Positions 1-64,000 of a DNA stretch of 64,000 nucleotides are shown piece after piece. The stretch spans positions 30,505,376 through 30,569,375 of the forward strand of contig CM119263.1 in the NCBI GenBank assembly GCA_051294375.1, written 5' to 3'. Numbering within the stretch: the first letter of the stretch is position 1; each line of letters opens with the position of its first letter. Below the pieces are notes generated by a model. The model searched no databases. It was not told the origin of the DNA and saw only the letters and a program-made list of their open reading frames with translations. This stretch comes from Paraspadella gotoi (taxonomy: Eukaryota > Animalia > Chaetognatha). A program made the translations under genes and the position numbers.

Positions 1-938
1 TCTAAAACTTTAAAGTAGATAAGTTAGCTTTTCTCTTATCATGATTCGAACTAGCGTTAATTAATGAAACACTATCTCGAAACAATTATTTCTTTTTTAA
101 TTCTATTTGATTTCTATCATCATAAAAAAATGTTCATATTATTAAAGAAAATCCAACTATCAGGGCTCCTGGCCGTATGTAATAGTACTCATAATCTATA
201 ATTTCTTCTACAAAAAAAATAAGTGGTTTATTCACACGTTATTTTATAACATTTAACAATTCACATCACAATTCACAATAATAAAACTGACGGAAACTAT
301 TTTCATTTATAACAGCGAAATGTTAAAAAAAAAAACTCGAAAATTTAGTCATATTTTCGAATCGGAATTCGATCGTCTAAGGTCAATCAACGAATAAATA
401 TATAATAATTATTAAGGTGTCATATGAATAACTAAGTTGTCTTATTTTGATTCAATTTTCGAATGGACATTCGACCACTTTTTCTGGTTACTTCAAAATC
501 AAAAACTATTTTGCGGAAAAGGATGGATTATTTTTGTATTTCGATCTCGGGGTCAAATCGATTGTTGGTTCGAACTGGTCGCTCTCTTCAAAATCTTCCA
601 AAGATAATTCCTTCTTATGGATAAATCGGTTGAATCCGCGTCCCAAAGACGCCGGTTTTTTTCGCGTGGCCTCCCGATCGGTCATCTTCGCTTCTGAGGG
701 TCGGGGGATATAAATTAGATAAAAATTATATTGCTAAAGGTAAGAATGCAAAATGGACTAGGAAATTGGTACGACCAATACGGTTCAGCTCTAATGGGAG
801 TAACTTCAAGTGCTTACAGCACAAAAACGGTTTATGATAGAGAGAAAAAGGGATTATATTTGAAAACTAGGTTAAATTCTCTTTTGATCGATATCCAAAA
901 CGTCTGAAAAATCCAACATCAAATACTGTAATTAAAGC

Positions 939-1635
939 TTTTTAGTCGGATCTGCTTTCACAGATCCCGACTCTATAATTCACTTTGTCGGTCCGCCCCC
1001 TCAATCTTGTCGGGTATTCACTTATATCATGTCAGAACATCGAATTATGATAAATTATGCAAAAAAACACAAAAAAACGTTGTCTGCCTGTCTGTCCGTC
1101 CGTCCGTCCGTCCCACCTTAGCAAAAAACACCAATTACTCGTGATAGGATGAATGGATTGGAATGAAATTTTGTGTGTGGGTAGGGAAGTGTGTGATTGA
1201 GCTGGATATGAAGTTTCGATGGAATCGTCCGAGTGGAAATGAATTTAAATGGAAAAAACAAAAAAATATATTTCACTATTTGAACACCAATTACTTATAA
1301 GTGTATAGAGCTATTGACTTGTATTTGTATTTGGGTAGAAAAGTGTGTGATTAAACTGGAAATCAAGTTTCGATGGAATCGTTTGAGTGGAAATGATTTT
1401 AAATGGAAAAAAAAACCTGTTACACTAATTGATTATGTTTCTTTTTATTTTAAATTTAAATGCAAGATGTATTAATTAATCAAATAATTAATCAGTTAAT
1501 GAATTAGTCAATTAATAAGTCAATTAATCTCAAAAAAAATTTCGGATCAAATTAATTAATTAATTGCCTAATTAATTAATTAACTTGAATAAATAAATTA
1601 TTAATTAATTACGATATTGTTTTCTCAAACTTGTT
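939..1635 (+). mobile_element. DINE-1/HINE-like non-autonomous Helentron-type element, family A (degenerate copy)
   Basis: Starts TTTAGTCGGATCTGC..CAGATCCCGAC (5' subterminal palindrome), has a (GTCC)n microsatellite, and ends ATTGTTTTCTCAAACTTGTT. Same sequence as the other family A copies. Confidence 0.7.
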
Positions 1636-3295
1636 GTATTACATGTCAAAATTCTTCGCGCTGCTTCCTGACAAAATTTGGGAAAATTTTTCTAAAAATC
1701 AAGATGAAGGATGGCCGCGCAGTTTTTCTGACTCCAATCTCCCTGATTAATGAAAATGTAGGATAGAGAAGCAAATGTCCCACGCATCCCCTCTAGAACT
1801 GTCGACTTTCTGACAGCAACAATAGTGATAGAAATAACAGCATTCCTAACGGGCACGGTCGGAGAAGCATATGCCGCTTTCTCTGATCCTTTGGAGAAGG
1901 ACATGGTTGCCGAAGGTAAATCTTTTTAATTGATTGTATTTTTATTACAATTTTTTACAATTGTATCAATTTTTTTAAATTTTTTTAATTACCCGATTAC
2001 AACGATTTTTTAAAGCTAGTCACAAAATAGCTGGACCTCCCTGTATGTATTCATTTCATAAATATCTCGTCCGACTTAGGAAAGGCTATGGTGGTTCAAG
2101 ATAAAGACATAGCAGATCTCTGCAAATTTCCAATTAAGACATTCTCATGCAGCCTCGTTTATTCACTTCATGTTATAGGTACAACTCGAATCTTATCGAG
2201 AAAACGTTGGTCAATACTTTTCGTTGGGCGCGAGTAATTGAAAAGTAGAGAAGCATCTCTAAAATTACTTAACATTGGTCTCCTTTCTACAGTGTGTCCC
2301 AATGGAACTGTCTGTTAAGAATAGCTTACTGCTTCTATACCAGATCGAAAAACTTTAATTCATTATAATGAATATGCGCACAAGTATGGACCATTATATA
2401 CCTAAATAAAAAAAAATTTCAGTAATTTTTAAAAAAAATTTTTAAATTTAATATTTTTTAATATTTAATAAATATTTTTTTAATATTGATAAAATAATGT
2501 TTTAAATCTTTTCTTTAAATGCAGGACAGTAAGAAACTACCTCATATTTTTAGCTCCAGAGCTTTTATAATGCAGTAATCATTATTTTTAAAATTATCTA
2601 CTTATTTTGTTCATATTACTTTTTGAATTGATTTAATGATAAATTATTGAATAAATAGTAACCATATTGTTCTGGCTTAATAATTCAAACGCTCAGAAAA
2701 GACAGAAAAAAGACAGACAAAAAAGACAGAAAAAAACCTCAAATCTAAGAGACTGCTAGCGATGCCTCAGGAATTCCTGAAACTTTAAAGAATAAAAGAA
2801 AGAATTTTAATGCAGTGGATGTCATTAAAAAATTAAAATGAAATATAAAAATACAAATTCTAAATGAAATTCTAAATGAAATTTAGAATACAAATGATTA
2901 ATTAGTATTCCAATGCCCAAATATCTTTAGAAAGGAAAAAAAAAACGAAAATAATCCTAGATTGATAATTACCAAGCGTGACAAATTTCCATGCAAGTCT
3001 TCTGATAATATTAGGATTGTTTCCAAATACGTTTTGGAGTTGATTTTTCTTTTCAAGTAGCGGATTTATGAAATACTGCATGAAGAGAGATATATATTTT
3101 GAGAAAGTTATAAGATTAAATGATTTTTTAAGTTTCAGCCAAATAAAATTTAAAAAAAAAGTTATCGAGTATGTATGAATATCATTCAATTCTACCTTGT
3201 AATCTTATCTAACGAATCATACAAAATCTTTATTATCCTCTCCGCCCTTTTTTATTCCCTCTCCCATCGTAAAAATCATATATAAACTTTTTATA

Positions 3296-4157
3296 TTTTT
3301 AGTCGGATCTGCTTATCAGCAGATCCCGACTCTATAATTCACTTTGTCGGTCCGTCGGTCCGCCCCCTCAATATTGTCGGGCACTAACTTATATAATGTC
3401 AGAACATCGAATTTTGATAAATTATGCAAAAAAAATGATGTCCATCCGTCCTTCCCACCTTAGCAAAAAACACCAATTACTCGTGATTGGATGGATGGAT
3501 TTGAATGAAATTTTGTGTGGGGGTAGGGAAGTGTGTGATTGAGCTGGATATAAAGTTTCAATGGAATCGTCCGAGTGGAAATGAGTTTAAATGGAAAAAA
3601 CAAAAAATATAATTCACTATTTGAACACCAATTGCTCATGAGTGGATGGGGCGATTGACCTGGAATTTTGTATGTGAGTAGGAAAGTGTGTGATTGAACA
3701 GGAAACCAAGTTTCGATGGAATCGTTTGAGTGGAAATGAGTTTAAATGGAAAAAACATAAGTCGCATTTACTAAAATCTTTTTACTTATTTTAACCAATA
3801 AATACTTGTGTGTGGGTAGGAAAATGTGTGACGAAGCTTGATATAAAGTTTCGGTACGAGTGGAAATGAGTTTAAATGAAAAAAATATGACTCTTTTTAC
3901 TTATTTTAACCCATAATAGATTGAGATGAAATTTTGTGAGCGGGAAGAAAAGTTTGTGAAGAAGCTAGATATAGAGTTTTGACGGAATTGTGCCAGTGGA
4001 AATGAGTTTAAATGAAAAAAATATAAGTCACATTTACTTTATTTTAAGGATATCGATGATGACAAGCTGTATATAATTTATAATTATTAAATATTAAAAT
4101 TAATTAATTAATTAATTTTCGTAAGCAGATCCGACATTGTTTGCTCAAACTTGTTTT
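3296..4157 (+). mobile_element. DINE-1/HINE-like element, family A
   Basis: SubTIR GTCGGATCTGC at the 5' end and GCAGATCCGAC at the 3' end; 5' palindrome GTCGGATCTGCTTATCAGCAGATCCCGAC; 3' hairpin GTTTG-CT-CAAAC; T-rich flanks with no TSD. Confidence 0.8.
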
Positions 4158-5087
4158 ATAAAAATTTTGTCAAATACAGTAAAACAAGTAATTTTGAAAC
4201 TTTCATATTCATTATCAATTTCACGACGAATAGAGCGAAAAAAATTTTATTGCTGATTTTCGTTTCGAAATTAACTTAATTCAGTAAAATAAAATGAAGG
4301 GACAGATTATTCCTATTGATAATAAAGAAATTCAACTCGTTCTTGGCCAAGGAAAAAAATAGTGCTGTTACCCCCAATTTGTTGGTTATTGGGTTAATTG
4401 TTCTTTGAAGTTTTCTTAAAGATCCAAGCGGAGTGACGGACATTTTCGAATCTTTAATGTTGGTAAATCCGAGAACTCTAAATAGATATTGGACAAAGTG
4501 CGATTTTTTTGCATTTGGATTCGTCATGAAACGATGATAATAAGAAATATAACTTTTTAAAAAAAAATTCTTTCATTAAGTTGGTCAAAAAACAAACACA
4601 TATTTTAAACTGAAAATGAAACTATTATTTCTCTAGATATCTCGGAATCTTTAGTTTTAAGAAACTATTTTGTAATCGCTGGATTGGTGGACTTTTCTGT
4701 GAGAGAAGCAACTTTTTGTTGCTATTTTGGCTTCAGAAACAAGAAAAGATTCTTTAAACTTTATATATATTTGCTGAGTTTGTATTAAATGTTTTGTTAT
4801 TCTCTGCCCAGGACTTCTAACTTCTTCTTCTTTAAAGATACTTGCATCATCAAGTCCTGGACATCACAGCTGTTGCCGACAGTCGGCTACTGCGTCAACG
4901 TCGACCCCCTGTCGAGACTTTGTTGTCCTCAACTACTGAGCGTCATTGACCGGCGCCATCGTCTCCTCTGCGCCATTTTTCTACAAATACCATTAACTTA
5001 TTTAGCGTAGAGTTTGTCCGGAAAAATTAGCAAGTCAAGGAAACCAACTGAAAATAAAACTTTTATATGAAATTGGTACAACCAATA

Positions 5088-5251
5088 TAAAAATTATCCA
5101 TTCATTTAATAAATAAGCTATCTTGCCCCTGACTTTGGACAGGCTTTGGTGGTTTAAGGCCTCCATCACTCTTACAAGATAATTACATTGCAGGTCCCTG
5201 CAAGCTTTCAATCAAGACTCTCTCACAGTCCCGTTTATTCACTCCCAGAGT
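5088..5251. repeat. Dispersed repeat, near-identical to 25468-25653
   Basis: ATGAAATTGGTACAACCAATATAAAAATTATCC...TTATTCACTCCCAGAGTA occurs at both sites; a weaker copy lies near 2080-2170. Confidence 0.75.
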
Positions 5252-5334
5252 ACCTGGCTTCCCTATCAATGAATTATATATTATATATTAATTATAATTA
5301 TATATTAATAATTATATATTATTTTTAAATATAG

Positions 5335-6561
5335 TTTTAGTAGGATCTGCTTATCGCAGATTCTGACTCTATCATTCACTTTGTTAGTCCGTCTGTCCAC
5401 CCCCCCAATCTTGTCGGTCATTAACTTAGAACATGTCAGAACATCAAATTATGATAAATTATGCAAAAAAAAAAATGGTGTCCGTCCGTCTCTGTCCGTC
5501 CCCCCTTAGCATTATTACTTGTGATTACTTGTGATTGGATGGATGGATTGGAATGAAATTTTTCGGGTGGGTAGGGAAGTGTGTGATTGAGCTGGATATA
5601 AAGTTTAGATGGAATCGTGCGAGTGGAAATGGGTTTATATGGAAAAAACAAAAAAATCTATTTCACTATTTGAACGCCAATTACTCATGAGTGGATGGGG
5701 CAATTGACTTGAAATTTTGTATGAGGGTAGGGAAGTGTGTGATTAAGCTGGATATATAGTTTCAATGGAATCGCGCAGAGTGGAAATGAGTTTAAATGGA
5801 AAAAACAAAAGTCATATTTACTTGAAGTATTTTTACTTATATTTACTCATAATTATTATATTGATTACAAATTAGATAGATAAATTGAAATGAAATTTTG
5901 TCTTTGGGTATGAAAGTATGTTATTAAGCGGAATATAAATTTTTGATGGAATCGTAGGAGTGGAAAAGAGTTTAAATTAGAAAACCAAAAGACACAATTA
6001 TTTGAATTTTTAAAAGTTTCCCTCTCTCTATCTCTCTCTGATTGATTGATTGATTGATTGACCGACCAAATTATGACAGTTGACCAAATTATTCAAGTGA
6101 CCAAATTCTGCAAGTTGAGCAAATTAAGCTGGTTGAGCAAATTAAGCCGGTTGAACAAATTATACCAGTTGAGCAAATTATGCCAGTTGACTAAATAATG
6201 CCAGTTGACCAAATTAAACCAGTTGACCAAATAATGCAACTTGATTAAATTATGCAAGTTGGTCAAATTATGCAAGTTGGTCAAATTATGCAAGTTGACC
6301 AAATTTTGCAAAATTACCAAATTATGCAAATTGGTATTGGCGCAGCTACTGGTAATGAATGATTGATAGATCAATTTATTTATAGATTTTTTCAAAGATT
6401 TATTAAGAAGTCTGTTATGATTTGTTATGTTACAATTTGTTATGATCTGTTAAGATAACAAATAGAAAGTCAGAAAATATTACCATGATTTATCCTCGGA
6501 TTAGTTTATTACCGCTTAATTATCGTAGGCAGATCCGACATTGTTTGCTCAAACTTGTTTT
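5335..6561 (+). mobile_element. DINE-1/HINE-like element, family A, with internal 18-bp minisatellite
   Basis: Same termini as 3296-4157; tandem CAAATTATGCAAGTTGAC-like units at about 6070-6335. Confidence 0.75.
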
Positions 6562-6741
6562 AAATTTTAACCCCCGTAATGAATGAATCTTTGAAATGAT
6601 ATATATATTCTTTTAGCAACTTTTGACGAGGAATTCTAATTTGCCCTCAAAATTAAAAAAAGCCTATTTTGAAATTTAGAGATTTTATAATTACAGCTCA
6701 CTGCGAAAATGAAAAACATACTTGACTCTCTTTTCACACAC

Positions 6742-8475
6742 TCACTGTTTTGGGGAAACGTTTGCGTTCATAAAGAATTTTGTGAGAGAAATGATTACTT
6801 GAGTCAAAACTTCGTGATTCAAAGTGAAACAGACGCAGAAGTTTGTCGCTTCCACTGAGAAATTCACGACTGCACGATAAAATTGAGATGAAAAAGTGAA
6901 AGTTTTGAAAGAAAAATGTCTTCATTTCTTCTACGTAAAATGAATTTATTTTTAAATTATTAAATCTTAATTATGATTTTGTTATAAATTTTGTTATAAA
7001 TAATAACCTGCTGGTGAATAAAGATATGGTTCGCAGATTAGGTCACCGTTTTTAATCTCAAACGGAGATTTATTTTCTTGGAAGGTTACGTAACAAGATC
7101 CATGTGAAACGTAAATAACTTTGTCAATGACGTCGCCAAATTTTACGATCATATCTCCGGGTAAAAAAACTTCTTTCTTTATAAAATTTGCGATGAAACG
7201 ATAAAAACTATCGTAAAAACAAAAATTTAAATCATAAAATGCAGAATCTACAGACGTTTTGAACTTTCGATTACAAAACTGGTTCTATATTGTTAAAGCT
7301 TACTTGTTGTCCATCAGCTTCATCAGTTTAATTTTGTAAATGAAATTATGAGTCACGGCTTCTTTTATATTTGAAGATAGCAAAGGATGCAAATCGGACA
7401 ATATATTGTCAAATTCCCAATCCTCAGACAATCCAAGGGACGAGTAACGAATGTAGTTCATGATGGAACACCTGCTCTTCTCATCGATCCCATTCTTTTC
7501 CAGGCAAAGAGAAAACTGTTTTATTTTTTCTTCCTTTCGATTCTCTTCGGAATAGATGGAATTGATTTTGGTTATGACCAAAGCTTGAAAGTATCCGCCC
7601 ACCAAAAATCCGAACAACATAAAGAAAATGACGAGAAGCCTCTCTAACGTCGTCTGTGGGATGACGTTCCCGCCTCCCGTGTTGCTCACAACGTTGCACA
7701 CGAAAACGAAGGAGCGGACAATGAAGGACTCGATGGAGTTCACCGTGTAGTATCTCTTTGCGAATCCGATCCAACTGATATCGCATCTGTTTTCGTACGT
7801 ATCCAAGCAAGTCCAGCCCATCCAAAACATCGTCAAAATAGTGAAGAAAAACAAGAGAACGTAAACCGTTCCGAGCGTTTGTTTCGTTTGAGAGAGAGAG
7901 AGGGAGACGGGTTCTCTGGCTCTCTCGAGTCTGTAATATCTCAGAACGTAAATCATCTGCATAGCCATGGGCAAGACGGTTAGGGGCATAATGAAGTCGT
8001 TGAAGTAACCTTGTATACCAATAATCAATCCGATCGGTTGAACGCAAAGAAAATATAGTATCCAACGAAATGGTCTCAGGGAAAATTTCCAAACAGAAGC
8101 CGGGTCCATGACGATCATGTCCGACTTTTTATCGTGATAGCCCATGTAGACGAACAATACAAAGTAAGCGGTTGAACACAACGAGGAGACGGTAAAAGGT
8201 TTCCAGATTCTCAAAAAAATCTCAAGCTCGTAGTTCACTTTTCTTCCCAACAAATATTTCTTCAAATTCTCGTGACAACAGTCGAATCCGATGAGAAGAA
8301 AGCAATAAAGCAGCAAAAAAAACTGCACGCTGGTTATCGTCATTAAAAAGGCGTTGACTCCCGTCGAGGCGGGGTGGAATATTCTCCGATTCGTTCGTAA
8401 TTTGTAAATAGGCCCTTTGTGAATTCTTTCTGTACCATCATGCGTATCAAGAGTCGGGACACTAACCTGCTCCAA
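6742..8475 (-). CDS. Divergent cyclic-nucleotide-gated/KCNH-like 6TM channel (exons about 8475-7304, 7207-7008, 6869-6742; may continue leftwards)
   Basis: The 391-aa ORF has hydrophobic helices, pore VVSNTGGGNVIPQTTLER, S6 and a C-linker (ILSDLHPLLSSNIK). In-frame GT-AG splicing adds a CNBD: EVFLPGDMIVKFGDVIDKVIYVSHG..IKNGDLICE..FSVEATNFCVCFTL. Confidence 0.8.
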
Positions 8476-8932
8476 CTGTTTTTCGGTTTTGGTAAAAATT
8501 TTTGGCAGAGAAAAGTTTAAACGCTTAATTTTTTTTATTATTGGGGATGAGCATCTTTTCTAAAGTATTTCCAAATCGGTTTTAGCCTATTTATAATTTG
8601 AATTGAGTGATCCCTGGCCTCAAACAGGAAAGAGCGATTAGGCGTGTTCCGGGCCTCGTAAGAGGCTATTGAATATGCGAAGCCAGAAAAAAGGGAATCG
8701 TTAAAAAAAGGAAACTATAAAAATTTTAGAATTATAACAGAATATGAAAGAGATGTTATAAGAAATCATCCAAAAATATATAGTGAGTGACCACGCCAGA
8801 AAAATTACTATTAAACTAACATCAATTTAAAATCGTCAATTCAAGATGTCACTTCAAGATCGTCACTTTACGATCGTCACTCGGTAAAAATAGACCTTCG
8901 TTTCTTTATCTTTTCCTTTTCATCTTCAAATA

Positions 8933-9858
8933 TATCGAATTCTTTATTGGCTTTTACTCAATTGTCTTGTACTTATCAACAAGTTTATTCACTAACACAG
9001 GTTTGTGGATAAATGTACAACTAAACTCTGGGACAGAAATATTTAATTATACGTATATAGTCTGTTACTTTATTAATCTAATTCATGCTATCTATTTAAT
9101 TGCCAATACTACCGGAGTTTTCATCTCACTTAATCGAACCAGCATTAAAAAATCGCAGAGGCTCAAAAACCTCAAACAGTTTTTAGAAGTTAAAGAAATT
9201 AATAATCGTTTAAGAAAACAGGCGAGTATCAACGAGGAAATTTATCTTTCTTCGGACGAATTTTTGGTAACTCTTGTCAATGAATACGATTGCATTCCGT
9301 CGCATACGCTGACTCAAATGAGATTGAGTAAATATCGAACCATCTATCATAGATTAGGCTTAAGTCAGATACCCAAAGATCAGCTGTCTATTGTTACGAA
9401 CGAGTTTAACACAGTTTTTTGTACAAAGAGGACAAGAAATCTTGGAAGAAGGACAAATAATTGACTCTATTTTTATTCTTCTTAACGGCAAAGTTGCAAT
9501 ACCGAATGAAGAAATGAGTTCCGACATTAGAAAGGCCACAAAATCATCGAAATCGTCAAAAAACTCTAAAGCGAGCTACAACATCGCTTGACGAAAAAAG
9601 TCCTGGATAATAGTTACAATTGTAAAACTTTAAATCCCGGAGCTTGTTTTGGAATAAAAAATTCAAATCCGTCCGATTTCAAGCTCGAAGTTTGGCGAAA
9701 TGACGTGATAGCGCTGAGTGACTGCGTTCTCTTGAGGATGAATTATAAAGCTTTAAAGAAAATCAGGGATAGAGCAGGATTGATCGTTGGAAAAGTTGTA
9801 TGGAACTTCGTTGCAGACGTATTTAGATATCAAAGATTTCTATGAGGTAGTTACCTAA
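8933..9858 (+). pseudogene. Frameshifted inverted copy of the 3' part of the 19155-21277 channel exon
   Basis: ORFs 8967-9464, 9391-9591 and 9588-9845 reproduce consecutive pieces of the 694-aa ORF, broken by three single-base indels. Confidence 0.8.
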
Positions 9859-10258
9859 ATATTAAACGAAACCGTAACTTAAAAATATTGTCCTTGGTTT
9901 AATGATGCTTTGGATAGAGTTTCGTTAACCGTTAATTTTTCAGGAAATTCTAAAACTAACATTTTTAACGGTTAACCGTTAAAATCGGTTAGTTTTATAA
10001 TTTAACTTTAAATTTAAAATACTAATATTTAAAACAAACTAAAGTATTTAATGGTAATTTTCTCTTTAATTTGGCTCCTGAACCTTCTATCTTCTATTTC
10101 AGATAGATAGTAAAAGATAGTTAGTAAAAGAAAAATTGTTTTGAGCTAACTATCTTGAAATTACCCATGATAAATGAGCTTATCATCTAATCAAATAATA
10201 CATCATGATAAATCTTGCATACAAGTTTTTTATTTTGCCTTAAGCATAATATAAATAT

Positions 10259-10515
10259 AAACAAGTTTGAGCAAACAATGTCGGATCTGCTACGATAATT
10301 AATTAATTAATTAATAATTAATTAATTATTAATAAATAATTATTAATAAATAATTATTAATAAATAATTATTAATAAATAATTATTATTAATTTATTATT
10401 TAATTTGTAATTAATTAATTAATTATTAATTAATTAATTAATTATTAATAAATAATTATTAAAATTATTAATTAATTAATTTTAAATTAATTAATTAATT
10501 ATATTTTATTTTATG

Positions 10516-10573
<58 letters not shown>

Positions 10574-11809
10574 TGCAATTGCGACGATTGCTTTTAAGAT
10601 TTTTTTACTTGCATCATTTTTTCAACTTGCATCATTTTTTCATTTTGCATCATTTTTTCAATTTGCATCATTTTTTCAACTTTCATCATTCTTTCAACTT
10701 TCATCATTTTTTCAACTTGCATCATTTTTCAACTTGCATAATTTTTTAAATTGCATCATTTTTTCACATTAATTAATTAATTAATAAATTAAAACATTTA
10801 TTACTAAATCATTAATTCCATTTAAACTCATTTCCACTTGCACAATTCCGTCAAAACTTTATAACCGGCTCACAAAATTTCATCTCAATCTATCATGGGT
10901 TAAAATAAATAAAAAGATTCAAGTAAATGTGAATCATATTTTCTCATTTAAACTCATTTCCACTCGTACGTTTCCACCGAAACTTTATATCAAGCTTCGT
11001 CACACATTTTCCTACCCACACACAAAATTTCATTCCAATTCAACCAGCCAATCACGAGTTATTGGAGCTTTTTGCTAAGGTGGGACGGATGGACGGATTA
11101 ATTGACTGATTAATTAATTATTGATTAATTGACTAATTTATTGATTAACTGATTAATTATTTGATTTATTAATACATCCTGCATATACATTTAATATAAA
11201 AGGAAAAAGAAGCATAATCAATTTTTTGTTTTTTCCATTTAAACTCATTTCCACTCAAACGATTCCATCGAAACTTGTTTTCCTGTTCAATCACACACTT
11301 TCCTACCCACATACAAAATTCTAGGTCAATTGCCCCATCCACTCATGAGCAATTAATTAGGCAATTAGTTAATTAATTTGATTTGAAATGTTTGTTTTAG
11401 GTATTTTCGTCACTAACCATGACAAAAGCAATGACGACGATGAGAATAATGCCGATAATGATTGACTTGATTGATTGATTAATCAAATAATAGATAAATG
11501 AATTGATTGATTAAATAATTAATTAATAGATAAATAAATTGGTTGATTGAATAATTAATTGATTGATAAATTGACTGATTAATTAATTATTGATGATAAT
11601 TGCTGATTCATCGGGAAAAAAACGAGTCTGTAGAAGGCTCTGCAGGGGCTCTTTCTTTTTCTCTCTTTTCTCCTGCTGCTTCTGCTGCTGCCTTTTGATT
11701 TCTTTCTTTTTTCTGGCTGTCTCTGCTGCTGCCGCTGCTGATTCGTCCGAAAACGATCTCTCTCTCTCTCGCTCTCTCTCGCCTCTCTCTCGCTCTCTCT
11801 CGCTCTCTC

Positions 11810-11848
<39 letters not shown>

Positions 11849-11962
11849 GTTTTTGTTAAAAAAAATTGAATTAGGATTGAACTCGTAAAATTATGCATCG
11901 AATTCGTTGCATGTTATCATTTTGCTATTGCAACATCAAGTTTTAATTTCCTTTTTATTTCC

Positions 11963-11997
<35 letters not shown>

Positions 11998-12870
11998 GCA
12001 ATTATGCAATTGCGACGATCCTTATGCTTTTAAGATTTTTTAACTTGCATCATTTTTCAACTTGCATCATTTTTTCAACTTGCATAATTTTTTTAAATTG
12101 CAACATTTTTCCACATTAATTAATTAATTAATTAATTAAAACATTTATTAGTAATCATAAATCATAAAGATTCAAGTAAATGTGACTTATGTTTTTTCCA
12201 TTTAAACTCATTTCCACTGGCACAATTCCGTCAAAACTTTATATCTAGCTGATTAATGAATTATTGATTAATTAATTGACTAATTGATTAATTAACTGAT
12301 TAATTATTTGATTTATTAATACATCCTGCATATACATTTAATATAAAAGGAAAAGAAGCATAATCAATTTTTGTTTTTTTCCATTTAAACTCATTTCCAC
12401 TCAAACGATACCATCGAAACTTGATTTCCAGTTCAATCACACACTTTCCTACCCACATATAAAATTCCAGGCCAATCGCCCCATCCACTCATGAGCAATT
12501 GGTGTTCAAATAGTGAATTATATTTTTTTGTTTTTTCCATTTAAACCAATTTCCACTCGCACGATTCCCTCGAAACTTCATATACATCTCAATCACACAC
12601 TTCCCTACCCGCACACAAAATTTCATTCCAATCCATCCACGCAATCACGAGTAATTGGTGTTTTTTGCTAAGGTGGACGGACGGACGGACGGACGGACGG
12701 ACGGACGGACGGACAGACGGACGGACATCAATTTTTTTGCATAATTTATCATAATTCGATGTTCTGACATGATATAAGTTAGTGCCCGACAATATTGAGG
12801 GGGCGGACCGACGGACCGACAAAGTGAATTATAGAGTCGGGATCTGCTGATAAGCAGATCCGACTAAAAA
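10259..12870 (-). mobile_element. Composite HINE-like family A element containing family B pieces and (CT)n tracts
   Basis: Family A termini on the minus strand; internal family B 3' ends (ATTGCGACGAT..TTTTAAGA) at about 10575 and 12005. Mirror copy of 16148-18754. Confidence 0.75.
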
Positions 12871-13489
12871 GTCAAAGAAAGAAAAAGCACAATGTAATTC
12901 TAATTTTATATTAAGTTTTCTCGTTCTCTCTTTCTCTTTTTCGCTTTCTCTTTTTCTTTCTCTATTTCTCTTCCTCATTATTTTTCTAGTTGTTAGTCTT
13001 TCATAAACCATGACCATAATTATAAATATAAAATATGAATATTAGTTTATTGATTGAATGGTTTATTGATTGAGCTATTGATCAAAAGATTTATTGATTA
13101 ATAAATATTTTTTTTTCGTTTTATTAAAAGTATATCATCATTGAAGGATATTTTTAGTTAGCCTTAAGGTCTTTTTAAAGATTCCTTCCTTTTATTATTA
13201 ATTCTTAAATTTTTTATAATAATTTTTTTATTAATTTCTTTCATTCATTCAGTTTTATTTCATTTGCTTCTTTGTTCGTTCTAAAGAGGGAAAGAAAAAG
13301 AGAGAAAACGAAGAATTATTTATTTTTTTTAATAACAAAATATAATAAAAAGTTTTTTCATGTAAAAATTTAATTTGTAAGAATATGTATGTATTTACAT
13401 ATATATTATATTTCAAAATATTCTTTGATGTAAATGCATTGTGTAATGTAATCCTTTCTTTCGTTGTGATTAGAGATTAGAGTTTGAAA

Positions 13490-13792
13490 TAATTGGCAAC
13501 AACAATTTATTTTCAGGATGAAAACGGACATGTTTTTACAAGCCTTCTTCAGCGTCAATTTAGTTTGTAAAATTATTAGACAGATTTTGTGTAGAAGATT
13601 GGGGAGAGAGAGAGAGAGAAGGCAAAGTTTCTCTGTTTCTCTCTCTCTTTTTCTCTCTCTCTCCCCTTCTTCTACACAAAATCTGTCTAATAGTTTCACA
13701 AACTAAATTGACGCTGAAGAGGGCTTGTAAAAAAGCCGAAGCATGTACGTTTTCATCTTGAAAATAAATCGTTATTGCCAATTATTTCAAAC
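13490..13792. mobile_element. Inverted pair of Penelope-like pLTR fragments with a degenerate hammerhead core
   Basis: Local palindrome; CTGAAGA-GGGCTT-GTAAAA-AAGCC-GAAGC-ATGTA at 13714-13747. Mirrored at about 15225-15540. Confidence 0.55.
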
Positions 13793-14299
13793 TTTGTCTC
13801 TAAGATGTAAAAGCATAAAATTAGTTGAAGGGAAAAACAAAAAAAATTGGGAGAAGTAAAAAAATACTTGAAGGGCAGAAAAAAGGAGAGAAAAGAAAGG
13901 GGGAAAGAAGGAGGGGAAAAGAGAGAAAGAAAAAGAAAGGAACGTAAAGGTATAAAGTTAGGGGAAGAAAGAATAAGAAAGATTAGGATAGAAAAAAGAA
14001 AATAGAAAAAAGGAAAAAAAAATTGAAAAAATTGAGAAGAGAGAGAGGGGAAAATATGGTGAGAGAGGGAGAGGAGAATAAAAGAGGACGGGAAAAAAAT
14101 AATTTTCTTTTAAAAAATCAATTTCAGGTAAGGGCGGGGGAAAATTTTGAGGATTTATATTTTAAGAAAAGAACAGATTTTTTTATGACAAACAACGATT
14201 TTTATTAGACAATTTAGTCGGACAAGTATCGACTCTTGAAACATCCGACTAAATTGTCTATAGACCTTCGTTTCTTTATCTTTTCCTTTTCATCTTCAA

Positions 14300-14556
14300 A
14301 TATCCACCAAATTTAATATAAATCCTTGTTATGATTCTTTCTTTTCGTTGCGTTTAAAATTTTAGGAAAAAAGTTTTTGTATGATAAACAACAATTTTTA
14401 TTAGACAATTTAGTCGGACAAGTATCGACTCTTGAAACATCTGACTAAATTGTCTAATAAAAATTATTGTTTATCATACAAAAACTTTTTTCCTAAAATT
14501 TTAAACGCAACGAAAAAGAAAGAATCATAAGGATTTATATTAAATTTGGTGGATAT
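14300..14556. repeat. ~256-bp palindrome next to the 25-N gap
   Basis: ATATCCACCAAATTT...AAATTTGGTGGATAT arms around the loop ACAAGTATCGACTCTTGAAACA. Confidence 0.85.
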
Positions 14557-16147
14557 NNNNNNNNNNNNNNNNNNNNNNNNNAAGAGTCGATACTTGTCCG
14601 ACTAAATTGTCTAATAAAAATTGTTGTTTATCATACAAAAACTTTTTTCCTAAAATTTTAAACGCAACGAAAAGAAAGAATCATAACAAGGATTTATATT
14701 AAATTTGGTGGATATTTGAAGATGAAAAGGAAAAGATAAAGAAACGAAGGTCTATAGACAATTTAGTCGGATGTTTCAAGAGTCGATACTTGTCCGACTA
14801 AATTGTCTAATAAAAATCGTTGTTTGTCATAAAAAAATCTGTTCTTTCTTAAAATATAAATCCTCAAAATTTTCCCCCGCCCTTACCTGAAATTGATTTT
14901 TTAAAAGAAAATTATTTTTTTCCCGTCCTCTTTTATTCTCCTCTCCCTCTCTCACCATATTTTCCCCCCTCTCTCTCTTCTCAATTTTTTCAATTTTTTT
15001 TTCCTTTTTTCTATTTTCTTTTTTCTATCCTAATCTTTCTTATTCTTTCTTCCCCTAACTTTATACCTTTACGTTCCTTTCTTTTTCTTTCTCTCTTTTC
15101 CCCTCCTTCTTTCCCCCCTTTCTTTTCTCTCCTTTTTTCTGCCCTTCAAGTATTTTTTTACTTTCTCCCAATTTTTTTTGTTTTTCCTTTCAACTAATTT
15201 TATGCTTTTACATCTTAGAGACAAAGTTTGAAATAATTGGCAATAACGATTTATTTTCAAGATGAAAACGTACATGCTTCGGCTTTTTTACAAGCCCTCT
15301 TCAGCGTCAATTTAGTTTGTGAAACTATTAGACAGATTTTGTGTAGAAGAAGGGGAGAGAGAGAGAAAAAGAGAGAGAGAAACAGAGAAACTTTGCCTTC
15401 TCTCTCTCTCTCTCCCCAATCTTCTACACAAAATCTGTCTAATAATTTTACAAACTAAATTGACGCTGAAGAAGGCTTGTAAAAACATGTCCGTTTTCAT
15501 CCTGAAAATAAATTGTTGTTGCCAATTATTTCAAACTCTAATCTCTAATCACAACGAAAGAAAGGATTACATTACACAATGCATTTACATCAAAGAATAT
15601 TTTGAAATATAATATATATGTAAATACATACATATTCTTACAAATTAAATTTTTACATGAAAAACTTTTTATTATATTTTGTTATTAAAAAAAATAAATA
15701 ATTCTTCGTTTTCTCTCTTTTTCTTTCCCTCTTTAGAACGAACAAAGAAGCAAATGAAATAAAACTGAATGAATGAAAGAAATTAATAAAAAAATTATTA
15801 TAAAAAATTTAAGAATTAATAATAAAAGGAAGGAATCTTTAAAAAGACCTTAAGGCTAACTAAAAATATCCTTCAATGATGATATACTTTTTAATAAACG
15901 AAAAAAAAAATTTATTAATCAATAAATCTTTTGATCAATAGCTCAATCAATAAACCATTCAATCAATAAACTAAATATTATATTTTTATATTTATAATTA
16001 TGGTCATGGTTTATGAAAGACTAACAACTAGAAAAATAATGAGGAAGAGAAATAGAGAAAGAAAAAAGAGAAAGCGAAAAAGAGAAAGAGAGAACGAGAA
16101 AACTTAATATAAAATTAGAATTACATTGTGCTTTTTCTTTCTTTGAC

Positions 16148-17020
16148 TTTTTAGTCGGATCTGCTTATCAGCAGATCCCGACTCTAAAATTCACTTTGTC
16201 GGTCCGTCGGTCCGCCCCCTCAATATTGTCGGGCACTAACTATATCATGTCAGAACATCGAATTATGATAAATTATGCAAAAAAATGATGTCCGTCCGTC
16301 TGTCCGTCCGTCCGTCCGTCCGTCCGTCCGTCCGTCCGGCCGTCCCACCTTAGCAAAAAACACCAATTACCGTGATTGCGTGGATGGATTGGAATGAAAT
16401 TTTGTGTGCGGGTAGGGAAGTGTGTGATTGAGATGTATATGAAGTTTCGAGGGAATCGTGCGAGTGGAAATTGGTTTAAATGGAAAAAACAAAAAAATAT
16501 AATTCACTATTTGAACACCAATTGCTCATGAGTGGATGGGGCGATTGGCCTGGAATTTTATATGTGGGTAGGAAAGTGTGTGATTGAACTGGAAATCAAG
16601 TTTCGATGGTATCGTTTGAGTGGAAATGAGTTTAAATGGAAAAAAACAAAAATTGATTATGCTTCTTTTTCCTTTTATATTAAATGTATATGCAGGATGT
16701 ATTAATAATCAAATAATTAATCAGTTAATTAATCAATTAGTCAATTAATTAATCAATAATTCATTAATCAGCTAGATATAAAGTTTTGACGGAATTGTGC
16801 CAGTGGAAATGAGTTTAAATGAAAAAACATAAGTCACATTTACTTGAATCTTTATGATTTATGATTACTAATAAATGTTTTATATTAATTAATTAATTAA
16901 TGTGGAAAAATGTTGCAATTTAAAAAAATTATGCAAGTTGAAAAAATGATGCAAGTTGAAAAAATGATGCAAGTAAAAAAATCTTAAAAGCATAAGGATC
17001 GTCGCAATTGCATAATTGCG

Positions 17021-17053
<33 letters not shown>

Positions 17054-17169
17054 GGAAATAAAAAGGAAATTAAAACTTGATGTTGCAATAGCAAAATGAT
17101 AACATGCACGAATTCGATGCATAATTTTACGAGTTCAATCCTAATTCAATTTTTTTTTAACAAAAACGC

Positions 17170-17200
<31 letters not shown>

Positions 17201-18427
17201 GAGAGAGCGAGAGAGAGCGAGAGAGAGCGAGAGAGAGCGAGAGAGAGAGAGATCGTTTTCGGACGAATCAGCAGCGGCAGCAGCAGAGACAGCCAGAAAA
17301 AAAGAAAGAAATCAAAAGGCAGCAGCAGAAGCAGCAGGAGAAAAGAGAGAAAAAGAAAGAGCCCCTGCAGAGCCTTCTACAGACTCGTTTTTTTCCCGAT
17401 GAATCAGCAATTATCATCAATAATTAATAATCAGTCAATTTATCAATCAATTAATTATTCAATCAACCAATTTATTTATCTATTAATTAATTATTTAATC
17501 AATCAATTCATTTATCTATTATTTGATTAATCAATCAATCAAGTCAATCATTATCGGCATTATTCTCATCGTCGTCATTGCTTTTGTCATGGTTAGTGAC
17601 GAAAATACCTAAACAAACATTTCAAATCAAATTAATTAACTAATTGCCTAATTAATTGCTCATGAGTGGATGGGGCAATTGACCTAGAATTTTGTATGTG
17701 GGTAGGAAAGTGTGTGATTGAACAGGAAAACAAGTTTCGATGGAATCGTTTGAGTGGAAATGAGTTTAAATGGAAAAAACAAAAATTGATTATGCTTCTT
17801 TTTCCTTTTATATTAAATGTATATGCAGGTGTATTAATAAATCAAATAATTAATCAGTTAATCAATAAATTAGTCAATTAATCAATAATTAATTAATCAG
17901 TCAATTAATCCGTCTCCGTCCCACCTTAGCAAAAAGCTCCAATAACTCGTGATTGGCTGGTTGAATTGGAATGAAATTTTGTGTGTGGGTAGGAAAATGT
18001 GTGACGAAGCTTGATATAAAGTTTCGGTGGAAACGTACGAGTGGAAATGAGTTTAAATGAGAAAATATGATTCACATTTACTTGAATCTTTTTATTTATT
18101 TTAACCCATGATAGATTGAGATGAAATTTTGTGAGCCGGTATAAAGTTTTGACGGAATTGTGCAAGTGGAAATGAGTTTAAATGGAATTAATGATTAGTA
18201 ATAAATGTTTTAATTTATTAATTAATTAATTAATGTGAAAAAATGATGCAATTTAAAAATTATGCAAGTTGAAAATGATGCAAGTTGAAAAAATGATGAA
18301 AGTTGAAAGATGATGAAAGTTGAAAAAATGATGCAAATTGAAAAAATGATGCAAAATGAAAAAATGATGCAAGTTGAAAAAATGATGCAAGTTAAAAAAT
18401 TTAAAAGCAATCGTCGCAATTGCATAA

Positions 18428-18487
<60 letters not shown>

Positions 18488-18754
18488 AAGAGACATAAAA
18501 TAAAATATAATTAATTAATTAATTTAAAATTAATTAATTAATAATTTAATAATTATTTATTAATAATTAATTAATTAATTAATAATTAATTAATTAATTA
18601 CAAATTAAATAATAAATTAATAATAATTATTTATTAATAATTATTTATTAATAATTATTTATTAATAATTATTTATTAATAATTAATTAATTATTAATTA
18701 ATTAATTAATTAATTATCGTAGGCAGATCCGACATTGTTTGCTCAAACTTGTTT
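16148..18754 (+). mobile_element. Composite HINE-like family A element
   Basis: Family A subTIRs, (GTCC)n, an 18-bp AAAAAATGATGCAAGTTG array and the 3' hairpin. Confidence 0.8.
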
Positions 18755-19154
18755 ATATTTATATTATGCTTAAGGCAAAATAAAAAACTTGTATGCAAGA
18801 TTTATCATGATGTATTATTTGATTAGATGATAAGCTCATTTATCATGGGTAATTTCAAGATAGTTAGCTCAAAACAATTTTTCTTTTACTAACTATCTTT
18901 TACTATCTATCTGAAATAGAAGATAGAAGGTTCAGGAGCCAAATTAAAGAGAAAATTACCATTAAATACTTTAGTTTGTTTTAAATATTAGTATTTTAAA
19001 TTTAAAGTTAAATTATAAAACTAACCGATTTTAACGGTTAACCGTTAAAAATGTTAGTTTTAGAATTTCCTGAAAAATTAACGGTTAACGAAACTCTATC
19101 CAAAGCATCATTAAACCAAGGACAATATTTTTAAGTTACGGTTTCGTTTAATAT

Positions 19155-22100
19155 TTAGGTAACTACCTCATAGAAATCTTTGATATCTAAATACGTCTGC
19201 AACGAAGTTCCATACAACTTTTCCACGATCAATCCTGCTCTATCCCTGATTTTCTTTAAAGCTTTATAATTCATCCTCAAGAGAACGCAGTCACTCAGCG
19301 CTATCACGTCATTTCGCCAAACTTCGAGCTTGAAATCGGACGGATTTGAATTTTTTATTCCAAAACAAGCTCCGGGATTTAAAGTTTTACAATTGTAACT
19401 ATTATCCAGGACTTTTTTCGTCAAGCGATGTTTGTAGCTCGCTTTAGAGTTTTTTGACGATTTCGATGATTTTGTGGCCTTTCTAATGTCGGAACTCATT
19501 TCTTCATTCGGTATTGCAACTTTGCCGTTAAGAAGAATAAAAATAGAGTCAATTATTTGTCCTTCTTCCAAGATTTCTTGTCCTCTTGGTACAAAAACTG
19601 TGTTAAACTCGTTCGTAACAATAGACAGCTGATCTTTGGGTATCTGACTTAAGCCTAATCTATGATAGATGGTTCGATATTTACTCAATCTCATTTGAGT
19701 CAGCGTATGCGACGGAATGCAATCGTATTCATTGACAAGAGTTACCAAAAATTCGTCCGAAGAAAGATAAATTTCCTCGTTGATACTCGCCTGTTTTCTT
19801 AAACGATTATTAATTTCTTTAACTTCTAAAAACTGTTTGAGGTTTTTGAGCCTCTGCGATTTTTTAATGCTGGTTCGATTAAGTGAGATGAAAACTCCGG
19901 TAGTATTGGCAATTAAATAGATAGCATGAATTAGATTAATAAAGTAACAGACTATATACGTATAATTAAATATTTCTGTCCCAGAGTTTAGTTGTACATT
20001 TATCCACAAACCTGTGTTAGTGAATAAACTTGTTGATAAGTACAAGACAATTGAGTAAAAGGCCAATAAAGAATTCGATATATGATACTGATCGCCATCA
20101 AATATCAACAAACGCATCCCATTTTCATAATATTTTGGTAGAACATAAGAAACGATGTTTTCCTTTACCTTATGGATGTACCCTTTCAGTCCCAAGATAA
20201 CATGACCACTCTCAGTCAATGGAAACGTATTTTCTTGAAGGCCGTGTGCAAATGAAGAATAATATATTTTCTTCACGTCCGGGTCGCGACCGGGATTCAA
20301 AGAATAACTGTACTTGCTCCATATCGTACACCGACTCCCCTTCTGAGTCTCTGAATAAATTGGATCGCATATAGTATGCGTCAAAAAGATAGTGAGAAGG
20401 AGGATGTGAATCGTCGTTCTTGACAAATACTCCCAAATCAGAATAATTGTCAAGTATTCGGGACATACTTTTTTGAAAGCTCTCAGCCTGCGGAACGGTT
20501 CCAAGAAACGGACTAGTATATACGGTCGTAAATAAACGTATTCTGTTGTGGTATCGGCTAAGGAAATTAAAATATCCCATGGAAACACGATAACAACGTG
20601 ATACAAGATCGAGAATGGATTCATTATTTCCTTCCAGTTCGACGTAGTCACTAATGTTTGCTGAAACACCGCATAGGCTTCTGTGATTATCAAGCTGTCC
20701 AAAAATGAGTTAATTGCCCTCAGCAAGTTAATGTCGGCAAGCATTTGAGCCTGAAATATATTGATTATAACGGAAATTATATATATCGTGCTCATAATCA
20801 AACAATGTACGACGAATTGAAATCTTACGCTTAATAACCTAAATTTTATGTTCAAAACTTTTGCTATTCTGGGGTAGCGGTTTTTCTTTGTAAAAATGTA
20901 AAATGTCGAAGCGCAGTTGCTTATTAGTTCGTGAGTTTTTTCATCCCTCTGTTTGTGATTGAATAAAACTTGAATATCTTCGGAGCATATCTCCCTCGCA
21001 GGCGCGGTTCTTATCAACACATCCAGCCAATCCTTTTGCATTTTGCGATTATTTAGAAGGCCTCGGTATATGATCTCTTCTCTGATGTAAAATCCCATGA
21101 CGTAAGTTTTAGTGAGGAGATTAGCAGGTTGCATCCCGAGCCAAAGACCGATGATTCCCACGGTGTCGTTCGGCCCGTATTGCGTGACAACCCCATAATC
21201 GTCCACAGAGAGACAAACTCCTCTTATTATGCGAAACAATGATACGTCGGCAGTCGAAGAATACCAAATGACGTAGCCTTAAAAGCCGGGGATTACTATT
21301 ACTGAAGTAGCCTAAATACTGACATTTAATTTCTAAAATTTGGCACACAGTGCAACTTTTCAGTCGAGGAAACCAAAAATTCGAGGTGGTCTCCTCGTAA
21401 TATGAGGATGTTGAAGTAGCTCGTTAACATATAAAGTACAGCCCTTTTTTAATTTATCAATAGATTTGAATACAAATTTATTTTTATATTATTTTTAATA
21501 TTGTATTATTTTCTATCTTTTCGTTGCTAAGTGAATATTAAGAAAGGTTTATTGTTGTGCCAATCCCGGGGGGGCCAGCTCATTTTTGAGCTCTTTCTTC
21601 TCTTATATATATTTCACTTTTTCAATTTTCATTACTACTTACTAACTTGTTTAACTTTTGTTATTAATTCAAAATCAGCTTATTTCTAAGTTTGTCAAAA
21701 ATTTTTATCTTTGTTGTACATTGTCAAATGTAATTATTTCTCCCTCTCTCTCTCTCTCTCTCTTTCATTTTTCACCATTTCAAAATTATCTTCTTCTTCT
21801 CTGTTCTTACCTTCACCTGTCCTCTCTCATCTGGCCACTGTCCTTTACTCAGCCCTTTGTTGGAAACTCTCTCTCAATCTCTCTCATTCTCTCTTTCTCT
21901 CACTCCCTAACTTAATGTGTAGAGCATTTTGTTAATGTTTTTTCAAAGCTGAAGAAAACTCAAACCAATAGAGTCGAAACATGTACTCTTATTAAATAAA
22001 AAATCGTTGTATTGGCACAATAATAAACCTTTCTAAATATTTTTAATATTTAATTATTATTTTATTTTGAAATTTTATTTTTCTTACATACCTGGTGGAT

Positions 22101-22677
22101 AAAAAACATAATTACCATTTCCCACGATAAAATTTTTAAAGTCGTAATCATAGTCAAACAGACTAGTTTCACCCTTCATCATCATATTTTGAACTTTTCC
22201 CGAATTTTTTATGTGGAGCGGCAAATTTATTAGTTTGTCCTTTGGCAAATAATAAATTCTGTTATAAATCAAATAGTTCAGTCGAAAATAAGAAATGCAC
22301 TGGATTTTCAATGAGGCGTCTTGGCTTTGAAGAAGGTTTTTCAGCGTCCTCAGATTTTCATTGTAAAATTTTAAGTATTTGTGATGAACCATGGATTTGC
22401 AAGCAATTTTTGCGCTGATAGTCGTTGTTGCAAACATTGCAAACACGGTGCCGACCATGAAGGGCACCGTTTTTATGAAATTAGTGAATGCTACATAGGT
22501 ATTTGAATTTCCAAAAGCAAAAACGTAATCTATGAAATGAACCAGGATGACTCCGTATCGGGAGGTCCAAAAATTTATTATATCATCTTTATTCTTATGA
22601 GTCCTGCAAAATTTTTCAAGAAGTCGCGACGACAGAATGTTGGAGTACGCCTTTGCCGACGCGAGATTCCTCAGCAT
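19155..22677 (-). CDS. 3' exons of a multi-repeat CNG/CNGK-like channel (exons about 22677-22092 and 21277-19155)
   Basis: Splice CCAG|gtatgt ... ttttaag|GC joins VFYPPG to YVIWYSSTADVSLFRIIRG, forming a CNBD. A second full repeat follows: S4-like LVRFLEPFRRLR, pore SLFTNTGLW, C-linker, and CNBD FVPRGQEILEEGQIIDSIFILLNGKV..LNPGACFG..WRNDVIALSDC. Confidence 0.8.
21537..22037 (+). mobile_element. Penelope-like pLTR fragment with minimal hammerhead
   Basis: GGGGGCCAGCTCATTTTTGAGCTC head shared with 48.85 and 60.43 kb; CTGAAGA-AAACTC..GAGTC-GAAAC-ATGTA at 21949-21985; bounded by the inverted repeat AGAAAGGTTTATTGTTGTGCCAAT. Confidence 0.6.
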
Positions 22678-24731
22678 AACGTTGTTGGGTAGCTCTTAAA
22701 ATAATTTCATGTGGTTGAGCTTTAATGATGCTTTTTGTGATTATTAGGTTAAGGCTTAAGCTGTTACCATCTAGGAAAAAACTATCACATTTTTAGTTGA
22801 GGATATTTACTCGAAAACTTGTTTGATTTAAAAAAAATCAGAATATTTCCAATTCTATATTAAATTTCTTATCAGTAGCTTTATTCCATTTTTGTAGCTC
22901 AAATCGTTTAGAAGTTACAGGCAAAAAAAGATTGCTTCCTCAAATAAAAAATTGTAGAAAAAATCATATTTAATTTTTTAAAATTTTTAGTATTAGTTAT
23001 TTTTATTTCGAATTGAATTAATTATTTTTTTAAAATTTGGTAATGCTATAGGTATTACACCTTTTTTTTGGTTCATAAAGGTGCTCTTGTGGACGAACAT
23101 CAAGAACACGCAACCTCGGTCAAACCACATGACCTTACCAAACTTACCTCGCTCAATTCCCCCAACTTATTTATGGTCAAAACGTTGACCTTTATGGTCA
23201 AACGTTGACCTTTGTAAATACCATTGTAATAGACTTAGCATCTGAGCATTTTGACTGTTATTGTTTATAACGTTGTTGAAGAATAAATCATTCTTACTCT
23301 GAAACTTGTTGCGTCCACACTCTTTTAGTTTTCAGAATAGGGAAAGATGTGTAACATTGTAAGAGGGGCTGAAAATAATTGCGTTAAAGGTGTGGAAAAA
23401 AATTTCACCATCATACCTCAATTCGCTGTATGAGAGTATGCCCAGACAAATTCCGGCAGGAGTCGATGCCAAAGGAAGGCACACCAAATATTGAGAATGT
23501 TTTACATATATTTTATATAAAAATTATAAAATTATTTATTTCATAATTTTTTGTTGAATAAATTAACTTTTTAACAATTATATGATATATAAGAGCTGAC
23601 GTCGTTCTTAGAGATCGAGAAAGATTTTTTCAATGGAGATTTTTGTTCAAATCTAACTACCAAACAATACCAGTGGCTGCGCCAATACATGTAAATCGCT
23701 TTCAAGGGCTTAAGCTGAACTGTTACTGTGGCACTAATATTTTTTTTTCAACTTGCATCATTTAGGATTAAAAACCCGTTAAGGTAAAGAGGATTAAAGA
23801 AGAAAAAGTAGTAATGAAGGTATACTTAAATAGAATATGCTTGAATAGCATAGTCAATGTCAGTTTGTGCGGGGTGAAGTATTGAAGGATTCGAATCCTT
23901 AACAGTTCTATCGAAAGTTACAGTGAAAAAAATAAACGCAACTCCCAACAAAACCACCAGGGCTCAAACCTGAGCGTAAGTTTAGTGTAAGTACATATCT
24001 ATATGTTTATACTATGTAAATGAAAAAGTATGAATACAAAAATTTTAGATGAGCATTATTATACAATTTTATAAAAGATACATTTTAAAATACATAATAA
24101 ATATATTGGAATATATGTTTAATGCTGTACCCATTTTAAAAATTGTAATCTATCATTAGGAGACTATTTACCTTTGCAAATTGAAGATGCCCTGTCACTG
24201 TATTCTGATCCGATCCTGAGGCTCTACATGTGCAGCTATTGAACATTCAAAGCTTGTTAAGATAGCTGGTAAGATATTTAATAAGTCAAAAGAATATAAA
24301 AAGTAAGAATTCGGTAATATAAATAACGTTAGAGGGATAATTAAATTTAAAAAAAAATTAATATTTTATGTATAGTTTTTTTTAAATTCATAATTTTTAA
24401 AAATAGATTCGGGAAGAGATTGAAAAAATGAATAAAAATATTATTACAAGATTTTTAAATTGTTATGTTTTATTAGTTAAAAATAGCAAAAACTATAAAA
24501 ATTATGGTATGATGATGATGATGATGATTTTTAATGGTTTTTCCCTTATTTGACCCACTTATCATCAAAATATTGAAAAACGCATTTTATTTTGTGTAGA
24601 CTTTTTATAGGGTATCTAAATCCGCTCTTAAGAAAGAAAATTCTAAAAAAAAATTTTTTTTCATTGCCTATGCATTTATAAATATTTAAAGGATTTAATA
24701 TTATACTGTGCTTTATTAGTTAAAAAGTGAT

Positions 24732-25457
24732 ATTGAAGAGGCTCGTTTTACAGGGCGCCACACCCGCAGCGGTGTCACCTCGTGGCGACAGCGAGACAGC
24801 ATGTTCATGTAGTCCAGAGCTTTGGATCTGGCAGTAGGCCCATGCCTACAGGCGGGTTACCCGGTCCATCCCACTTTCTACATGACAACCTCAGGGCTCG
24901 AACCAGGGACGCATATTGGGATGGTGCATTAGTCCACTGAGCCACTGAGGCGCTGCAAAAGAAACAGCTTTAATCCATCTGTGTTGATAGGACCACCAGA
25001 CAGCCGCCCCCAGGACTCTTACATATGAGAGTATGAAGTAAGGGATGAAGCGCATGTCTCTCCGCTGAACCTCTCTTCATTCTGGTGGCCTTGCTTTGAG
25101 TGGCAGCTGCGTAGCTCAAACCACATCAAGGGCAGAGGAGTATTATCATGCCTGGTTGGTTGTGTGTTCATATCACATCGGGTTTACAATTGAAGAGGCT
25201 GGTTTTACAGGGCGCCACACCCGCAGCGGTGTCACCTCGTGGCAACAGTGAGACAGCATGTTCATGTAGTCCAGAGCTTTGGATCTGGCAGTCAGCCTAT
25301 GCCTACCGGCGGGTTACCCGGTCCATCCCACTTTCTACATGACAACCTCAGGGCTCGAACCAGGGACGCACATTGGGATGGTGCATTAGTCCACTGAGCC
25401 ACTGAGGCGCTGCGAAAGAAACAGCTTTAATCCATCTGTGGTGATAGGACCACCAGA
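24732..25457 (-). mobile_element. Two direct copies (24732-25000 and 25189-25457) of a tRNA-derived SINE-like repeat
   Basis: Each ~270-bp copy has a minus-strand A box TGGCTCAGTGG and B box GGTTCGAGCCC. Confidence 0.7.
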
Positions 25458-26084
25458 ATATTATATAATGAAATTGGTACAACCAATATAAAAATTATCC
25501 ATTCATTTAATAAATAAGCTATCTTGCCCCTGACTTTGGACAGGCTTTGGTGGTTTAAGGCCTCCATCACTCTTACAAGATAATGACATAGCAGGTCCCT
25601 GCAAGCTTTCAATCAAGACTCTCTCACAGTCTCGTTTATTCACTCCCAGAGTATAATATAATATAAAAATTTTATATTATAGAACTCTTAATGATAAAAG
25701 TGATCAATTTTGGCCCGCCTTAATATCTAATGCAGGCTATACCTGTCCCTGCTAAATCCTAATACCTTTTTGATATTTACCTGGAGAGGTGAGACAATTA
25801 TCTATCTTGCTTGCAAATTTTGAAAGAAAAGTATATTCTAGGTCTTGTGTAAGGAGGGTTCAAGAGTCTGTGTAATAAAGGTAATTGTTATTACTTTAAT
25901 TTAATTTTACATGAAATGATATACTTATTTACCCTTTAGAATTGTTTTTGGCAGACATACTACAATAAGGTGATGATCTGAATAATAAAATGGAAGTACT
26001 TCAATGGAATTATAATTCAAATGTGTAATATTGGTATAAATTTGATTTGATTTGATTGTAAATAGTTGTTCCAAATTTAATAAT

Positions 26085-27197
26085 TGGTTCTAGTTGGTTG
26101 GCGACTTCGCCATGGCGAATGTCGCCAGGGCTTTGGCGATGTCGCCAGTCCCCCCACTGGCGACCTCGCCAGTGATAAAAGTAGCGAATATAATGAAAAG
26201 CGCAGCTAACACGGGGATGAGCATCACCTTCAGGCTCCTCTCCCAACCCTAACCCTAAACCAAACCTCCCGTTCAACTCTGTGCCTCTCCCTAACCCTAA
26301 CCGGGCCTGGGCTCCCGTACATCTCCATGCCTCAACCCTAACCCTAACTGCCTTTGATGCATCAACCACGGGCCCTCCCCAACCCTAACCCTAAACCAAG
26401 CCTTCCGTTCAACTCTGTGCCTCTCCCCTAACCCTAACCCAGGCTCAGCCTCCCGTACATCTCCGTGCCTCAACCCTAACCCTAACCGCCTTCGATGCAT
26501 CAACACGGGCCCTCCCCCAACCCTAACCCTAAACTAAGCCTCCCGTTCAACTCCATGCCTCTCCCCTAACCCTAACTCAGGCCCAGCCTCTGTACATCTC
26601 CGTGCCTCAACCCTAACCTAACCGCCTTCGATGCATCAACCATGGGTCCCTCCCGCAACCTAACCCTAAACCAAGCCTCCGTTCAACTCCATGCCTCTCC
26701 CCTAACCCTAAACCAGGCCCGGCTCCGTACATCTCCGTACCTCAACCCTAACCCTAATTGCCTTCGATATATAACCCACGGGCCTCTCTCCCAACCCTAA
26801 CCCTAACCGGGCCCAGGCCTCCCGTACATCTCCGTACCTCAACCCTAACCCTAATTGCCTTCGATATATAACCCACGGGCCTCTCTCCCACCCTAACCCT
26901 AAACCGGGCCCAGGCCTCCCGTACATCTCCGTGCCTCAACCCTAACCCTAACGCGGGCCTCTTGGTCATCAACAACACCCTCCCTACCCCTATCCTAAAA
27001 TTGACATTAATAATGCCTAAAATAAACTTAACTTAACTCAACCCTAACCCTAACCTAAATACTCAACCCTAACCCTAACTACTACCTACTCAACCCTAAC
27101 CCTAAACCAACTCAACCCTAACCCTAACCCTAATCTGAGTTATTTTAGGCGAAATTGCCATAACTAGAACGCTAGATGTAGTTCAGTGCGAAATCGC
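26085..27197 (+). repeat. Element arm of ~137-bp and ~93-bp units punctuated by (CCCTAA)2
   Basis: Unit anchor CCCTAAACCAAGCCTCCC recurs near 26253, 26390, 26529 and 26665. Homologous to 32716-33780, 33810-34861 and 44951-47883. Confidence 0.9.
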
Positions 27198-27204
27198 ATT
27201 TGCT

Positions 27205-28180
27205 TAAACCCTAACCCTAACCTACACTACTCAACCCTAACCCTAACTCAAAAATCCAAACATATCTACTAAAACTACTCAACCCTAACCTAAAACACAA
27301 TTTGTAAACTCTCTAACCCTAACCCATGCTTTGATAACGATATTCAACCCTAACCCTAACCCTAACCTCGAGAATCTCATACGTCAAGCTAAAAAATGCA
27401 TTTGTAAACTCTCAAACCCTAACCCTAACTCAAAAATCCAAACATACCTACTAAAACTACTCAACCCTAACCCTAAAACACAATTTGTAAACTCTCTAAC
27501 CCTAACCCATGCTTTGATAACGATATTCAACCTAACCTCGAGAATCTCATACGTCAAGCTAAAAAATGCATTTGTAAACTCTCAAACCCTAACCCTAACT
27601 CAAAAACTCAATACGTCCTTATTTTTATGTTTTGTAAACTCTTCAACCCTAACCCTAGCTAAAAAACGCGTTTGTAAACTCCCTAACCCTAACCCTAACT
27701 CGAAAAACTGAATACGTCCTTATTTTTATATTTTGTAAACTCTTCAACCCTAACCCTAGCTAAAAAAACGCGTTTGTAAACTCCCAAACCCTAACCCTAA
27801 CTAAAAAAATTCAATATGTCCATATTTTATATTTTGTAAACTCTTCAACCCTAACCCTAGCTAAAAACGCGTTTGTAAACTCCCTAACCCTAACTCGAAA
27901 AACTCAATACGTCCTTATTTTTATATTTTGTAAACTCTTCAACCCTAACCCTAGCTAAAAAACGCGTTTGTAAACTCCCTAACCCTAACCCTAACTCGAA
28001 AAACTCAATACGTCCTTATTTTTATATTTTGTAAACTCTTCAACCCTAACCCTAGCCAGAATCTCATACATTGTATTTATTTTCATTTAAATATCAACGT
28101 AAACTGCTAAACCCTAACCCTGTAGTTCAAATATTAGTATTTTTTACCATGTGTAAACTGCTCAACCCTAACCCGTAGTA
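27205..28180 (+). repeat. CCCTAA-containing satellites (~180-bp x2, then ~99-bp x5)
   Basis: AATACGTCCT anchor near 27610, 27711, 27813, 27906 and 28007. Confidence 0.85.
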
Positions 28181-29274
28181 CAAATATTACTATTTTTGAT
28201 TTCGTAGTACTTTCTTTGTTGCCTGCCGTGTGCACGCCTAAAATCGGCCTGTACGAGGTTCCAACGCAATAGGATCCTATGTTAAACGCCTTTCATTGTT
28301 TGGCTCCCGGGACAAAAATTTTTTCTCCCTAAACAGAGGTTCTTATATATTTGGGGAATGGGTCTGGCTTTTTCTGGAAATTTGAGTGTCTCACCTACCC
28401 TTATAAGAGAGCCTCTTTAACGTTATTCCTATTGGGTTGGAACCTCGTAGTGAATCGAATTTCCTATGTTGTAGAGGCAGGCAGCGGGTATCGGTGCCCG
28501 AGCCGTGGCTTGGGACTGAGAGCCATCGTTGTCTGCGTCGACTTGATCGCCCGGGAGACGGGCATTGGTCCTTGACCGTCACGGCCTCCTCCGCCAGGAT
28601 ATCCGGGTAGGAGGGGGCAACGACGGGCACCGTATTTCGATAGACCATGGTGGTTCTTCGGCGGTCACCGGCGATCGTCGACCGCAGATTTGAGATTCCC
28701 GCCGCTGATCGAGGGCAGCGCTGGCTGGGCAACGGTCACAACACGATAGACGGATTTTTCGGCGATCACCGGCGATCGTCGACCGCAGATTTGAGATTCC
28801 CGTGGTTGATCGAGGCAAGCAAGACGGAGACGGTGTTAAAAAAAGTGGTGCATGCGTGGGATTCGATCCCGTGATTCGCCGTGATCGCGGGGGAGAATTT
28901 CATGAAACGGTGAACGTTGGACCCGAGTTCGTTCGCTCGTGCTCATTTACGGGTAATGGGGATGTCGTAGGTTAAGAGAAAAGTCGCGGCCCACGCCTTT
29001 TCTCTGTCCCGCGCCGTCGCCAATTATTCGTCTATAAATAAGCGCGGGTATCGAACCTGTGACTCGCCGTGACTCCGTCAGGGCGATCGCTTCTCGAAGG
29101 GAAAAATATAGGCGATCGGCGAACCTGGGTTCTTTCGCTCCCTCGCCGAATTACAGTGTATATTTACGAGTAACGATGTCGTCGGTTACGGGAAAAGTCG
29201 CGGCCAAGGCTTTTCTCAATGTCCCGCGCCGTCGTCAATTATTCGTATTTATATAAGCGCGGAGAAGGATCCTT

Positions 29275-29441
29275 TGACTCGCCGTGACTCCGTCAGGGCG
29301 ATCGCGGGGGAAAAAATATATAAAATATTGTAAAAAAGTCGTGCCTGCTCGGGATCGAACCCGTGACTCGCCGTGACTCCGTCAGGGCGATCTCGGAGAA
29401 AATTTCAGGCCCGAGCGAGCACGGTCGCGAGAGGAATGAAA
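29275..29441. repeat. ~167-bp direct repeat, copy 1 (copy 2 at 32357-32523), flanking the recombinase gene
   Basis: TGACTCGCCGTGACTCCGTCAGGGCGATC...GCACGGTCGCGA(G/A)AGGAATGAAA is present at both sites. Confidence 0.85.
29332..29423 (-). ncRNA. Candidate Pol III small structured RNA (second copy about 32414-32504)
   Basis: On the minus strand, 5' CGTGCTCGCTCGGG pairs with 3' CCCGAGCAGGCACG; internal B box GGGTTCGATCCC; followed by AC-TTTTTT. Confidence 0.4.
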
Positions 29442-29916
29442 AAAAGTAGTTCCGTCAGTCTTCGGTGAACATCGGACCCGGGTTCATTCGCTCATTCACC
29501 GAAAAGTCAAATAATGCTAAAATATGACAAAAATACCCGCGAACTGGAAAAGCCCGGTAAAAATGTCGGATACACACATGTTTCGGGACTGGGTTCTCTC
29601 GTTCATGCGCCGCCATTTTTGTATTCATACGCGAATCATTTCTCAGTAATAATAAAGAACGGCAAGGAAATAGAGGATGGTAAAGGACGGAATAGTGCAA
29701 AAAGCACGAAAAAAACGCTAAATGTTGGAATGAAAGCGTTATACTCGGCCGCGGGTCGGTCTCGGTCTCGGTCTTGGTCTCGTCGGAAAAAAAAGGATGG
29801 AAAGCGCGGAAAAGCGCGAATATAGAACGAAGTCAAATGTCCCCGGTGTCGGTCTCGATCGTCGGGGAAGGGAAAAAAAGGACGGTAAAGTCGCCCAAGC
29901 TTTCCCGGGGTGACCT

Positions 29917-29923
29917 TATAAAA
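29917..29923 (+). promoter_or_regulatory. Candidate TATA box of the recombinase gene
   Basis: TATAAAA about 125 bp upstream of ATG 30043 in otherwise GC-richer sequence; AATAAA at 31802-31807 follows the ORF. Confidence 0.35.
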
Positions 29924-30042
29924 ATTCGTTTCTCTACCGTGACCTGAGAAGCGAATGAGCCAGGCAGTAAGTGACCATAGTTCACGGTAGGCTATGAGCG
30001 ATCTCGCAGCAAGGGATCGATCAGTTTGTGTTTTTGCTAACT

Positions 30043-31626
30043 ATGGATCATTTTACTTGCCTCGAATGTAAAAAAAATTACCCACGAGAAACCCGCGGGA
30101 AAGGAATAACTTGGGCAAAATCCACGAACAAAAAATGGGTAAAAAATTCGCTGTGGGAAAGAGACTGCTTACCCGTGTCCCGAAAATGAATGCAATGGTT
30201 GCAGCGCAACCTATGCACGACTTCGTGAACATTTTGGAACACGCACGGGTTCCGAATGACGACGCTTTCAGCTACGGAGGGAGAGGACTTCGCAGGCGCG
30301 CAAGACAAAAACTGTGCGCTATTCTAGATGGAAAAAACTGGCCTGATGCCCCTGCATCGCCCGCTAATGAGATTCCCACGAACCCGGAGAAAATAACGAC
30401 AACGGCCTCGGAGCAGATAGAGGGGACGGTAGTGGCGGAACCGGCTGTTGATACTTCTTATGATCTCTCTACCCCTTCCAACAGCCATCTTCTTCCACAA
30501 CTCGGTCCGGTCTCCTGTGGTTCGTACTCCTTCTCCTAAGGTAATTCGTAGGGAGGGGAGGGTACAGTAGGTACACGCGCTGGAAAATTTCGGAAGGGGC
30601 CTGTTCACGGGGTAATAACCTTTTTCCCTGCTTACAGATTCCCCAAGCTAAACTCCCGGATGATCTACGTAGTTGGATGGACGACCGCTACTCTCGCGCT
30701 ACCGGTGTCTGCGTATTCTGTTCACATTGGCCGGTTCATGGCTTTCTGCCATCCTTTCAGCGCGGAATACGCCTTTGAAGCAAAAAAGCTTGAAAAGTTT
30801 TGTCCCTATCGACGGTCCCTACTACGCGCAGTGTAGCGGTCTCCAGCCTCGGAAAGTCTACGTAGTGTACCTCGTCGCCGCCGCCGGAATATGAGCCGTC
30901 AGAGATGGATAGGCTGATCTGGGATGACATCCGGCGCGTGACACAAAGGCAAAAACGCGTCAGACAGACCAAGGTTACCCTGACCAAAAACCGGTAGGAC
31001 AGATTTAAAGTCACTACGTCCCCTCTTTCGGAACCCACGAGACGACTATCGCTTCTTGGACATCTCTCGGTCGGCAAAGAAGCGAGCTATAACACGGACT
31101 GAATACAATTTCGTCTCGGCATATGTAGCTTTGAAGGTGTTCTCCCAACAAAATGCAAAACGGCTGGGAAATCTTGCCCGCCTTACCCTCTCATCAATCT
31201 ACAAAGCGCGGGGGTGAGCGGAAAGTCCGGGCCTTGGGTAGTGCAGGTCCGAATGGCGACAAAGATTAAAGCTCCGGATGCATATGTGATAAATGATCCC
31301 TGTCGAAGGGGCTTCTGCTACGTTTTATTCGCACATACGTCCTTCTCTCAAACAGTCGCAGCCTCACGGTATCTATTTCCGCAGTATGATGGCCAGGCTC
31401 GGGGCACCTCGGCCTTTGCCGCTATCCTTCGGACCTTCGCTAGGTCCCGGGAATTGATGGTTTCAACATAACAACCTCTACGGCGTGCTGTGGCCTCGGC
31501 AGGCGCTGAGGACGCCGGAACGGACAGGCAGCGCTTGCCCAGGCGCTGGGTCACACGCAAGTGATTCAGCGTCAGTTTTACCTTCGCGGATCGGATGCAC
31601 AAAAAGTCCGAATCATCGGAAGTTGA
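30043..31626 (+). CDS. Tyrosine recombinase (Crypton-like) with N-terminal C2H2-like zinc fingers; frameshifted in this assembly; intron 30541-30637
   Basis: Manual translation gives NAKRLGNLARLTL (Arg 31161), WVVQV..K, RYLFP (31367), ITTLRRAVAS (about 31470-31498) and LAQALGHTQVIQRQFY (His 31552, Tyr 31579), in the correct order and spacing. Splice sites AG|GTAATT..TTACAG|. Confidence 0.75.
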
Positions 31627-32715
31627 CGACTAGTTACTCGCGAATTCGGCCAGGAGAAGTCATGGAAAAAACGTTTACGGCCGCGTAAACTTGATCCGTC
31701 AGACTCACCAACTGGGTCGGGGGGTCGGAAGAGGGTACGGGGATGTAGCTTTGACTGTTTCCTTTTGATGCCTAAAGATTCATGCCCAATTAATGCATAG
31801 TAATAAACATGTATTTTAATTTCCAATGTTGAGGACTCCATGGTGAAGTAACAAAAAGTAGGGTGAAGTCCCGTCCCCGTGTAGCTAGTTTTAAACACGC
31901 GGGACAGGCATGAAAAGCAAGACCGGCCGCGGGGTTGGTCTCGAATGAAAGATGGTATGGAAATAGCTGAGTGGTGTCCCGTGGTGGGACTAGCGGCTTC
32001 CGAGCATAGTTATAGCAAAAAACAAGTTTCACGCCTTGCAGGAAACAGGCGGACGGGTATATAAAAGCATGCCAGCCGTGGGATTGCTCTAGAATGAAAG
32101 ATATTGAGAAGACCGAGCGGTGTCCCACAGTGGACTGCGGCTTCCTAGGCATGGGTATTTGATCGAGAAAGCCGAGCGGTGCTCCCATGGCGGGACTGCG
32201 GCCTCCAATCGTCGGTAATACATGCCGTCGAACCATTGGGTAGTTCGGGTCCGAGAGTCGACTCGACTACTCCTCTACGGGCACGTCTGGGTAAGGGGAA
32301 GTTCTTTCTCTGAGCCTAAGTATTGCTCTTGGTTGTCCGCGTGTGATTCGAACCCGTGACTCGCTGTGACTCCGTCAGGGCGATCGCGGGGAAAAAATAT
32401 ATAAAATATTTGTAAAAAAGTCGTGCCTGCTCGGGATTGGAACCGTGACTCACCGTGACTCCGTCAGGGCGATCTCAGGAGAAAATTTCAGGCCGAGGGA
32501 GCACGGTCGCGAAAGGAATGAAAGATGGTATTGAGAAGACCTGAGCGGTGTCCCACAGTGGGACTGCGGCTTCCTAGGCATGGGTATTTGATTGAGAAGC
32601 CGGAGCGTGACGGCTNNNNNNNNNNNNNNNNNNNNNNNNNNNNNNNNNNNNNNNNNNNNNNNNNNNNNNNNNNNNNNNNNNNNNNNNNNNNNNNNNNNNN
32701 NNNNNNNNNNNNNNN

Positions 32716-34861
32716 GCCGGCGTTCACGCACGAGTTCAGGTGTGGTTCTAGTTGTTGGCGACTTCGCATGGCGATGTCGCCAGGGCTTTGGCGATGTCGC
32801 AGTCCCCCACTGGCGACTCGCCAGTGATAAAAGTAGGGAATATAATGAAAAGCCGCAGCTCACGGGATGAGCATCACCTTACAGGCTCCTCTCCCAAACC
32901 CTAACCTAAACCAAAGCCTCCCGTTCAACTCTGTGCCTCTCCCCTAACCCTAACCCGGGCCTGGGCCTGCCCGTACATCTCCATGCCTCAACCCTAACCC
33001 TAACTGCCTTTGATGCATCAACCACGGGCCCTCCCCAACCCTAACCCTAAACCAAGCCTTCCGTTAACTCTGGCTCTCCCCTAACCCTAACCCAGGCTCA
33101 GCCTCCGTACATCTCCGTGCCTCAACCCTAACCCTAACCGCCTTCGATGCATCAACCACGGGGCCCCCCCCCAACCCTAACCTAAACTAAGCTCCCCGTT
33201 CACTCCATGCTCTCCCCTAACCCTAACTCAGGCCCAGCCTCCTGTACATCTCCGTCCTCAACCCTAACCCTAACGCCTTCGATGCATCAACATGGTCCCT
33301 CCCCAACCACTAACCCTAAACCAAGCCTCCGTTCAACCCATGCCTCTCCCTAACCTAAACCAGGCCGGCCTCCCGTACATCTCCGTACCTCAACCCTAAC
33401 CCTAATTGCCTTCGATATATAACCCACGGCTCTCTCCCAACCCTAACCCTAACCGGGCCCAGGCTCCGTACATCTCCGCCCTCAACCCTAACTAGCCTCT
33501 AACCCAGTCTAACCTACACGCAGGCTGCCTCGTCTACAACCCTCGCCCTCATCAACAACACCCTCCTATCCCTATCCCTAAAATGACATTAATAATAAGC
33601 CTAAAATAAACTATACTTAACTCAACCCTACCTAACCCTAAACTACTCAACCCTACCCTAACTACTACCTATCAACCCTAAACCCTAAACCAACTCAACC
33701 CTAACCCTAACCCTAAACTGAGTTTATTTTAGGCAAAATCGCCATAACTAGAACCTAGATGTAGTCACAGCTAAATCGCCAAATGGCGGGGCGTCATGGC
33801 TAAGTCGCGATTTGGCGATTTCGCACTGAACTACATCTAGCGTTCTAGTTATGGCGATTTGAGCCTAAACTAAACTCAGATTAGGGTAGGGTTAGGGTTG
33901 AGTTGGTTAGGGTAGGGTTGAGTAGGTAGTGGTTAGGGTTGAGTAGTTTAGGGTTAGGGTTGATAGTTTAGGTTGGTTAGGGTTGAGTTAAGTTAAGTTT
34001 ATTTTAGGCTTATTATTAATGTCATTTAGGGATAGGGGTAGGGAGGGTGTTGTTGATGACCAGAGCCCGCGTTAGGTTAGGGTGAGGCACGGAGGATGTA
34101 CAGAGGCCTGGGCCGGTTTTAGGGTTAGGTTGGGAAGAAGGGCCCGTGGGTTATATATCGAAGGCAATTAGGGTTAGGGTTGAGGTACGGAGATGTACGG
34201 GAGGCCTGGGCCCGGTTTAGGGTTAGGGTTGGGAGAGAGGCCCGTGGTTATATATCGAAGGCAATTAGGGTTAGGTTGAGGTAACGGAGATGTACGGGAG
34301 GCCGGCCTGGTTAGGGTTAGGGGAGAGGCATGGAGTTGAACGGAGGCTTGGTTTAGAGGTTAGGGTTGCGGGAGGGACCCATGGTTGATGCATCGAAGGC
34401 GGTTAGGGTTAGGGTTGAGGCACGGAGATTGTACGGAGGCTGAGCCTGGTTAGGGTTAGGGGAGAGGCACAGAGTTGAACGGAAGGCTTGGTTAGGGTTA
34501 GCGGTTGGGGGAGGGGCCCGTGGTTGATGCATCAAAGGCGTTAGGGTTAGGGTTGAGGCATGGAGATGTACGGAGGCCCAGCCCGGGTTAGGGTTAGGGG
34601 AGAGGCACAGAGTTGAACGGGAGGTTTGTTTAGGGTTAGGGTTGGGAGAGGAGCTGAGGTGATGCTCATCCCCGTGTTAGCTGCGTTTTTCAATTATATT
34701 CGCTACTTTTATCACTGGCGAGGTCGCCAGTGGGGGGACTGGCGACATCGCCAAAGCTGGCGATATCGCCATGGCGAAGTCGCCAACCAACTAGAACCAC
34801 ACCTGCAACTCGTGCGTGAATCGCCGCGACATCGCTATTTGAATGAACTACAACTTAGGTT
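32716..34861. repeat. ~2.1-kb palindrome of two TTAGGG-laced arms around an asymmetric spacer at 33785-33809
   Basis: A CCCTAA-strand arm is followed by a TTAGGG-strand arm; spacer GGCGGGGCGTCATGGCTAAGTCGCG. Confidence 0.85.
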
Positions 34862-35009
34862 CTACGTGAGTTTCGTCAATGTCAAGCCTAACCTAGCCCT
34901 TGTTCAATCCCTCGGGAGCCACAGTCCGCCGTGGGACACCCCTTGCCCTTCAATGCCGCAGCCCGCATGGGACACCCGCTCGACTCTCAGTAGGTCGAGA
35001 GTCCCGCGA

Positions 35010-35930
35010 CCCCCATTGACAAATGTTTCACATGCGGACAACAAGAGCGGTACTTAGGCTCAGAGAAAGAACTTCCTTACCCAGACGTGCCCGTAGAGAG
35101 TAGTCGTCGACTCTCGGACCCGAACTACCCAATGGTTCGACGCTGCATTACCGGTGATTTGAAGCCGCAGTCCCGACCTGGGACACGCTGGCCCCTTCTT
35201 GCGTGATCGGACAAGCCCAGGTGGCCTGGCGATCACGAGGGTCCCGTGACCCCATGACAAATATTTTCACACGCGGACAACCAAGACGGTACTTAGGCTC
35301 GGAGAAAGAATTCCCTTTACCTAGACTGCCCGTAGAGAGTAGTCGAGTCGACTCCCCGGAACCCTAACTACCAATGGTTCGACGCGTGATACCGCGATTT
35401 GGAAGCCGCAGTCCCGCCTTGGGAACACCGCTCGCCCCTTGCGTAATTGGACCAGACCGTGGGCCTGGCGATCACGAGGGTCCGCGGACCCCCATTGAGA
35501 AATGTTTTCACACCGCGGACAACCAAGAGCGGATACTTAGGCTCAGAGAAAGAACTTCCCCTTACCCAGACGTGCCCGTAGAGAGTAGTCGAGTCGACTC
35601 TCGGGACCCGAACTACCAATGGTTCGACGCGTGTATTACCGGACGATTGGAAGCCGCAGCCCACCAGTGGGAACACCCGCTACGCCCTTGCGGAATTGAC
35701 CAGACCGTGGGCCTGGCGATCACGAGGGATCCCAGCGACCCCCATTGAGAAATGTTTTCACACGCGATAACAACAAGAGCATGACTTAGGCTCAGAGAAA
35801 GAACTTCCCCTTACCCAGGACCGTGCCCGTAGAGAAGTAGTCGATGTCGAACTCTGGACCCGAACTACCAATGGTCGACGCATTAATTACGAGATTTGAG
35901 CCTGCAGTCCCGCCTGCGGACAACGCTCGC
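35010..35930. repeat. ~240-bp GC-rich tandem array (about 4 units)
   Basis: CCCATTGAGAAATGTTTTCACAC anchor near 35010, 35250, 35490 and 35740; a partial unit lies inverted at about 32180-32345. Confidence 0.85.
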
Positions 35931-36184
35931 TTTCAGATAAACCTTCATTGCCTATGGAAAAGCCGGTGCCCACTGGGATCACCGCTCAGGACTTCTCACC
36001 ATTGAACCGAACAGAACAGAGTCTTTACCAGAAATTCCTTACCAAGTGCCAGTAACGGAGCACCGGACTACCAAGGACGATCAGTAAACCCTAACGAGGG
36101 CGCATGCCGTACACCCCTTTATCAACCCAGCCCAAAGTCCCTTGACAGCGTCGTCTACCATACTTCATCTCGCAAACGACTCTC

Positions 36185-38253
36185 GCCTGAAATTCTGGAT
36201 CGTGACAGTCCGGTGAGCTCACGGGTTCCCAATCCCGAGCGGGCACGACTTTTTTACAAACTAATTTATATATTTTTTTCCCCGGATCGCCTGACGGAGT
36301 CACGCGAGAGTCACGGGTTCGAATCACATCGTCGGACAACCAAAGGAGCAATAAACTTAGGCTCAGAGAAAGAACTTCCCCTTACCCAGACGTGCCGTAC
36401 GAGAGTATCGAGTCGACTACTCGGACCGAACTACCCAATGTTCGGCCCATGTATCTGACGGATTGGAGCCGCAGTCCCGCCATGGACACCGTCGGCTTTC
36501 TCGATCAAAATACCAGCTAGGAAGCCGCAGTCCCACTCGTCAGGGACACACCGACTCGGTCTCTCAATATCTTTCATCTAGAGCAATCCACGCTGGCCAT
36601 GCTTTTATATACCCGTCCCGCCTGTTCCTGCAAGGCGTGAGAATTGTTTTTTGCTATAACTATGCCCGGAAGCCGCAGTCCCACCACGGGACACACCTGA
36701 CAGCTATTCCATACCATCTTCATTCGAGACCAACCCGAGGCCGGTGTCTGCTTTTCATGCCTGTCCGGCGTGTTTTAAAACTAGCTACACGGGAGACGGG
36801 ACTTCACACGCATACTTTTGTTACTACCACACATGGAGTCACTCACATTGGAAATTAAAATACATGTATATTACTATGATTAATTGGCATGAATTTTAGG
36901 CAGTCCAAAAGGAAACAGTCAAAGCTACATCCACGTACCTCTTCCACCCCCCAGACCCAGTTGGTGAGTCCTGACGGATCAAGTTTACGCGGCAGCGTAA
37001 AACGTTTTTCCATGACTTCTCCTGGCCGAATTCGCGAGTAACTGAGTCGTGTCAACTTCCGAGATCGCGAGACTTTTTGTGCATCCGATCCGCGAAGAAA
37101 ACTGACGACTGAATCCTTGCGTGGACCCCAGCGCCTGGGACAAGCGCTGGCCCTTTCCGTTTCTGGCGTCCTCAGCGCTGCCGAAGGCCACAGCCACGCC
37201 CGTAGAGTTGTTATTTGAAACCATCAATTCCCCGCGGACCAAGCAAGGTCCGAAGGATAGCGGCAAAGGCCGAGTGCCCGACCTGCCATCATACTGAGCG
37301 GAAATAGATACCGTGAGGCTCGACTGTTTTAGAAGAATGACGATTATGCGAATAAAACGTTAGCAGAACACCCCTTTAGACAGGGGATCATATTATCACA
37401 TATCTCCGGAGCTAATCTTTTCGCCAATTCGGACCTGCACTACCCACAAGCCCGACTTCCGCTCACCCCCCGCGCTTTGTAGATTGATGAGAGAGGTAAG
37501 GGCCAAGATATTCCCAGCCGTTTTATGACATTTGTTGGGAGAACACTCCAAAGACTACATATCCGAGAGCGAAATTGTATTCAGTCCGTGTTATAGCTCG
37601 CTTCTTTGCAGACCGCAGAGATGTCCAAGAAGCGATAGTCGCTCGTGGGTCCGAAGAGGGGACGTAGTGACTTTAAATCTTGTCCTACCCGGTATTTGGT
37701 CAGGGTAACCTTTGGTCCTGTCTTGACGCGTTTTTTGCCTTGTGTCACGCGCCGGATGTTCATCCCAGAATCAGCCTATCCATCTCTGACGCTCATATTC
37801 CCGCGGGCGACGAGGTACATAGTAACTTCCGAGGCGGAGACGCTACACTCGCGTAGTAGGGACCGTCGATAGGGACAAAAAACTTTTCAAGTTTTTGCCT
37901 TCAAAGGCGTATTTCCGCGCGAAAGGATGGCAGAAAGCCATTGAACCGGCCCAATGTGAACAGAATATCGCAAGACCGTAGCGCGAGAGAGCGGTCGTCC
38001 ATCCAACTACGTAGATCAACCGGGAGTTAGCTTGGGGAATCTGTAAGCAGGGAAAAAAGTTATTACCCCGTGAACAGGCCCCTTCCAAATTTATCCAGCG
38101 CGTGTACTACTGTACCCCCCTCCCTACGATACCTTAGGAGTAAGGAGTACGAACCACAAGGAACGGGACAGTTGTGGAAAAGATGGGTGTTGGAAGGGGT
38201 AAGGAATCATAAAGAAGTATAACACCGTTCCGCACTACCGTCCCCTCTATCTG
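36185..38253 (-). repeat. Error-rich inverted duplicate of 30414-~32490 (second read-out of the recombinase gene)
   Basis: Reverse-complement similarity with many independent indels. Confidence 0.85.
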
Positions 38254-38508
38254 GCGACATCGCTATTTGAATGAACTACAACTTAGGTTTAAATCTAAAC
38301 TTTTGCGCAATTTTTGTGACACTAATATTTTGGAATATGTTAAAATTAATACGGATGGCTCATTACTGTGGGATTGAAAAACCTTACGCAAGCTTTCTAG
38401 GAAATGTGGTTTGTTCATCGTATGATCTTTATAAATTACAGAAAGCACTGTTTATAGTGTTTATAGTTTTGTGTTAGGTTTTCATTTTGGTTTCATATTA
38501 AAAATATA

Positions 38509-39016
38509 TTTTTATCGTCGCAATCGCTTTGCGTTTGCGACGTTATTGCAGTGATTTTGCTCATAAGTGGCGTCGTCGTTGTCGTCATTGGCGTTCCAAA
38601 TTATAGATCGCTTTTTTATGATTAAATTTGGGTGTATGAAGCTGAAAATTTATATACAGCTTCTCATCATCGATGTGCTTAAAATTGAGTCTGGACAGTT
38701 AATAAATATGTTTTGTTTACGTTTTATCTCTTAAAATTTTCTCTCTTTTATTTTCATATTTCTTTCTCTCTCTCTTTTCTCTTTTAATTACATGACTCTC
38801 TCCCTCTCTCTTTTCCCTAGTCACTGATTCATAATCATACTTAATCATAGGGAAAAAAAACGAGTCTGTAGCTGGCTCTGCAGGGGCTTATTCTTTTTCT
38901 CTCTTTTCTCTTGCTGCTTCTGCTGCTGCCTTTTGAGTCTGCAGCTGGCTCTGCAAGGGCTCTTTCTTTTTCTCTCTTTTCTCCTGCTGCTTCTGCTGCT
39001 GCCTTTTGATTTCTTT

Positions 39017-39051
<35 letters not shown>

Positions 39052-39429
39052 GTTTTTATTAAAAAAAAATTGAATTAGGATTGCTTTTAAGATTTTTTTT
39101 TCTCTTGTCAAATAACAGTTATTAAATATGTTTTGTTTAAGTTTTATCAAAAAAAACAAATTTTCTCTCTTTTATTTTCATATTTCTCTCTCTCTCTTTT
39201 TTCTTTTAATTACATGTCTCTCTCACTCTCTCTTTTCCCTATTTACTGATTCATAATCATAGGGAAAAAAAACCGAGTCTGCAGCTGGCTCTGCAGAGGC
39301 TCATTCTTTTTCTCTATTTTTCCCTACTGCTTTTGCTGCTGCCTTTTGAGTCTGCAACTGGCTCTGCAGGGGCTCTCTCTTTTTCTCTCTTTTCTCCTGC
39401 TGCTTCTGCTGCTGCCATTTGATTTCTTT

Positions 39430-39470
<41 letters not shown>

Positions 39471-40193
39471 TTTTATTAAAAAAAAATTTGAATTGGGATT
39501 GAACTCGTAAAATTAGGCATGGCATTCTTGCATGTTATCATTTTGCTATAGTAATATCGGGTTTTTATTTCACTTTAGTCTTTACTTCACTTCGTCAGTC
39601 TGATTCAAGTTTCACTTTGTCTTTTGTCTGGGAATGCTGACAGTGTTTAGAGAGGTCGCATTCGATCAAACTGCTCGCTTATGCGTGCTTAAAGTAAAAC
39701 AAAAGTACCTTCAATAATGTTACTCCAGTCTTAGCACTTGCTAAAAATTAACCTTGAAAATAAGTTATTTTACTGTTTTATATTTATTCTTTTGACAATG
39801 AAAAAGTTTTTTTTTCTCTCTTTTTTTTTTCTCTTTTTTTTTTCTGAAACTGTAACTGTAACTTGACAATCGCAAAATAGAATTTTTTTTTCTGTTTATA
39901 AATTAATTTTCTTTTTTTCCCCTTTCTATTCTTTCTTTCCTTTCTATTCTTTCTTTCCTTTCTATTCTTTCTTTCCTTTCTTTTCTTTCTATTCTTTATT
40001 TCCTTTCTATTCTTTCTTTCCTTTCTATTCTTTCTTTCCTTTCTATTCTTTATTTATTCTTTTCTTCTTTTTCTTTCCGTTTATAAATTAATGGTTTTTT
40101 TTCAAATTTGATTTTTTTTATTATCAAAATTTGCCGTCAATCCAGATTTTTCTTATGCAATTGCGACGATCCTTATGCTTTTAAGATTTTTTT
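38509..40193 (+). mobile_element. HINE-like element, family B
   Basis: SubTIR ATCGTCGCAAT/ATTGCGACGAT, 5' palindrome TCGTCGCAATCGCTTTGCGTTTGCGACG, (CGT)n, 3' CTTA..TAAG hairpin and T-rich flanks. Partial copies at 44572, 59012 and 62650. Confidence 0.7.
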
Positions 40194-41404
40194 AATATGA
40201 TACGATCATGGTAAAGTGAATTAGTCCATTTTGGTGAAATTTTTATTTAAAGTAAAAGTAAAAGAAGAGCTCACAACGATCGGAATTCTAAGAGTTTTCA
40301 ACCGGGAGTCAGATTCGGGAAAAATCTTTTATGGCAAAAATCTTCCAAAGGGGTGGATTTTCCGAAGATTTTCATTAATATTTTCTATATTTATGGTTAT
40401 ATTTTTTGAAACTTAACAATAGCAATATTGCTATCATTCTACATTGGCCGATATAAAAATATATTAAAAAAACCTCTGGCTTTTTTAGTCAGAGCTTAGT
40501 CATATGATATACTTTTTTCCTAGATAGTATAATTATTATTAAGATGCAATATTCTTTTAATGAATGAAAATTTACAAAATTATTTGTTTCAATATTTTTT
40601 ATTTTTATACTCTATAATAATAATTTTACTATTTAATCTATATTATTTAATTATATATAGTTTTTTAAATTTTTTACTTATCTTTATATCTAATATTTAT
40701 TGTTGGGAGGGGGAGGTCAGTGTTGTCTTCTGGAAATAGAAGGAGCATCTTTGCAACACAAGGTTAGAGTAAAATCTGTCCTAGTTTTTTAAGTGATATC
40801 ATACATCATTCCTGTTTGTCGAGGAACTAGTAGTCAGCCTGCCTCGCCAAGCGTATCTCCGTCCTATGACCCGTCGCGCCATTACTGGGGGAGACTGCCG
40901 TCAACTCCCCTCGTCGTCGGAAGTGGGCGCGGCCGTATCCAGCGCCCCTTTGGTGGCGCCGTCGTGAGTGACGCCGAGTCCCTTTGTCGGCGAGGGTGTC
41001 AGCCCCTTTGTCACCGCCTCCGTCAGTTGTCCACAAGTCCATTAAAGTGTCTGTGGTCGAAGTGTGGGACTCCACAAGTCTATTGCCCATGTGACAAGAC
41101 GTCATGATCTGCTACAAGTGGTGACAAAACGTGACTGAGTGACAACGTGCCTAATGTCCCCCTAAAAAGGCCATTTTGGGACAGACTAAGTCTCACTGTG
41201 ACTGGTCTCTCTGTGAAACGTGAAAAGGTAAAGAGCATAGAAAGTAGCACACAGATAGGCTTGAGTAGACAAAATGTAGAAAACGAATCATAATGAGCAA
41301 AATAAACAGATGAGCAACGGCATCTCTCAACACTGTTAGAAAGTCATTAATGAGAATTCATAGTATTTAAGAGGCTGAACAGAAAGGGGTGGGAATGGTG
41401 GTCG

Positions 41405-42015
41405 CAGTATTGCACCCATGTAGTATTGGGCCTTTAAAATTGCACCCCAAGGAGTGCACCCACGTAGCATTGAGTCCACGTACAATTGTACCCATAGTAT
41501 TCCGCCCACTTTAGATTGCGCCTACATGGGATTCCGCCCATGTAGAATTGCGCCTGTGGATAAGGCACTAAGTGGGCTGAAGATGACTATCCGTAACTTC
41601 TTTAACCCCCTCTAGCAGCTATGGAACGGGTCCTGGGCTTGGAACCAGGCTTGAGGGTTTTCCACGCCCCCAAGGCGGCTTACGGCCGTCCTCACACTTC
41701 CCGCAGAGTAGGTACCGGGTTAGGATTGAACCCGGTACCTAGTGGTCATGAGCTGATGGCTTTATTCAATGAGCCACCGGGTCACAACTGAAGGATTCAT
41801 GCTTAGAGGCGGGGTGAACTTTGCTATGCCCGACTACACGCCTACCCCAGACTGCCCATAGAATTGAGCCCATAGTAATGCGCCCAAAGGATTGTGCCAT
41901 TGTAGGATTCCGCTCACTTAGCGTTGGGCCCAAAGGATTTGAATTATCAGTGGGCGCAATACTGTGGGCGCAATTTTCTGGGGGAAATCCTACGTGGGTA
42001 CAATCCTAATGGAAC
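41405..42015. mobile_element. MITE with short subterminal tandem repeats, interrupted by a SINE
   Basis: ATTGCACCCATGTAG-type units on the left and the inverted CTACGTGGGTACAAT on the right. Confidence 0.5.
41558..41792 (-). mobile_element. tRNA-derived SINE (second copy 43977-44210)
   Basis: Minus-strand GGTGGCTCATTG A box and GGGTTCAATCC B box; two similar dispersed copies. Confidence 0.7.
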
Positions 42016-43480
42016 CGTTCTGATAAGGATATATAATATATTATATATATATATATTATATATAGGGGAAAGATTAATAGGGGCACCTTTATTAGGCAAA
42101 ATAAAAGCTCACCATAAATGTTATAAATGTTGTTGCAATATTTAGGTCTGAAAATATCACTTTTTGTTTTTGTGTATAAAAAATGACATTGTGCTTTAAA
42201 ACAATCATTTTGCGAGGTATTTAACATTTTACAAACTTGTTCCTTTAAAGCCTTTTCATAGTGCAAACAGTAATTAGATAGTGTACGATAACTGATAAAT
42301 AGAAATAATCTTATGGAATAATGAATGGTAGCGAGACACATACATATTATTATAATAATAAAACTCCACAGTCCAAAATTCCATTTGGTAATATTATTTG
42401 TAACATCTATGAAAGTATTTATCTTATATCCAAATAAAAAGATAGAAACAAAATTTATTATTGTTTGATTCAGTTTTTTTGATAATTTATGCTTTAGGGC
42501 TTTAGCACCACAAAGAAGCCGTCCTTCTGACCAAATATTTATAGACATCCAAATTATAAAATCCGCAAGACATATCAAGGTTATTATTGGAAAATAATAT
42601 GGATCCAAAAAATATAGCTATGGTGAAATATAAATATTTTCTCCATTTTGTTAATATTTTATTACATACCATGATGGAAAAAAAGTATCGCGGTTTGGAA
42701 AAGTCAGTTAATTTTATTGTCAAATATATTTTTTGGCTAATAAATAAATTTTAATAGGTAATATGACCTCCTTAAGACTGAATAAAATAATTATTTCTCA
42801 ACAGCATTAAATTATTCAATGTATTCAAATACTTCCAAAAGAGGTTGTCTCTAACCGTTTTTACTTCTTTTTGATTAAGAGAACTATTCATATTATTGTT
42901 AAAATTATATCTCGGACATAATATTTTTTTTCGATTTGGGGTAAAAATGGTCCTTAGCAAGCAGTGAAAAAGATTGATCCTCTATAAAGTAAACCAGGCT
43001 TGAGTTGTAGCTTCATAATGTGATAATTCATTATCTTTCACTTCAATTTTTGGACTTGTTTGATATTAGATTCTGATAATATATCCAAAGGTAAATAAAA
43101 ATGATAACTTTGCTTACAGAAAGGTTACCCAGAACCTTATAACTTTTATTAATACTTTACAATTTAAAAATAATATTCTGTAATATCTACAGCATCAATA
43201 TATTTTTAATATTGCTCTTTTTTAACATATGAATTAAGATTCATCCCTGAATCTATCCTAATGGAGATAATACAATAACTATTTGACATGAGACTGAGAA
43301 AAGGCAGGGATTTTTAATAGTATTGGTTAAACTCAAAAAGTAATAAAAAAAAACCAGAAATGAATTTAAATAAAAAGTATAGATATAAGAGAAATAAAAA
43401 ATGAAAGAAGCATTTTTTTGGACAACGCATTTTCTTTTACATGGAACTCCTGTATTTTTTGTCATACATAAATGAGACAC
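42006..43480 (-). CDS. Highly degenerate channel-like exon fragments (TM helices, pore-like YYFLSLTNT, CNBD-like FYLPLDIL)
   Basis: Hydrophobic ORFs 43253-43480, 42502-42723 and 42006-42608 lie on the same strand between clear channel exons. Splice structure not resolved. Confidence 0.4.
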
Positions 43481-44950
43481 AGCTTATATGAATCACAAAA
43501 GGTTAAAGTTTTTTATATTTAAATTTTATTTTTCAATTTTTACATTAAAATGCCGAAAAATAACTGGAAAGTAACCGCAACACTTTTTTTTTCCATCATG
43601 GTAGTATGTTTCATAATATAAACTAATTAATTTATTTAAGGAGTAAACTTTAAAGAATAAGAAGCGGGTATTGTACTGATTCAATCCCAACCCAGTGCTT
43701 GCCATAAGGGAAGCTTAGGGACGGCGCTAAACCGCCTAGAGATTTTTAACCACTAGCTTAAGCCCAGTTCCAAGATCAAAGGTGTAAAAAATTTATGGAT
43801 ATTCAGCTGACTCGTGGCCACTTCGCGCGTTATGAATACTAGTGTGCCCGGATCCTATTGAAGATTGCTTCACTCCCTTAACTAAATAAAATATTTTGAA
43901 TGGGCATAGCAATCCCTAAGCCCGGTTCAAAGCCTCACTAGTCTATCGTAGCAATCGGAGATAACAGCATTTTTGAGGATAAGGCGCTAAGTGGGCTGAA
44001 GATGACTATCCGCAACTTGCTTAACCCCTCTTGCAGCCATGGAACAGGTCCTGGGCTTAGAAACAGGCTTGGGGGTTTTCCAGGCCCCCAAGGCGGTTTT
44101 TAGCCATCCTTATGCTTCCTGCAGGGTAGGTACCAGGTTGGGATTGAACCCGGTACCTAGTGGTCATGAGCTGATGGCTTTACTCAATGAGCCACCTGGT
44201 CATGACTGAAACTGTCTTATAGTTATTCTCAAAAATTCTAACTACACATCTGGTCAAAAAAAAGTTTAAAAGTTATGATAAAAGCATTTTATTTAGTTAT
44301 TTAAAAGAAAATAATATTTAAGATTCAATTAATATATTGTTAGATTACCATTGGTTTTTAGTACTACTTTTATGCAACAAGGGAGAGATTCGCAGAGGCT
44401 GCGCAAATATGAAGGGTTCAGCTCTTCCTAAATATATTTTATAATTTTTTTGATTTTGTCAATTGTTGTGGCATTGTACTGCAAAATATCTTATTTTATC
44501 CTTAACCAGATTTTTTTAATGATTTTGCAGTCAGGTAAGTTTCCGGGTAAACCTTTGAGCATCTTAATCCTATTTTTATCGTCGCAAACGCAAAGCGGTG
44601 GTTTTGTACATAAATGGCGTTAGCGTCGGAATTTTATAATAAAATAATTATATTAATAATAATTATTCATTGCTGAATGACTAGCGATAATTCTTTTTTT
44701 TTTAACTATAATAATAATAATAACTAAAATATTTAGCTTAAAAACTTTGTTATAAGCTCGAATGAAAAATATTTGTTTTAGCTTTTAAATTAATAAGCTT
44801 TTTAATTAATAGGATGACAGACAAATGAGATAGTAGGGGGTTAAAAGTTTAAATTTTTTTTGACCACATCTGTAGTTCTTACTTTCCCAGTATAATTTTT
44901 GAAATATGTTGACAAATTGGTTTCATTACAAATTTTTCTCGTGAATTATA

Positions 44951-47883
44951 CCCAAGTTGTGGTTCATTCAAATAGCGATATCACCGGCGATTCATGCATG
45001 AGTCACAGGTGTTTCAAGTTGGCGACTTCGCCATGGCGATATCACCAGGGGCAAAGTTGTAGTTCATTCAAATAGCAACGTCGCCGGCGATTCACGCATG
45101 AGTCGCAGGTGTGGTTCTAGTTGGTGACTTTGCCATGGCGTTATCGCCAGGGCCCTGGCGATGTCGCCAGAACCCCCACTGGTGACCTTGCCAGTGATAA
45201 AAGTAGCAAATATAATGAAAAGCGCGATTTAGAGGAGAGGCTCGCGGCTGATGTTGAGACACGGACCTCCCGTTCAACCCTAAACCTAACTGCCTTTGAC
45301 ACGTTAACCATGGGCCCCTCCCAAAACCATAACCCTAAACCAGGCCTCCCGTTTAACTCCGTGCCTCTCCCCCAACCCTAAATCAGGCTTCCCGTTCAAC
45401 TCTGTGCCTCTCCCCCAACCCTAAACCAGGCCTCCCGTTCAACTCCGTGCCTCTCCCTCAACCCTAAATCAACTCAACCCTAACCTTAAACCACCTCAAC
45501 CCTAACCCTAATCTGAGTTTAGTTTAGGCGAAAACGCTATAACTAGAACGCTAGATGTAGTTCAGTGCCAAATCACCAAATCGCGACTTAGCCATGACGC
45601 CCTCGCCAATTGATTTAAATGTGAACTACATCTAGCGTTCTAGTTATGGCGATTTTGCCTAAACTAAACTCAGATTAGGGTTAGGGTTGAGGTGGCTTAG
45701 GGTTAGGGTTGAGTTGTTTTAGGGTTAAAGTTGAGTTGGTAGTAGTCTAGGGTTAGGGTTGAGTAGTCTAGGGTTAGGGTTGAGTAGTCTAGGGTTAGGG
45801 TTGAGTTAAGTTCATTTTAGGGTTAATGTTAATGTCAATTTTAGGGTTAGAGGTAGGGAGGGTATTGTTAATGAACAGAAGGCCCGCGTTAGGGTTAGGG
45901 AAGGTACTGGCGAGGGACATTAGGATTTGGGTTGAGGCACAGAGATATACGGAGGCCTGCGGCCTGGTTTAGGGTTAGGGTTGGGAGAGAGGCCCGTGGG
46001 TGATGTGTTGAAGGCGGTTAGGGTTGAGGCATGGAGATGTACAGGAGGCCCGGGCCTGGGTTAGGGTTAGGGGAGAGGTACGGATTTGAATGGGAGGCCC
46101 GGTTTAGGGTTGGAGGAGGGGCCTGTGATTGACACATCAATGGCGGTTAGGGTTGAGGCACAGAGATGTACGGTAGAGCGTTGAAAAATAACAAAATATA
46201 ACAAATCAAGTGAGGTACATAGATATTTTAGTGTAATGTAGTCTGTAGAATTCGATGGTTATGACCATTTTTTTGTATAATTTTATCTTTCTTGTCGGAA
46301 ATGACGGTTTTTAATGTATATAAAATTGTTACAAAATAGCAAAACCATTATAAGTTATGATAAATCAAATTATTAAAATTTTATAAAAATTTATATGAGC
46401 TTTTGAAATATAAAAATAAAGACTTATAAAAATATTTTGGTAAGTTTATTTCTAAATTTTATGTTTTATAAAAAGTTAGTTAACTATATTTATTAATAAT
46501 TATGAGTAAAAATTAGGTTAAAGTTAAAAAATAATAATTTCAAAATTTTTTTTATGGATTTGCATTCTTTGCAAAAAGTTGATATAAGAAAATATAATTT
46601 TTATATCAAAATTATGTCATTAAGTTGGTCAAAATTCAGAAAAACTATAATTTTAAGCCAAAAATTGATAGAAAGCGTTTTTAGATTGATTGGATTGATT
46701 GATTGGATTGGGGGAGGAGCCCATGGGTGATGCATTCATGTCCGTCTCATACTAATAAAATCGTTGTCTGATCAATCTAAAAACGCTTTCTATCATCGAT
46801 TTTATTAATATGAGACGGACATGTCCGTCTCATACTAATAAAATCGTTGTTTGATCAATCTAAAAACGCGTTCTATCATCCAAACACAACGAAACGAAAG
46901 GAAATAACGAAGCCAAAAATTGAAAAATTAAACAAAAATAATAGTTTTTAATATTTTTAACCTACTTAATGAAAGAATTTTTTAAAATGGATTATACTTT
47001 CTTATATCAACTTTTTGTAAGGAATTCAAATCCGGTTTTAAAATTTAAAATTTAAAATTTTTTCACTTTAGCTTATTTTTTATTATTATTTATTAATAAA
47101 TATAGCTATAAAATATAATATATATAAAATATATAATAAATATATAATATATAATAAATATATAATAATATATATAATAAATATATAATATATAATAATA
47201 TATAATAAAATAAAATATAAAATTTGTAAATAAACTTACATAATATGAAAATAAAAACCCATATAAATATTTTGGTAAGTTAAATATGGCTTTTATAAAA
47301 TCTTAATAATTTGAGTTTCTTATACTCTCCAATGTTTGCTCCATTTTAATAGCACCTTATATGCTACAAAAATCGCCATTTCCGACAAAGAAGATGAGAC
47401 TATACAAAAAAATGGTTATCATCATCGAATTCTACAGACTTTATTACACTAAAAGAGCTGTGTACCTCGCCTGGGTTAGGGATAGGGGAGAGGCACGGAG
47501 ATGAAAGGGAGGCCCGGTTTAGGGTTAGTGTTGGAGGAGGTGCCCGTGGTTAACATGTCGAAGGCGGTTAGGGTTAGGGTTTATTGGGAGTTAAACGGGA
47601 GGCCTGGGTTAGGGTTGGGGGAGAGGCACGGAGTTGAACGAGAGGCCTGGTTTAGGGTTGTGGGAGGGGCCCGTAGTTGACGTGTTGAAGGCAGTTAAGG
47701 TTAGGGTTGAACGGGAGGTGCGGGTTAGGGTTAGGATTAGGGGAGGAGCCCATGGGTGATGCATTCATCCCCGTGTCTCAAAATCAGCCGCAAGCCTCTC
47801 CTCTAACTTGCGTTTTTTATTATATTTGCTACTTTTATCACTGGCGAGGTCGCCATGGCAAAATCTCCAACCAACTAGAACCA
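44951..47883. mobile_element. Diverged non-coding palindromic copy of the TTAGGG-arm element
   Basis: Starts CCCAAGTTGTGGTTCATTCAAATAGCGA, has the same central spacer CGCGACTTAGCCATGACGCCC at 45582, and ends CAACCAACTAGAACCA. The right arm is interrupted at about 46175-47470. Confidence 0.8.
46207..47474. mobile_element. AT-rich long-TIR MITE nested in the arm element
   Basis: GAGGTACATAG..GTCTGTAGAATTCGATG on the left and CATCGAATTCTACAGAC..GTGTACCTC on the right. Confidence 0.6.
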
Positions 47884-48379
47884 TAAAACTTTACAAATTT
47901 AAAAATTTATATATAAAACTAAATTTCACTATTATTATAAATTTGATTAAAAAATATTTTGGGTTAATTTTTATTTTTGTTCACCGGGGTTAAGAGTAGG
48001 GGTAGCCGCACTCAATGGGGTGAGTCGAAAATTTAGAGTGAGTACATGCTCAAACGAATATTTAGAGATTTTTAAGAATACTTTCAATGGACAAAAATTT
48101 TCTAATATGGCTCTATACCCTAGTAATTAATTTTTTAATATTTATTTATAGATAGAAAATTCCAAAAATTTTTAAAATTTTTTTTACATTTTAAAACCAG
48201 ATTCAGATAGATCATAAAAAGTTGTCTGCACAAAGTTTGATTCTTTTTAAAATATTTTTACGATAAGTGTGTCAAAAATAAGAAAAACCGTAAAAATCAT
48301 CATCATCATCTTTCGATGATTTTATCAGTTTTTTTGATGTGATAACCCTTTCGTTTTCGTTGTTTTAGGATTTAGAGAA

Positions 48380-48499
48380 AAAACAAAGTTTTTAATTGTG
48401 GTACAACGAATTTAATTGGAGATACGGACATGTTTCGGCTCACATTTCGAGCCTTCATCAGCATTTGCCATAAGGAAAATATTTGTGCAAAAAAGGGTG

Positions 48500-48532
<33 letters not shown>

Positions 48533-49095
48533 GTAAAGGTTTTCCAACAAAGTGGTGAGACAGAATAGTGGTCAGATGAGAGAACAGGCTGAAGTTGAGG
48601 ACAGATGAAGAAGAAGATGAGAGAGAGAGAGAGGACGAAGCGCAGGATAAATAAATAAGTATAAAGATACATTTTGTAATGTACAACAAAAGTAAAATTT
48701 GAAAAAACTAAATGTCAGTAAGAGTTTAACAATTATCTAATTTAAATAGTTAGCTAAAGGATAGTAACATGATTGTGAAATTTGAAATGTGAAAAGGATA
48801 GTTGATAGTTAGGAGGATAGGAAAGTGAAATATAAGGAGAAAGAAAGAGCTCAAAATGAGCTGGCCCCCCTTGTTTTATATGCAAATGAAGGACAGAGAC
48901 GATGGTGCCAGGTCATTAGCGCGTCATAGGCTGAGAGGTTGAACCAGTGAATGTTGCACTGGGTATCGAACCTGACGGAAAGATTCCCAAGCCACTCTTG
49001 TCTCTTTGGCCTGTTGTGCCTGCTGGCTGCCCTCTTCTCGCCTGCTGGCGAGGCGGGCGTTGTCCGTTCTTGCGCTTTAGTGACAGGAGTGGTAC
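48380..49095 (-). mobile_element. Penelope-like non-autonomous fragment
   Basis: Homologous to 21537-22037 and 59690-60470; carries the best hammerhead core. Confidence 0.6.
48423..48466 (-). ncRNA. Minimal type I hammerhead ribozyme
   Basis: CTGATGA-A-GGCTC-GAAATGT-GAGCC-GAAAC-AT-GTC: intact core, 5-bp stem II, palindromic ACATGT stem III and GUC cleavage triplet. Confidence 0.75.
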
Positions 49096-49647
49096 CACAA
49101 TTAAAAAACTTTGTTTTTTCTCTAAATCAGTTTTTGTTATAATTTTTTCACTTAGAAAACGTAAGAATTTTTAAAAGCTGTAATTATATTTCTTATTTAA
49201 CTTTTTATGCTATATCAGAATCTATCAAAAAATTTTAAGATTTAAAAAAATTATTTTTTGCTCTATATAGTAATATAATATTTTTAATTAGGTTAGTACC
49301 CTCAGAAGAAAGCATTTTAGACAAAAAATATTTTAATACCATAATCTATGGTCATGATAGATTATTTTAACGCTGTATACATTAGCATTTAAATTTAGTT
49401 ATTAAGAGTTATGGTTAAGGGTGGTTTAGGGATGGTTTAAGATTAGGGGTGGTTAGGGTTAAAAGCGTTTAGGGTTATGGTAATTAAATAATAATTTTTA
49501 TAAATTTAAAAAAAAAATAATTCTAAATGTTTTTTTAAAAGACGCCAAAACCCCGGTTGGCGAAAGTAAAATTTAGCCAATACCTTATGAGAACACAATT
49601 TTTCATTAAACCCATCCACGAAGTTGTCAGGCCAAAAAACTTCTAAC

Positions 49648-52600
49648 CATGTATTCGAGTATAGCTCTGTAAATATAGCAAACCAAAAAAATAGGCTTAA
49701 AGTGGCTATTATCCATGACCATACGATAAAATATTTTGATGTATTAGTCCAAACATGTTTTTCTGATTATGTTTGTAAATTAACAGGTGAAATAAATAAA
49801 ATAATTTTAGGTAAATACGAAAAATGAAAAACCATTTTGCAATTTTTAGTCGGATCTGCTTATCAGCAGATCCCGACTCTATAATTCACTTTGTCGGTCC
49901 GTCGGTCCGCCCCCTCAATATTGTCGGGCACTAACTTATATCATGTCAGAACATCGAATTATGATAAATTATGCAAAAAAAATGATGTCCGTCCATCCCA
50001 CCTTAGCAAAAAACACCAGTTACTCGTGATTGGATGGATGGATTTGAATAAAATTTTGTGTGTGATTGAGCTGGATATGAAGTTTTGATGGAATCGAATA
50101 TATCATCACTAAATATATTCACTATTTGAACACCAATTGCTCATGAGTGGATGGGCTGATTGACCTGGAATTTTGTATGTGGGTAGGAAAGTGTGTGATT
50201 GAACAGGAAATCAAGTTTTGATGGAATAGTTTGAGTGGAAAAGAGTTTAAATGGAAAAAAACAAAAAACCTGTTTCACTAATTGATTATGCATCTTTTTC
50301 CTTTTATATTAAATGTATATGCAGGATGTATTAATAAATCATATAATGAATCAGTTAATTAATCAATTAGTAAATAAATTAATCAATAATTAATTAATTA
50401 GTCAATCAATCCGTCCATCCGTTCCACCTTAGCAAAAAGCTCCAATAACTCGTGATTGGCTGGTTAGATTGGAATTAAATTTTGTGTGTGGGTAGGAAAG
50501 TGTGTGATAAAGCTGGATATAAAGTTTCGATGGAATCGTGTTAGTGGAAATTAGTTTAAATGGAAAAAACATAAGTCGCATTTACTAAAATCTTTTTACT
50601 TATTTTAACCAATAAATACTCTAATTAATCATAATTGGATGGATAGATTGAGTTGAAATTTTGTGTGTGGGTAGGAAAATATGTGACGAAGCTTGATATA
50701 AAGTTTTGGTGGAAACGTACCAGTGGAAATGAGTTTAAATGAAAAAAATATGAGTCACATTTACTTGAATCTTTTTATTTATTTTAACCCATGATAGATT
50801 GAGATGAAATTTTGTGAGCCGGTAGAAAAGTTTGTGAAGAAGCTAGATAAAAAATTTTGACGGAATGCAAGTTGAAAAAATTATGCAAGTTGAAAAAATG
50901 ACGCAATTGCATAAAAAGAGAGAGAGAGAGTGAGAGTGAGAGAGAGAGAGAGAGAGAGAGACATAAAATAAAATAGAGGATATTTGTTTGTTTTGATAAA
51001 ATGTAAACAAAACTGTAAACTGTCCTGACTCAATTTTAAGGACATCGATGATGACAAGCTGAATATAAATTATAATTAATTATTAAAATTAATTAATTAA
51101 TTAATCGATTAATTAATTATCGTAGGCAGATCCGACATTGTTTGCTCAAACTTGTTTTTATAATGAGGCTTTAAGGGGAACTAGTGAACAGGGGGGGTAA
51201 AAAGCTGAAAACATAACGTTTGACCCTTTAACTTAATCTTAAGATTTATCGTAAGAAAACCTTTATCTCAAAGATATATACAGTGAAAAATACTGTTCTT
51301 CAGAAAATTGTTCCGTTTTTTACAACATAAGAACAATTTTTAATTGTTTAAATTTTAATTAATTAATTTTACTTAATTAACTGTTTTTTTCTCTCTATTT
51401 TATAATGTTTTTTTTTTTTGCTTAGACTTAGTCTATCTTTCTTTGTTTGTTTGTTTGTTGATGATGATTGTACTGAATCAACCTCGTTGTATTCGAATAA
51501 AATCGCATATATAAAGTGGATTCTCACTCATTGCTCGGTTTTGTGAAAATAACTGAATGATGATGATAAAATAACTAAATAATTTACAAACATAACCCTC
51601 AATTTGGTTGATTATACAATACTCTTTGGGAAATCGCATTTGGTTAGCTTTATAATAAACTCGAATAGCTTCAATCAAACCATCAGGCTTATTCGGTTTC
51701 AAGTCTTTTTGAAATTTGCAGCGGGAAGTCTCCAAGATAGCATTGTGATTTGACGTAATCGTTCTCTTCAAAGTTTTCGGCGCTATATCCAAGATCCTAA
51801 AATAACTTGCTCTTTGGAGGAGCAAAATGTGACAATCGGATTTGGCGAGAAACAAAAGGGGCGTGGTCATCTTTCTACAGAGATTGATCTCTCCAAAACA
51901 TTCGCCCTTCTTTAATAAAGCCACGGCCTCCTCGCCTTTGGGCCAGAGAGCGACGACCATGACAGTTCCCTTTCTAATGATCATTAGTCCCGGGGCGACG
52001 GTTCCCGGTTGGACGATGGTCTCCCCCTCCAGATAAAATCGGTTCTCGAGAAAATGAGCCAGACCGTGGAGGATGTCTTCGTCTACGTTGTCGAAGATTC
52101 GCGTGGATTGAAGCAAAGAGACGCAGGAATAGTAACGCATGGTATCTTGATGGCGAAACGGCATTTGCGAAAATAACTCGTTGTTTAGTACCGAATTATT
52201 ATTTTGATACTGATAATAGATAAAAATCTTGAGAGAGTGAGTTCTAGGACAAAATAGTTCGAAAATGTCTCAGGTATTTACGAAATAATATGTTCATTTA
52301 ACTCGTTTTAAGAAATAAATTGCATCGCAGGATAATCAACCTCACCCAAAACAGAAACGGATCGGAGGATCGGAAAATCCCCGCCGATATGGAATCGCCG
52401 TATCATTATTGGTCAAGACGGAATCGACCTTGACCAATCAGCATGCAGAACCAATGGAACTGTCAAAATAACTCTTGCCTTTTTTCATTTTTAACACTGA
52501 AGACATTTAAATTTTTAATAATATATTTTATATTTTTGATCTAACTTTTTATGAAGAATCAGAATTTTTAATAAAAATTAAAAAAATATATTTTAAAAAT

Positions 52601-55085
52601 TTATGATTTTATAAGGATATTACTATAAATATATTTTAATTAATGATACTGTTCCCCAAATAATATAAGCAAAATATTTTTTGTACTCCTTAATCATATT
52701 ATCTCACATCTAAATATCTTTGTTTGTTCATTCAAATACAATTTATGTTCCCCGGTGCTCCACTCTATTGATTAGTATGAATCTTTTTTCATTTAAAACA
52801 AGTTTGAGCAAACAATGTCGGATCTGCCCACGATCATTATCGGTAATTAATTAATTAATAATTAAGTAATTCAAATTAATTAATTAGGCAATTAATTTGA
52901 TCCGAAATGTTTGTTTGACTGATTGATTAATTAATTGATTAATTAACTGATTAATTATTTGATTAATTAATACATCTTGCATTTACATTTAATATAAAAA
53001 GAAAAAAAAGCATAATCAATTAGTGAAAAAGGTTTTTTGTTTTTTTCCATTTAAACTGAATTCTACTCAAATGATTCCATCGAAACTTGATTTCCCGCTT
53101 AATCACACACTTTCCTACCCACACACAAAATTTCAGGTTAATCGGCTCATCCACTTATGAATAATTGGTGTTCAAATAGTAAAATATATTTTTTGTTTTT
53201 TTTTCATTTAAACTCATTTTCACTCGGACGATTCCATCAAAACTCAATCACACACTTCCCTACCCACACACAAAATTTTATTCCAATACATCCATCCAAT
53301 CACGAGTAATTGGTGTTTTTTGTTAAGGTGGGACAGACGGACAGACAGATGGAAATAATTTTTTTTGCATATTTTATCATAATTCGATGTTTTGACATGA
53401 TATAAGTGAATGCCCGACAAGATTGAGGGGGCAGACCGACGGACTGACAAAGTGAATTATCGAGTCGGGATCTGCTGATAAGCAGATCCGACTAAAAATG
53501 GTAGGCTGCAGTTATCTTTCTCTTATGACATAGTATTTTCCAGGTAAAATTCTATGAGTTAAAAATACGGTAAGAAGTGATTTCTTCGATGCTTATCAAT
53601 CTAATCTCATTAACTGCCTTAGTTTTAAAAAAAAGTAAGTATGAATTTTCACGGTACAGAAAACTTTTAAGGCCTGGTATCAGTGGCCAAAAGTTATAAT
53701 TAGGATGAAATAAAGCTTATATTCGGAAAGTAGAGGTCCAGTTGATTCTGAAAATGTATTCACTTTATCTTCTCTTCGAATCCATTGCTGTTTTTTCAGA
53801 TTTGAAAATACTATATAAAATAAAAGAATCCTTTCGGAAGAGTTGCGGCCCAAACGGCTAAGCGGATTTTCATGAACTTTTACATAAATTTACTCGAGGA
53901 CAAGGGTTCCAATTCTTTGAGAGGGATTTTTCAAATTCACTTATCTTCATAAGAAAAAAAAGAATAATACAATTTTGGCATTAAATTCTAAATATCTTGA
54001 AAACGGTGGCTGTGGTATTCCTCCCAGACAGGATTCCTCCCAACTGGATTCCTCCCACACGGGATTCCTCCCACGCGGGATTCCTCCCCATGGGATTCCT
54101 CCCCATGGGATTCCTCACACACGGGATTCCTCCCACACGGGATTCCTCCCCAAAGAATTCCTCCCACACCGGATTCCTCCCCATGGAGGACCCTAACTTA
54201 CCCTTTACTTATTTTTAACCTCAATTTATTTTTCTATTTAACTTACACTTATTCTTAATTTATTCTTAACCATAATTTATTGTAACCTTAATTTTTACCA
54301 AATATATATTGGTTGTACCAATTTCAAATAACAAAAATAAAAAAATATTTAAAAAAATTATGATATCTGAATTTCTTTATTTTTTTTCCCCTAAACATTA
54401 TCCTCTTTCGTTCCATTTCGTTTCTCTTCTTTTTTCCGTTAATTCTTTAAGAAAAACCTTGCTCTTCGTTTTCCCATAGGCCTCCAGAGGGCATTGATCT
54501 CCAGGAATGCCGATTTTTTCCCCTAAATGTTGCAAAAATTGTACTTTTTTATTATTAGAAATAGGTCGAGATGATTTTAACCAATCCCGAGTTGGGCCCA
54601 ATTTGTAGTGTGGTACAAATTAAATAAATATTGTAAGTAATAACTGAACAATGCTGGAAAAGGTAGTTTTTTTTCTGAATGCGAGGATTGTAAGTAGAGG
54701 CTCTGATCCTCTTCTTCAGATATAAATAGACCTAGCTTTCCTTAGTTTGAGTAGAATTGATCTGGACTCTTGCGCGTGTCTCACCATCATTATTAGAATA
54801 AATCTCGTGTTGATTTCATCCAGAAATGCTTGAGTTTTTCCTTCAATGTGGTGGCAGTGGTGGGATTCAAACCTTCGCCTCCGAAGAGATAACGTAACCA
54901 TAATATAATATAATAATATAATATAACCGTCAAACTTACATAGTTAAAAATTTGAGCAAAGTGACATGTTGAAAATATCTTTCTTAAGTTAGGATTATAA
55001 TATTTTAATTATTTTATAATTAAAAACATTTGAATAAGTAATACAATTAATATTTAAGTCGTCGAATTATATTAATTAAAGGCTT

Positions 55086-55119
<34 letters not shown>

Positions 55120-58100
55120 AGATTCTTGCATATTCGCCCAACTTTAGTTAACGCACCCTTAACGCCACAAACTCTCGCAAATATTTTCGTTTTTTTTCGC
55201 CGAAACTAAAAACTTTGCAATAAGAGTCGATGACGTTTAATTTGTCCTTGTATTCCACTTCCATCCAATCCCTCTCGTAGAAAAAGGTGCTGATCACCGC
55301 CGTCAAGTACCAGTTGAGGGCGAAGTAGCCGTAGAATATGTAGAACATGAAGACGACCTCTTCAGGAATGCTGATCGGATTCGCCTCCCTCGCCCCGATC
55401 CGATGTATCGTACTCCACACGAAAAAGTGTCCCAAATCGTAGAGCGTGTTCGGGAAGCTGGGCGAGTGGACGGTCAACTCGATCATCTTCTTCGGCGACT
55501 GATCCACGGCGAGGAAAGGGAACTGTGCCATTTTGTTCGTAACCTCGGAGAACCAAGTGTCCTTCAAACATCCGCTCACGTTCAACTGAATAAAGTTACA
55601 AAGGCTGTCGTAGCAACGGACGATGTTTAACTTGCGCCGGGGAAAACGTTCGGGACACTGGACGTAAGGCATAAGCATCCAAATCATGGTCAGGTAAGTT
55701 TCCGAGAAGAAAATACAAAAGGCGTAGCGACTGAGTCGCACCGAAATCCTAGAGTTCCCCATTCCGTAGTCGTGCTTGAGCAAAAACGAAAGGCGTTTGA
55801 CGGAAACTACAAGGATGTAGATCGTGCAGAGGATGCCGAGCACCGGATTCTCCGACGCGTTCATCCAAATTTCTAGGAGGTAAATTGGTAAGACCGTGAG
55901 AAGGTCCGGCAGCAATCTTCGACGCGTCACATCGCGGAGCACGAAGCTTGGGTCCAACACGTTGCGCCCGTAACGGTTCACGCCAACAAAACACATCGCC
56001 GCGAGGCGAAGAAGGACGAAGCACTGTATTTTTTTTCGAGGGGGGGGGCACAATCATCAAATGATTTTTTTTCTCAGAAAAATTAAACTGATAGTGCAAT
56101 TAGTTGGCTTTTAGCTGGATATTATATTAAGTATTAATTACCTTCGAATCGATCAACTTTCGCTTAAAATCGAACTCGTTTGATCCAATAAGGATTTGAA
56201 CTACGCGTAATATCAAGCTTAAATCGGTAATCGAGATTAGGCGCAATCCGGCCTGTAAGAAGTAATGAAGAAGCGAAACAGGAAAAAGAGGTAATCATTA
56301 GAAAGGTAAATGATAAAAATAATAAAATTATAACAGAATATGTAAGATAATCTATGAAGAGAAAACAAGTTATAAACGAATAGTCATAGTGCAGATATAT
56401 AGGAGTAATATCGCCAGCAAAATTACTATTAACATAGTCGTCAAATTATATATTTAAATTCTGTTAATTCAAGATCAGTATATATAGAGAGTATAGAATG
56501 TATCTCATGATAGAATGCTGATTGCGATGAGTTTTATATTTTCTATCAACGTTTGATGAGGTAATGATCTGAAAGAGATAGTCATAACTCTATGATAGGA
56601 TTCCATTTGACTAAGATGCAATGAATAAATAATAAATGACAGATTCGTTAGAGATGAATGTTGAGTTTCGAATCTTTTTATTATAATAATTTGGAGCAAA
56701 CAATATCGGATTTGCCTACAATAATTTAGTGCCAATCAGCTAAAAAGTATGCAAGTTGAAAAAAGTATGCAATTGAAAAAAAGTATGCAAGTTAAAAAAA
56801 GTATGCATAGTTAAAAAAAAGTATGGCAAGTTGAAAAAAGTATGCAAGTTGAAAAAGTATGCAAGTTGAAAAAAAGTATGCAGTAGAAAAAGTAGCATTG
56901 AAAAAAAGTATGCAAGAGTATGCAATTTAAAAAAGTATGCAATTTGAAGAAAGTATGCAAAAGTATGCTATTTGAAAAATGTATGCAAAAGTATGCAATT
57001 GAAAAAAATGTATGAAAAGATGCAATTGAAAAAAATGTTGCAAAGTATCAATTTAAAAAAGTATGCAAAAGTATGCATAATTGGAAGTAAAGTATGCATA
57101 CTTTGAAAAAAGTATGCATACTTTAAAAAAGTATGCATACTTTGAAAAAAGTATGCATACTTTGAAAAAAGTAGTGATACTTTGAAAAAGTATGCATACT
57201 TAGAAAAAGTATGCATTTTTAAAAAGTATGCATACTTCAAAAAAGTAGCATATTTTAAAAAAAGTATGCATACTTGAAAAAAGTATGCATACTTTGAAAA
57301 AGTATGCCTTTTTTGAAAGTATGCCTACTTTTTTGAAGTATGCATTATTTTTTCAAAGTATGCATACTTTTTTAAATATGCATACTTTTTTCAAAGCACG
57401 TCACGTCAATGAAGAACTAGCCATCGCATCAATGAATGACAATTAATTCGCCATCAATGAAACATACGCACAATGAATGATTATCATCGATCATGAAGGA
57501 CTATCATCCATCAATGAATGATTATCATCGCATCAATGAATGACTATCATCTAGCATCCTCATCATTTGGTTATCATCGCATCAATCCTTCGGTTATCGA
57601 TCGATCATATTGGTTCATCCACAATTGGTTATCATCAAAGTAGGCCTCGATCCCTATTGCTTTAAGATTTTATTGAACGTTTGTCACTATCAATAACAAT
57701 AATTAATGTCTCTTCAAGAGATAAGATAAAAGACTAACAAGGGACAAAGGACGACTAGAGCCCAATATCACGGCGTGAAAATTCAAAACATTATCTAAAG
57801 CGTAAAAAAACGGTAAAGCCATGTTGAAATATGGTATTTATCTGGCCCGGATCGCGCATGATCAAGCTTATTTTTAATTGATTTCTCATTGGATACACTA
57901 CGTCAACCATTTTCAATACAGACCGGAACGCGCTTAAAAAAGCTTTTAGCGTGCAAAAACTTGATATCCTTTCTATTTGCTCTAATTTAATATAAACTCT
58001 CTAAATATTACCCCGCGCTCTACCTGAAACAGATAGTAAAAACAATACAGTTTTTTCGATGGTCTTAGAACAAAAAAAATTGAAGGCTTGACTATGCAGT

Positions 58101-61100
58101 TTTCACATAAAAACCAGTTCATTTGATTGCTTTATCAAGCATTCAAGATTGCAAGAATTTAAACTTTTCTTTTTTTTATCTAGTAGAGAAGACAATAAGC
58201 TATCCGAAACCGTACTGATATGTATGATTTGTTCTATTTTACAAAGATCAAGCAGGTTTTTTGGGAAAAGGGGAAAAAACGGTCTGACCAGTTCATTTAA
58301 ATACCATTTTTGGGCATGATAAAATGGGAATTTCGATCGCTGTCTCTCCTCGTTGGCTTCCCAAGAGCCATTTGACACCCATTATATGATATAATGTTAT
58401 ATGGCCTACAGCATTTTGAATAGAAGTGAATATACAGGAATCTTGATCGGGACTGTCGATTCGAACGATGCGCAGCCCTATTTAACTTTTTTTCTCTCTG
58501 ACTGGGATTTGTCTGTTACTTTCTCTACAATAAGCATTTTCTTTTTACTTTTTTTAAAAAATTGCTCTTTTATCTGCCCCTCACTAGATCCTCACTTTTG
58601 CCTGTTTTAGTCTTAAGAAACCGAATGGCTCCACAAACAAAATAGCATTTTGAAAAACAAAATAGCAATCAATTTTTATATATTTATCAAAGGTTTTAAT
58701 CTTTTTTTCTGAAACAAACGAACAGTCCTATTAATTTTTTTTGGTTTTAACCCTATGGTGGACTAAAATCTACCAGCCGTTCATCAGCGGCCATTGGTAC
58801 CGGAGGTAAGTCATTCGCTTCCCAACCCAAAGGTCCGGGGTTCTAGCCCGGTGGCCGCCTAGCAGTTAAGAGGGACGGGGCGCTTAACCCCCCTGTAACA
58901 CGGTGTTACAGCCTGATCCGAAGCTCAGGGACTGCTTATATTGAACGGTTCTGTCACTAACACATAATAATAATTACTGTCTCTTCAACCCTATCATAAA
59001 TAGTAAGAACTTATTTTTATCATCGCAATCGCTTAGCGTTTGCCACGATATTGTAACGCTTTTGCGCATAAGTGGCGTTGTCGTCGTCGTTGTTGTCGTC
59101 GGCGTTCCAAATTATAGATCGCCTTTTTTATGATTAAATTTGGGTATATGAAGCTGAAAATTTATATATAGCTTCTCATCATTGATGTGCTTAAAATTAG
59201 GTTTTATAAGGGTTGTCTGAAACATTGTTTTTTTAGATAAGTACAAAAAATATTAATGCAAAATCTTATATGGTGAAGAGACAGTAATTATTGATAAGTG
59301 TTAATGAGTGAACCGTTCATTATAAGCAGTCCCTGAGCTTCGGATCAGGCTGTAACACCATGTTACAGGGGGGTTAAGCGCCCCGTCCCTGTTAACTGCT
59401 AGGCGGCCACCGGGCTAGAACCCCGGACCTTTGGGTTGGGAGGCGAATGACTTGCCTCCGGCACCAATGGCCGCTGATGAACGGTTGGTGGATTTTAGTC
59501 CACCATAATGGTATGAAACATATGACTAAATACAGGATAAAGACCAAAAAATGAATATTTTGGGTGCAGACTTCTCATGCTGTAATTTGTCCCCTACCTT
59601 CAATTAAGTGGTTCAAATCTTTTTTAAATAGTGTCTTAATTTTTATAAATAATAATATTGTGGTATTCCTTTCGTTTCGTTGTGTTTTGGTATTTGGCAA
59701 AAACAAAGTTTAGATTTGTACTAACAACGATTTTATTTAGTATATTAACAGACATATTTCGACTCTTGTTCGAGTCTTCATCAAGTGTTTTGACAGACTA
59801 ATCAAAATTTTGCAAAAAGTAAATGTGTGTGAGAGAGAGAGACAGTGTTAAAGTTTCCAACAAAGTGGTGAGACAAATAGTCTGGTCACAGGTGAGGACA
59901 GATAAAGGCAAGGACAGATTGAGTGAGTTTTTGAAAAGAAAGTGAAATGGTCAAACAGAGAGAGAGAGAGAGATATATGATACATTTGTGCAATGTACAA
60001 CAAGATATAAGATTTTAAAGCTAATAATAGTGGAAATAGCAATCAGCTAAATGATAAATTAAATGAAATACAGAATTTGAAATGTGAAATGTAAAATTAC
60101 ATTTGTTAGAGATAGTATAAGAAAAGATGAAATAATAAGAGATAAATAGAGCTCAAAACGACAGCTGCAGGAGAGGGAGAGGAGTCCATCACTCCTGCGC
60201 GAAAAGCAGCAAGACCGGACCCCACCCATGCTCACCAGCAGGCGAGAAGAGGGCAGTCAGCAAGCGTTACAGGCAGAGAGACATAGAGTAGCACTAGGAA
60301 AGTTCCCGCAAGGAACAATCCCTAGCCGGCACTTACCAGCTCAGTAACACTCTCTTCTCTCAACCATTGTGATGCGGCTAATGACCTGACGCACATCGTC
60401 CTTGTCCCTCCTTTGCTCCACCAAGGGGGGCCAGCTCATTTTGAGCTCTATCTTATCTCTTATATTTCATCTTGTGGCGGTATATTCACACCGCCTCACG
60501 TCCACCATCCTTCAGCCAATCCATTGGCTCAGAGGGGGAACACACCATCCCAGGCGTAGTGTTCCATCCACAGTCCTAACGACTTCCCTCTGCGTTGGCA
60601 AAGCGAGACCGTCCGAGGGTAACGCGCGCCAGTGACTGGAGGGCGTCACTGAGGGTCGGAAGCCCCCAAACAACAGTGAGATGCCCCATCCCAATGGGCA
60701 TTACAGGCAACCCGGCTGTTGCCATAAGTTGGGAGGCCCCCTACTATCGAACACGCAACCTTCTTAGGGTATGCTACGGACAACGGCCTATGCCCCTGCG
60801 ACTTTGGGTACGCTACGACAAACGTCTATTGCCCCTGGGGTACGCTACGACAAACGCCTATGCCCCCACAACTCGGCGCTCTCTCTCTCTCCACTATGGT
60901 AACAGTTTGTCAGACATCTCTCAGGCTTGAGGAACCTGAGTGATGTCTTGGCCCGGGGATCCTGTGGCGGTATATTCACACCGCCTCACGTCCACCATCC
61001 TTCAGCCAAATCCATTGGCTCAGAGGGGAACACACCATCCCAGACGTAGTGTTCTATCCACAGTCCTAACGACTTCCCTCTGCGTTGGCAAAGCGAGACC

Positions 61101-62041
61101 GTCCTAGGGTAACCGCGCCAGTGACTGGAGGCGTCACTGAGGGTCGGAAGCCCCCAAAGCCAACAGTGAGATGCCCCATCCCAATGGGCATTACAGGCAA
61201 CCCCGCTGTTGCATATTCTTTTCTTTAACTTAACTAGAGTACATTTTGCTAATAAGTTTATTTAATTTAAGCATTTAAACGCTTTCATCAACATCGGTAA
61301 GCTTGCTGGGTTGTAAAAAATCTAGAATTAAAAATGGAAATTAGGTCTTTTAACAGTTTTCTCACGTCATAATAAATTCTGTCTGGAATCCTCCAACTTT
61401 GTGCGAGGTATTGCGGCCTCATAATATCAGGATTGAAGTTGCCCTTTAACGGCGTGTCTTTCGGCAGCCGCCTTATAATCTGCCGATAAATAAGATTAAT
61501 ATTAAATAATTAATTAATTAGATCACCTATTCATGAGTTATCCTGTTCTGTAGTAATTCCCTGGTCTAACATAAAAATTATCTTAGAAAGAATTAAATGC
61601 CTTTCCGTATCATCTGGAAAGCCCTTATCTTTAGTCTATTTTAGTCTTTTATCTTTAGTCTCTATATTTCGAAACGCTTGCTTTTGGGTGTGATTCTTTG
61701 ATCACAAATTGGTATCAAATTTGTAACATCTTGGGCCTCATTTTGATTATTATTTTATCGCGACCTCAAAGTAGCGATCTATCTTCTCCTTTTTCCAAAA
61801 ATCCATGAATACAATTGGACCTTCTGGATTGCCGACGACATACATTAGAAAGGACATGACCGTTTTCCTGAGACAAGGGTGACGTTAGGTAAATAATATA
61901 AATTCTCTTTTGTTTTCTTTTCTTTTTTCTCATTTTTTCTCTCACCAGGCGAATATCGGTAATTCGAGAAGCCGTAAGATTATGCATATAGGGTGATTCG
62001 CTTTAATGCATGGCATTTTCACGATCCTTGTCCAGATGAGC
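49648..62041 (-). CDS. 5' exons of a multi-repeat CNG/CNGK-like channel: 62041-61946, 61867-61765, 56023-55157, 52209-51597, 49762-~49648
   Basis: All joins are GT-AG and phase-compatible: IFAW-KTV, DRYFE-CFVLL, FVALR-YQNNN, QIE-EKHVWTNTSKYFIVW. Together they give S1-S6, C-linker, CNBD (FYLEGETIVQPG..LKKGECFGE) and the S1 of a next repeat. Confidence 0.75.
49843..51159 (+). mobile_element. HINE-like element, family A (intronic)
   Basis: Complete family A termini. Confidence 0.8.
52795..53498 (-). mobile_element. HINE-like element, family A (intronic)
   Basis: Complete family A termini on the minus strand. Confidence 0.8.
54010..54190. repeat. GGATTCCTCCC(A/C) minisatellite with ~16-bp units
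   Basis: About eleven tandem units; resembles the subterminal arrays of foldback MITEs. Confidence 0.85.
54849..54889 (-). pseudogene. 3' half of tRNA-Leu including CCA
   Basis: The minus strand reads TCTCTTCGGAGGCGAAGGTTTGAATCCCACCACTGCCA-CCA, matching the tRNA-Leu variable arm, T arm and acceptor strand. Confidence 0.65.
56740..57395. repeat. ~18-19-bp AAAAAAGTATGCA(AGTTG/TACTTTG) satellite
   Basis: Tandem array next to a family A HINE 3' end (about 56690-56722); followed by ~21-bp CATCAATGAATGATTATCAT units to about 57640. Confidence 0.9.
58754..59507. repeat. Inverted pair of ~234-bp repeats, each with a 72-nt tRNA-like sequence (58787-58858 plus, 59403-59474 minus)
   Basis: Acceptor stem GCGGCCA/TGGCCGC, T stem CCGGG/CCCGG and CCC at the anticodon position, but the anticodon stem is unpaired. 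Confidence 0.75.
59690..60472. mobile_element. Penelope-like fragments in opposite orientations, with a degenerate hammerhead at about 59750-59785
   Basis: Minus strand TTGATGA-AGACTC-GAACAA-GAGTC-GAAAT-ATGTC; the GC-rich part is shared with 48870-49095. Confidence 0.55.
60473..61215 (+). mobile_element. TRIM-like miniature LTR element (LTRs 60473-60726 and 60963-61215)
   Basis: ~253-bp direct repeats TGTGGC...GCCATA, a PBS-like TGGGAGGCCCC at 60730 and a ~236-bp non-coding interior; solo copy at 63352-63568. Confidence 0.65.
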
Positions 62042-62649
62042 CTAAAATTACGAGAGGAATTCTTGAAAAAATTAGATAATTTAGGAATGCACATTAAAAT
62101 TTTGTTAAATTTCGTGTTTTTTGTTTTTTTTTAAGTGGCATCTGATCCCCATAATATGTATCTCACTGCACCCCAGAAGCCTATCGTCTGATGAATGATC
62201 ACTCAAACCTGAAACTCGTACTTTTTCTTTTTTTCTTTTTCTTTTTCTTTTTCATCAAGAATTTCGCTTTGGGCTGAAGGTTGTAAGAATTTTTATTATT
62301 AATTATACCTATTTTTATTTTATCCCAATTGTTACCGACCGCGATTTCTAGATCCGTATCGGAAAACGTTTTAAAATCGTTGTCCCTGTGATGAAGATTG
62401 TATTAATTCATTTCAACTTCTTTGGGATGCGGTTGCTTAAAACCGTTATTTTTAATCCAAGAATCAAGGCTGAGAGCTATTCTCGATCGCCTTTGCACTG
62501 GCAGAGGCTTTTGACCACCGTAATTCCAAAATTTCAAAACTTAACCAGGGATGGTCCATTTTCTTCCTTCGGTTCCACGGAAATTTTTTGTCTGAAGTAG
62601 TTTTTTGAGTTTTGTAAGTTACTATTTTTAAATGAACTTTTAAAGAAAC

Positions 62650-63300
62650 TTTTTATCGTCGCAATCGCTAAGCGTTTGCGATGATATTGTAACGCTTTAG
62701 CCCATAAGTGGCGTCGTCGTCGGCGTCGGCGTTCCAAATTATAGATCGCCTTTTTTATGGTTAAATTTGGGTGTATGAAGCTGAAAATTTATATACAGCT
62801 TCTCATCACCGATGTGCTTAAAATTGAGTATGGACAGTTAATAAATATGTTTTGTTTACGTTTTATCAAAACAAACAAGTTTTCTCTCTTTTATTTTCAT
62901 ATTTATCTCTCTCTCTCTTTTCTCTTTTCTCTTTTAATTACATGTTCTCTCTCCCTCTCTCTTTTCCCTATTCACTGATTCATAATCATAGGGGAAAAAA
63001 ACGAGTCTGCAGCTGGCTCTGCAGGGGCTTATTCTTTTTCTCTCTTTTCTCCGCTGCTTCTCGCTGCTGCCTTTTGATTTCTTTATTTGCAGCTGGCTCT
63101 GCAGGCTCTTTCTTTTTCTCTCTTTTTTCCTGCTGCTTCTGCTGCTGGCCTTTTGATTTCTTTCTTTTTTCTCTCTCTTTCTCTCTGCGTTTTTTATTTA
63201 AAAAAATTAAATAGTATGATTGAGACTCGTAAAATTAGGCATCCGCATCTGTGCATGTTATCATTTTGCTATCGCAACATACGGATTTTTATTTCGTTTT
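62650..63300 (+). mobile_element. HINE-like family B, 3'-truncated
   Basis: Same 5' end and body as the 38509 copy. Confidence 0.7.
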
Positions 63301-63351
63301 GACATAATTAATTTTTTAAAATTTTTTTAAAATTTTTTTTTTTAAATTGAT

Positions 63352-63568
63352 TATTCACACCGCCTCACGTCCACCATCCTTCAGCCAAATTTATTGGCTC
63401 AGAGGGGGAACACACCATCCCAAGCGTAGTGTTCCATCCACAGTCCTAACGACTTCCCTCTGCGTCCGTCCTAGGGTAACCGCGCCAGTGACTGGAGGCG
63501 TCACTGAGGGTCGGAAGCCCCCAAAGCCAACAGTGAGATGCATCACAGGCAACCCGGCTGTTGCCATA
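63352..63568 (+). mobile_element. Solo LTR-like copy of the TRIM repeat
   Basis: Matches 60481-60726 with two internal deletions. Confidence 0.75.
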
Positions 63569-64000
63569 ATATCGTATATAATGTTAAAATTTTTTTTGGA
63601 TATTTTAAGTTTTTTTAATTTATTCTGATAGAGCTTAAAAAGTTAAGCAAAAAATATAATTACAACTTTTTAAAATTTTGATGTAATATTACTAAAAATT
63701 AGTAAAAACTGCTAAAATCATCGATGATGATGATAATGATGATTTTTTAAGGTTTTCTCAATTTTAACTCACTTATCATCAAAATATTGAAAAAAGAATT
63801 ATACTTTGTGTAGATAACTGTTCATAAGCTATTTGAATCTGCTTTTCAAAATAAAAAATTCAAAAAAAATGTTTTGACATTTCCTATCTATAAATAAATA
63901 TCAAAAAATTATTACTAATGCTTCTTGCCATTTTAGAAAATTTTGCTCCATTGAAAGTTTTCTCAGAAATGTATGAAGTTTCATTTGGAAAGGTTCCCAA

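Follow-up and report, generated by a model that had tools for sequence, protein, structure and literature searches.

A tyrosine recombinase gene in a three-arm repeat unit of Paraspadella gotoi: a candidate Crypton-like DNA transposon

Introduction

In a 64-kb window of the Paraspadella gotoi genome (the whole stretch of DNA analyzed here, within which all coordinates are positions), a tyrosine recombinase (YR)-like gene lies among long palindromic arms and tandem units that bear the motif TAACCC. Do the gene and the arms form one mobile element, and of what kind, or is the gene nested within copies of a separate repeat family?

Results

The sequence that follows a 100-N gap (32616–32715) is noisy, and the initial annotation proposed that flipping it would join its GCCGGC end to the sequence beyond it and overlap its other end with the YR region. 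The flip is confirmed: the 5.5-kb block at 32716–38253 was assembled backwards and belongs on the minus strand. The reverse complement of 32716–32760 terminates in GCCGGC, and 38254–38289 extends it exactly as at the intact arm end (34800–34861); by blast, the arm tip is composed of 32718–32752 at 94.6% and 38254–38289 at 100%. The reverse complement of 36211–38253 matches 30414–32455 at 87.6%, so the proposed overlap itself holds, but clear alignment stops at 32455 and not at 32490 as first given. In the gapped alignment of these two reads of the YR region, 39 mismatches (13 transitions and 26 transversions) were accompanied by 209 gap events, 83% of which are 1 bp. Within the span of the second read, thirteen coding sites separate the window from population contigs; the second read has the left-copy letter at 11 of them, a gap at two and the population letter at none. 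Because it shares the left copy's own alleles at all 11 informative sites, a single locus has been read twice. Thus, 36211–38253 (minus strand) is a second noisy read, the block has been inverted, and only a single YR gene exists. Two YR genes in inverted orientation, which an assembly error of this type can simulate, are ruled out by the locus-specific alleles.

The corrected unit consists, in order, of an arm, a satellite, the YR gene, a 240-bp array and an arm-loop-inverted arm. The earlier span of about 10 kb as one element is retained, with the ends refined to 26086 and 38289 and the length to 9902 bp. Arm A1 (26086–27197, plus strand) has subterminal palindromes rich in GC together with TAACCC-bearing units, four of 136 bp and two of 97 bp, and terminates inside loop sequence. 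The TAACCC-bearing satellite (27198–28170, plus), made of 170-bp and 101-bp units, is contiguous with A1 in a cleaner contig, and the TAACCC motif design is common to both. Approximately 1.6–2 kb of repeat-laden DNA lies between the satellite and the YR gene. The 240-bp tandem array (34996–35930, minus; 3.8 units, with additional partial units at 32178–32346 and 36324–36477) is connected by a linker (34862–34995, minus) to the internal tip of arm A2 (33815–34861, minus; tip at 34800–34861), which contains three 136-bp units and takes the orientation of A1 after the flip. At the hairpin centre (33746–33850) two inverted paired sites flank an asymmetric loop, beyond which follow arm A' (32716–33775, plus), which after the flip runs opposite to A1 and A2, and the remainder of the right tip (38254–38289, plus), with AACTACA at 38274 and GGTT at 38286–38289. 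No tRNA genes were found, and the sole Rfam match, to MIR869 (48.5 bits vs. a cut-off of 330), reflects only the hairpin.

The three arms, two direct and one inverted, are 1.05–1.11 kb each and ~98% alike. This likeness does not prove that they belong to one element, since a large young arm subfamily is equally alike; a single 184-bp arm contig reaches a depth of 1946 in one public run (X1). The arms are nonetheless real and distinct, as the earlier three-arm layout required, for their 136-bp unit counts are four in A1, three in A2 and four in A', and no adapter-like run was found at the hairpin loop. A missed-adapter fold-back at the hairpin centre is ruled out, as A2 and A' differ by a 136-bp unit and the asymmetric loop is ~90% identical in a second element (45512–45680). 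Two internal direct repeats, at 29268–29448 (repeat 1) and 32350–32530 (repeat 2; both plus), are 90.7% identical. Their existence on either side of the YR gene agrees with the initial annotation; their constancy in the family does not, because a joint skipping 32054–32516 occurs in 4/4 public runs, at ~0.43–0.55 of YR depth in the three computed. By depth, repeat 2 is skipped in about half of the population copies, and this joint rules out the 180-bp repeats as element ends or constant parts.

The YR gene (30186–31797, plus strand) has a frame broken by assembly read errors, and its start codon is tentative. A read-through, with X at six breaks and segments chosen partly by motif, was compared with a profile of the catalytic domain of 84 bacterial and phage YRs. 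It scored 25.4 bits, a value reached by none of 500 shuffles (maximum 2.6), and the reversed sequence scored 0; the six-frame window gave no single-frame match to the profile, so that the match is to the read-through only. In the alignment, XerD R148, K172, R247, H270 and Y279 are matched by R, K, R, H and Y, with spacings of 108 (R-R), 23 (R-H) and 9 (H-Y) against reference ranges of 85–159, 23–24 and 9–10. In the H-x-x-R box the first His falls on a frame break and is probably Thr, as the flanking frame gives; five of the six residues of the R-K-H-R-H/W-Y set align. Judged from its sequence, the predicted product is confirmed as a member of the tyrosine recombinase superfamily, as had been claimed. 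A GT-AG intron is likely at 30541–30637; when the two listed indels out of a larger number are applied, splicing gives a frame that runs 172 codons without a stop, but it is not the one in which the expected downstream motif lies.

No Pfam match to RT, RNase H, gag, MT, DDE or the Crypton families was found among 106 open-frame pieces from both strands of 28170–32610 and from the second read, where one unrelated match (E 0.049) was obtained; with pieces this short the scan is a weak test, and it missed the YR itself. The single-frame YR pieces gave nothing relevant in Pfam, PHROGs or PDB, protein searches returned no close relative, and neither YR relatives nor the arm motif were found in viral and metagenome contigs. 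Sub-threshold leads in Atlas (0.84, <0.9) point to clusters in which 22% of members carry DUF3435 and 12% DUF3504.

The two ends of the 9.9-kb unit differ, yet the 4-bp direct repeat GGTT is present at both (26086–26089, plus, and 38286–38289). On the left, it is followed by TCTAGTT and forms a tip-less end type, which recurs at 47879–47882. An inner paired site (27162–27183, plus), AACTAGA and TGTAGTT separated by 8 bp, is a putative recombinase site, and AACTA(G/C)A may be the recombinase half-site. Four pairs of it occur in the window, all with a spacer of 8 and none with spacers of 4–7 or 9–13, and none occurred in 100 random 64-kb sequences; the half-site was chosen by eye and the four pairs are copies of one site, and these statistics exclude chance and say nothing on binding. 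If the right end (AACTACA, its spacer terminating in GGT) were joined to the left end (TCTAGTT), a junction of half-site, 8-bp spacer and half-site would be rebuilt. The predicted junction resembles the paired sites beside the hairpin loop, and the internal tip junction (34846–34864) agrees with it across the half-site and the spacer and then for only 4 more letters. Circle formation, suggested by the initial annotation, is thus predicted to be possible at these ends, where it would restore an inverted half-site pair; no circle junction was seen among five public-contig joints, a source that drops rare forms. In public contigs the arms stop at 34796–34801, which corresponds to the tip-less left end, and at 34846–34861; the three loose ends shown (34796, 34846 and 34859) consist of AT-rich sequence, and population ends differ by a few bases. 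Both window insertions lie in plain AT-rich DNA. Overall, the ends resemble recombinase half-sites and not terminal inverted repeats (TIRs) with a constant target duplication.

The second element of the window is a YR-less two-arm relative (44950–47882, minus strand), running from its left end at 47882 through an arm, loop, short inverted arm, tip and an extra 100-bp tip unit to its right end at 44950. Its arm pieces at 47710–47469 and 46171–45622 are collinear with A1, its tip-less end carries GGTT and its tip end GGGT; both window elements therefore have one tip-less and one tip end. The hairpin centre is an imperfect palindrome, the fold of the 45-kb copy amounting to −28 kcal/mol, and with respect to the left and right ends it faces one way in the first element and the other way in the second. 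An AT-rich foldback (46207–47473), with inverted ends 73% alike over ~290 bp, is nested in the arm of this relative. The window also has a 5.5-kb fold-back at 8930–20083, with 98.5% identity.

Contig depths in the public runs are rough and are not copy numbers. X1 and X2 represent two studies, and X9, labelled RNA only by guess, covers the intron and the repeats. The arms are ~9–18x deeper than the YR gene in 3/3 runs, and beyond most arm ends the sequence is unique. A single YR-only contig of 2.1 kb covers 29810–31906 in X1 and X9 and is the dominant form, and satellite contigs (28115–28284) have YR-like depth (157 vs. 130 in X1; 56 vs. 48 in X9). The linker contig (34873–34945) has a depth of 74.5 in X1 and 153.8 in X2, so the array-to-arm linker is multicopy in two of the three runs, at ~4–5x single-locus depth; none was seen in X9, though X9 contains the YR gene. 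Since linker depth is only 0.2–0.6 of YR depth, this right side may be missing from many YR copies, and depth beside the tip in X2 is 0.6–1.3 of YR depth. The loose end of the linker contig runs on into array-like sequence. X1 contains the join of linker to array, and in X2 linker contigs extend as far as the tip; none of the contigs listed crosses the tip-linker junction by 31 letters in both directions. A joint in X9 from 32497 to 29810 would fit either a circle or an internal deletion beside repeat 1.

Discussion

We consider it probable, with moderate confidence, that the 9.9-kb unit is one Crypton-like YR DNA transposon, which would leave its site as a circle and integrate anew at GG(TT) cores within AT-rich DNA. 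The main competitor, which we regard as rather unlikely, makes the arms a separate high-copy foldback or MITE, the YR and satellite having come to lie inside one loop-broken hairpin with a second hairpin adjoining, so that the three arms reflect nesting, which a few duplicated copies might have inherited. Arms without YR, roughly tenfold commoner by depth and mostly ending in unique DNA, are what such a family would provide; a YR-less hairpin and further nested foldbacks occur in the window itself, the right hairpin, with tips on both sides, could be complete alone, and X9 shows no linker. Against it stand the tip-linker-array join, multicopy in two studies, the contiguity of A1 with a satellite of the same TAACCC design, outer ends that match the two end types of the two-arm element and share GGTT, and the likeness of these ends to half-sites. 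The initial annotation had named an unrelated MITE as the alternative should YR copies lack the arms, and the outcome is divided: the excess of YR-less arms is real but is as expected for non-autonomous copies, and the same end types in the YR-less copy together with the multicopy linker favor non-autonomous derivatives over an unrelated MITE. A chimera is quite improbable as an origin of the right arm pair, by which the three-arm layout would be absent from the genome. The noisy read does lie beside an N gap, in the same window as the fold-back at 8930–20083; however, A' has one whole 136-bp unit more than A2 and no adapter-like run is present, the loop is conserved in another element, the linker joins the array in X1 and reaches the tip in X2, and the block's read carries this locus's own YR alleles.

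Two further readings concern the type of element. A linear hairpin-ended intermediate, in which the YR would process the arm-loop-arm junction in the way of a telomere resolvase while the TAACCC arms imitate telomeres, seems very unlikely. The imperfect palindromic centre and the opposite loop orientations, like flip-flop isomers, would suit it. Protelomerases have a longer R-H spacing than XerD-type enzymes, whereas the spacing of 23 here is of the XerD-type set; no polymerase or viral gene was recognized, and loop inversion is more simply obtained by recombination between inverted arms or inner sites. The initial annotation was also reminded of YR retroelements and their internal complementary region (ICR) or split repeats, and a deleted, RT-less DIRS/Ngaro-type derivative would have its repeats serve in this way. 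The internal tip junction is loosely ICR-like, and the direct repetition of A1 as A2 recalls split-repeat elements. This retroelement reading is nevertheless not sustained and is very improbable, as no RT, RH, gag or MT was found in the 106 frame pieces, little room is left between 28170 and 30186, a YR-only contig is the dominant form in X1 and X9, the YR gene has a likely intron, and the repeat order fits neither definition as given in PMC6681497 and PMC13465315.

Under the favored Crypton-like reading, the YR element likely mobilizes the much commoner family of gene-less hairpins, which share its two end types; the abundant two-arm hairpins would be its non-autonomous copies. These hairpins may arise in the manner of solo LTRs, by deletion between the direct arms A1 and A2; such a deletion would leave exactly left end, arm, loop, inverted arm, tip and right end. 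A bolder and less probable reading is a new animal YR-only group that would use terminal and internal paired sites: end-to-end recombination would move the element, crossover between direct arms would free a YR circle and leave a mobile gene-less hairpin, and inversion at the inner sites would flip the loop. If true, this would supply a parent and a mechanism for the abundant telomere-motif palindromic repeats of animal genomes. An abundant TAACCC hairpin family that could pass for a MITE or an interstitial telomere relic would be tied to a recombinase, and the exact candidate ends, the half-site with its spacer, the predicted circle junction and a young multicopy YR make the mechanism testable.

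Crypton DNA transposons were reportedly described by Goodwin in 2003. Cryptons have 4–6-bp terminal direct repeats, a proposed circular intermediate and recombination sites of two inverted elements with a 6–8-bp spacer; in animal Cryptons non-autonomous copies outnumber autonomous ones, no terminal repeats were found and the circle was proposed by analogy (Kojima and Jurka 2011, PMC3212892). The element described here is alike in that the YR is its only recognizable enzyme (no RT, gag or DDE in the frame-piece scan), in its end motifs (GGTT/GGTT in the 9.9-kb unit, GGTT/GGGT in the 45–48 kb element), in its paired inverted sites with an 8-bp spacer and in its excess of gene-less copies. It is unlike them in its three ~1.1-kb arms, two direct and one inverted, its internal paired-site copies, its telomere-motif tandem units and its two satellites. 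TIRs and long direct repeats are lacking in Cryptons, and long inverted arms are absent from their descriptions, in PMC3212892 and PMC13465315; among the works listed by literature searches there was no YR-only element with long inverted arms, and prior description elsewhere may exist. CryptonV elements, YR DNA transposons from cnidarians, are described in PMC8869645 as having, in some cases, a target-site preference, with insertion into microsatellites reported. By this description, they differ from the two insertions here, which lie in plain AT-rich DNA.

DIRS, PAT/Ngaro and VIPER elements, according to PMC6681497, PMC4157794 and PMC13465315, encode gag and RT/RH and carry either ITRs with an ICR or repeats in the order A1...B1-A2-B2. 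They share with our element a YR and internal repeats related to the termini; the order here is A ... tip-A-loop-A'-tip', and gag and RT/RH were not found. A chaetognath YR element with 166-bp TIRs has been filed as DIRS-related (PMC2997562). The YRs of endogenous nimaviruses, whose genomes of ~280–400 kb are flanked by host telomere tracts, target telomeres, (TAACC/GGTTA)n, according to PMC10871703. By that description, they are likewise animal-associated YRs with a telomere-motif link and a target containing the GGTT core, whereas the present unit is 9.9 kb, has no recognizable viral gene and bears the motifs within the arms themselves. Plasmid or phage systems, namely Flp/FRT (yeast 2-micron plasmid) and Cre/loxP, use 13-bp inverted half-sites around an 8-bp asymmetric spacer, and the sites are embedded in long inverted repeats, giving inversion isomers. 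The element of P. gotoi is like them in its putative inverted half-sites with an 8-bp spacer, set in long inverted repeats, and differs in that the candidate half-site core is 7 bp.

Genomic setting and data

The window is animal-like, with 37% GC and exons for cyclic-nucleotide-binding and ion-channel domains. Its assembly is noisy and interrupted by two runs of N (14557-14581, 32616-32715). Segments 8930-14433 and 14582-20083 face each other across a 25-N gap as inverted 5.5-kb copies, 98.5% identical with 5 substitutions and 49 gap events; this fold-back doubles the host exons and is most likely a head-to-head double assembly of one locus. The tyrosine recombinase (YR) region also occurs in public runs from a single organism; four of these were compared with 28100-32615 and three with 34670-35030, all as contigs, so that the depths are rough.

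An inverted block and a single YR gene

The reverse complement of 36211-38253 matches 30414-32455. Their 39 substitutions are in a random ratio and, of 209 gap events, 83% involve one base, as in a noisy second read. At the 13 overlapping places where the window YR differs from population contigs, the second read carries the window letter in 11, a gap in two and the population letter in none. The block start (32716) and 38254-38289 together restore the arm tip, intact at 34800-34861. These differences, allele letters and restored tip establish that 32716-38253 is inverted in the assembly and that there is only one YR gene, in a unit of 9902 bp. The flip of 32716-38252 in the initial annotation is thus borne out. 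Its interpretation is supported in part: the reconstruction of one ~10-kb unit stands, the comparison with YR retroelements does not. The 106 frame pieces, short ones, yielded neither RT nor RNase H nor gag, and membership of the DIRS, Ngaro or VIPER retroelements was rejected.

No single frame of the YR gene (30186-31797, plus strand) gave a family match. Against a profile from 84 YRs, a read-through that carries X at each of six breaks scored 25.4 bits over the catalytic domain (maximum of 500 shuffles, 2.6). Breaks at 31332, 31349 and 31448 agree with indels in public contigs, and the others were placed from frames. The R, K, R, H and Y of the window YR align to XerD 148, 172, 247, 270 and 279, whose catalytic roles are established. 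Nearby stops in all three frames make a GT-AG intron likely at 30541-30637. In X1 and in X9 alike, a single ~2.1-kb contig covers the gene, with 33-38 letters differing from the window, a sign of a young family whose copies are nearly identical; YR depth is ~5-19x single-locus depth. Upstream, a 118-codon open frame (29469-29825), basic and Arg/Ser-rich, has no Pfam match and is uncovered in X9.

Element ends, hairpin and internal repeats

The left end reads GGTT (26086-26089), then CTAGTT; the right end reads AACTACA, a short spacer and GGTT (38286-38289). Fusing the ends at a shared GGTT would yield AACTACA, 8 bp, TCTAGTT. Four sites in the window (27162, 33829, 45541, 45624) have this half-site/8-bp/half-site layout, always with an 8-bp spacer and beside the loop, and 100 random sequences have none; the four are copies of one site. 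The predicted junction agrees with PMC3212892 on how YR sites are laid out and on the short repeats at Crypton termini, and we infer that the putative sites are bound and cut by the recombinase. Another foldback (58754-59507) has termini that start with TATGG; its two 234-bp arms are 94% identical, each with CTAGAAC, and enclose a different repeat. For CryptonS, TATGG termini are reported in the same paper.

The hairpin (arm, loop, inverted arm) is real, since the 136-bp unit counts differ (four in left arm A1, three in right arm A2, four in inverted arm A'), the centre has no adapter-like run, and the asymmetric loop is ~90% identical to that at 45512-45680. The 180-bp direct repeats were rejected as element ends because a joint skipping 32054-32516 occurs in 4/4 runs, at about half YR depth. 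The 240-bp unit reaches ~6-8x YR depth in X1 and X9, which fits an array in each element copy; in X2 and X5 many short contigs add up to higher values.

Box-B-like tRNA motifs (29047-29057, 29351-29361) occur in the element's internal repeats, on the minus strand. The window holds five against 0.27 expected, and no tRNA gene was called in it; they are possibly SINE-derived or Pol III signals. Other repeats include a 15-16-bp GGGATTCCTCCC array (53997-54202), a further small family with telomere motifs that stops close to a CCCTAAC, and an abundant family of 155-179-bp and 18-bp units (49815-53526, 938-6134), copied in both orientations throughout the window.

One element or nested arms

We consider it probable that arms and YR are one element. 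In X1 and X2 the array-to-tip linker (34862-34995) is ~4-5x as deep as a single locus; beside the tip, X2 comes close to YR depth; the satellite end has YR-like depth; and the outer ends match those of a YR-less two-arm relative. Against one element stand an arm depth ~9-18x that of YR, a linker at 0.2-0.6 of YR depth and not seen in X9, and a tip-linker junction formally bridged by none of the contigs listed. Independent nesting is rather unlikely.

The relative (44950-47882, minus strand) consists of left end, arm, loop, short inverted arm, tip, extra 100-bp tip unit and right end, its arm broken by a separate foldback (46207-47473). It is the product expected from A1-A2 deletion in the three-arm element. 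Its loop is reversed relative to its ends, compared with the 9.9-kb element; inversion between inverted arms or inner sites would produce this. Both end types appear as arm ends in public contigs, and the tandem tip unit recurs in X9. Tip/arm depth (0.44 in X1, 0.60 in X2, blurred by overlapping contigs) is compatible with one tip for every two arms.

Element and relative sit between long minus-strand host frames (7300-8559, 19155-21278, 22084-22695, 42006-42617, 51478-52269, 55148-56053), three with cyclic-nucleotide-binding or ion-channel domains, and may lie within intronic sequence of a single large channel-like gene or gene cluster.

Comparison with known systems

Protein searches and scans of viral and metagenome contigs found no relative (Atlas leads only) by which the element could be placed in a Crypton clade. 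A literature search with Repbase and the 2020 review outside its scope found no such layout described; the papers compared were PMC3212892, PMC8869645, PMC5753468, PMC13465315, PMC2997562, PMC2632668, PMC4157794, PMC10871703 and PMC6681497. The element would work like a Crypton, but departs from the stated Crypton feature of "no TIRs or long direct repeats".

Follow-up and report, generated by a model that had tools for sequence, protein, structure and literature searches.

The locus raises two questions: whether a badly broken stretch of coding-like sequence is a real tyrosine recombinase (YR) gene and, if so, what kind of mobile unit it belongs to. The window, that is, the whole 64-kb stretch of DNA that was analysed, has a GC content of about 33% overall, with a GC-rich island at 26-38 kb in which the gene lies (Table 1). 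Open frames outside the island encode cyclic-nucleotide-binding or ion-channel domains, which suggests an animal host, probably an insect going by the style of the repeats. They include a host gene cluster with long open frames at 7300-8559, 19155-21278, 51478-52269 and 55148-56053, all on the minus strand and cyclic-nucleotide-binding or ion-channel-like, with a Pfam match in three of the four. A repeat family of ~600 bp is also abundant in the window (938-1611, with copies at 3296, 5335, 12263, 16147, 49843 and 52848); some members adjoin (GGAC)n runs, and the family presumably resembles the DINE-1-like repeats of insects.

Table 1. Features in and around the GC-rich island, in window coordinates
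Feature	Coordinates	Strand	Remarks
Arm X, one arm of the GC-rich foldback family	26085..27197	+	136-bp and 97-bp subrepeats with TAACCC doublets; outermost ~60-70 bp of fuller copies missing
AT-rich tract, 35% GC	27198..28200	+	101-bp and 170-bp subrepeats with TAACCC doublets; likely 5' part of the recombinase unit
Hairpin module, 23-bp inverted repeat	28220..28483	.	z -5.25, 0 of 100 shuffles
GC-rich upstream region of subrepeats	28484..30042	+	TATAAAA at 29917-29923
Direct repeat A1, 167 bp	29275..29441	+	copy A2 at 32357-32523, 93% identical; closed-stem tRNA-B-box-like unit on the minus strand
Predicted exon 1	30043..30540	+	ATG at 30043; CxxC near start; S/T/P-rich end; broken by indels in the window
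Predicted GT-AG intron, 97 nt	30541..30637	+	GT at 30541, AG at 30637, pyrimidine tract
Predicted exon 2	30638..31768	+	tyrosine recombinase catalytic domain (31083-31617), preceded by a putative core-binding part; 3' end uncertain
3' region	31769..32615	+	AATAAA at 31802-31807; B1 at 32092-32346; A2 at 32357-32523; B2 from 32516 into the gap
Assembly gap, 100 N	32616..32715	.	actual length may differ from 100
Complete foldback element F	32716..34861	.	arm X, 25-nt spacer near 33790, inverted arm X', outer end at ~34859
Second copy, probable error-rich mirror of the 3' part of the unit	34862..38253	-	four 239-bp repeats, 3' region, gene cut inside exon 1
Older diverged foldback copy	44950..46173	.	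no recombinase gene
Further arm fragment	47469..47883	-	no recombinase gene

The motifs from which the preliminary description had recognised a tyrosine recombinase are all present, namely NAKRLGNLARLTL (R codon at 31161), WVVQV..K (31235-31270), RYLFP (F at 31376), ITT and LRRAVAS (31471-31498, in two frames) and LAQALGHTQVIQRQFY, with H at 31552 and Y at 31579; in the window they are spread over three frames. The upstream TATAAAA and downstream AATAAA that it had mentioned were found as well. As candidate catalytic residues exon 2 offers R 31161, K 31262 or 31268, R 31481, H 31552 and Y 31579. A scan of the entire window on both strands, with frameshifts allowed, avoids picking frames by eye. 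It was made with an integrase profile, for which 56 recombinase domains from bacteria and phages were found and the 42 non-redundant ones were used. The score peaked at 31617 on the plus strand with 37.3 bits, the second-best place in the window reaching 24.8 bits; Markov shuffles of the region gave a mean of 16.7 bits (sd 2.1), and none of the 150 matched the peak. Under a harsher frameshift penalty the peak was 31.3 bits and the second place 24.8 bits, again with 0 of 150 shuffles. The traceback (31083-31617) needs two frameshifts, runs through one in-frame stop and aligns profile positions R54, F111, R147, H170 and Y179 with R31161, F31376, R31481, H31552 and Y31579. That is, with frames that were not hand-picked, the profile recovers the box I arginine in an RxxExxxL-like helix, the HxxR arginine, and the H/W residue followed nine residues on by the catalytic tyrosine. 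The profile lysine of the beta2-beta3 hairpin lands on R31250, with lysines nearby at 31262 and 31268, and the HxxR histidine is absent in every frame alignment, a threonine taking its place when the break is read across. Of the R..K..(H/T)xxR..LGH..Y signature proposed earlier, R, R, H and Y are borne out by the profile, the HxxR histidine is missing, and the lysine would be one of the two nearby. Judged by sequence, the gene is a real, divergent tyrosine recombinase, homologous to the integrase catalytic domain. Read-through scores with X at the breaks (10 and 19 bits, 0 of 2000 shuffles) came from hand-picked frames and were rejected as independent evidence. Atlas neighbours of the box I piece were tyrosine-recombinase clusters (0.83-0.84, one lead at 0.84 carrying DUF3435 on 22% of its members) and unnamed animal proteins (0.89), all below 0.9 and hence leads only; the piece 31208-31468 had no neighbour. 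Coding-like sequence would continue past 31626 to a stop near 31766, and a gene end at 31626 is doubtful because the two copies in the window differ in frame there. The GT-AG intron described earlier does have its splice dinucleotides and pyrimidine tract, but no joint across it was seen among the listed contig pieces, no run being recorded as RNA.

Pfam, to which the preliminary description had pointed, returned no recombinase or integrase match for 15 stop-free pieces and six frames. In these results DUF3504 was absent on all pieces and DUF3435 on pieces and frames, with no match to a C2H2 finger on the gene pieces or to the Myb family on gene pieces and frames. No recombinase match was obtained in PHROGs (seven pieces or frames) or in the PDB (one frame and one profile), and predicted exon 1 had no family match in the Pfam and PHROG searches. 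Profile-profile alignment of noisy pieces with 13 E. coli recombinases (hhalign) was negative, and the core-binding part did not match the bacterial N-terminal profile; both results, like the one from Pfam, count against the Crypton reading favoured below. Word-indexed protein searches with gene pieces yielded no relatives among 81 and 60 candidates, which tells little because such a search with one host channel-like frame was equally blank (0 of 579). In a full HMMER search, a profile of window pieces compared with 1.84 billion representatives gave as its sole match a chance tandem repeat; only two of the eight alignments of window pieces were largely in register, and the long ones offered no position for the LGH..Y piece. 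Five scans of viral contigs, two of metagenome contigs and two of genome contigs produced no true match (the one locus returned was discarded as a chance match in the opposite frame of a phage gene), and tblastn against phages gave a single match at E=4. The structure prediction proposed earlier was carried out on two gene pieces, but the models (pLDDT 58 and 40) were too poor for a fold search. In the libraries searched, which do not include Repbase and Dfam, no eukaryotic relative of the recombinase was retrieved. No reverse transcriptase (RT), transposase or viral family was matched on exon-2 frames or stop-free gene pieces, and no open stretch of more than 165 codons lies around the gene. 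In the visible sequence, which excludes the 100-N gap, there is no RT, RNase H or gag, nor any capsid, packaging or replication gene. The recombinase is the sole enzyme of the unit in the visible sequence, and to this extent the earlier statement that RT is lacking holds.

Parts of the stretch occur in 9 of the 11 listed sequencing runs, which share a single organism label and come from three studies; four of them were compared with the window. Read depth was taken as a relative level only and not as copy number, and flank depth varies strongly between runs (1.1, 26 and 2280). The unit is present as uniform contigs in these four runs, which represent three studies. A single short-read contig covers 29810-31906 in run X1 (33 substitutions and 33 gaps relative to the window) and another does so in run X9 (38 and 42, respectively), the two runs belonging to different studies. 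Twelve of 73 indel rows were examined, and the seven that fall in the gene are present in all four runs, at full depth in X1 and X9; in exon 1, the indels at 30141 and 30484 occur in four of four. Six of these indels lie in the overlap of the two window copies, and four of the six match a gap of the same sense between the copies. As weak evidence, the 19 listed substitutions tested comprise no stops, seven silent changes and ten at third positions. Since the indels relative to the window are common to the short-read contigs of all four runs, the breaks in the gene are likely long-read errors, and most copies probably carry an intact two-exon gene, as judged from the rows examined. The earlier suggestion of a gene intact in vivo is therefore likely, and the recommended comparison with other reads did yield contigs spanning the gene.

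Aligned with the first copy of the gene, the second shows 40 mismatches but 179 gap events, and because gaps dominate the differences it has the appearance of a raw long read. At 15 sites where the short reads depart from the first copy, the second agrees with the first in 13, has a gap in two and agrees with the reads in none, which makes 13 of 13 comparable private substitutions shared. The second copy is bracketed by an identical 36 bp (34826-34861 and 38254-38289), and the foldback next door is a palindrome, so that a read running from gene to foldback can be attached backwards. The second copy is probably an assembly mirror, that is, a raw long read joined on in reverse orientation. Support for this comes from an inverted duplicate of 5.5 kb elsewhere in the window (8930-14433 and 20083-14582, around a 25-N gap at 14.6 kb; five mismatches, 49 gaps), likely another assembly mirror. 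It is possible, alternatively, that the second copy is a true one in a strain whose whole family has these substitutions. If it is a mirror, the order of the locus becomes host - X - tract - hairpin - gene - 3' repeats - X X' - host. The idea that the duplicate repairs frameshifts fares less well in this light: the differences it was based on are there (G5 at 31210-31214 versus C6 at 37466-37471, and two 11-12-nt motifs at 31471 and 37201), but as independent evidence they are weak, the two copies probably being the same DNA read once with errors. The 239-bp tandem repeat (34996-35930 and 32173-32346) occupies the deepest bin of 28200-32600 in runs X2 and X5, and for this reason it may in addition form a satellite independent of the gene.

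The preliminary description had placed the gene at the core of an element with telomere-repeat arms. TTAGGG occurs as doublets inside subrepeats of 97-170 bp and reaches at most three copies in tandem; a pure telomere array is found at neither side of the gene, the longest pure run being three hexamers. The arms are far deeper in reads than the gene: in X1 the contig at the start of arm X has a depth of 1946 versus 130 for the gene, and the arm-end bins of X9 stand at 783 and 1228 versus 48, so that the foldback family is roughly 10-25 times deeper. Contigs of the AT-rich tract (27415-27659) have depths of 108.5 in X1 and 63.7 in X9, and contigs bridge 28115-28284 and 28255-28637 (the latter in X9) at depths of 55.9 and 43.5. 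This comparable depth and the bridging contigs indicate that tract, hairpin and gene likely belong together as one unit, which would start at 27198, end past the gap and measure about 6-7 kb. The GC-rich arms are part of a separate, more abundant foldback family that also occurs without the gene. Contig joints were judged on 24 of 6936 pieces, among which no bridge was seen at 27197/27198 (arm to tract) or 34861/34862 (foldback end to 3' region). Behind 34859, four X9 contigs continue into varied sequence (agreement 0.57), which points to a real end of the foldback, and joints cross the foldback centre. What stands of the earlier picture is that the TAACCC-laced tract and the hairpin run with the gene, but the arms belong to a deeper family. 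That the arms define a new YR family is not established, given this separateness and the fact that PMC3212892 already places YR-only elements from insects and other animals among the Cryptons.

In X1 and X9 the right part of the hairpin module continues into other sequence, and its depth is ~10-17 times that of the gene (depth 2168 in the X1 bin 28347-28493, with loose ends at 28469). It is shared with a more abundant family, and the module (28220-28483) possibly represents a separate family of small elements. An X9 contig matches the flank 25723-26089 with 24 differences and continues without arm X; it is a related arm-less site, which may be another locus.

We consider, with moderate confidence, that a repeated unit with one recombinase gene and no other in view is a Crypton-type DNA transposon, which would excise and re-insert as a circle. 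By analogy with the Crypton model (PMC3212892), the unit would leave its site as a circle and then be re-inserted by its own recombinase. A single crossover of an arm-bearing circle into an F element would leave X - unit - X X', a pattern which fits the locus, where the unit lies between arm X and the whole foldback F, but which nested insertion would equally yield. Like CryptonA and CryptonI (PMC3212892), the unit has a tyrosine recombinase alone, an animal host and abundant gene-less derivatives. Several features count against this assignment. Cryptons are described without long repeats (PMC3212892, PMC13465315), and animal Cryptons without terminal repeats (PMC3212892), whereas here there are long subrepeats with TAACCC doublets. 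Cryptons have terminal direct repeats of 4-6 bp or none, from which the unit would depart if the arms belong to it. No target duplication longer than 5 bp was found between the outer flanks of the locus, nor did element ends or an empty site emerge. Unlike CryptonA and CryptonI, the recombinase has no DUF3504 match and offers only the atlas lead. CryptonV elements (as cited in PMC8869645 and listed in PMC4455052) are YR-only DNA transposons too, some of them inserting in microsatellites. The unit, in contrast, has no pure microsatellite flank. We take the NAKRxG and T-x-L-R motif style to resemble that of the widespread animal YR group labelled CryptonV. All in all, the unit would work like a Crypton and may belong to a named group.

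A different relationship between gene and arms is conceivable, if rather unlikely: the unit may be the autonomous member of the foldback family, with arm X as its real end, and its recombinase may mobilise the numerous X-X' copies that lack a gene, or use them as targets. This corresponds to the armed element of the preliminary description. The arms do flank the gene on both sides, a CTC-AACCCTAACCCT module is common to arm and AT-rich tract, and an X5 contig connects arm-type sequence to 27205. Moreover, gene-less derivatives usually far exceed the autonomous copy, Cryptons included (PMC3212892). It is opposed by the left arm lacking an outer end, by the right side having X then X' and not X' alone, by the two unbridged junctions among the 24 pieces, and by the absence of a target duplication. 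Furthermore, arm fragments lie at four places in the 64-kb window even with the 36-bp end repeat left aside, which makes chance nesting easy. A tentative extension, to which we give little weight, would have the recombinase recognise the foldback centre or ends, insert the circle there and mobilise gene-less partners; the TTAGGG doublets would recruit a telomere-type DNA-binding protein, and the host telomeres may consist of another motif. If the host is an insect, TTAGGG is probably not its telomere motif, since TTAGG is given as the ancestral one for insects (PMC8977481). A literature search that covered neither Repbase Reports nor most of the subscription journals brought up no YR-only element of animals whose foldback arms are laced with TTAGGG.

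Telomere-like repeats beside a YR in an animal genome also bring to mind the telomere-associated recombinases of endogenous nimaviruses, and related 28S-rDNA-specific ones are multi-exon (PMC10871703). The gene might accordingly be a remnant or satellite of a DNA virus, with a nimavirus-, nudivirus- or Polinton-like-virus-type integrase targeting telomere-like repeats. YRs beside inverted repeats in insect Polinton-like viruses (PMC11296320), the GC content of the unit (52% versus 34% in the flanks) and the small-RNA-like units on the gene's flanks would agree with such an origin. We regard it as improbable, however, as no second gene is in view, the viral contig scans gave no true match, a pure telomere array is found at neither side and a C2H2 finger was not matched. 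The nimaviral recombinases reside in viral genomes of 278-401 kb flanked by (TAACC)n arrays (PMC10871703), whereas the present unit has about 6-7 kb, one gene and hexamer doublets.

The repeats around the gene, in the order A1 - gene - B1 - A2 - B2, recall the split direct repeats (A1-B1-A2-B2) given for Ngaro and VIPER in PMC6681497 and PMC13465315. The same sources describe YRs for Ngaro, VIPER, TATE and DIRS elements, with TATE inserting in telomeric hexamers. We hold it to be improbable, all the same, that the unit is an RT-less derivative of a Ngaro/VIPER-type retroelement. A1 is internal, ~2 kb inside gene-linked sequence and not at the 5' end, neither RT nor RNase H nor gag is in view, the apparent intron is kept, and local duplications in a region rich in subrepeats can produce the same order.

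It is just as improbable, in our judgement, that the unit has lost its mobility and is now a domesticated gene, or one multiplied passively, within a tandem or subtelomeric array whose copies recombine with one another and so stay uniform. The collapse of the copies to one 2.1-kb contig in two runs, the numerous spacer-like subrepeats and the replaced catalytic histidine would suit such an array, but the surroundings of this locus are ordinary AT-rich sequence with host channel genes, and four other catalytic positions are kept or have the residue nearby.

Starships, whose captains carry DUF3435, are likewise YR-driven DNA elements, and one atlas lead points their way. The Starship recombinase is intron-bearing. 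Starships are fungal, though, measure tens to hundreds of kb and carry cargo, and the present gene has no DUF3435 match.

Recombinase-only transposons of animals are poorly known, with ends, targets and mechanism mostly assumed. This recombinase is uniform, repeated and probably intact, and the searched libraries hold no detectable relative; it would thus extend the diversity of tyrosine recombinases known from eukaryotes. Should it drive or target the foldbacks, it would name an enzyme behind long palindromic repeats and provide a new site-specific recombinase with many natural sites; if there is no such link, it would be one more divergent Crypton-type family masked by assembly errors.

Two smaller observations concern the repeats next to the gene. 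A contig joint in X9 from 32497 to 29810 was considered as proof of a circle and rejected, since its 45 letters fit repeat A1 as well. Within A1, a unit of ~95 nt on the minus strand (29326-29425) is closed by a terminal stem and contains a T run as well as a B box like that of tRNA genes (z -4.2, 0 of 200 shuffles). ARAGORN found no tRNA and Rfam gave no match near its cut-off. Related units lie at 28836-28900, 29040-29095 and 32335-32490, and the two that were folded failed the shuffle comparison, with z values of -1.1 and +1.3. The 29326-29425 unit looks like a Pol III small-RNA gene and is put forward as a candidate.

Follow-up and report, generated by a model that had tools for sequence, protein, structure and literature searches.

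A non-coding foldback element in Paraspadella gotoi, probably Crypton-like, with predicted tyrosine-recombinase sites at its ends and in its arms

The interval 44949-47882 of a 64,000-nucleotide stretch of the Paraspadella gotoi genome (the window) forms a non-coding foldback that carries a nested insert of 1.3 kb, and is referred to here as copy B; related sequences in the window were designated copy A (the foldback 32716-34861), C (the arm 26086-27197) and D (the terminal piece 38254-38289). Copy B is probably a non-autonomous Crypton-like foldback, moved in trans as a circle by the tyrosine recombinase (YR) of a larger relative and carrying junction-like sites in its arms; it is called Crypton-like and not a canonical Crypton because long inverted arms are present.

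Architecture of the element

The left, or 'long', end of copy B (44949-44966, plus strand) consists of TACC (3/4 equal to AACC), an 8-bp spacer ACCCAAGT at 44950-44957, and a right-type arm TGTGGTT at 44958-44964, and is a predicted half-site. Two tandem copies of a terminal unit of ~100 bp occupy 44951-45152 (plus strand), with 86/100 aligned positions alike, and this duplication is spanned by an X6 contig (44820-45189) with 0 differences. At the outer edge of the left arm, the right-end half-site AACTAGAACC recurs in inverted form (45113-45122, minus strand), and this is the point where 'short' ends stop. The left arm itself (45123-45540, plus strand) carries GGCGA/TCGCC subterminal motifs, followed by AACCCT-containing repeats of 43-47 bp, and leads into inner site 1 (45541-45564, plus strand; arm AACTAGA, spacer ACGCTAGA, arm TGTAGTT), which is predicted to be a YR site and shares the register of the joined ends. 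The centre of 57 bp (45565-45621, plus strand) contains an asymmetric loop at 45582-45607, the start of which matches the subterminal motif GGCGACTTCGCCATGGCG at 15/18 positions. Inner site 2 (45622-45645, minus strand) is site 1 inverted, at a centre-to-centre distance of 81 bp, and is followed by the inner part of the right arm (45646-46173, minus strand), with repeats containing GGGTTA. The right arm continues beyond the nested insert as an outer part of the same element (47469-47872, minus strand), and closes with the right, or 'short', end AACTAGAACC (47873-47882, plus strand), a predicted half-site made of a left-type arm and the first 3 spacer bases, with the AACC direct repeat at 47879-47882.

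Inverted arms in this family measure 0.4-1.1 kb; at one terminus they reach the end, and at the other they lie ~60 bp (plus a duplication) inside. The original prediction described them as TTAGGG arms; TTAGGG runs are indeed present, but they comprise at most 3 units and belong to repeats of 43-136 bp; they are therefore no telomeric arrays, and a telomere origin of the arms was rejected.

The nested insert (46174-47468, no strand assigned) is an AT-rich inverted repeat of another, very abundant family, with arms from 46213 and to 47468, and lies outside the element proper. It has the highest contig depth of the compared stretch, bar the last bin of that stretch. A 29-bp piece in its middle matches a copy B arm (46720-46748 with 47749-47777), the middle also has a small palindrome (46794-46849), and 39 unexplained bases precede the left arm of the insert.

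Support for the foldback and related copies

The 24-mer AACTAGAACGCTAGATGTAGTTCA was found exactly at 27162 (plus), 33827 (minus), 45541 (plus) and 45622 (minus), and the spacer CGCGACTTAGCCATGACGCCC exactly at 45582 (plus) and 33789 (minus), each with 0 occurrences in 100 shuffles; on folding, 45500-45690 gave a single hairpin (-72 kcal/mol, z -18.9). The exact 24-mer (n=4) and spacer (n=2) matches, together with the hairpin fold, confirm the earlier claim that copy B has inverted arms around the same spacer as 32716-34861. The spacer had also been said to be flanked by the inverted 24-mers; the inverted pair exists, but is not adjacent to the spacer, an imperfect inverted repeat of ~14-17 bp lying between. 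That copy B is independent and diverged was likewise borne out, both of its arms having a shorter AACCCT run and a TAGAGGAGAGG block absent from the 26-35 kb copies, and the differences from those copies being substitutions (~9% outside repeats). The bases that follow an inner site depend on the side, GTGC for one and CA for the other, and both subfamilies retain them; the left 24-mer of copy A has two 1-bp deletions.

Comparison with short-read contigs from other samples covered only the left part of copy B. On the left side, the flank or the terminal duplication was crossed by contigs of 3/4 short-read runs from 2 studies, with 0 differences, and both joints of the centre were covered by contigs reaching 33-53 letters beyond 45534 and 45609, a cover that is family-wide and not copy-specific. 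Since these contigs span the left flank and both centre joints, the arm-centre-arm structure is genomic. Summed contig depth at 45609, relative to single-copy flank contigs, was ~90x for X1, ~110x for X2, ~6x for X6 and 0 for X5, values that do not amount to a copy number; they hint at abundance, perhaps with hairpin dropout, and holes in the contig cover prove nothing.

Related copies lie at 26-38 kb. Arm C (26086-27197, plus strand) has a short end with host flank, an arm and one inner site (27162-27185), and then a different interior. Foldback A (32716-34861, no strand assigned) lies beside a 100-N gap and bears the long-type extension at each of its two sides. It occupies the axis of a larger foldback (30414-38253), in which the YR gene is present twice. 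An indel-rich inverted copy of 30414-32493 (36185-38289, minus strand) ends in the truncated long end D (38254-38289) with host flank. The YR gene has arm C on one side and foldback A on the other, and the inverted copy of the gene adjoins D. Copy B and this 12-kb YR-bearing unit (26086-38289) have the same arms, the same 24-mer and both end types, without terminal inverted repeats (TIRs) or target-site duplications (TSDs) at the termini, which supports copy B as a non-autonomous partner of the YR element.

Copies at 26-38 kb differ mostly by indels: the two YR copies show 41 mismatches as against 177 gap openings, and the arms are 96-98% alike without gaps. Inverted duplicates are described as degrading nanopore base calls (PMC7229812, in the portion of that source available), and therefore a real palindrome and a foldback chimera at 30414-38253 are not told apart by the noise. 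The original prediction of a real foldback and not a chimera thus holds for the arm-centre-arm structure, where independent contigs cover the joints, and does not extend to the larger foldback around copy A. The YR-bearing neighbour is in a noisy part of the assembly that may be chimeric, and the putative link from YR to arms runs through an indel-rich region beside a gap.

A second large inverted duplication, of 11 kb (8930-20083, arms 98.5% alike), has a 25-N gap and a small hairpin repeat at its centre, duplicates part of a cNMP-binding gene, and is probably an assembly foldback.

Inner sites and centre

When the right and left ends were overlapped on their common AACC, the joined sequence agreed with the inner 24-mer at 20/24 positions, against 10-14 in eight shifted registers. 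Both the inner 24-mer and the joined ends consist of arm AACTAGA, 8 bp and arm TGTAGTT, with 7-bp arms that are 6/7 symmetric, and their spacers differ (ACCTAAGT at the long end versus ACGCTAGA in the inner sites, 3/8 equal in register). The arm-N6-arm pattern matched five times in the window, all within the family, versus 0.11 expected; the fifth match is a junction-like site (ACGTAGA, ACCTAAGT, TGTAGTT; 34844-34867, minus strand) at which the long end of copy A meets DNA downstream of the YR gene. The exact 24-mer was absent from viral and metagenome contigs, and the pattern gave 0 viral matches; its 4 matches in metagenomes lacked both arms and similarity to the window, and were attributed to chance.

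YR sites are described as arms of 11-13 bp around a spacer of 6-8 bp (PMC3212892, available in part). The core-site layout of two inverted arms and a 6-8 bp spacer fits each 24-mer, with arms of 7 bp that fall below the usual 11-13 bp, and fits neither the 25-bp loop nor the 57-bp centre. The original prediction had placed a candidate recombination or resolution site at the centre. Neither a single YR site nor a telomere-resolvase site is supported there: the 25-bp spacer, with 57 bp between the 24-mers, exceeds the 6-8 bp YR spacers given in that source, and lacks the symmetry of a telomere-resolvase site, the central 56 bp being self-complementary at 26/56 positions in copy B and 18/56 in copy A, versus 52/56 in phage N15 telRL. 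The site-like units are instead, by prediction, the two 24-mers and the element ends.

The centre, earlier described as conserved, was somewhat better preserved than the sequence around it. Between copies A and B the loop is identical at 25/25 positions plus one gap and the 24-mer at 24/24, compared with 225/248 (90.7%) for the background, giving p values of 0.088 and 0.097 singly and 0.0085 together, for two copies and for regions chosen after looking.

In a strong form of the earlier claim, a protelomerase-like YR would cut the centre as a hairpin-telomere or resolution site, and the element would be a replicated hairpin end. This reading would accommodate the position of copy A at the axis of a larger foldback with the YR gene twice, as well as the asymmetry of the centre, kept across two subfamilies. 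It is the least probable of the readings considered, given the low axis symmetry just described, 8-bp spacers that are non-palindromic, and the second giant foldback at 8930-20083, which, centred on its 25-N gap, cuts a host gene and suggests that the assembly makes such structures.

The inner 24-mer marks the border between the arm and a variable interior (57 bp in copy B, repeats and the YR in copy C), and an inner site adjoins three interiors in all: the 57 bp, the repeats plus YR, and that of an X5 contig in which 248 unmatched letters precede site 2. The GTGC interior side goes with the long end in copy B and with the short end in copy C, which is not proof of flipping, as an end placed at the outer half-site of the long arm gives the same picture.

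A non-autonomous DIRS-like YR retroelement, with inverted terminal repeats, a one-sided extension, and the 24-mers as its internal complementary region (ICR), would follow the same logic, since the DIRS ICR is described as complementary to the start of the left repeat and the end of the right repeat (PMC6681497, in part). This reading is highly improbable: the end-to-24-mer match is 20/24 and fades beyond, the 24-mer is present in two inverted copies, and no reverse transcriptase (RT) or RNase H was found in the interior by a search of low sensitivity.

Termini

Copy B starts with TACCCAAGTTGTGGTTCA and stops with AACTAGAACC. The long end type recurs as AACCTAAGTTGTAGTTCA at 34861 (minus) and 38289 (minus), and the short end type at 26086 (minus). 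Among loose contig ends, short ends (X1, X5, X6) stop at GGTTCTAGTTG with differing flanks, and long ends (X6) stop at AACCT with mixed flanks; since loose ends stop at the same letters while their flanks differ, both end types are recurring termini. The two ends of copy B differ from each other, the left being an 8-bp spacer followed by the arm TGTAGTT and the right the arm AACTAGA followed by the first three spacer bases, and have (A)ACC in common.

In each host-flanked pair (B; D with C), a long end is combined with a short end in direct orientation; the D-C pair is joined across a gap and may not be one insertion. Fixed-length TSDs and TIRs were looked for at the termini of these two pairs, and neither was found: the outer 20 bp showed an inverted identity of only 10-11/20, and scanning of end positions within 6 bp, with the best 8 repeats per pair retained, gave no TSD register common to the two pairs. 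Among those best 8 per pair, ACC was the sole repeat register common to both (2/2); AACC occurs in one host-flanked pair, the left repeat of copy B being TACC and not AACC. Flanks are plain AT-rich DNA, non-repetitive in all of the 3 host flanks in the window and the 4 loose-end consensuses.

Foldback elements and MITEs of DDE type include FB, Galileo and MULE-like elements. Copy B would be such an element, with long TIRs of tandem repeats and the YR gene as a passenger or chance neighbour, on a reading that accounts for the long inverted arms of tandem repeats and the high abundance, and that can draw one 3-bp ATA repeat around copy B. We regard it as very unlikely, given that the outer 20 bp of the ends are inverted repeats at only 10-11/20 positions, that the ATA register of copy B reads AAA versus AAT in D/C, that one arm has a 60-bp extension, and that no DDE domain was detected in 49 further open reading frame (ORF) pieces of the GC-rich interior, in which frameshifts lower sensitivity.

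A foldback may also arise from two non-autonomous Helentron/Helitron2-derived units, each with subterminal inverted repeats and central tandem repeats, placed head to head as in Drosophila Tetris. Each arm of copy B does have its own short inverted motifs at both edges with tandem repeats between, and GGAC/GTCC-bearing repeats of Helentron look are common in the window; in addition, a 9-bp motif lies at unequal distance from the two ends, comparable with the asymmetric TIRs described in the accessible part of PMC8969392. The long end is, however, without a terminal hairpin outside the 9-bp motif, the base beside the short end is T in 3/5 flanks, and the agreement of joined ends and inner sites in their 8-bp register, like the YR gene, is left unexplained, so that this origin has the same low probability as a DDE-type one.

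Recombinase gene

The candidate transposase of the family is a frameshifted, tyrosine-recombinase-like gene at 30072-31623 (plus strand; 5' limit guessed), in which the series R, K, H, R, H, Y reads R, K, T, R, H, Y, a T standing where the first H is expected. Frameshifted pieces at 30984-31623 (plus strand) contain NAKRLGNL, ATKIK, YLF, LRR, LGH and Y. Frame breaks, positioned manually, were treated as X; the X-joined read-through scored 16.4 bits on a 130-sequence profile (126 XerD-like domains and four reference YRs), a score reached by 0/3000 shuffles, and the C-terminal motifs LF, LR, LGH and Y were in register in the alignment to this profile. When the window was scanned in six frames without joining, two of the YR pieces came out as the top two segments (E 2.4 and 2.7, neither significant alone). 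A profile of the four reference YRs was weak, with 91/2000 shuffles reaching the score. Catalytic spacings (R-R 106, R-H 23-24, H-Y 9) were within or one residue outside those of the four reference YRs (76-119, 22-23 and 9).

Homologues of the YR pieces were not found in Pfam, PHROGs, PDB, protein collections, 50% representatives, viral contigs, phages (tblastn) or a first Atlas query; Atlas leads include DUF3435 and DUF3504 clusters (0.84, below the 0.9 line and thus leads only). The lone phmmer match to a YR piece, P0002, was rejected as a repeat artefact, and a single-sequence fold (pLDDT 35) was set aside. Across the further ORF pieces of the GC-rich interior, 0/49 had any Pfam match, RT, RNase H and DDE domains included, a search in which frameshifts lower sensitivity and the YR pieces score nothing either.

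Proposed mechanism and relation to known systems

In the favoured Crypton-like reading, the YR would join the long end with the short end to form a circle, with a junction of arm, 8 bp and arm. The circle would reinsert at AT-rich targets with only ACC-level homology needed, leaving a constant short direct repeat and no TSD, and copy B would be an interior-reduced derivative. Inner sites would be recombinase-binding and junction-derived; they could pair mutually, having the same spacer in inverted orientation, and because inner and end spacers differ they should not recombine with the ends. As they face each other at a distance of 81 bp, inversion of the interior by them is conceivable, and the asymmetric loop may be a diverged subterminal motif from the family founder and no cut site. 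No empty site, circle or flip was observed in the material compared, which comprised two centres.

Yeast 2-micron Flp/FRT and P1 Cre/loxP use arm/8 bp/arm sites, and two same-spacer sites can lie inside long inverted repeats. Copy B resembles these systems in both respects, and differs in its arms of ~7 bp (the lox arm is annotated as 13 bp), in its sites only 81 bp apart, and in being an integrated chromosomal element for which inversion is a prediction. That the family is a 2-micron-like animal YR family, in which the end half-sites excise and insert and the spacer-incompatible inner pair flips or swaps the interior to yield foldbacks and variable cargo, is an extension that we consider unlikely; the three interiors next to an inner site and the differing GTGC pairing in copies B and C are hints of it.

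Crypton ends are described with direct repeats of 4-6 bp, and non-autonomous derivatives are known, such as CryptonI-1N1_RPro and CryptonA-1N1/2_OL (Kojima & Jurka 2011, PMC3212892, in part). Like Cryptons as presented there, the copy B family has a YR as the sole enzyme found, a short constant direct repeat, no TSD, abundant non-autonomous derivatives and a proposed circle. In the same available text, Cryptons are described without TIRs or long repeats, and animal CryptonA/I without any terminal repeats; the copy B family, unlike Cryptons, has inverted arms of 0.4-1.1 kb, unequal half-site ends and two internal junction-like sites, and the first H of R-H-R-Y in its YR is T. CryptonV (PMC8869645, in part) is likewise an animal YR-encoding DNA transposon; some CryptonV families target microsatellites, whereas the flanks of the copy B family are plain AT-rich DNA. 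CryptonV ends may already include the copy B layout. Crypton transposition is without experimental demonstration according to the consulted portion of a 2026 review (PMC13565253).

Fungal Starships, as far as described in the available parts of PMC10104507 and 10.64898/2026.09.21.753150, are similarly YR-driven, with a short microhomology direct repeat (TTAC) and ends joined as a circle junction; they differ in being giant, cargo-carrying and fungal, and those parts describe no foldback derivative with internal junction copies. DIRS elements with inverted terminal repeats and an ICR (PMC6681497, in part) also use a YR and have an internal sequence that mirrors the joined ends; in copy B, unlike DIRS, no RT was found, and the match is imperfect, only 24 bp long and present twice. 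A Crypton with the copy B layout was absent from the published descriptions compared, each available in part (PMC8869645, PMC5753468, PMC3212892, PMC13565253, PMC8969392, PMC12130899, PMC6681497, PMC10104507), and Repbase/Dfam or supplements may hold one.

The copy B family yields a base-level prediction of a recombination site, its crossover bases and a circle junction in an animal, with the inner site and its different spacer as a natural internal control, and so opens the circle model to direct tests. Were the inner sites active, palindromes and rearrangements would have a new source in an integrated element that inverts its interior, and developers of tools might take an interest in a low-homology animal YR; were they fossils, the family would be a structurally unusual non-autonomous Crypton-like one.

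Genomic setting

The window has a eukaryotic, AT-rich composition (~30% GC) with two N gaps, and contains cNMP-binding and ion-channel genes. Divergent, long-exon CNG/HCN-like genes (ion-channel or cNMP-binding) are arrayed at 7300-8559, 19155-21278, 51478-52269 and 55148-56053, all on the minus strand, the first three with Pfam matches. A dispersed repeat of 0.5-0.7 kb, with a GGAC/GTCC microsatellite and 155-bp subrepeats, occurs at 939-1611, 3296-3755, 5335-6012, 12264-12870, 16148-16771, 49843-50401 and 52848-53499, and is one that we take to be Helentron-associated from its look. Other small repeat families or local duplications are found at 41555-41792 with 43974-44210, at 24732-25457, and at 38509-39571 with 62650-63295. 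A short degenerate TTAGGG-like patch at 49400-49480 has no match to the ends or centre of the foldback element. Between the inner site of copy C and the YR region, 27200-28170 is occupied by a tandem array that also contains AACCCT but is of another type (periods 83-195), unlike the arm repeats. GC-rich short repeated motifs, with a 239-bp tandem repeat, lie up- and downstream of the YR gene (28850-29450, 32340-32490, 34996-35930), and in these regions CpG is undepleted, with an observed/expected ratio of 1.1-1.5 versus 0.6 in the arms of copy B.
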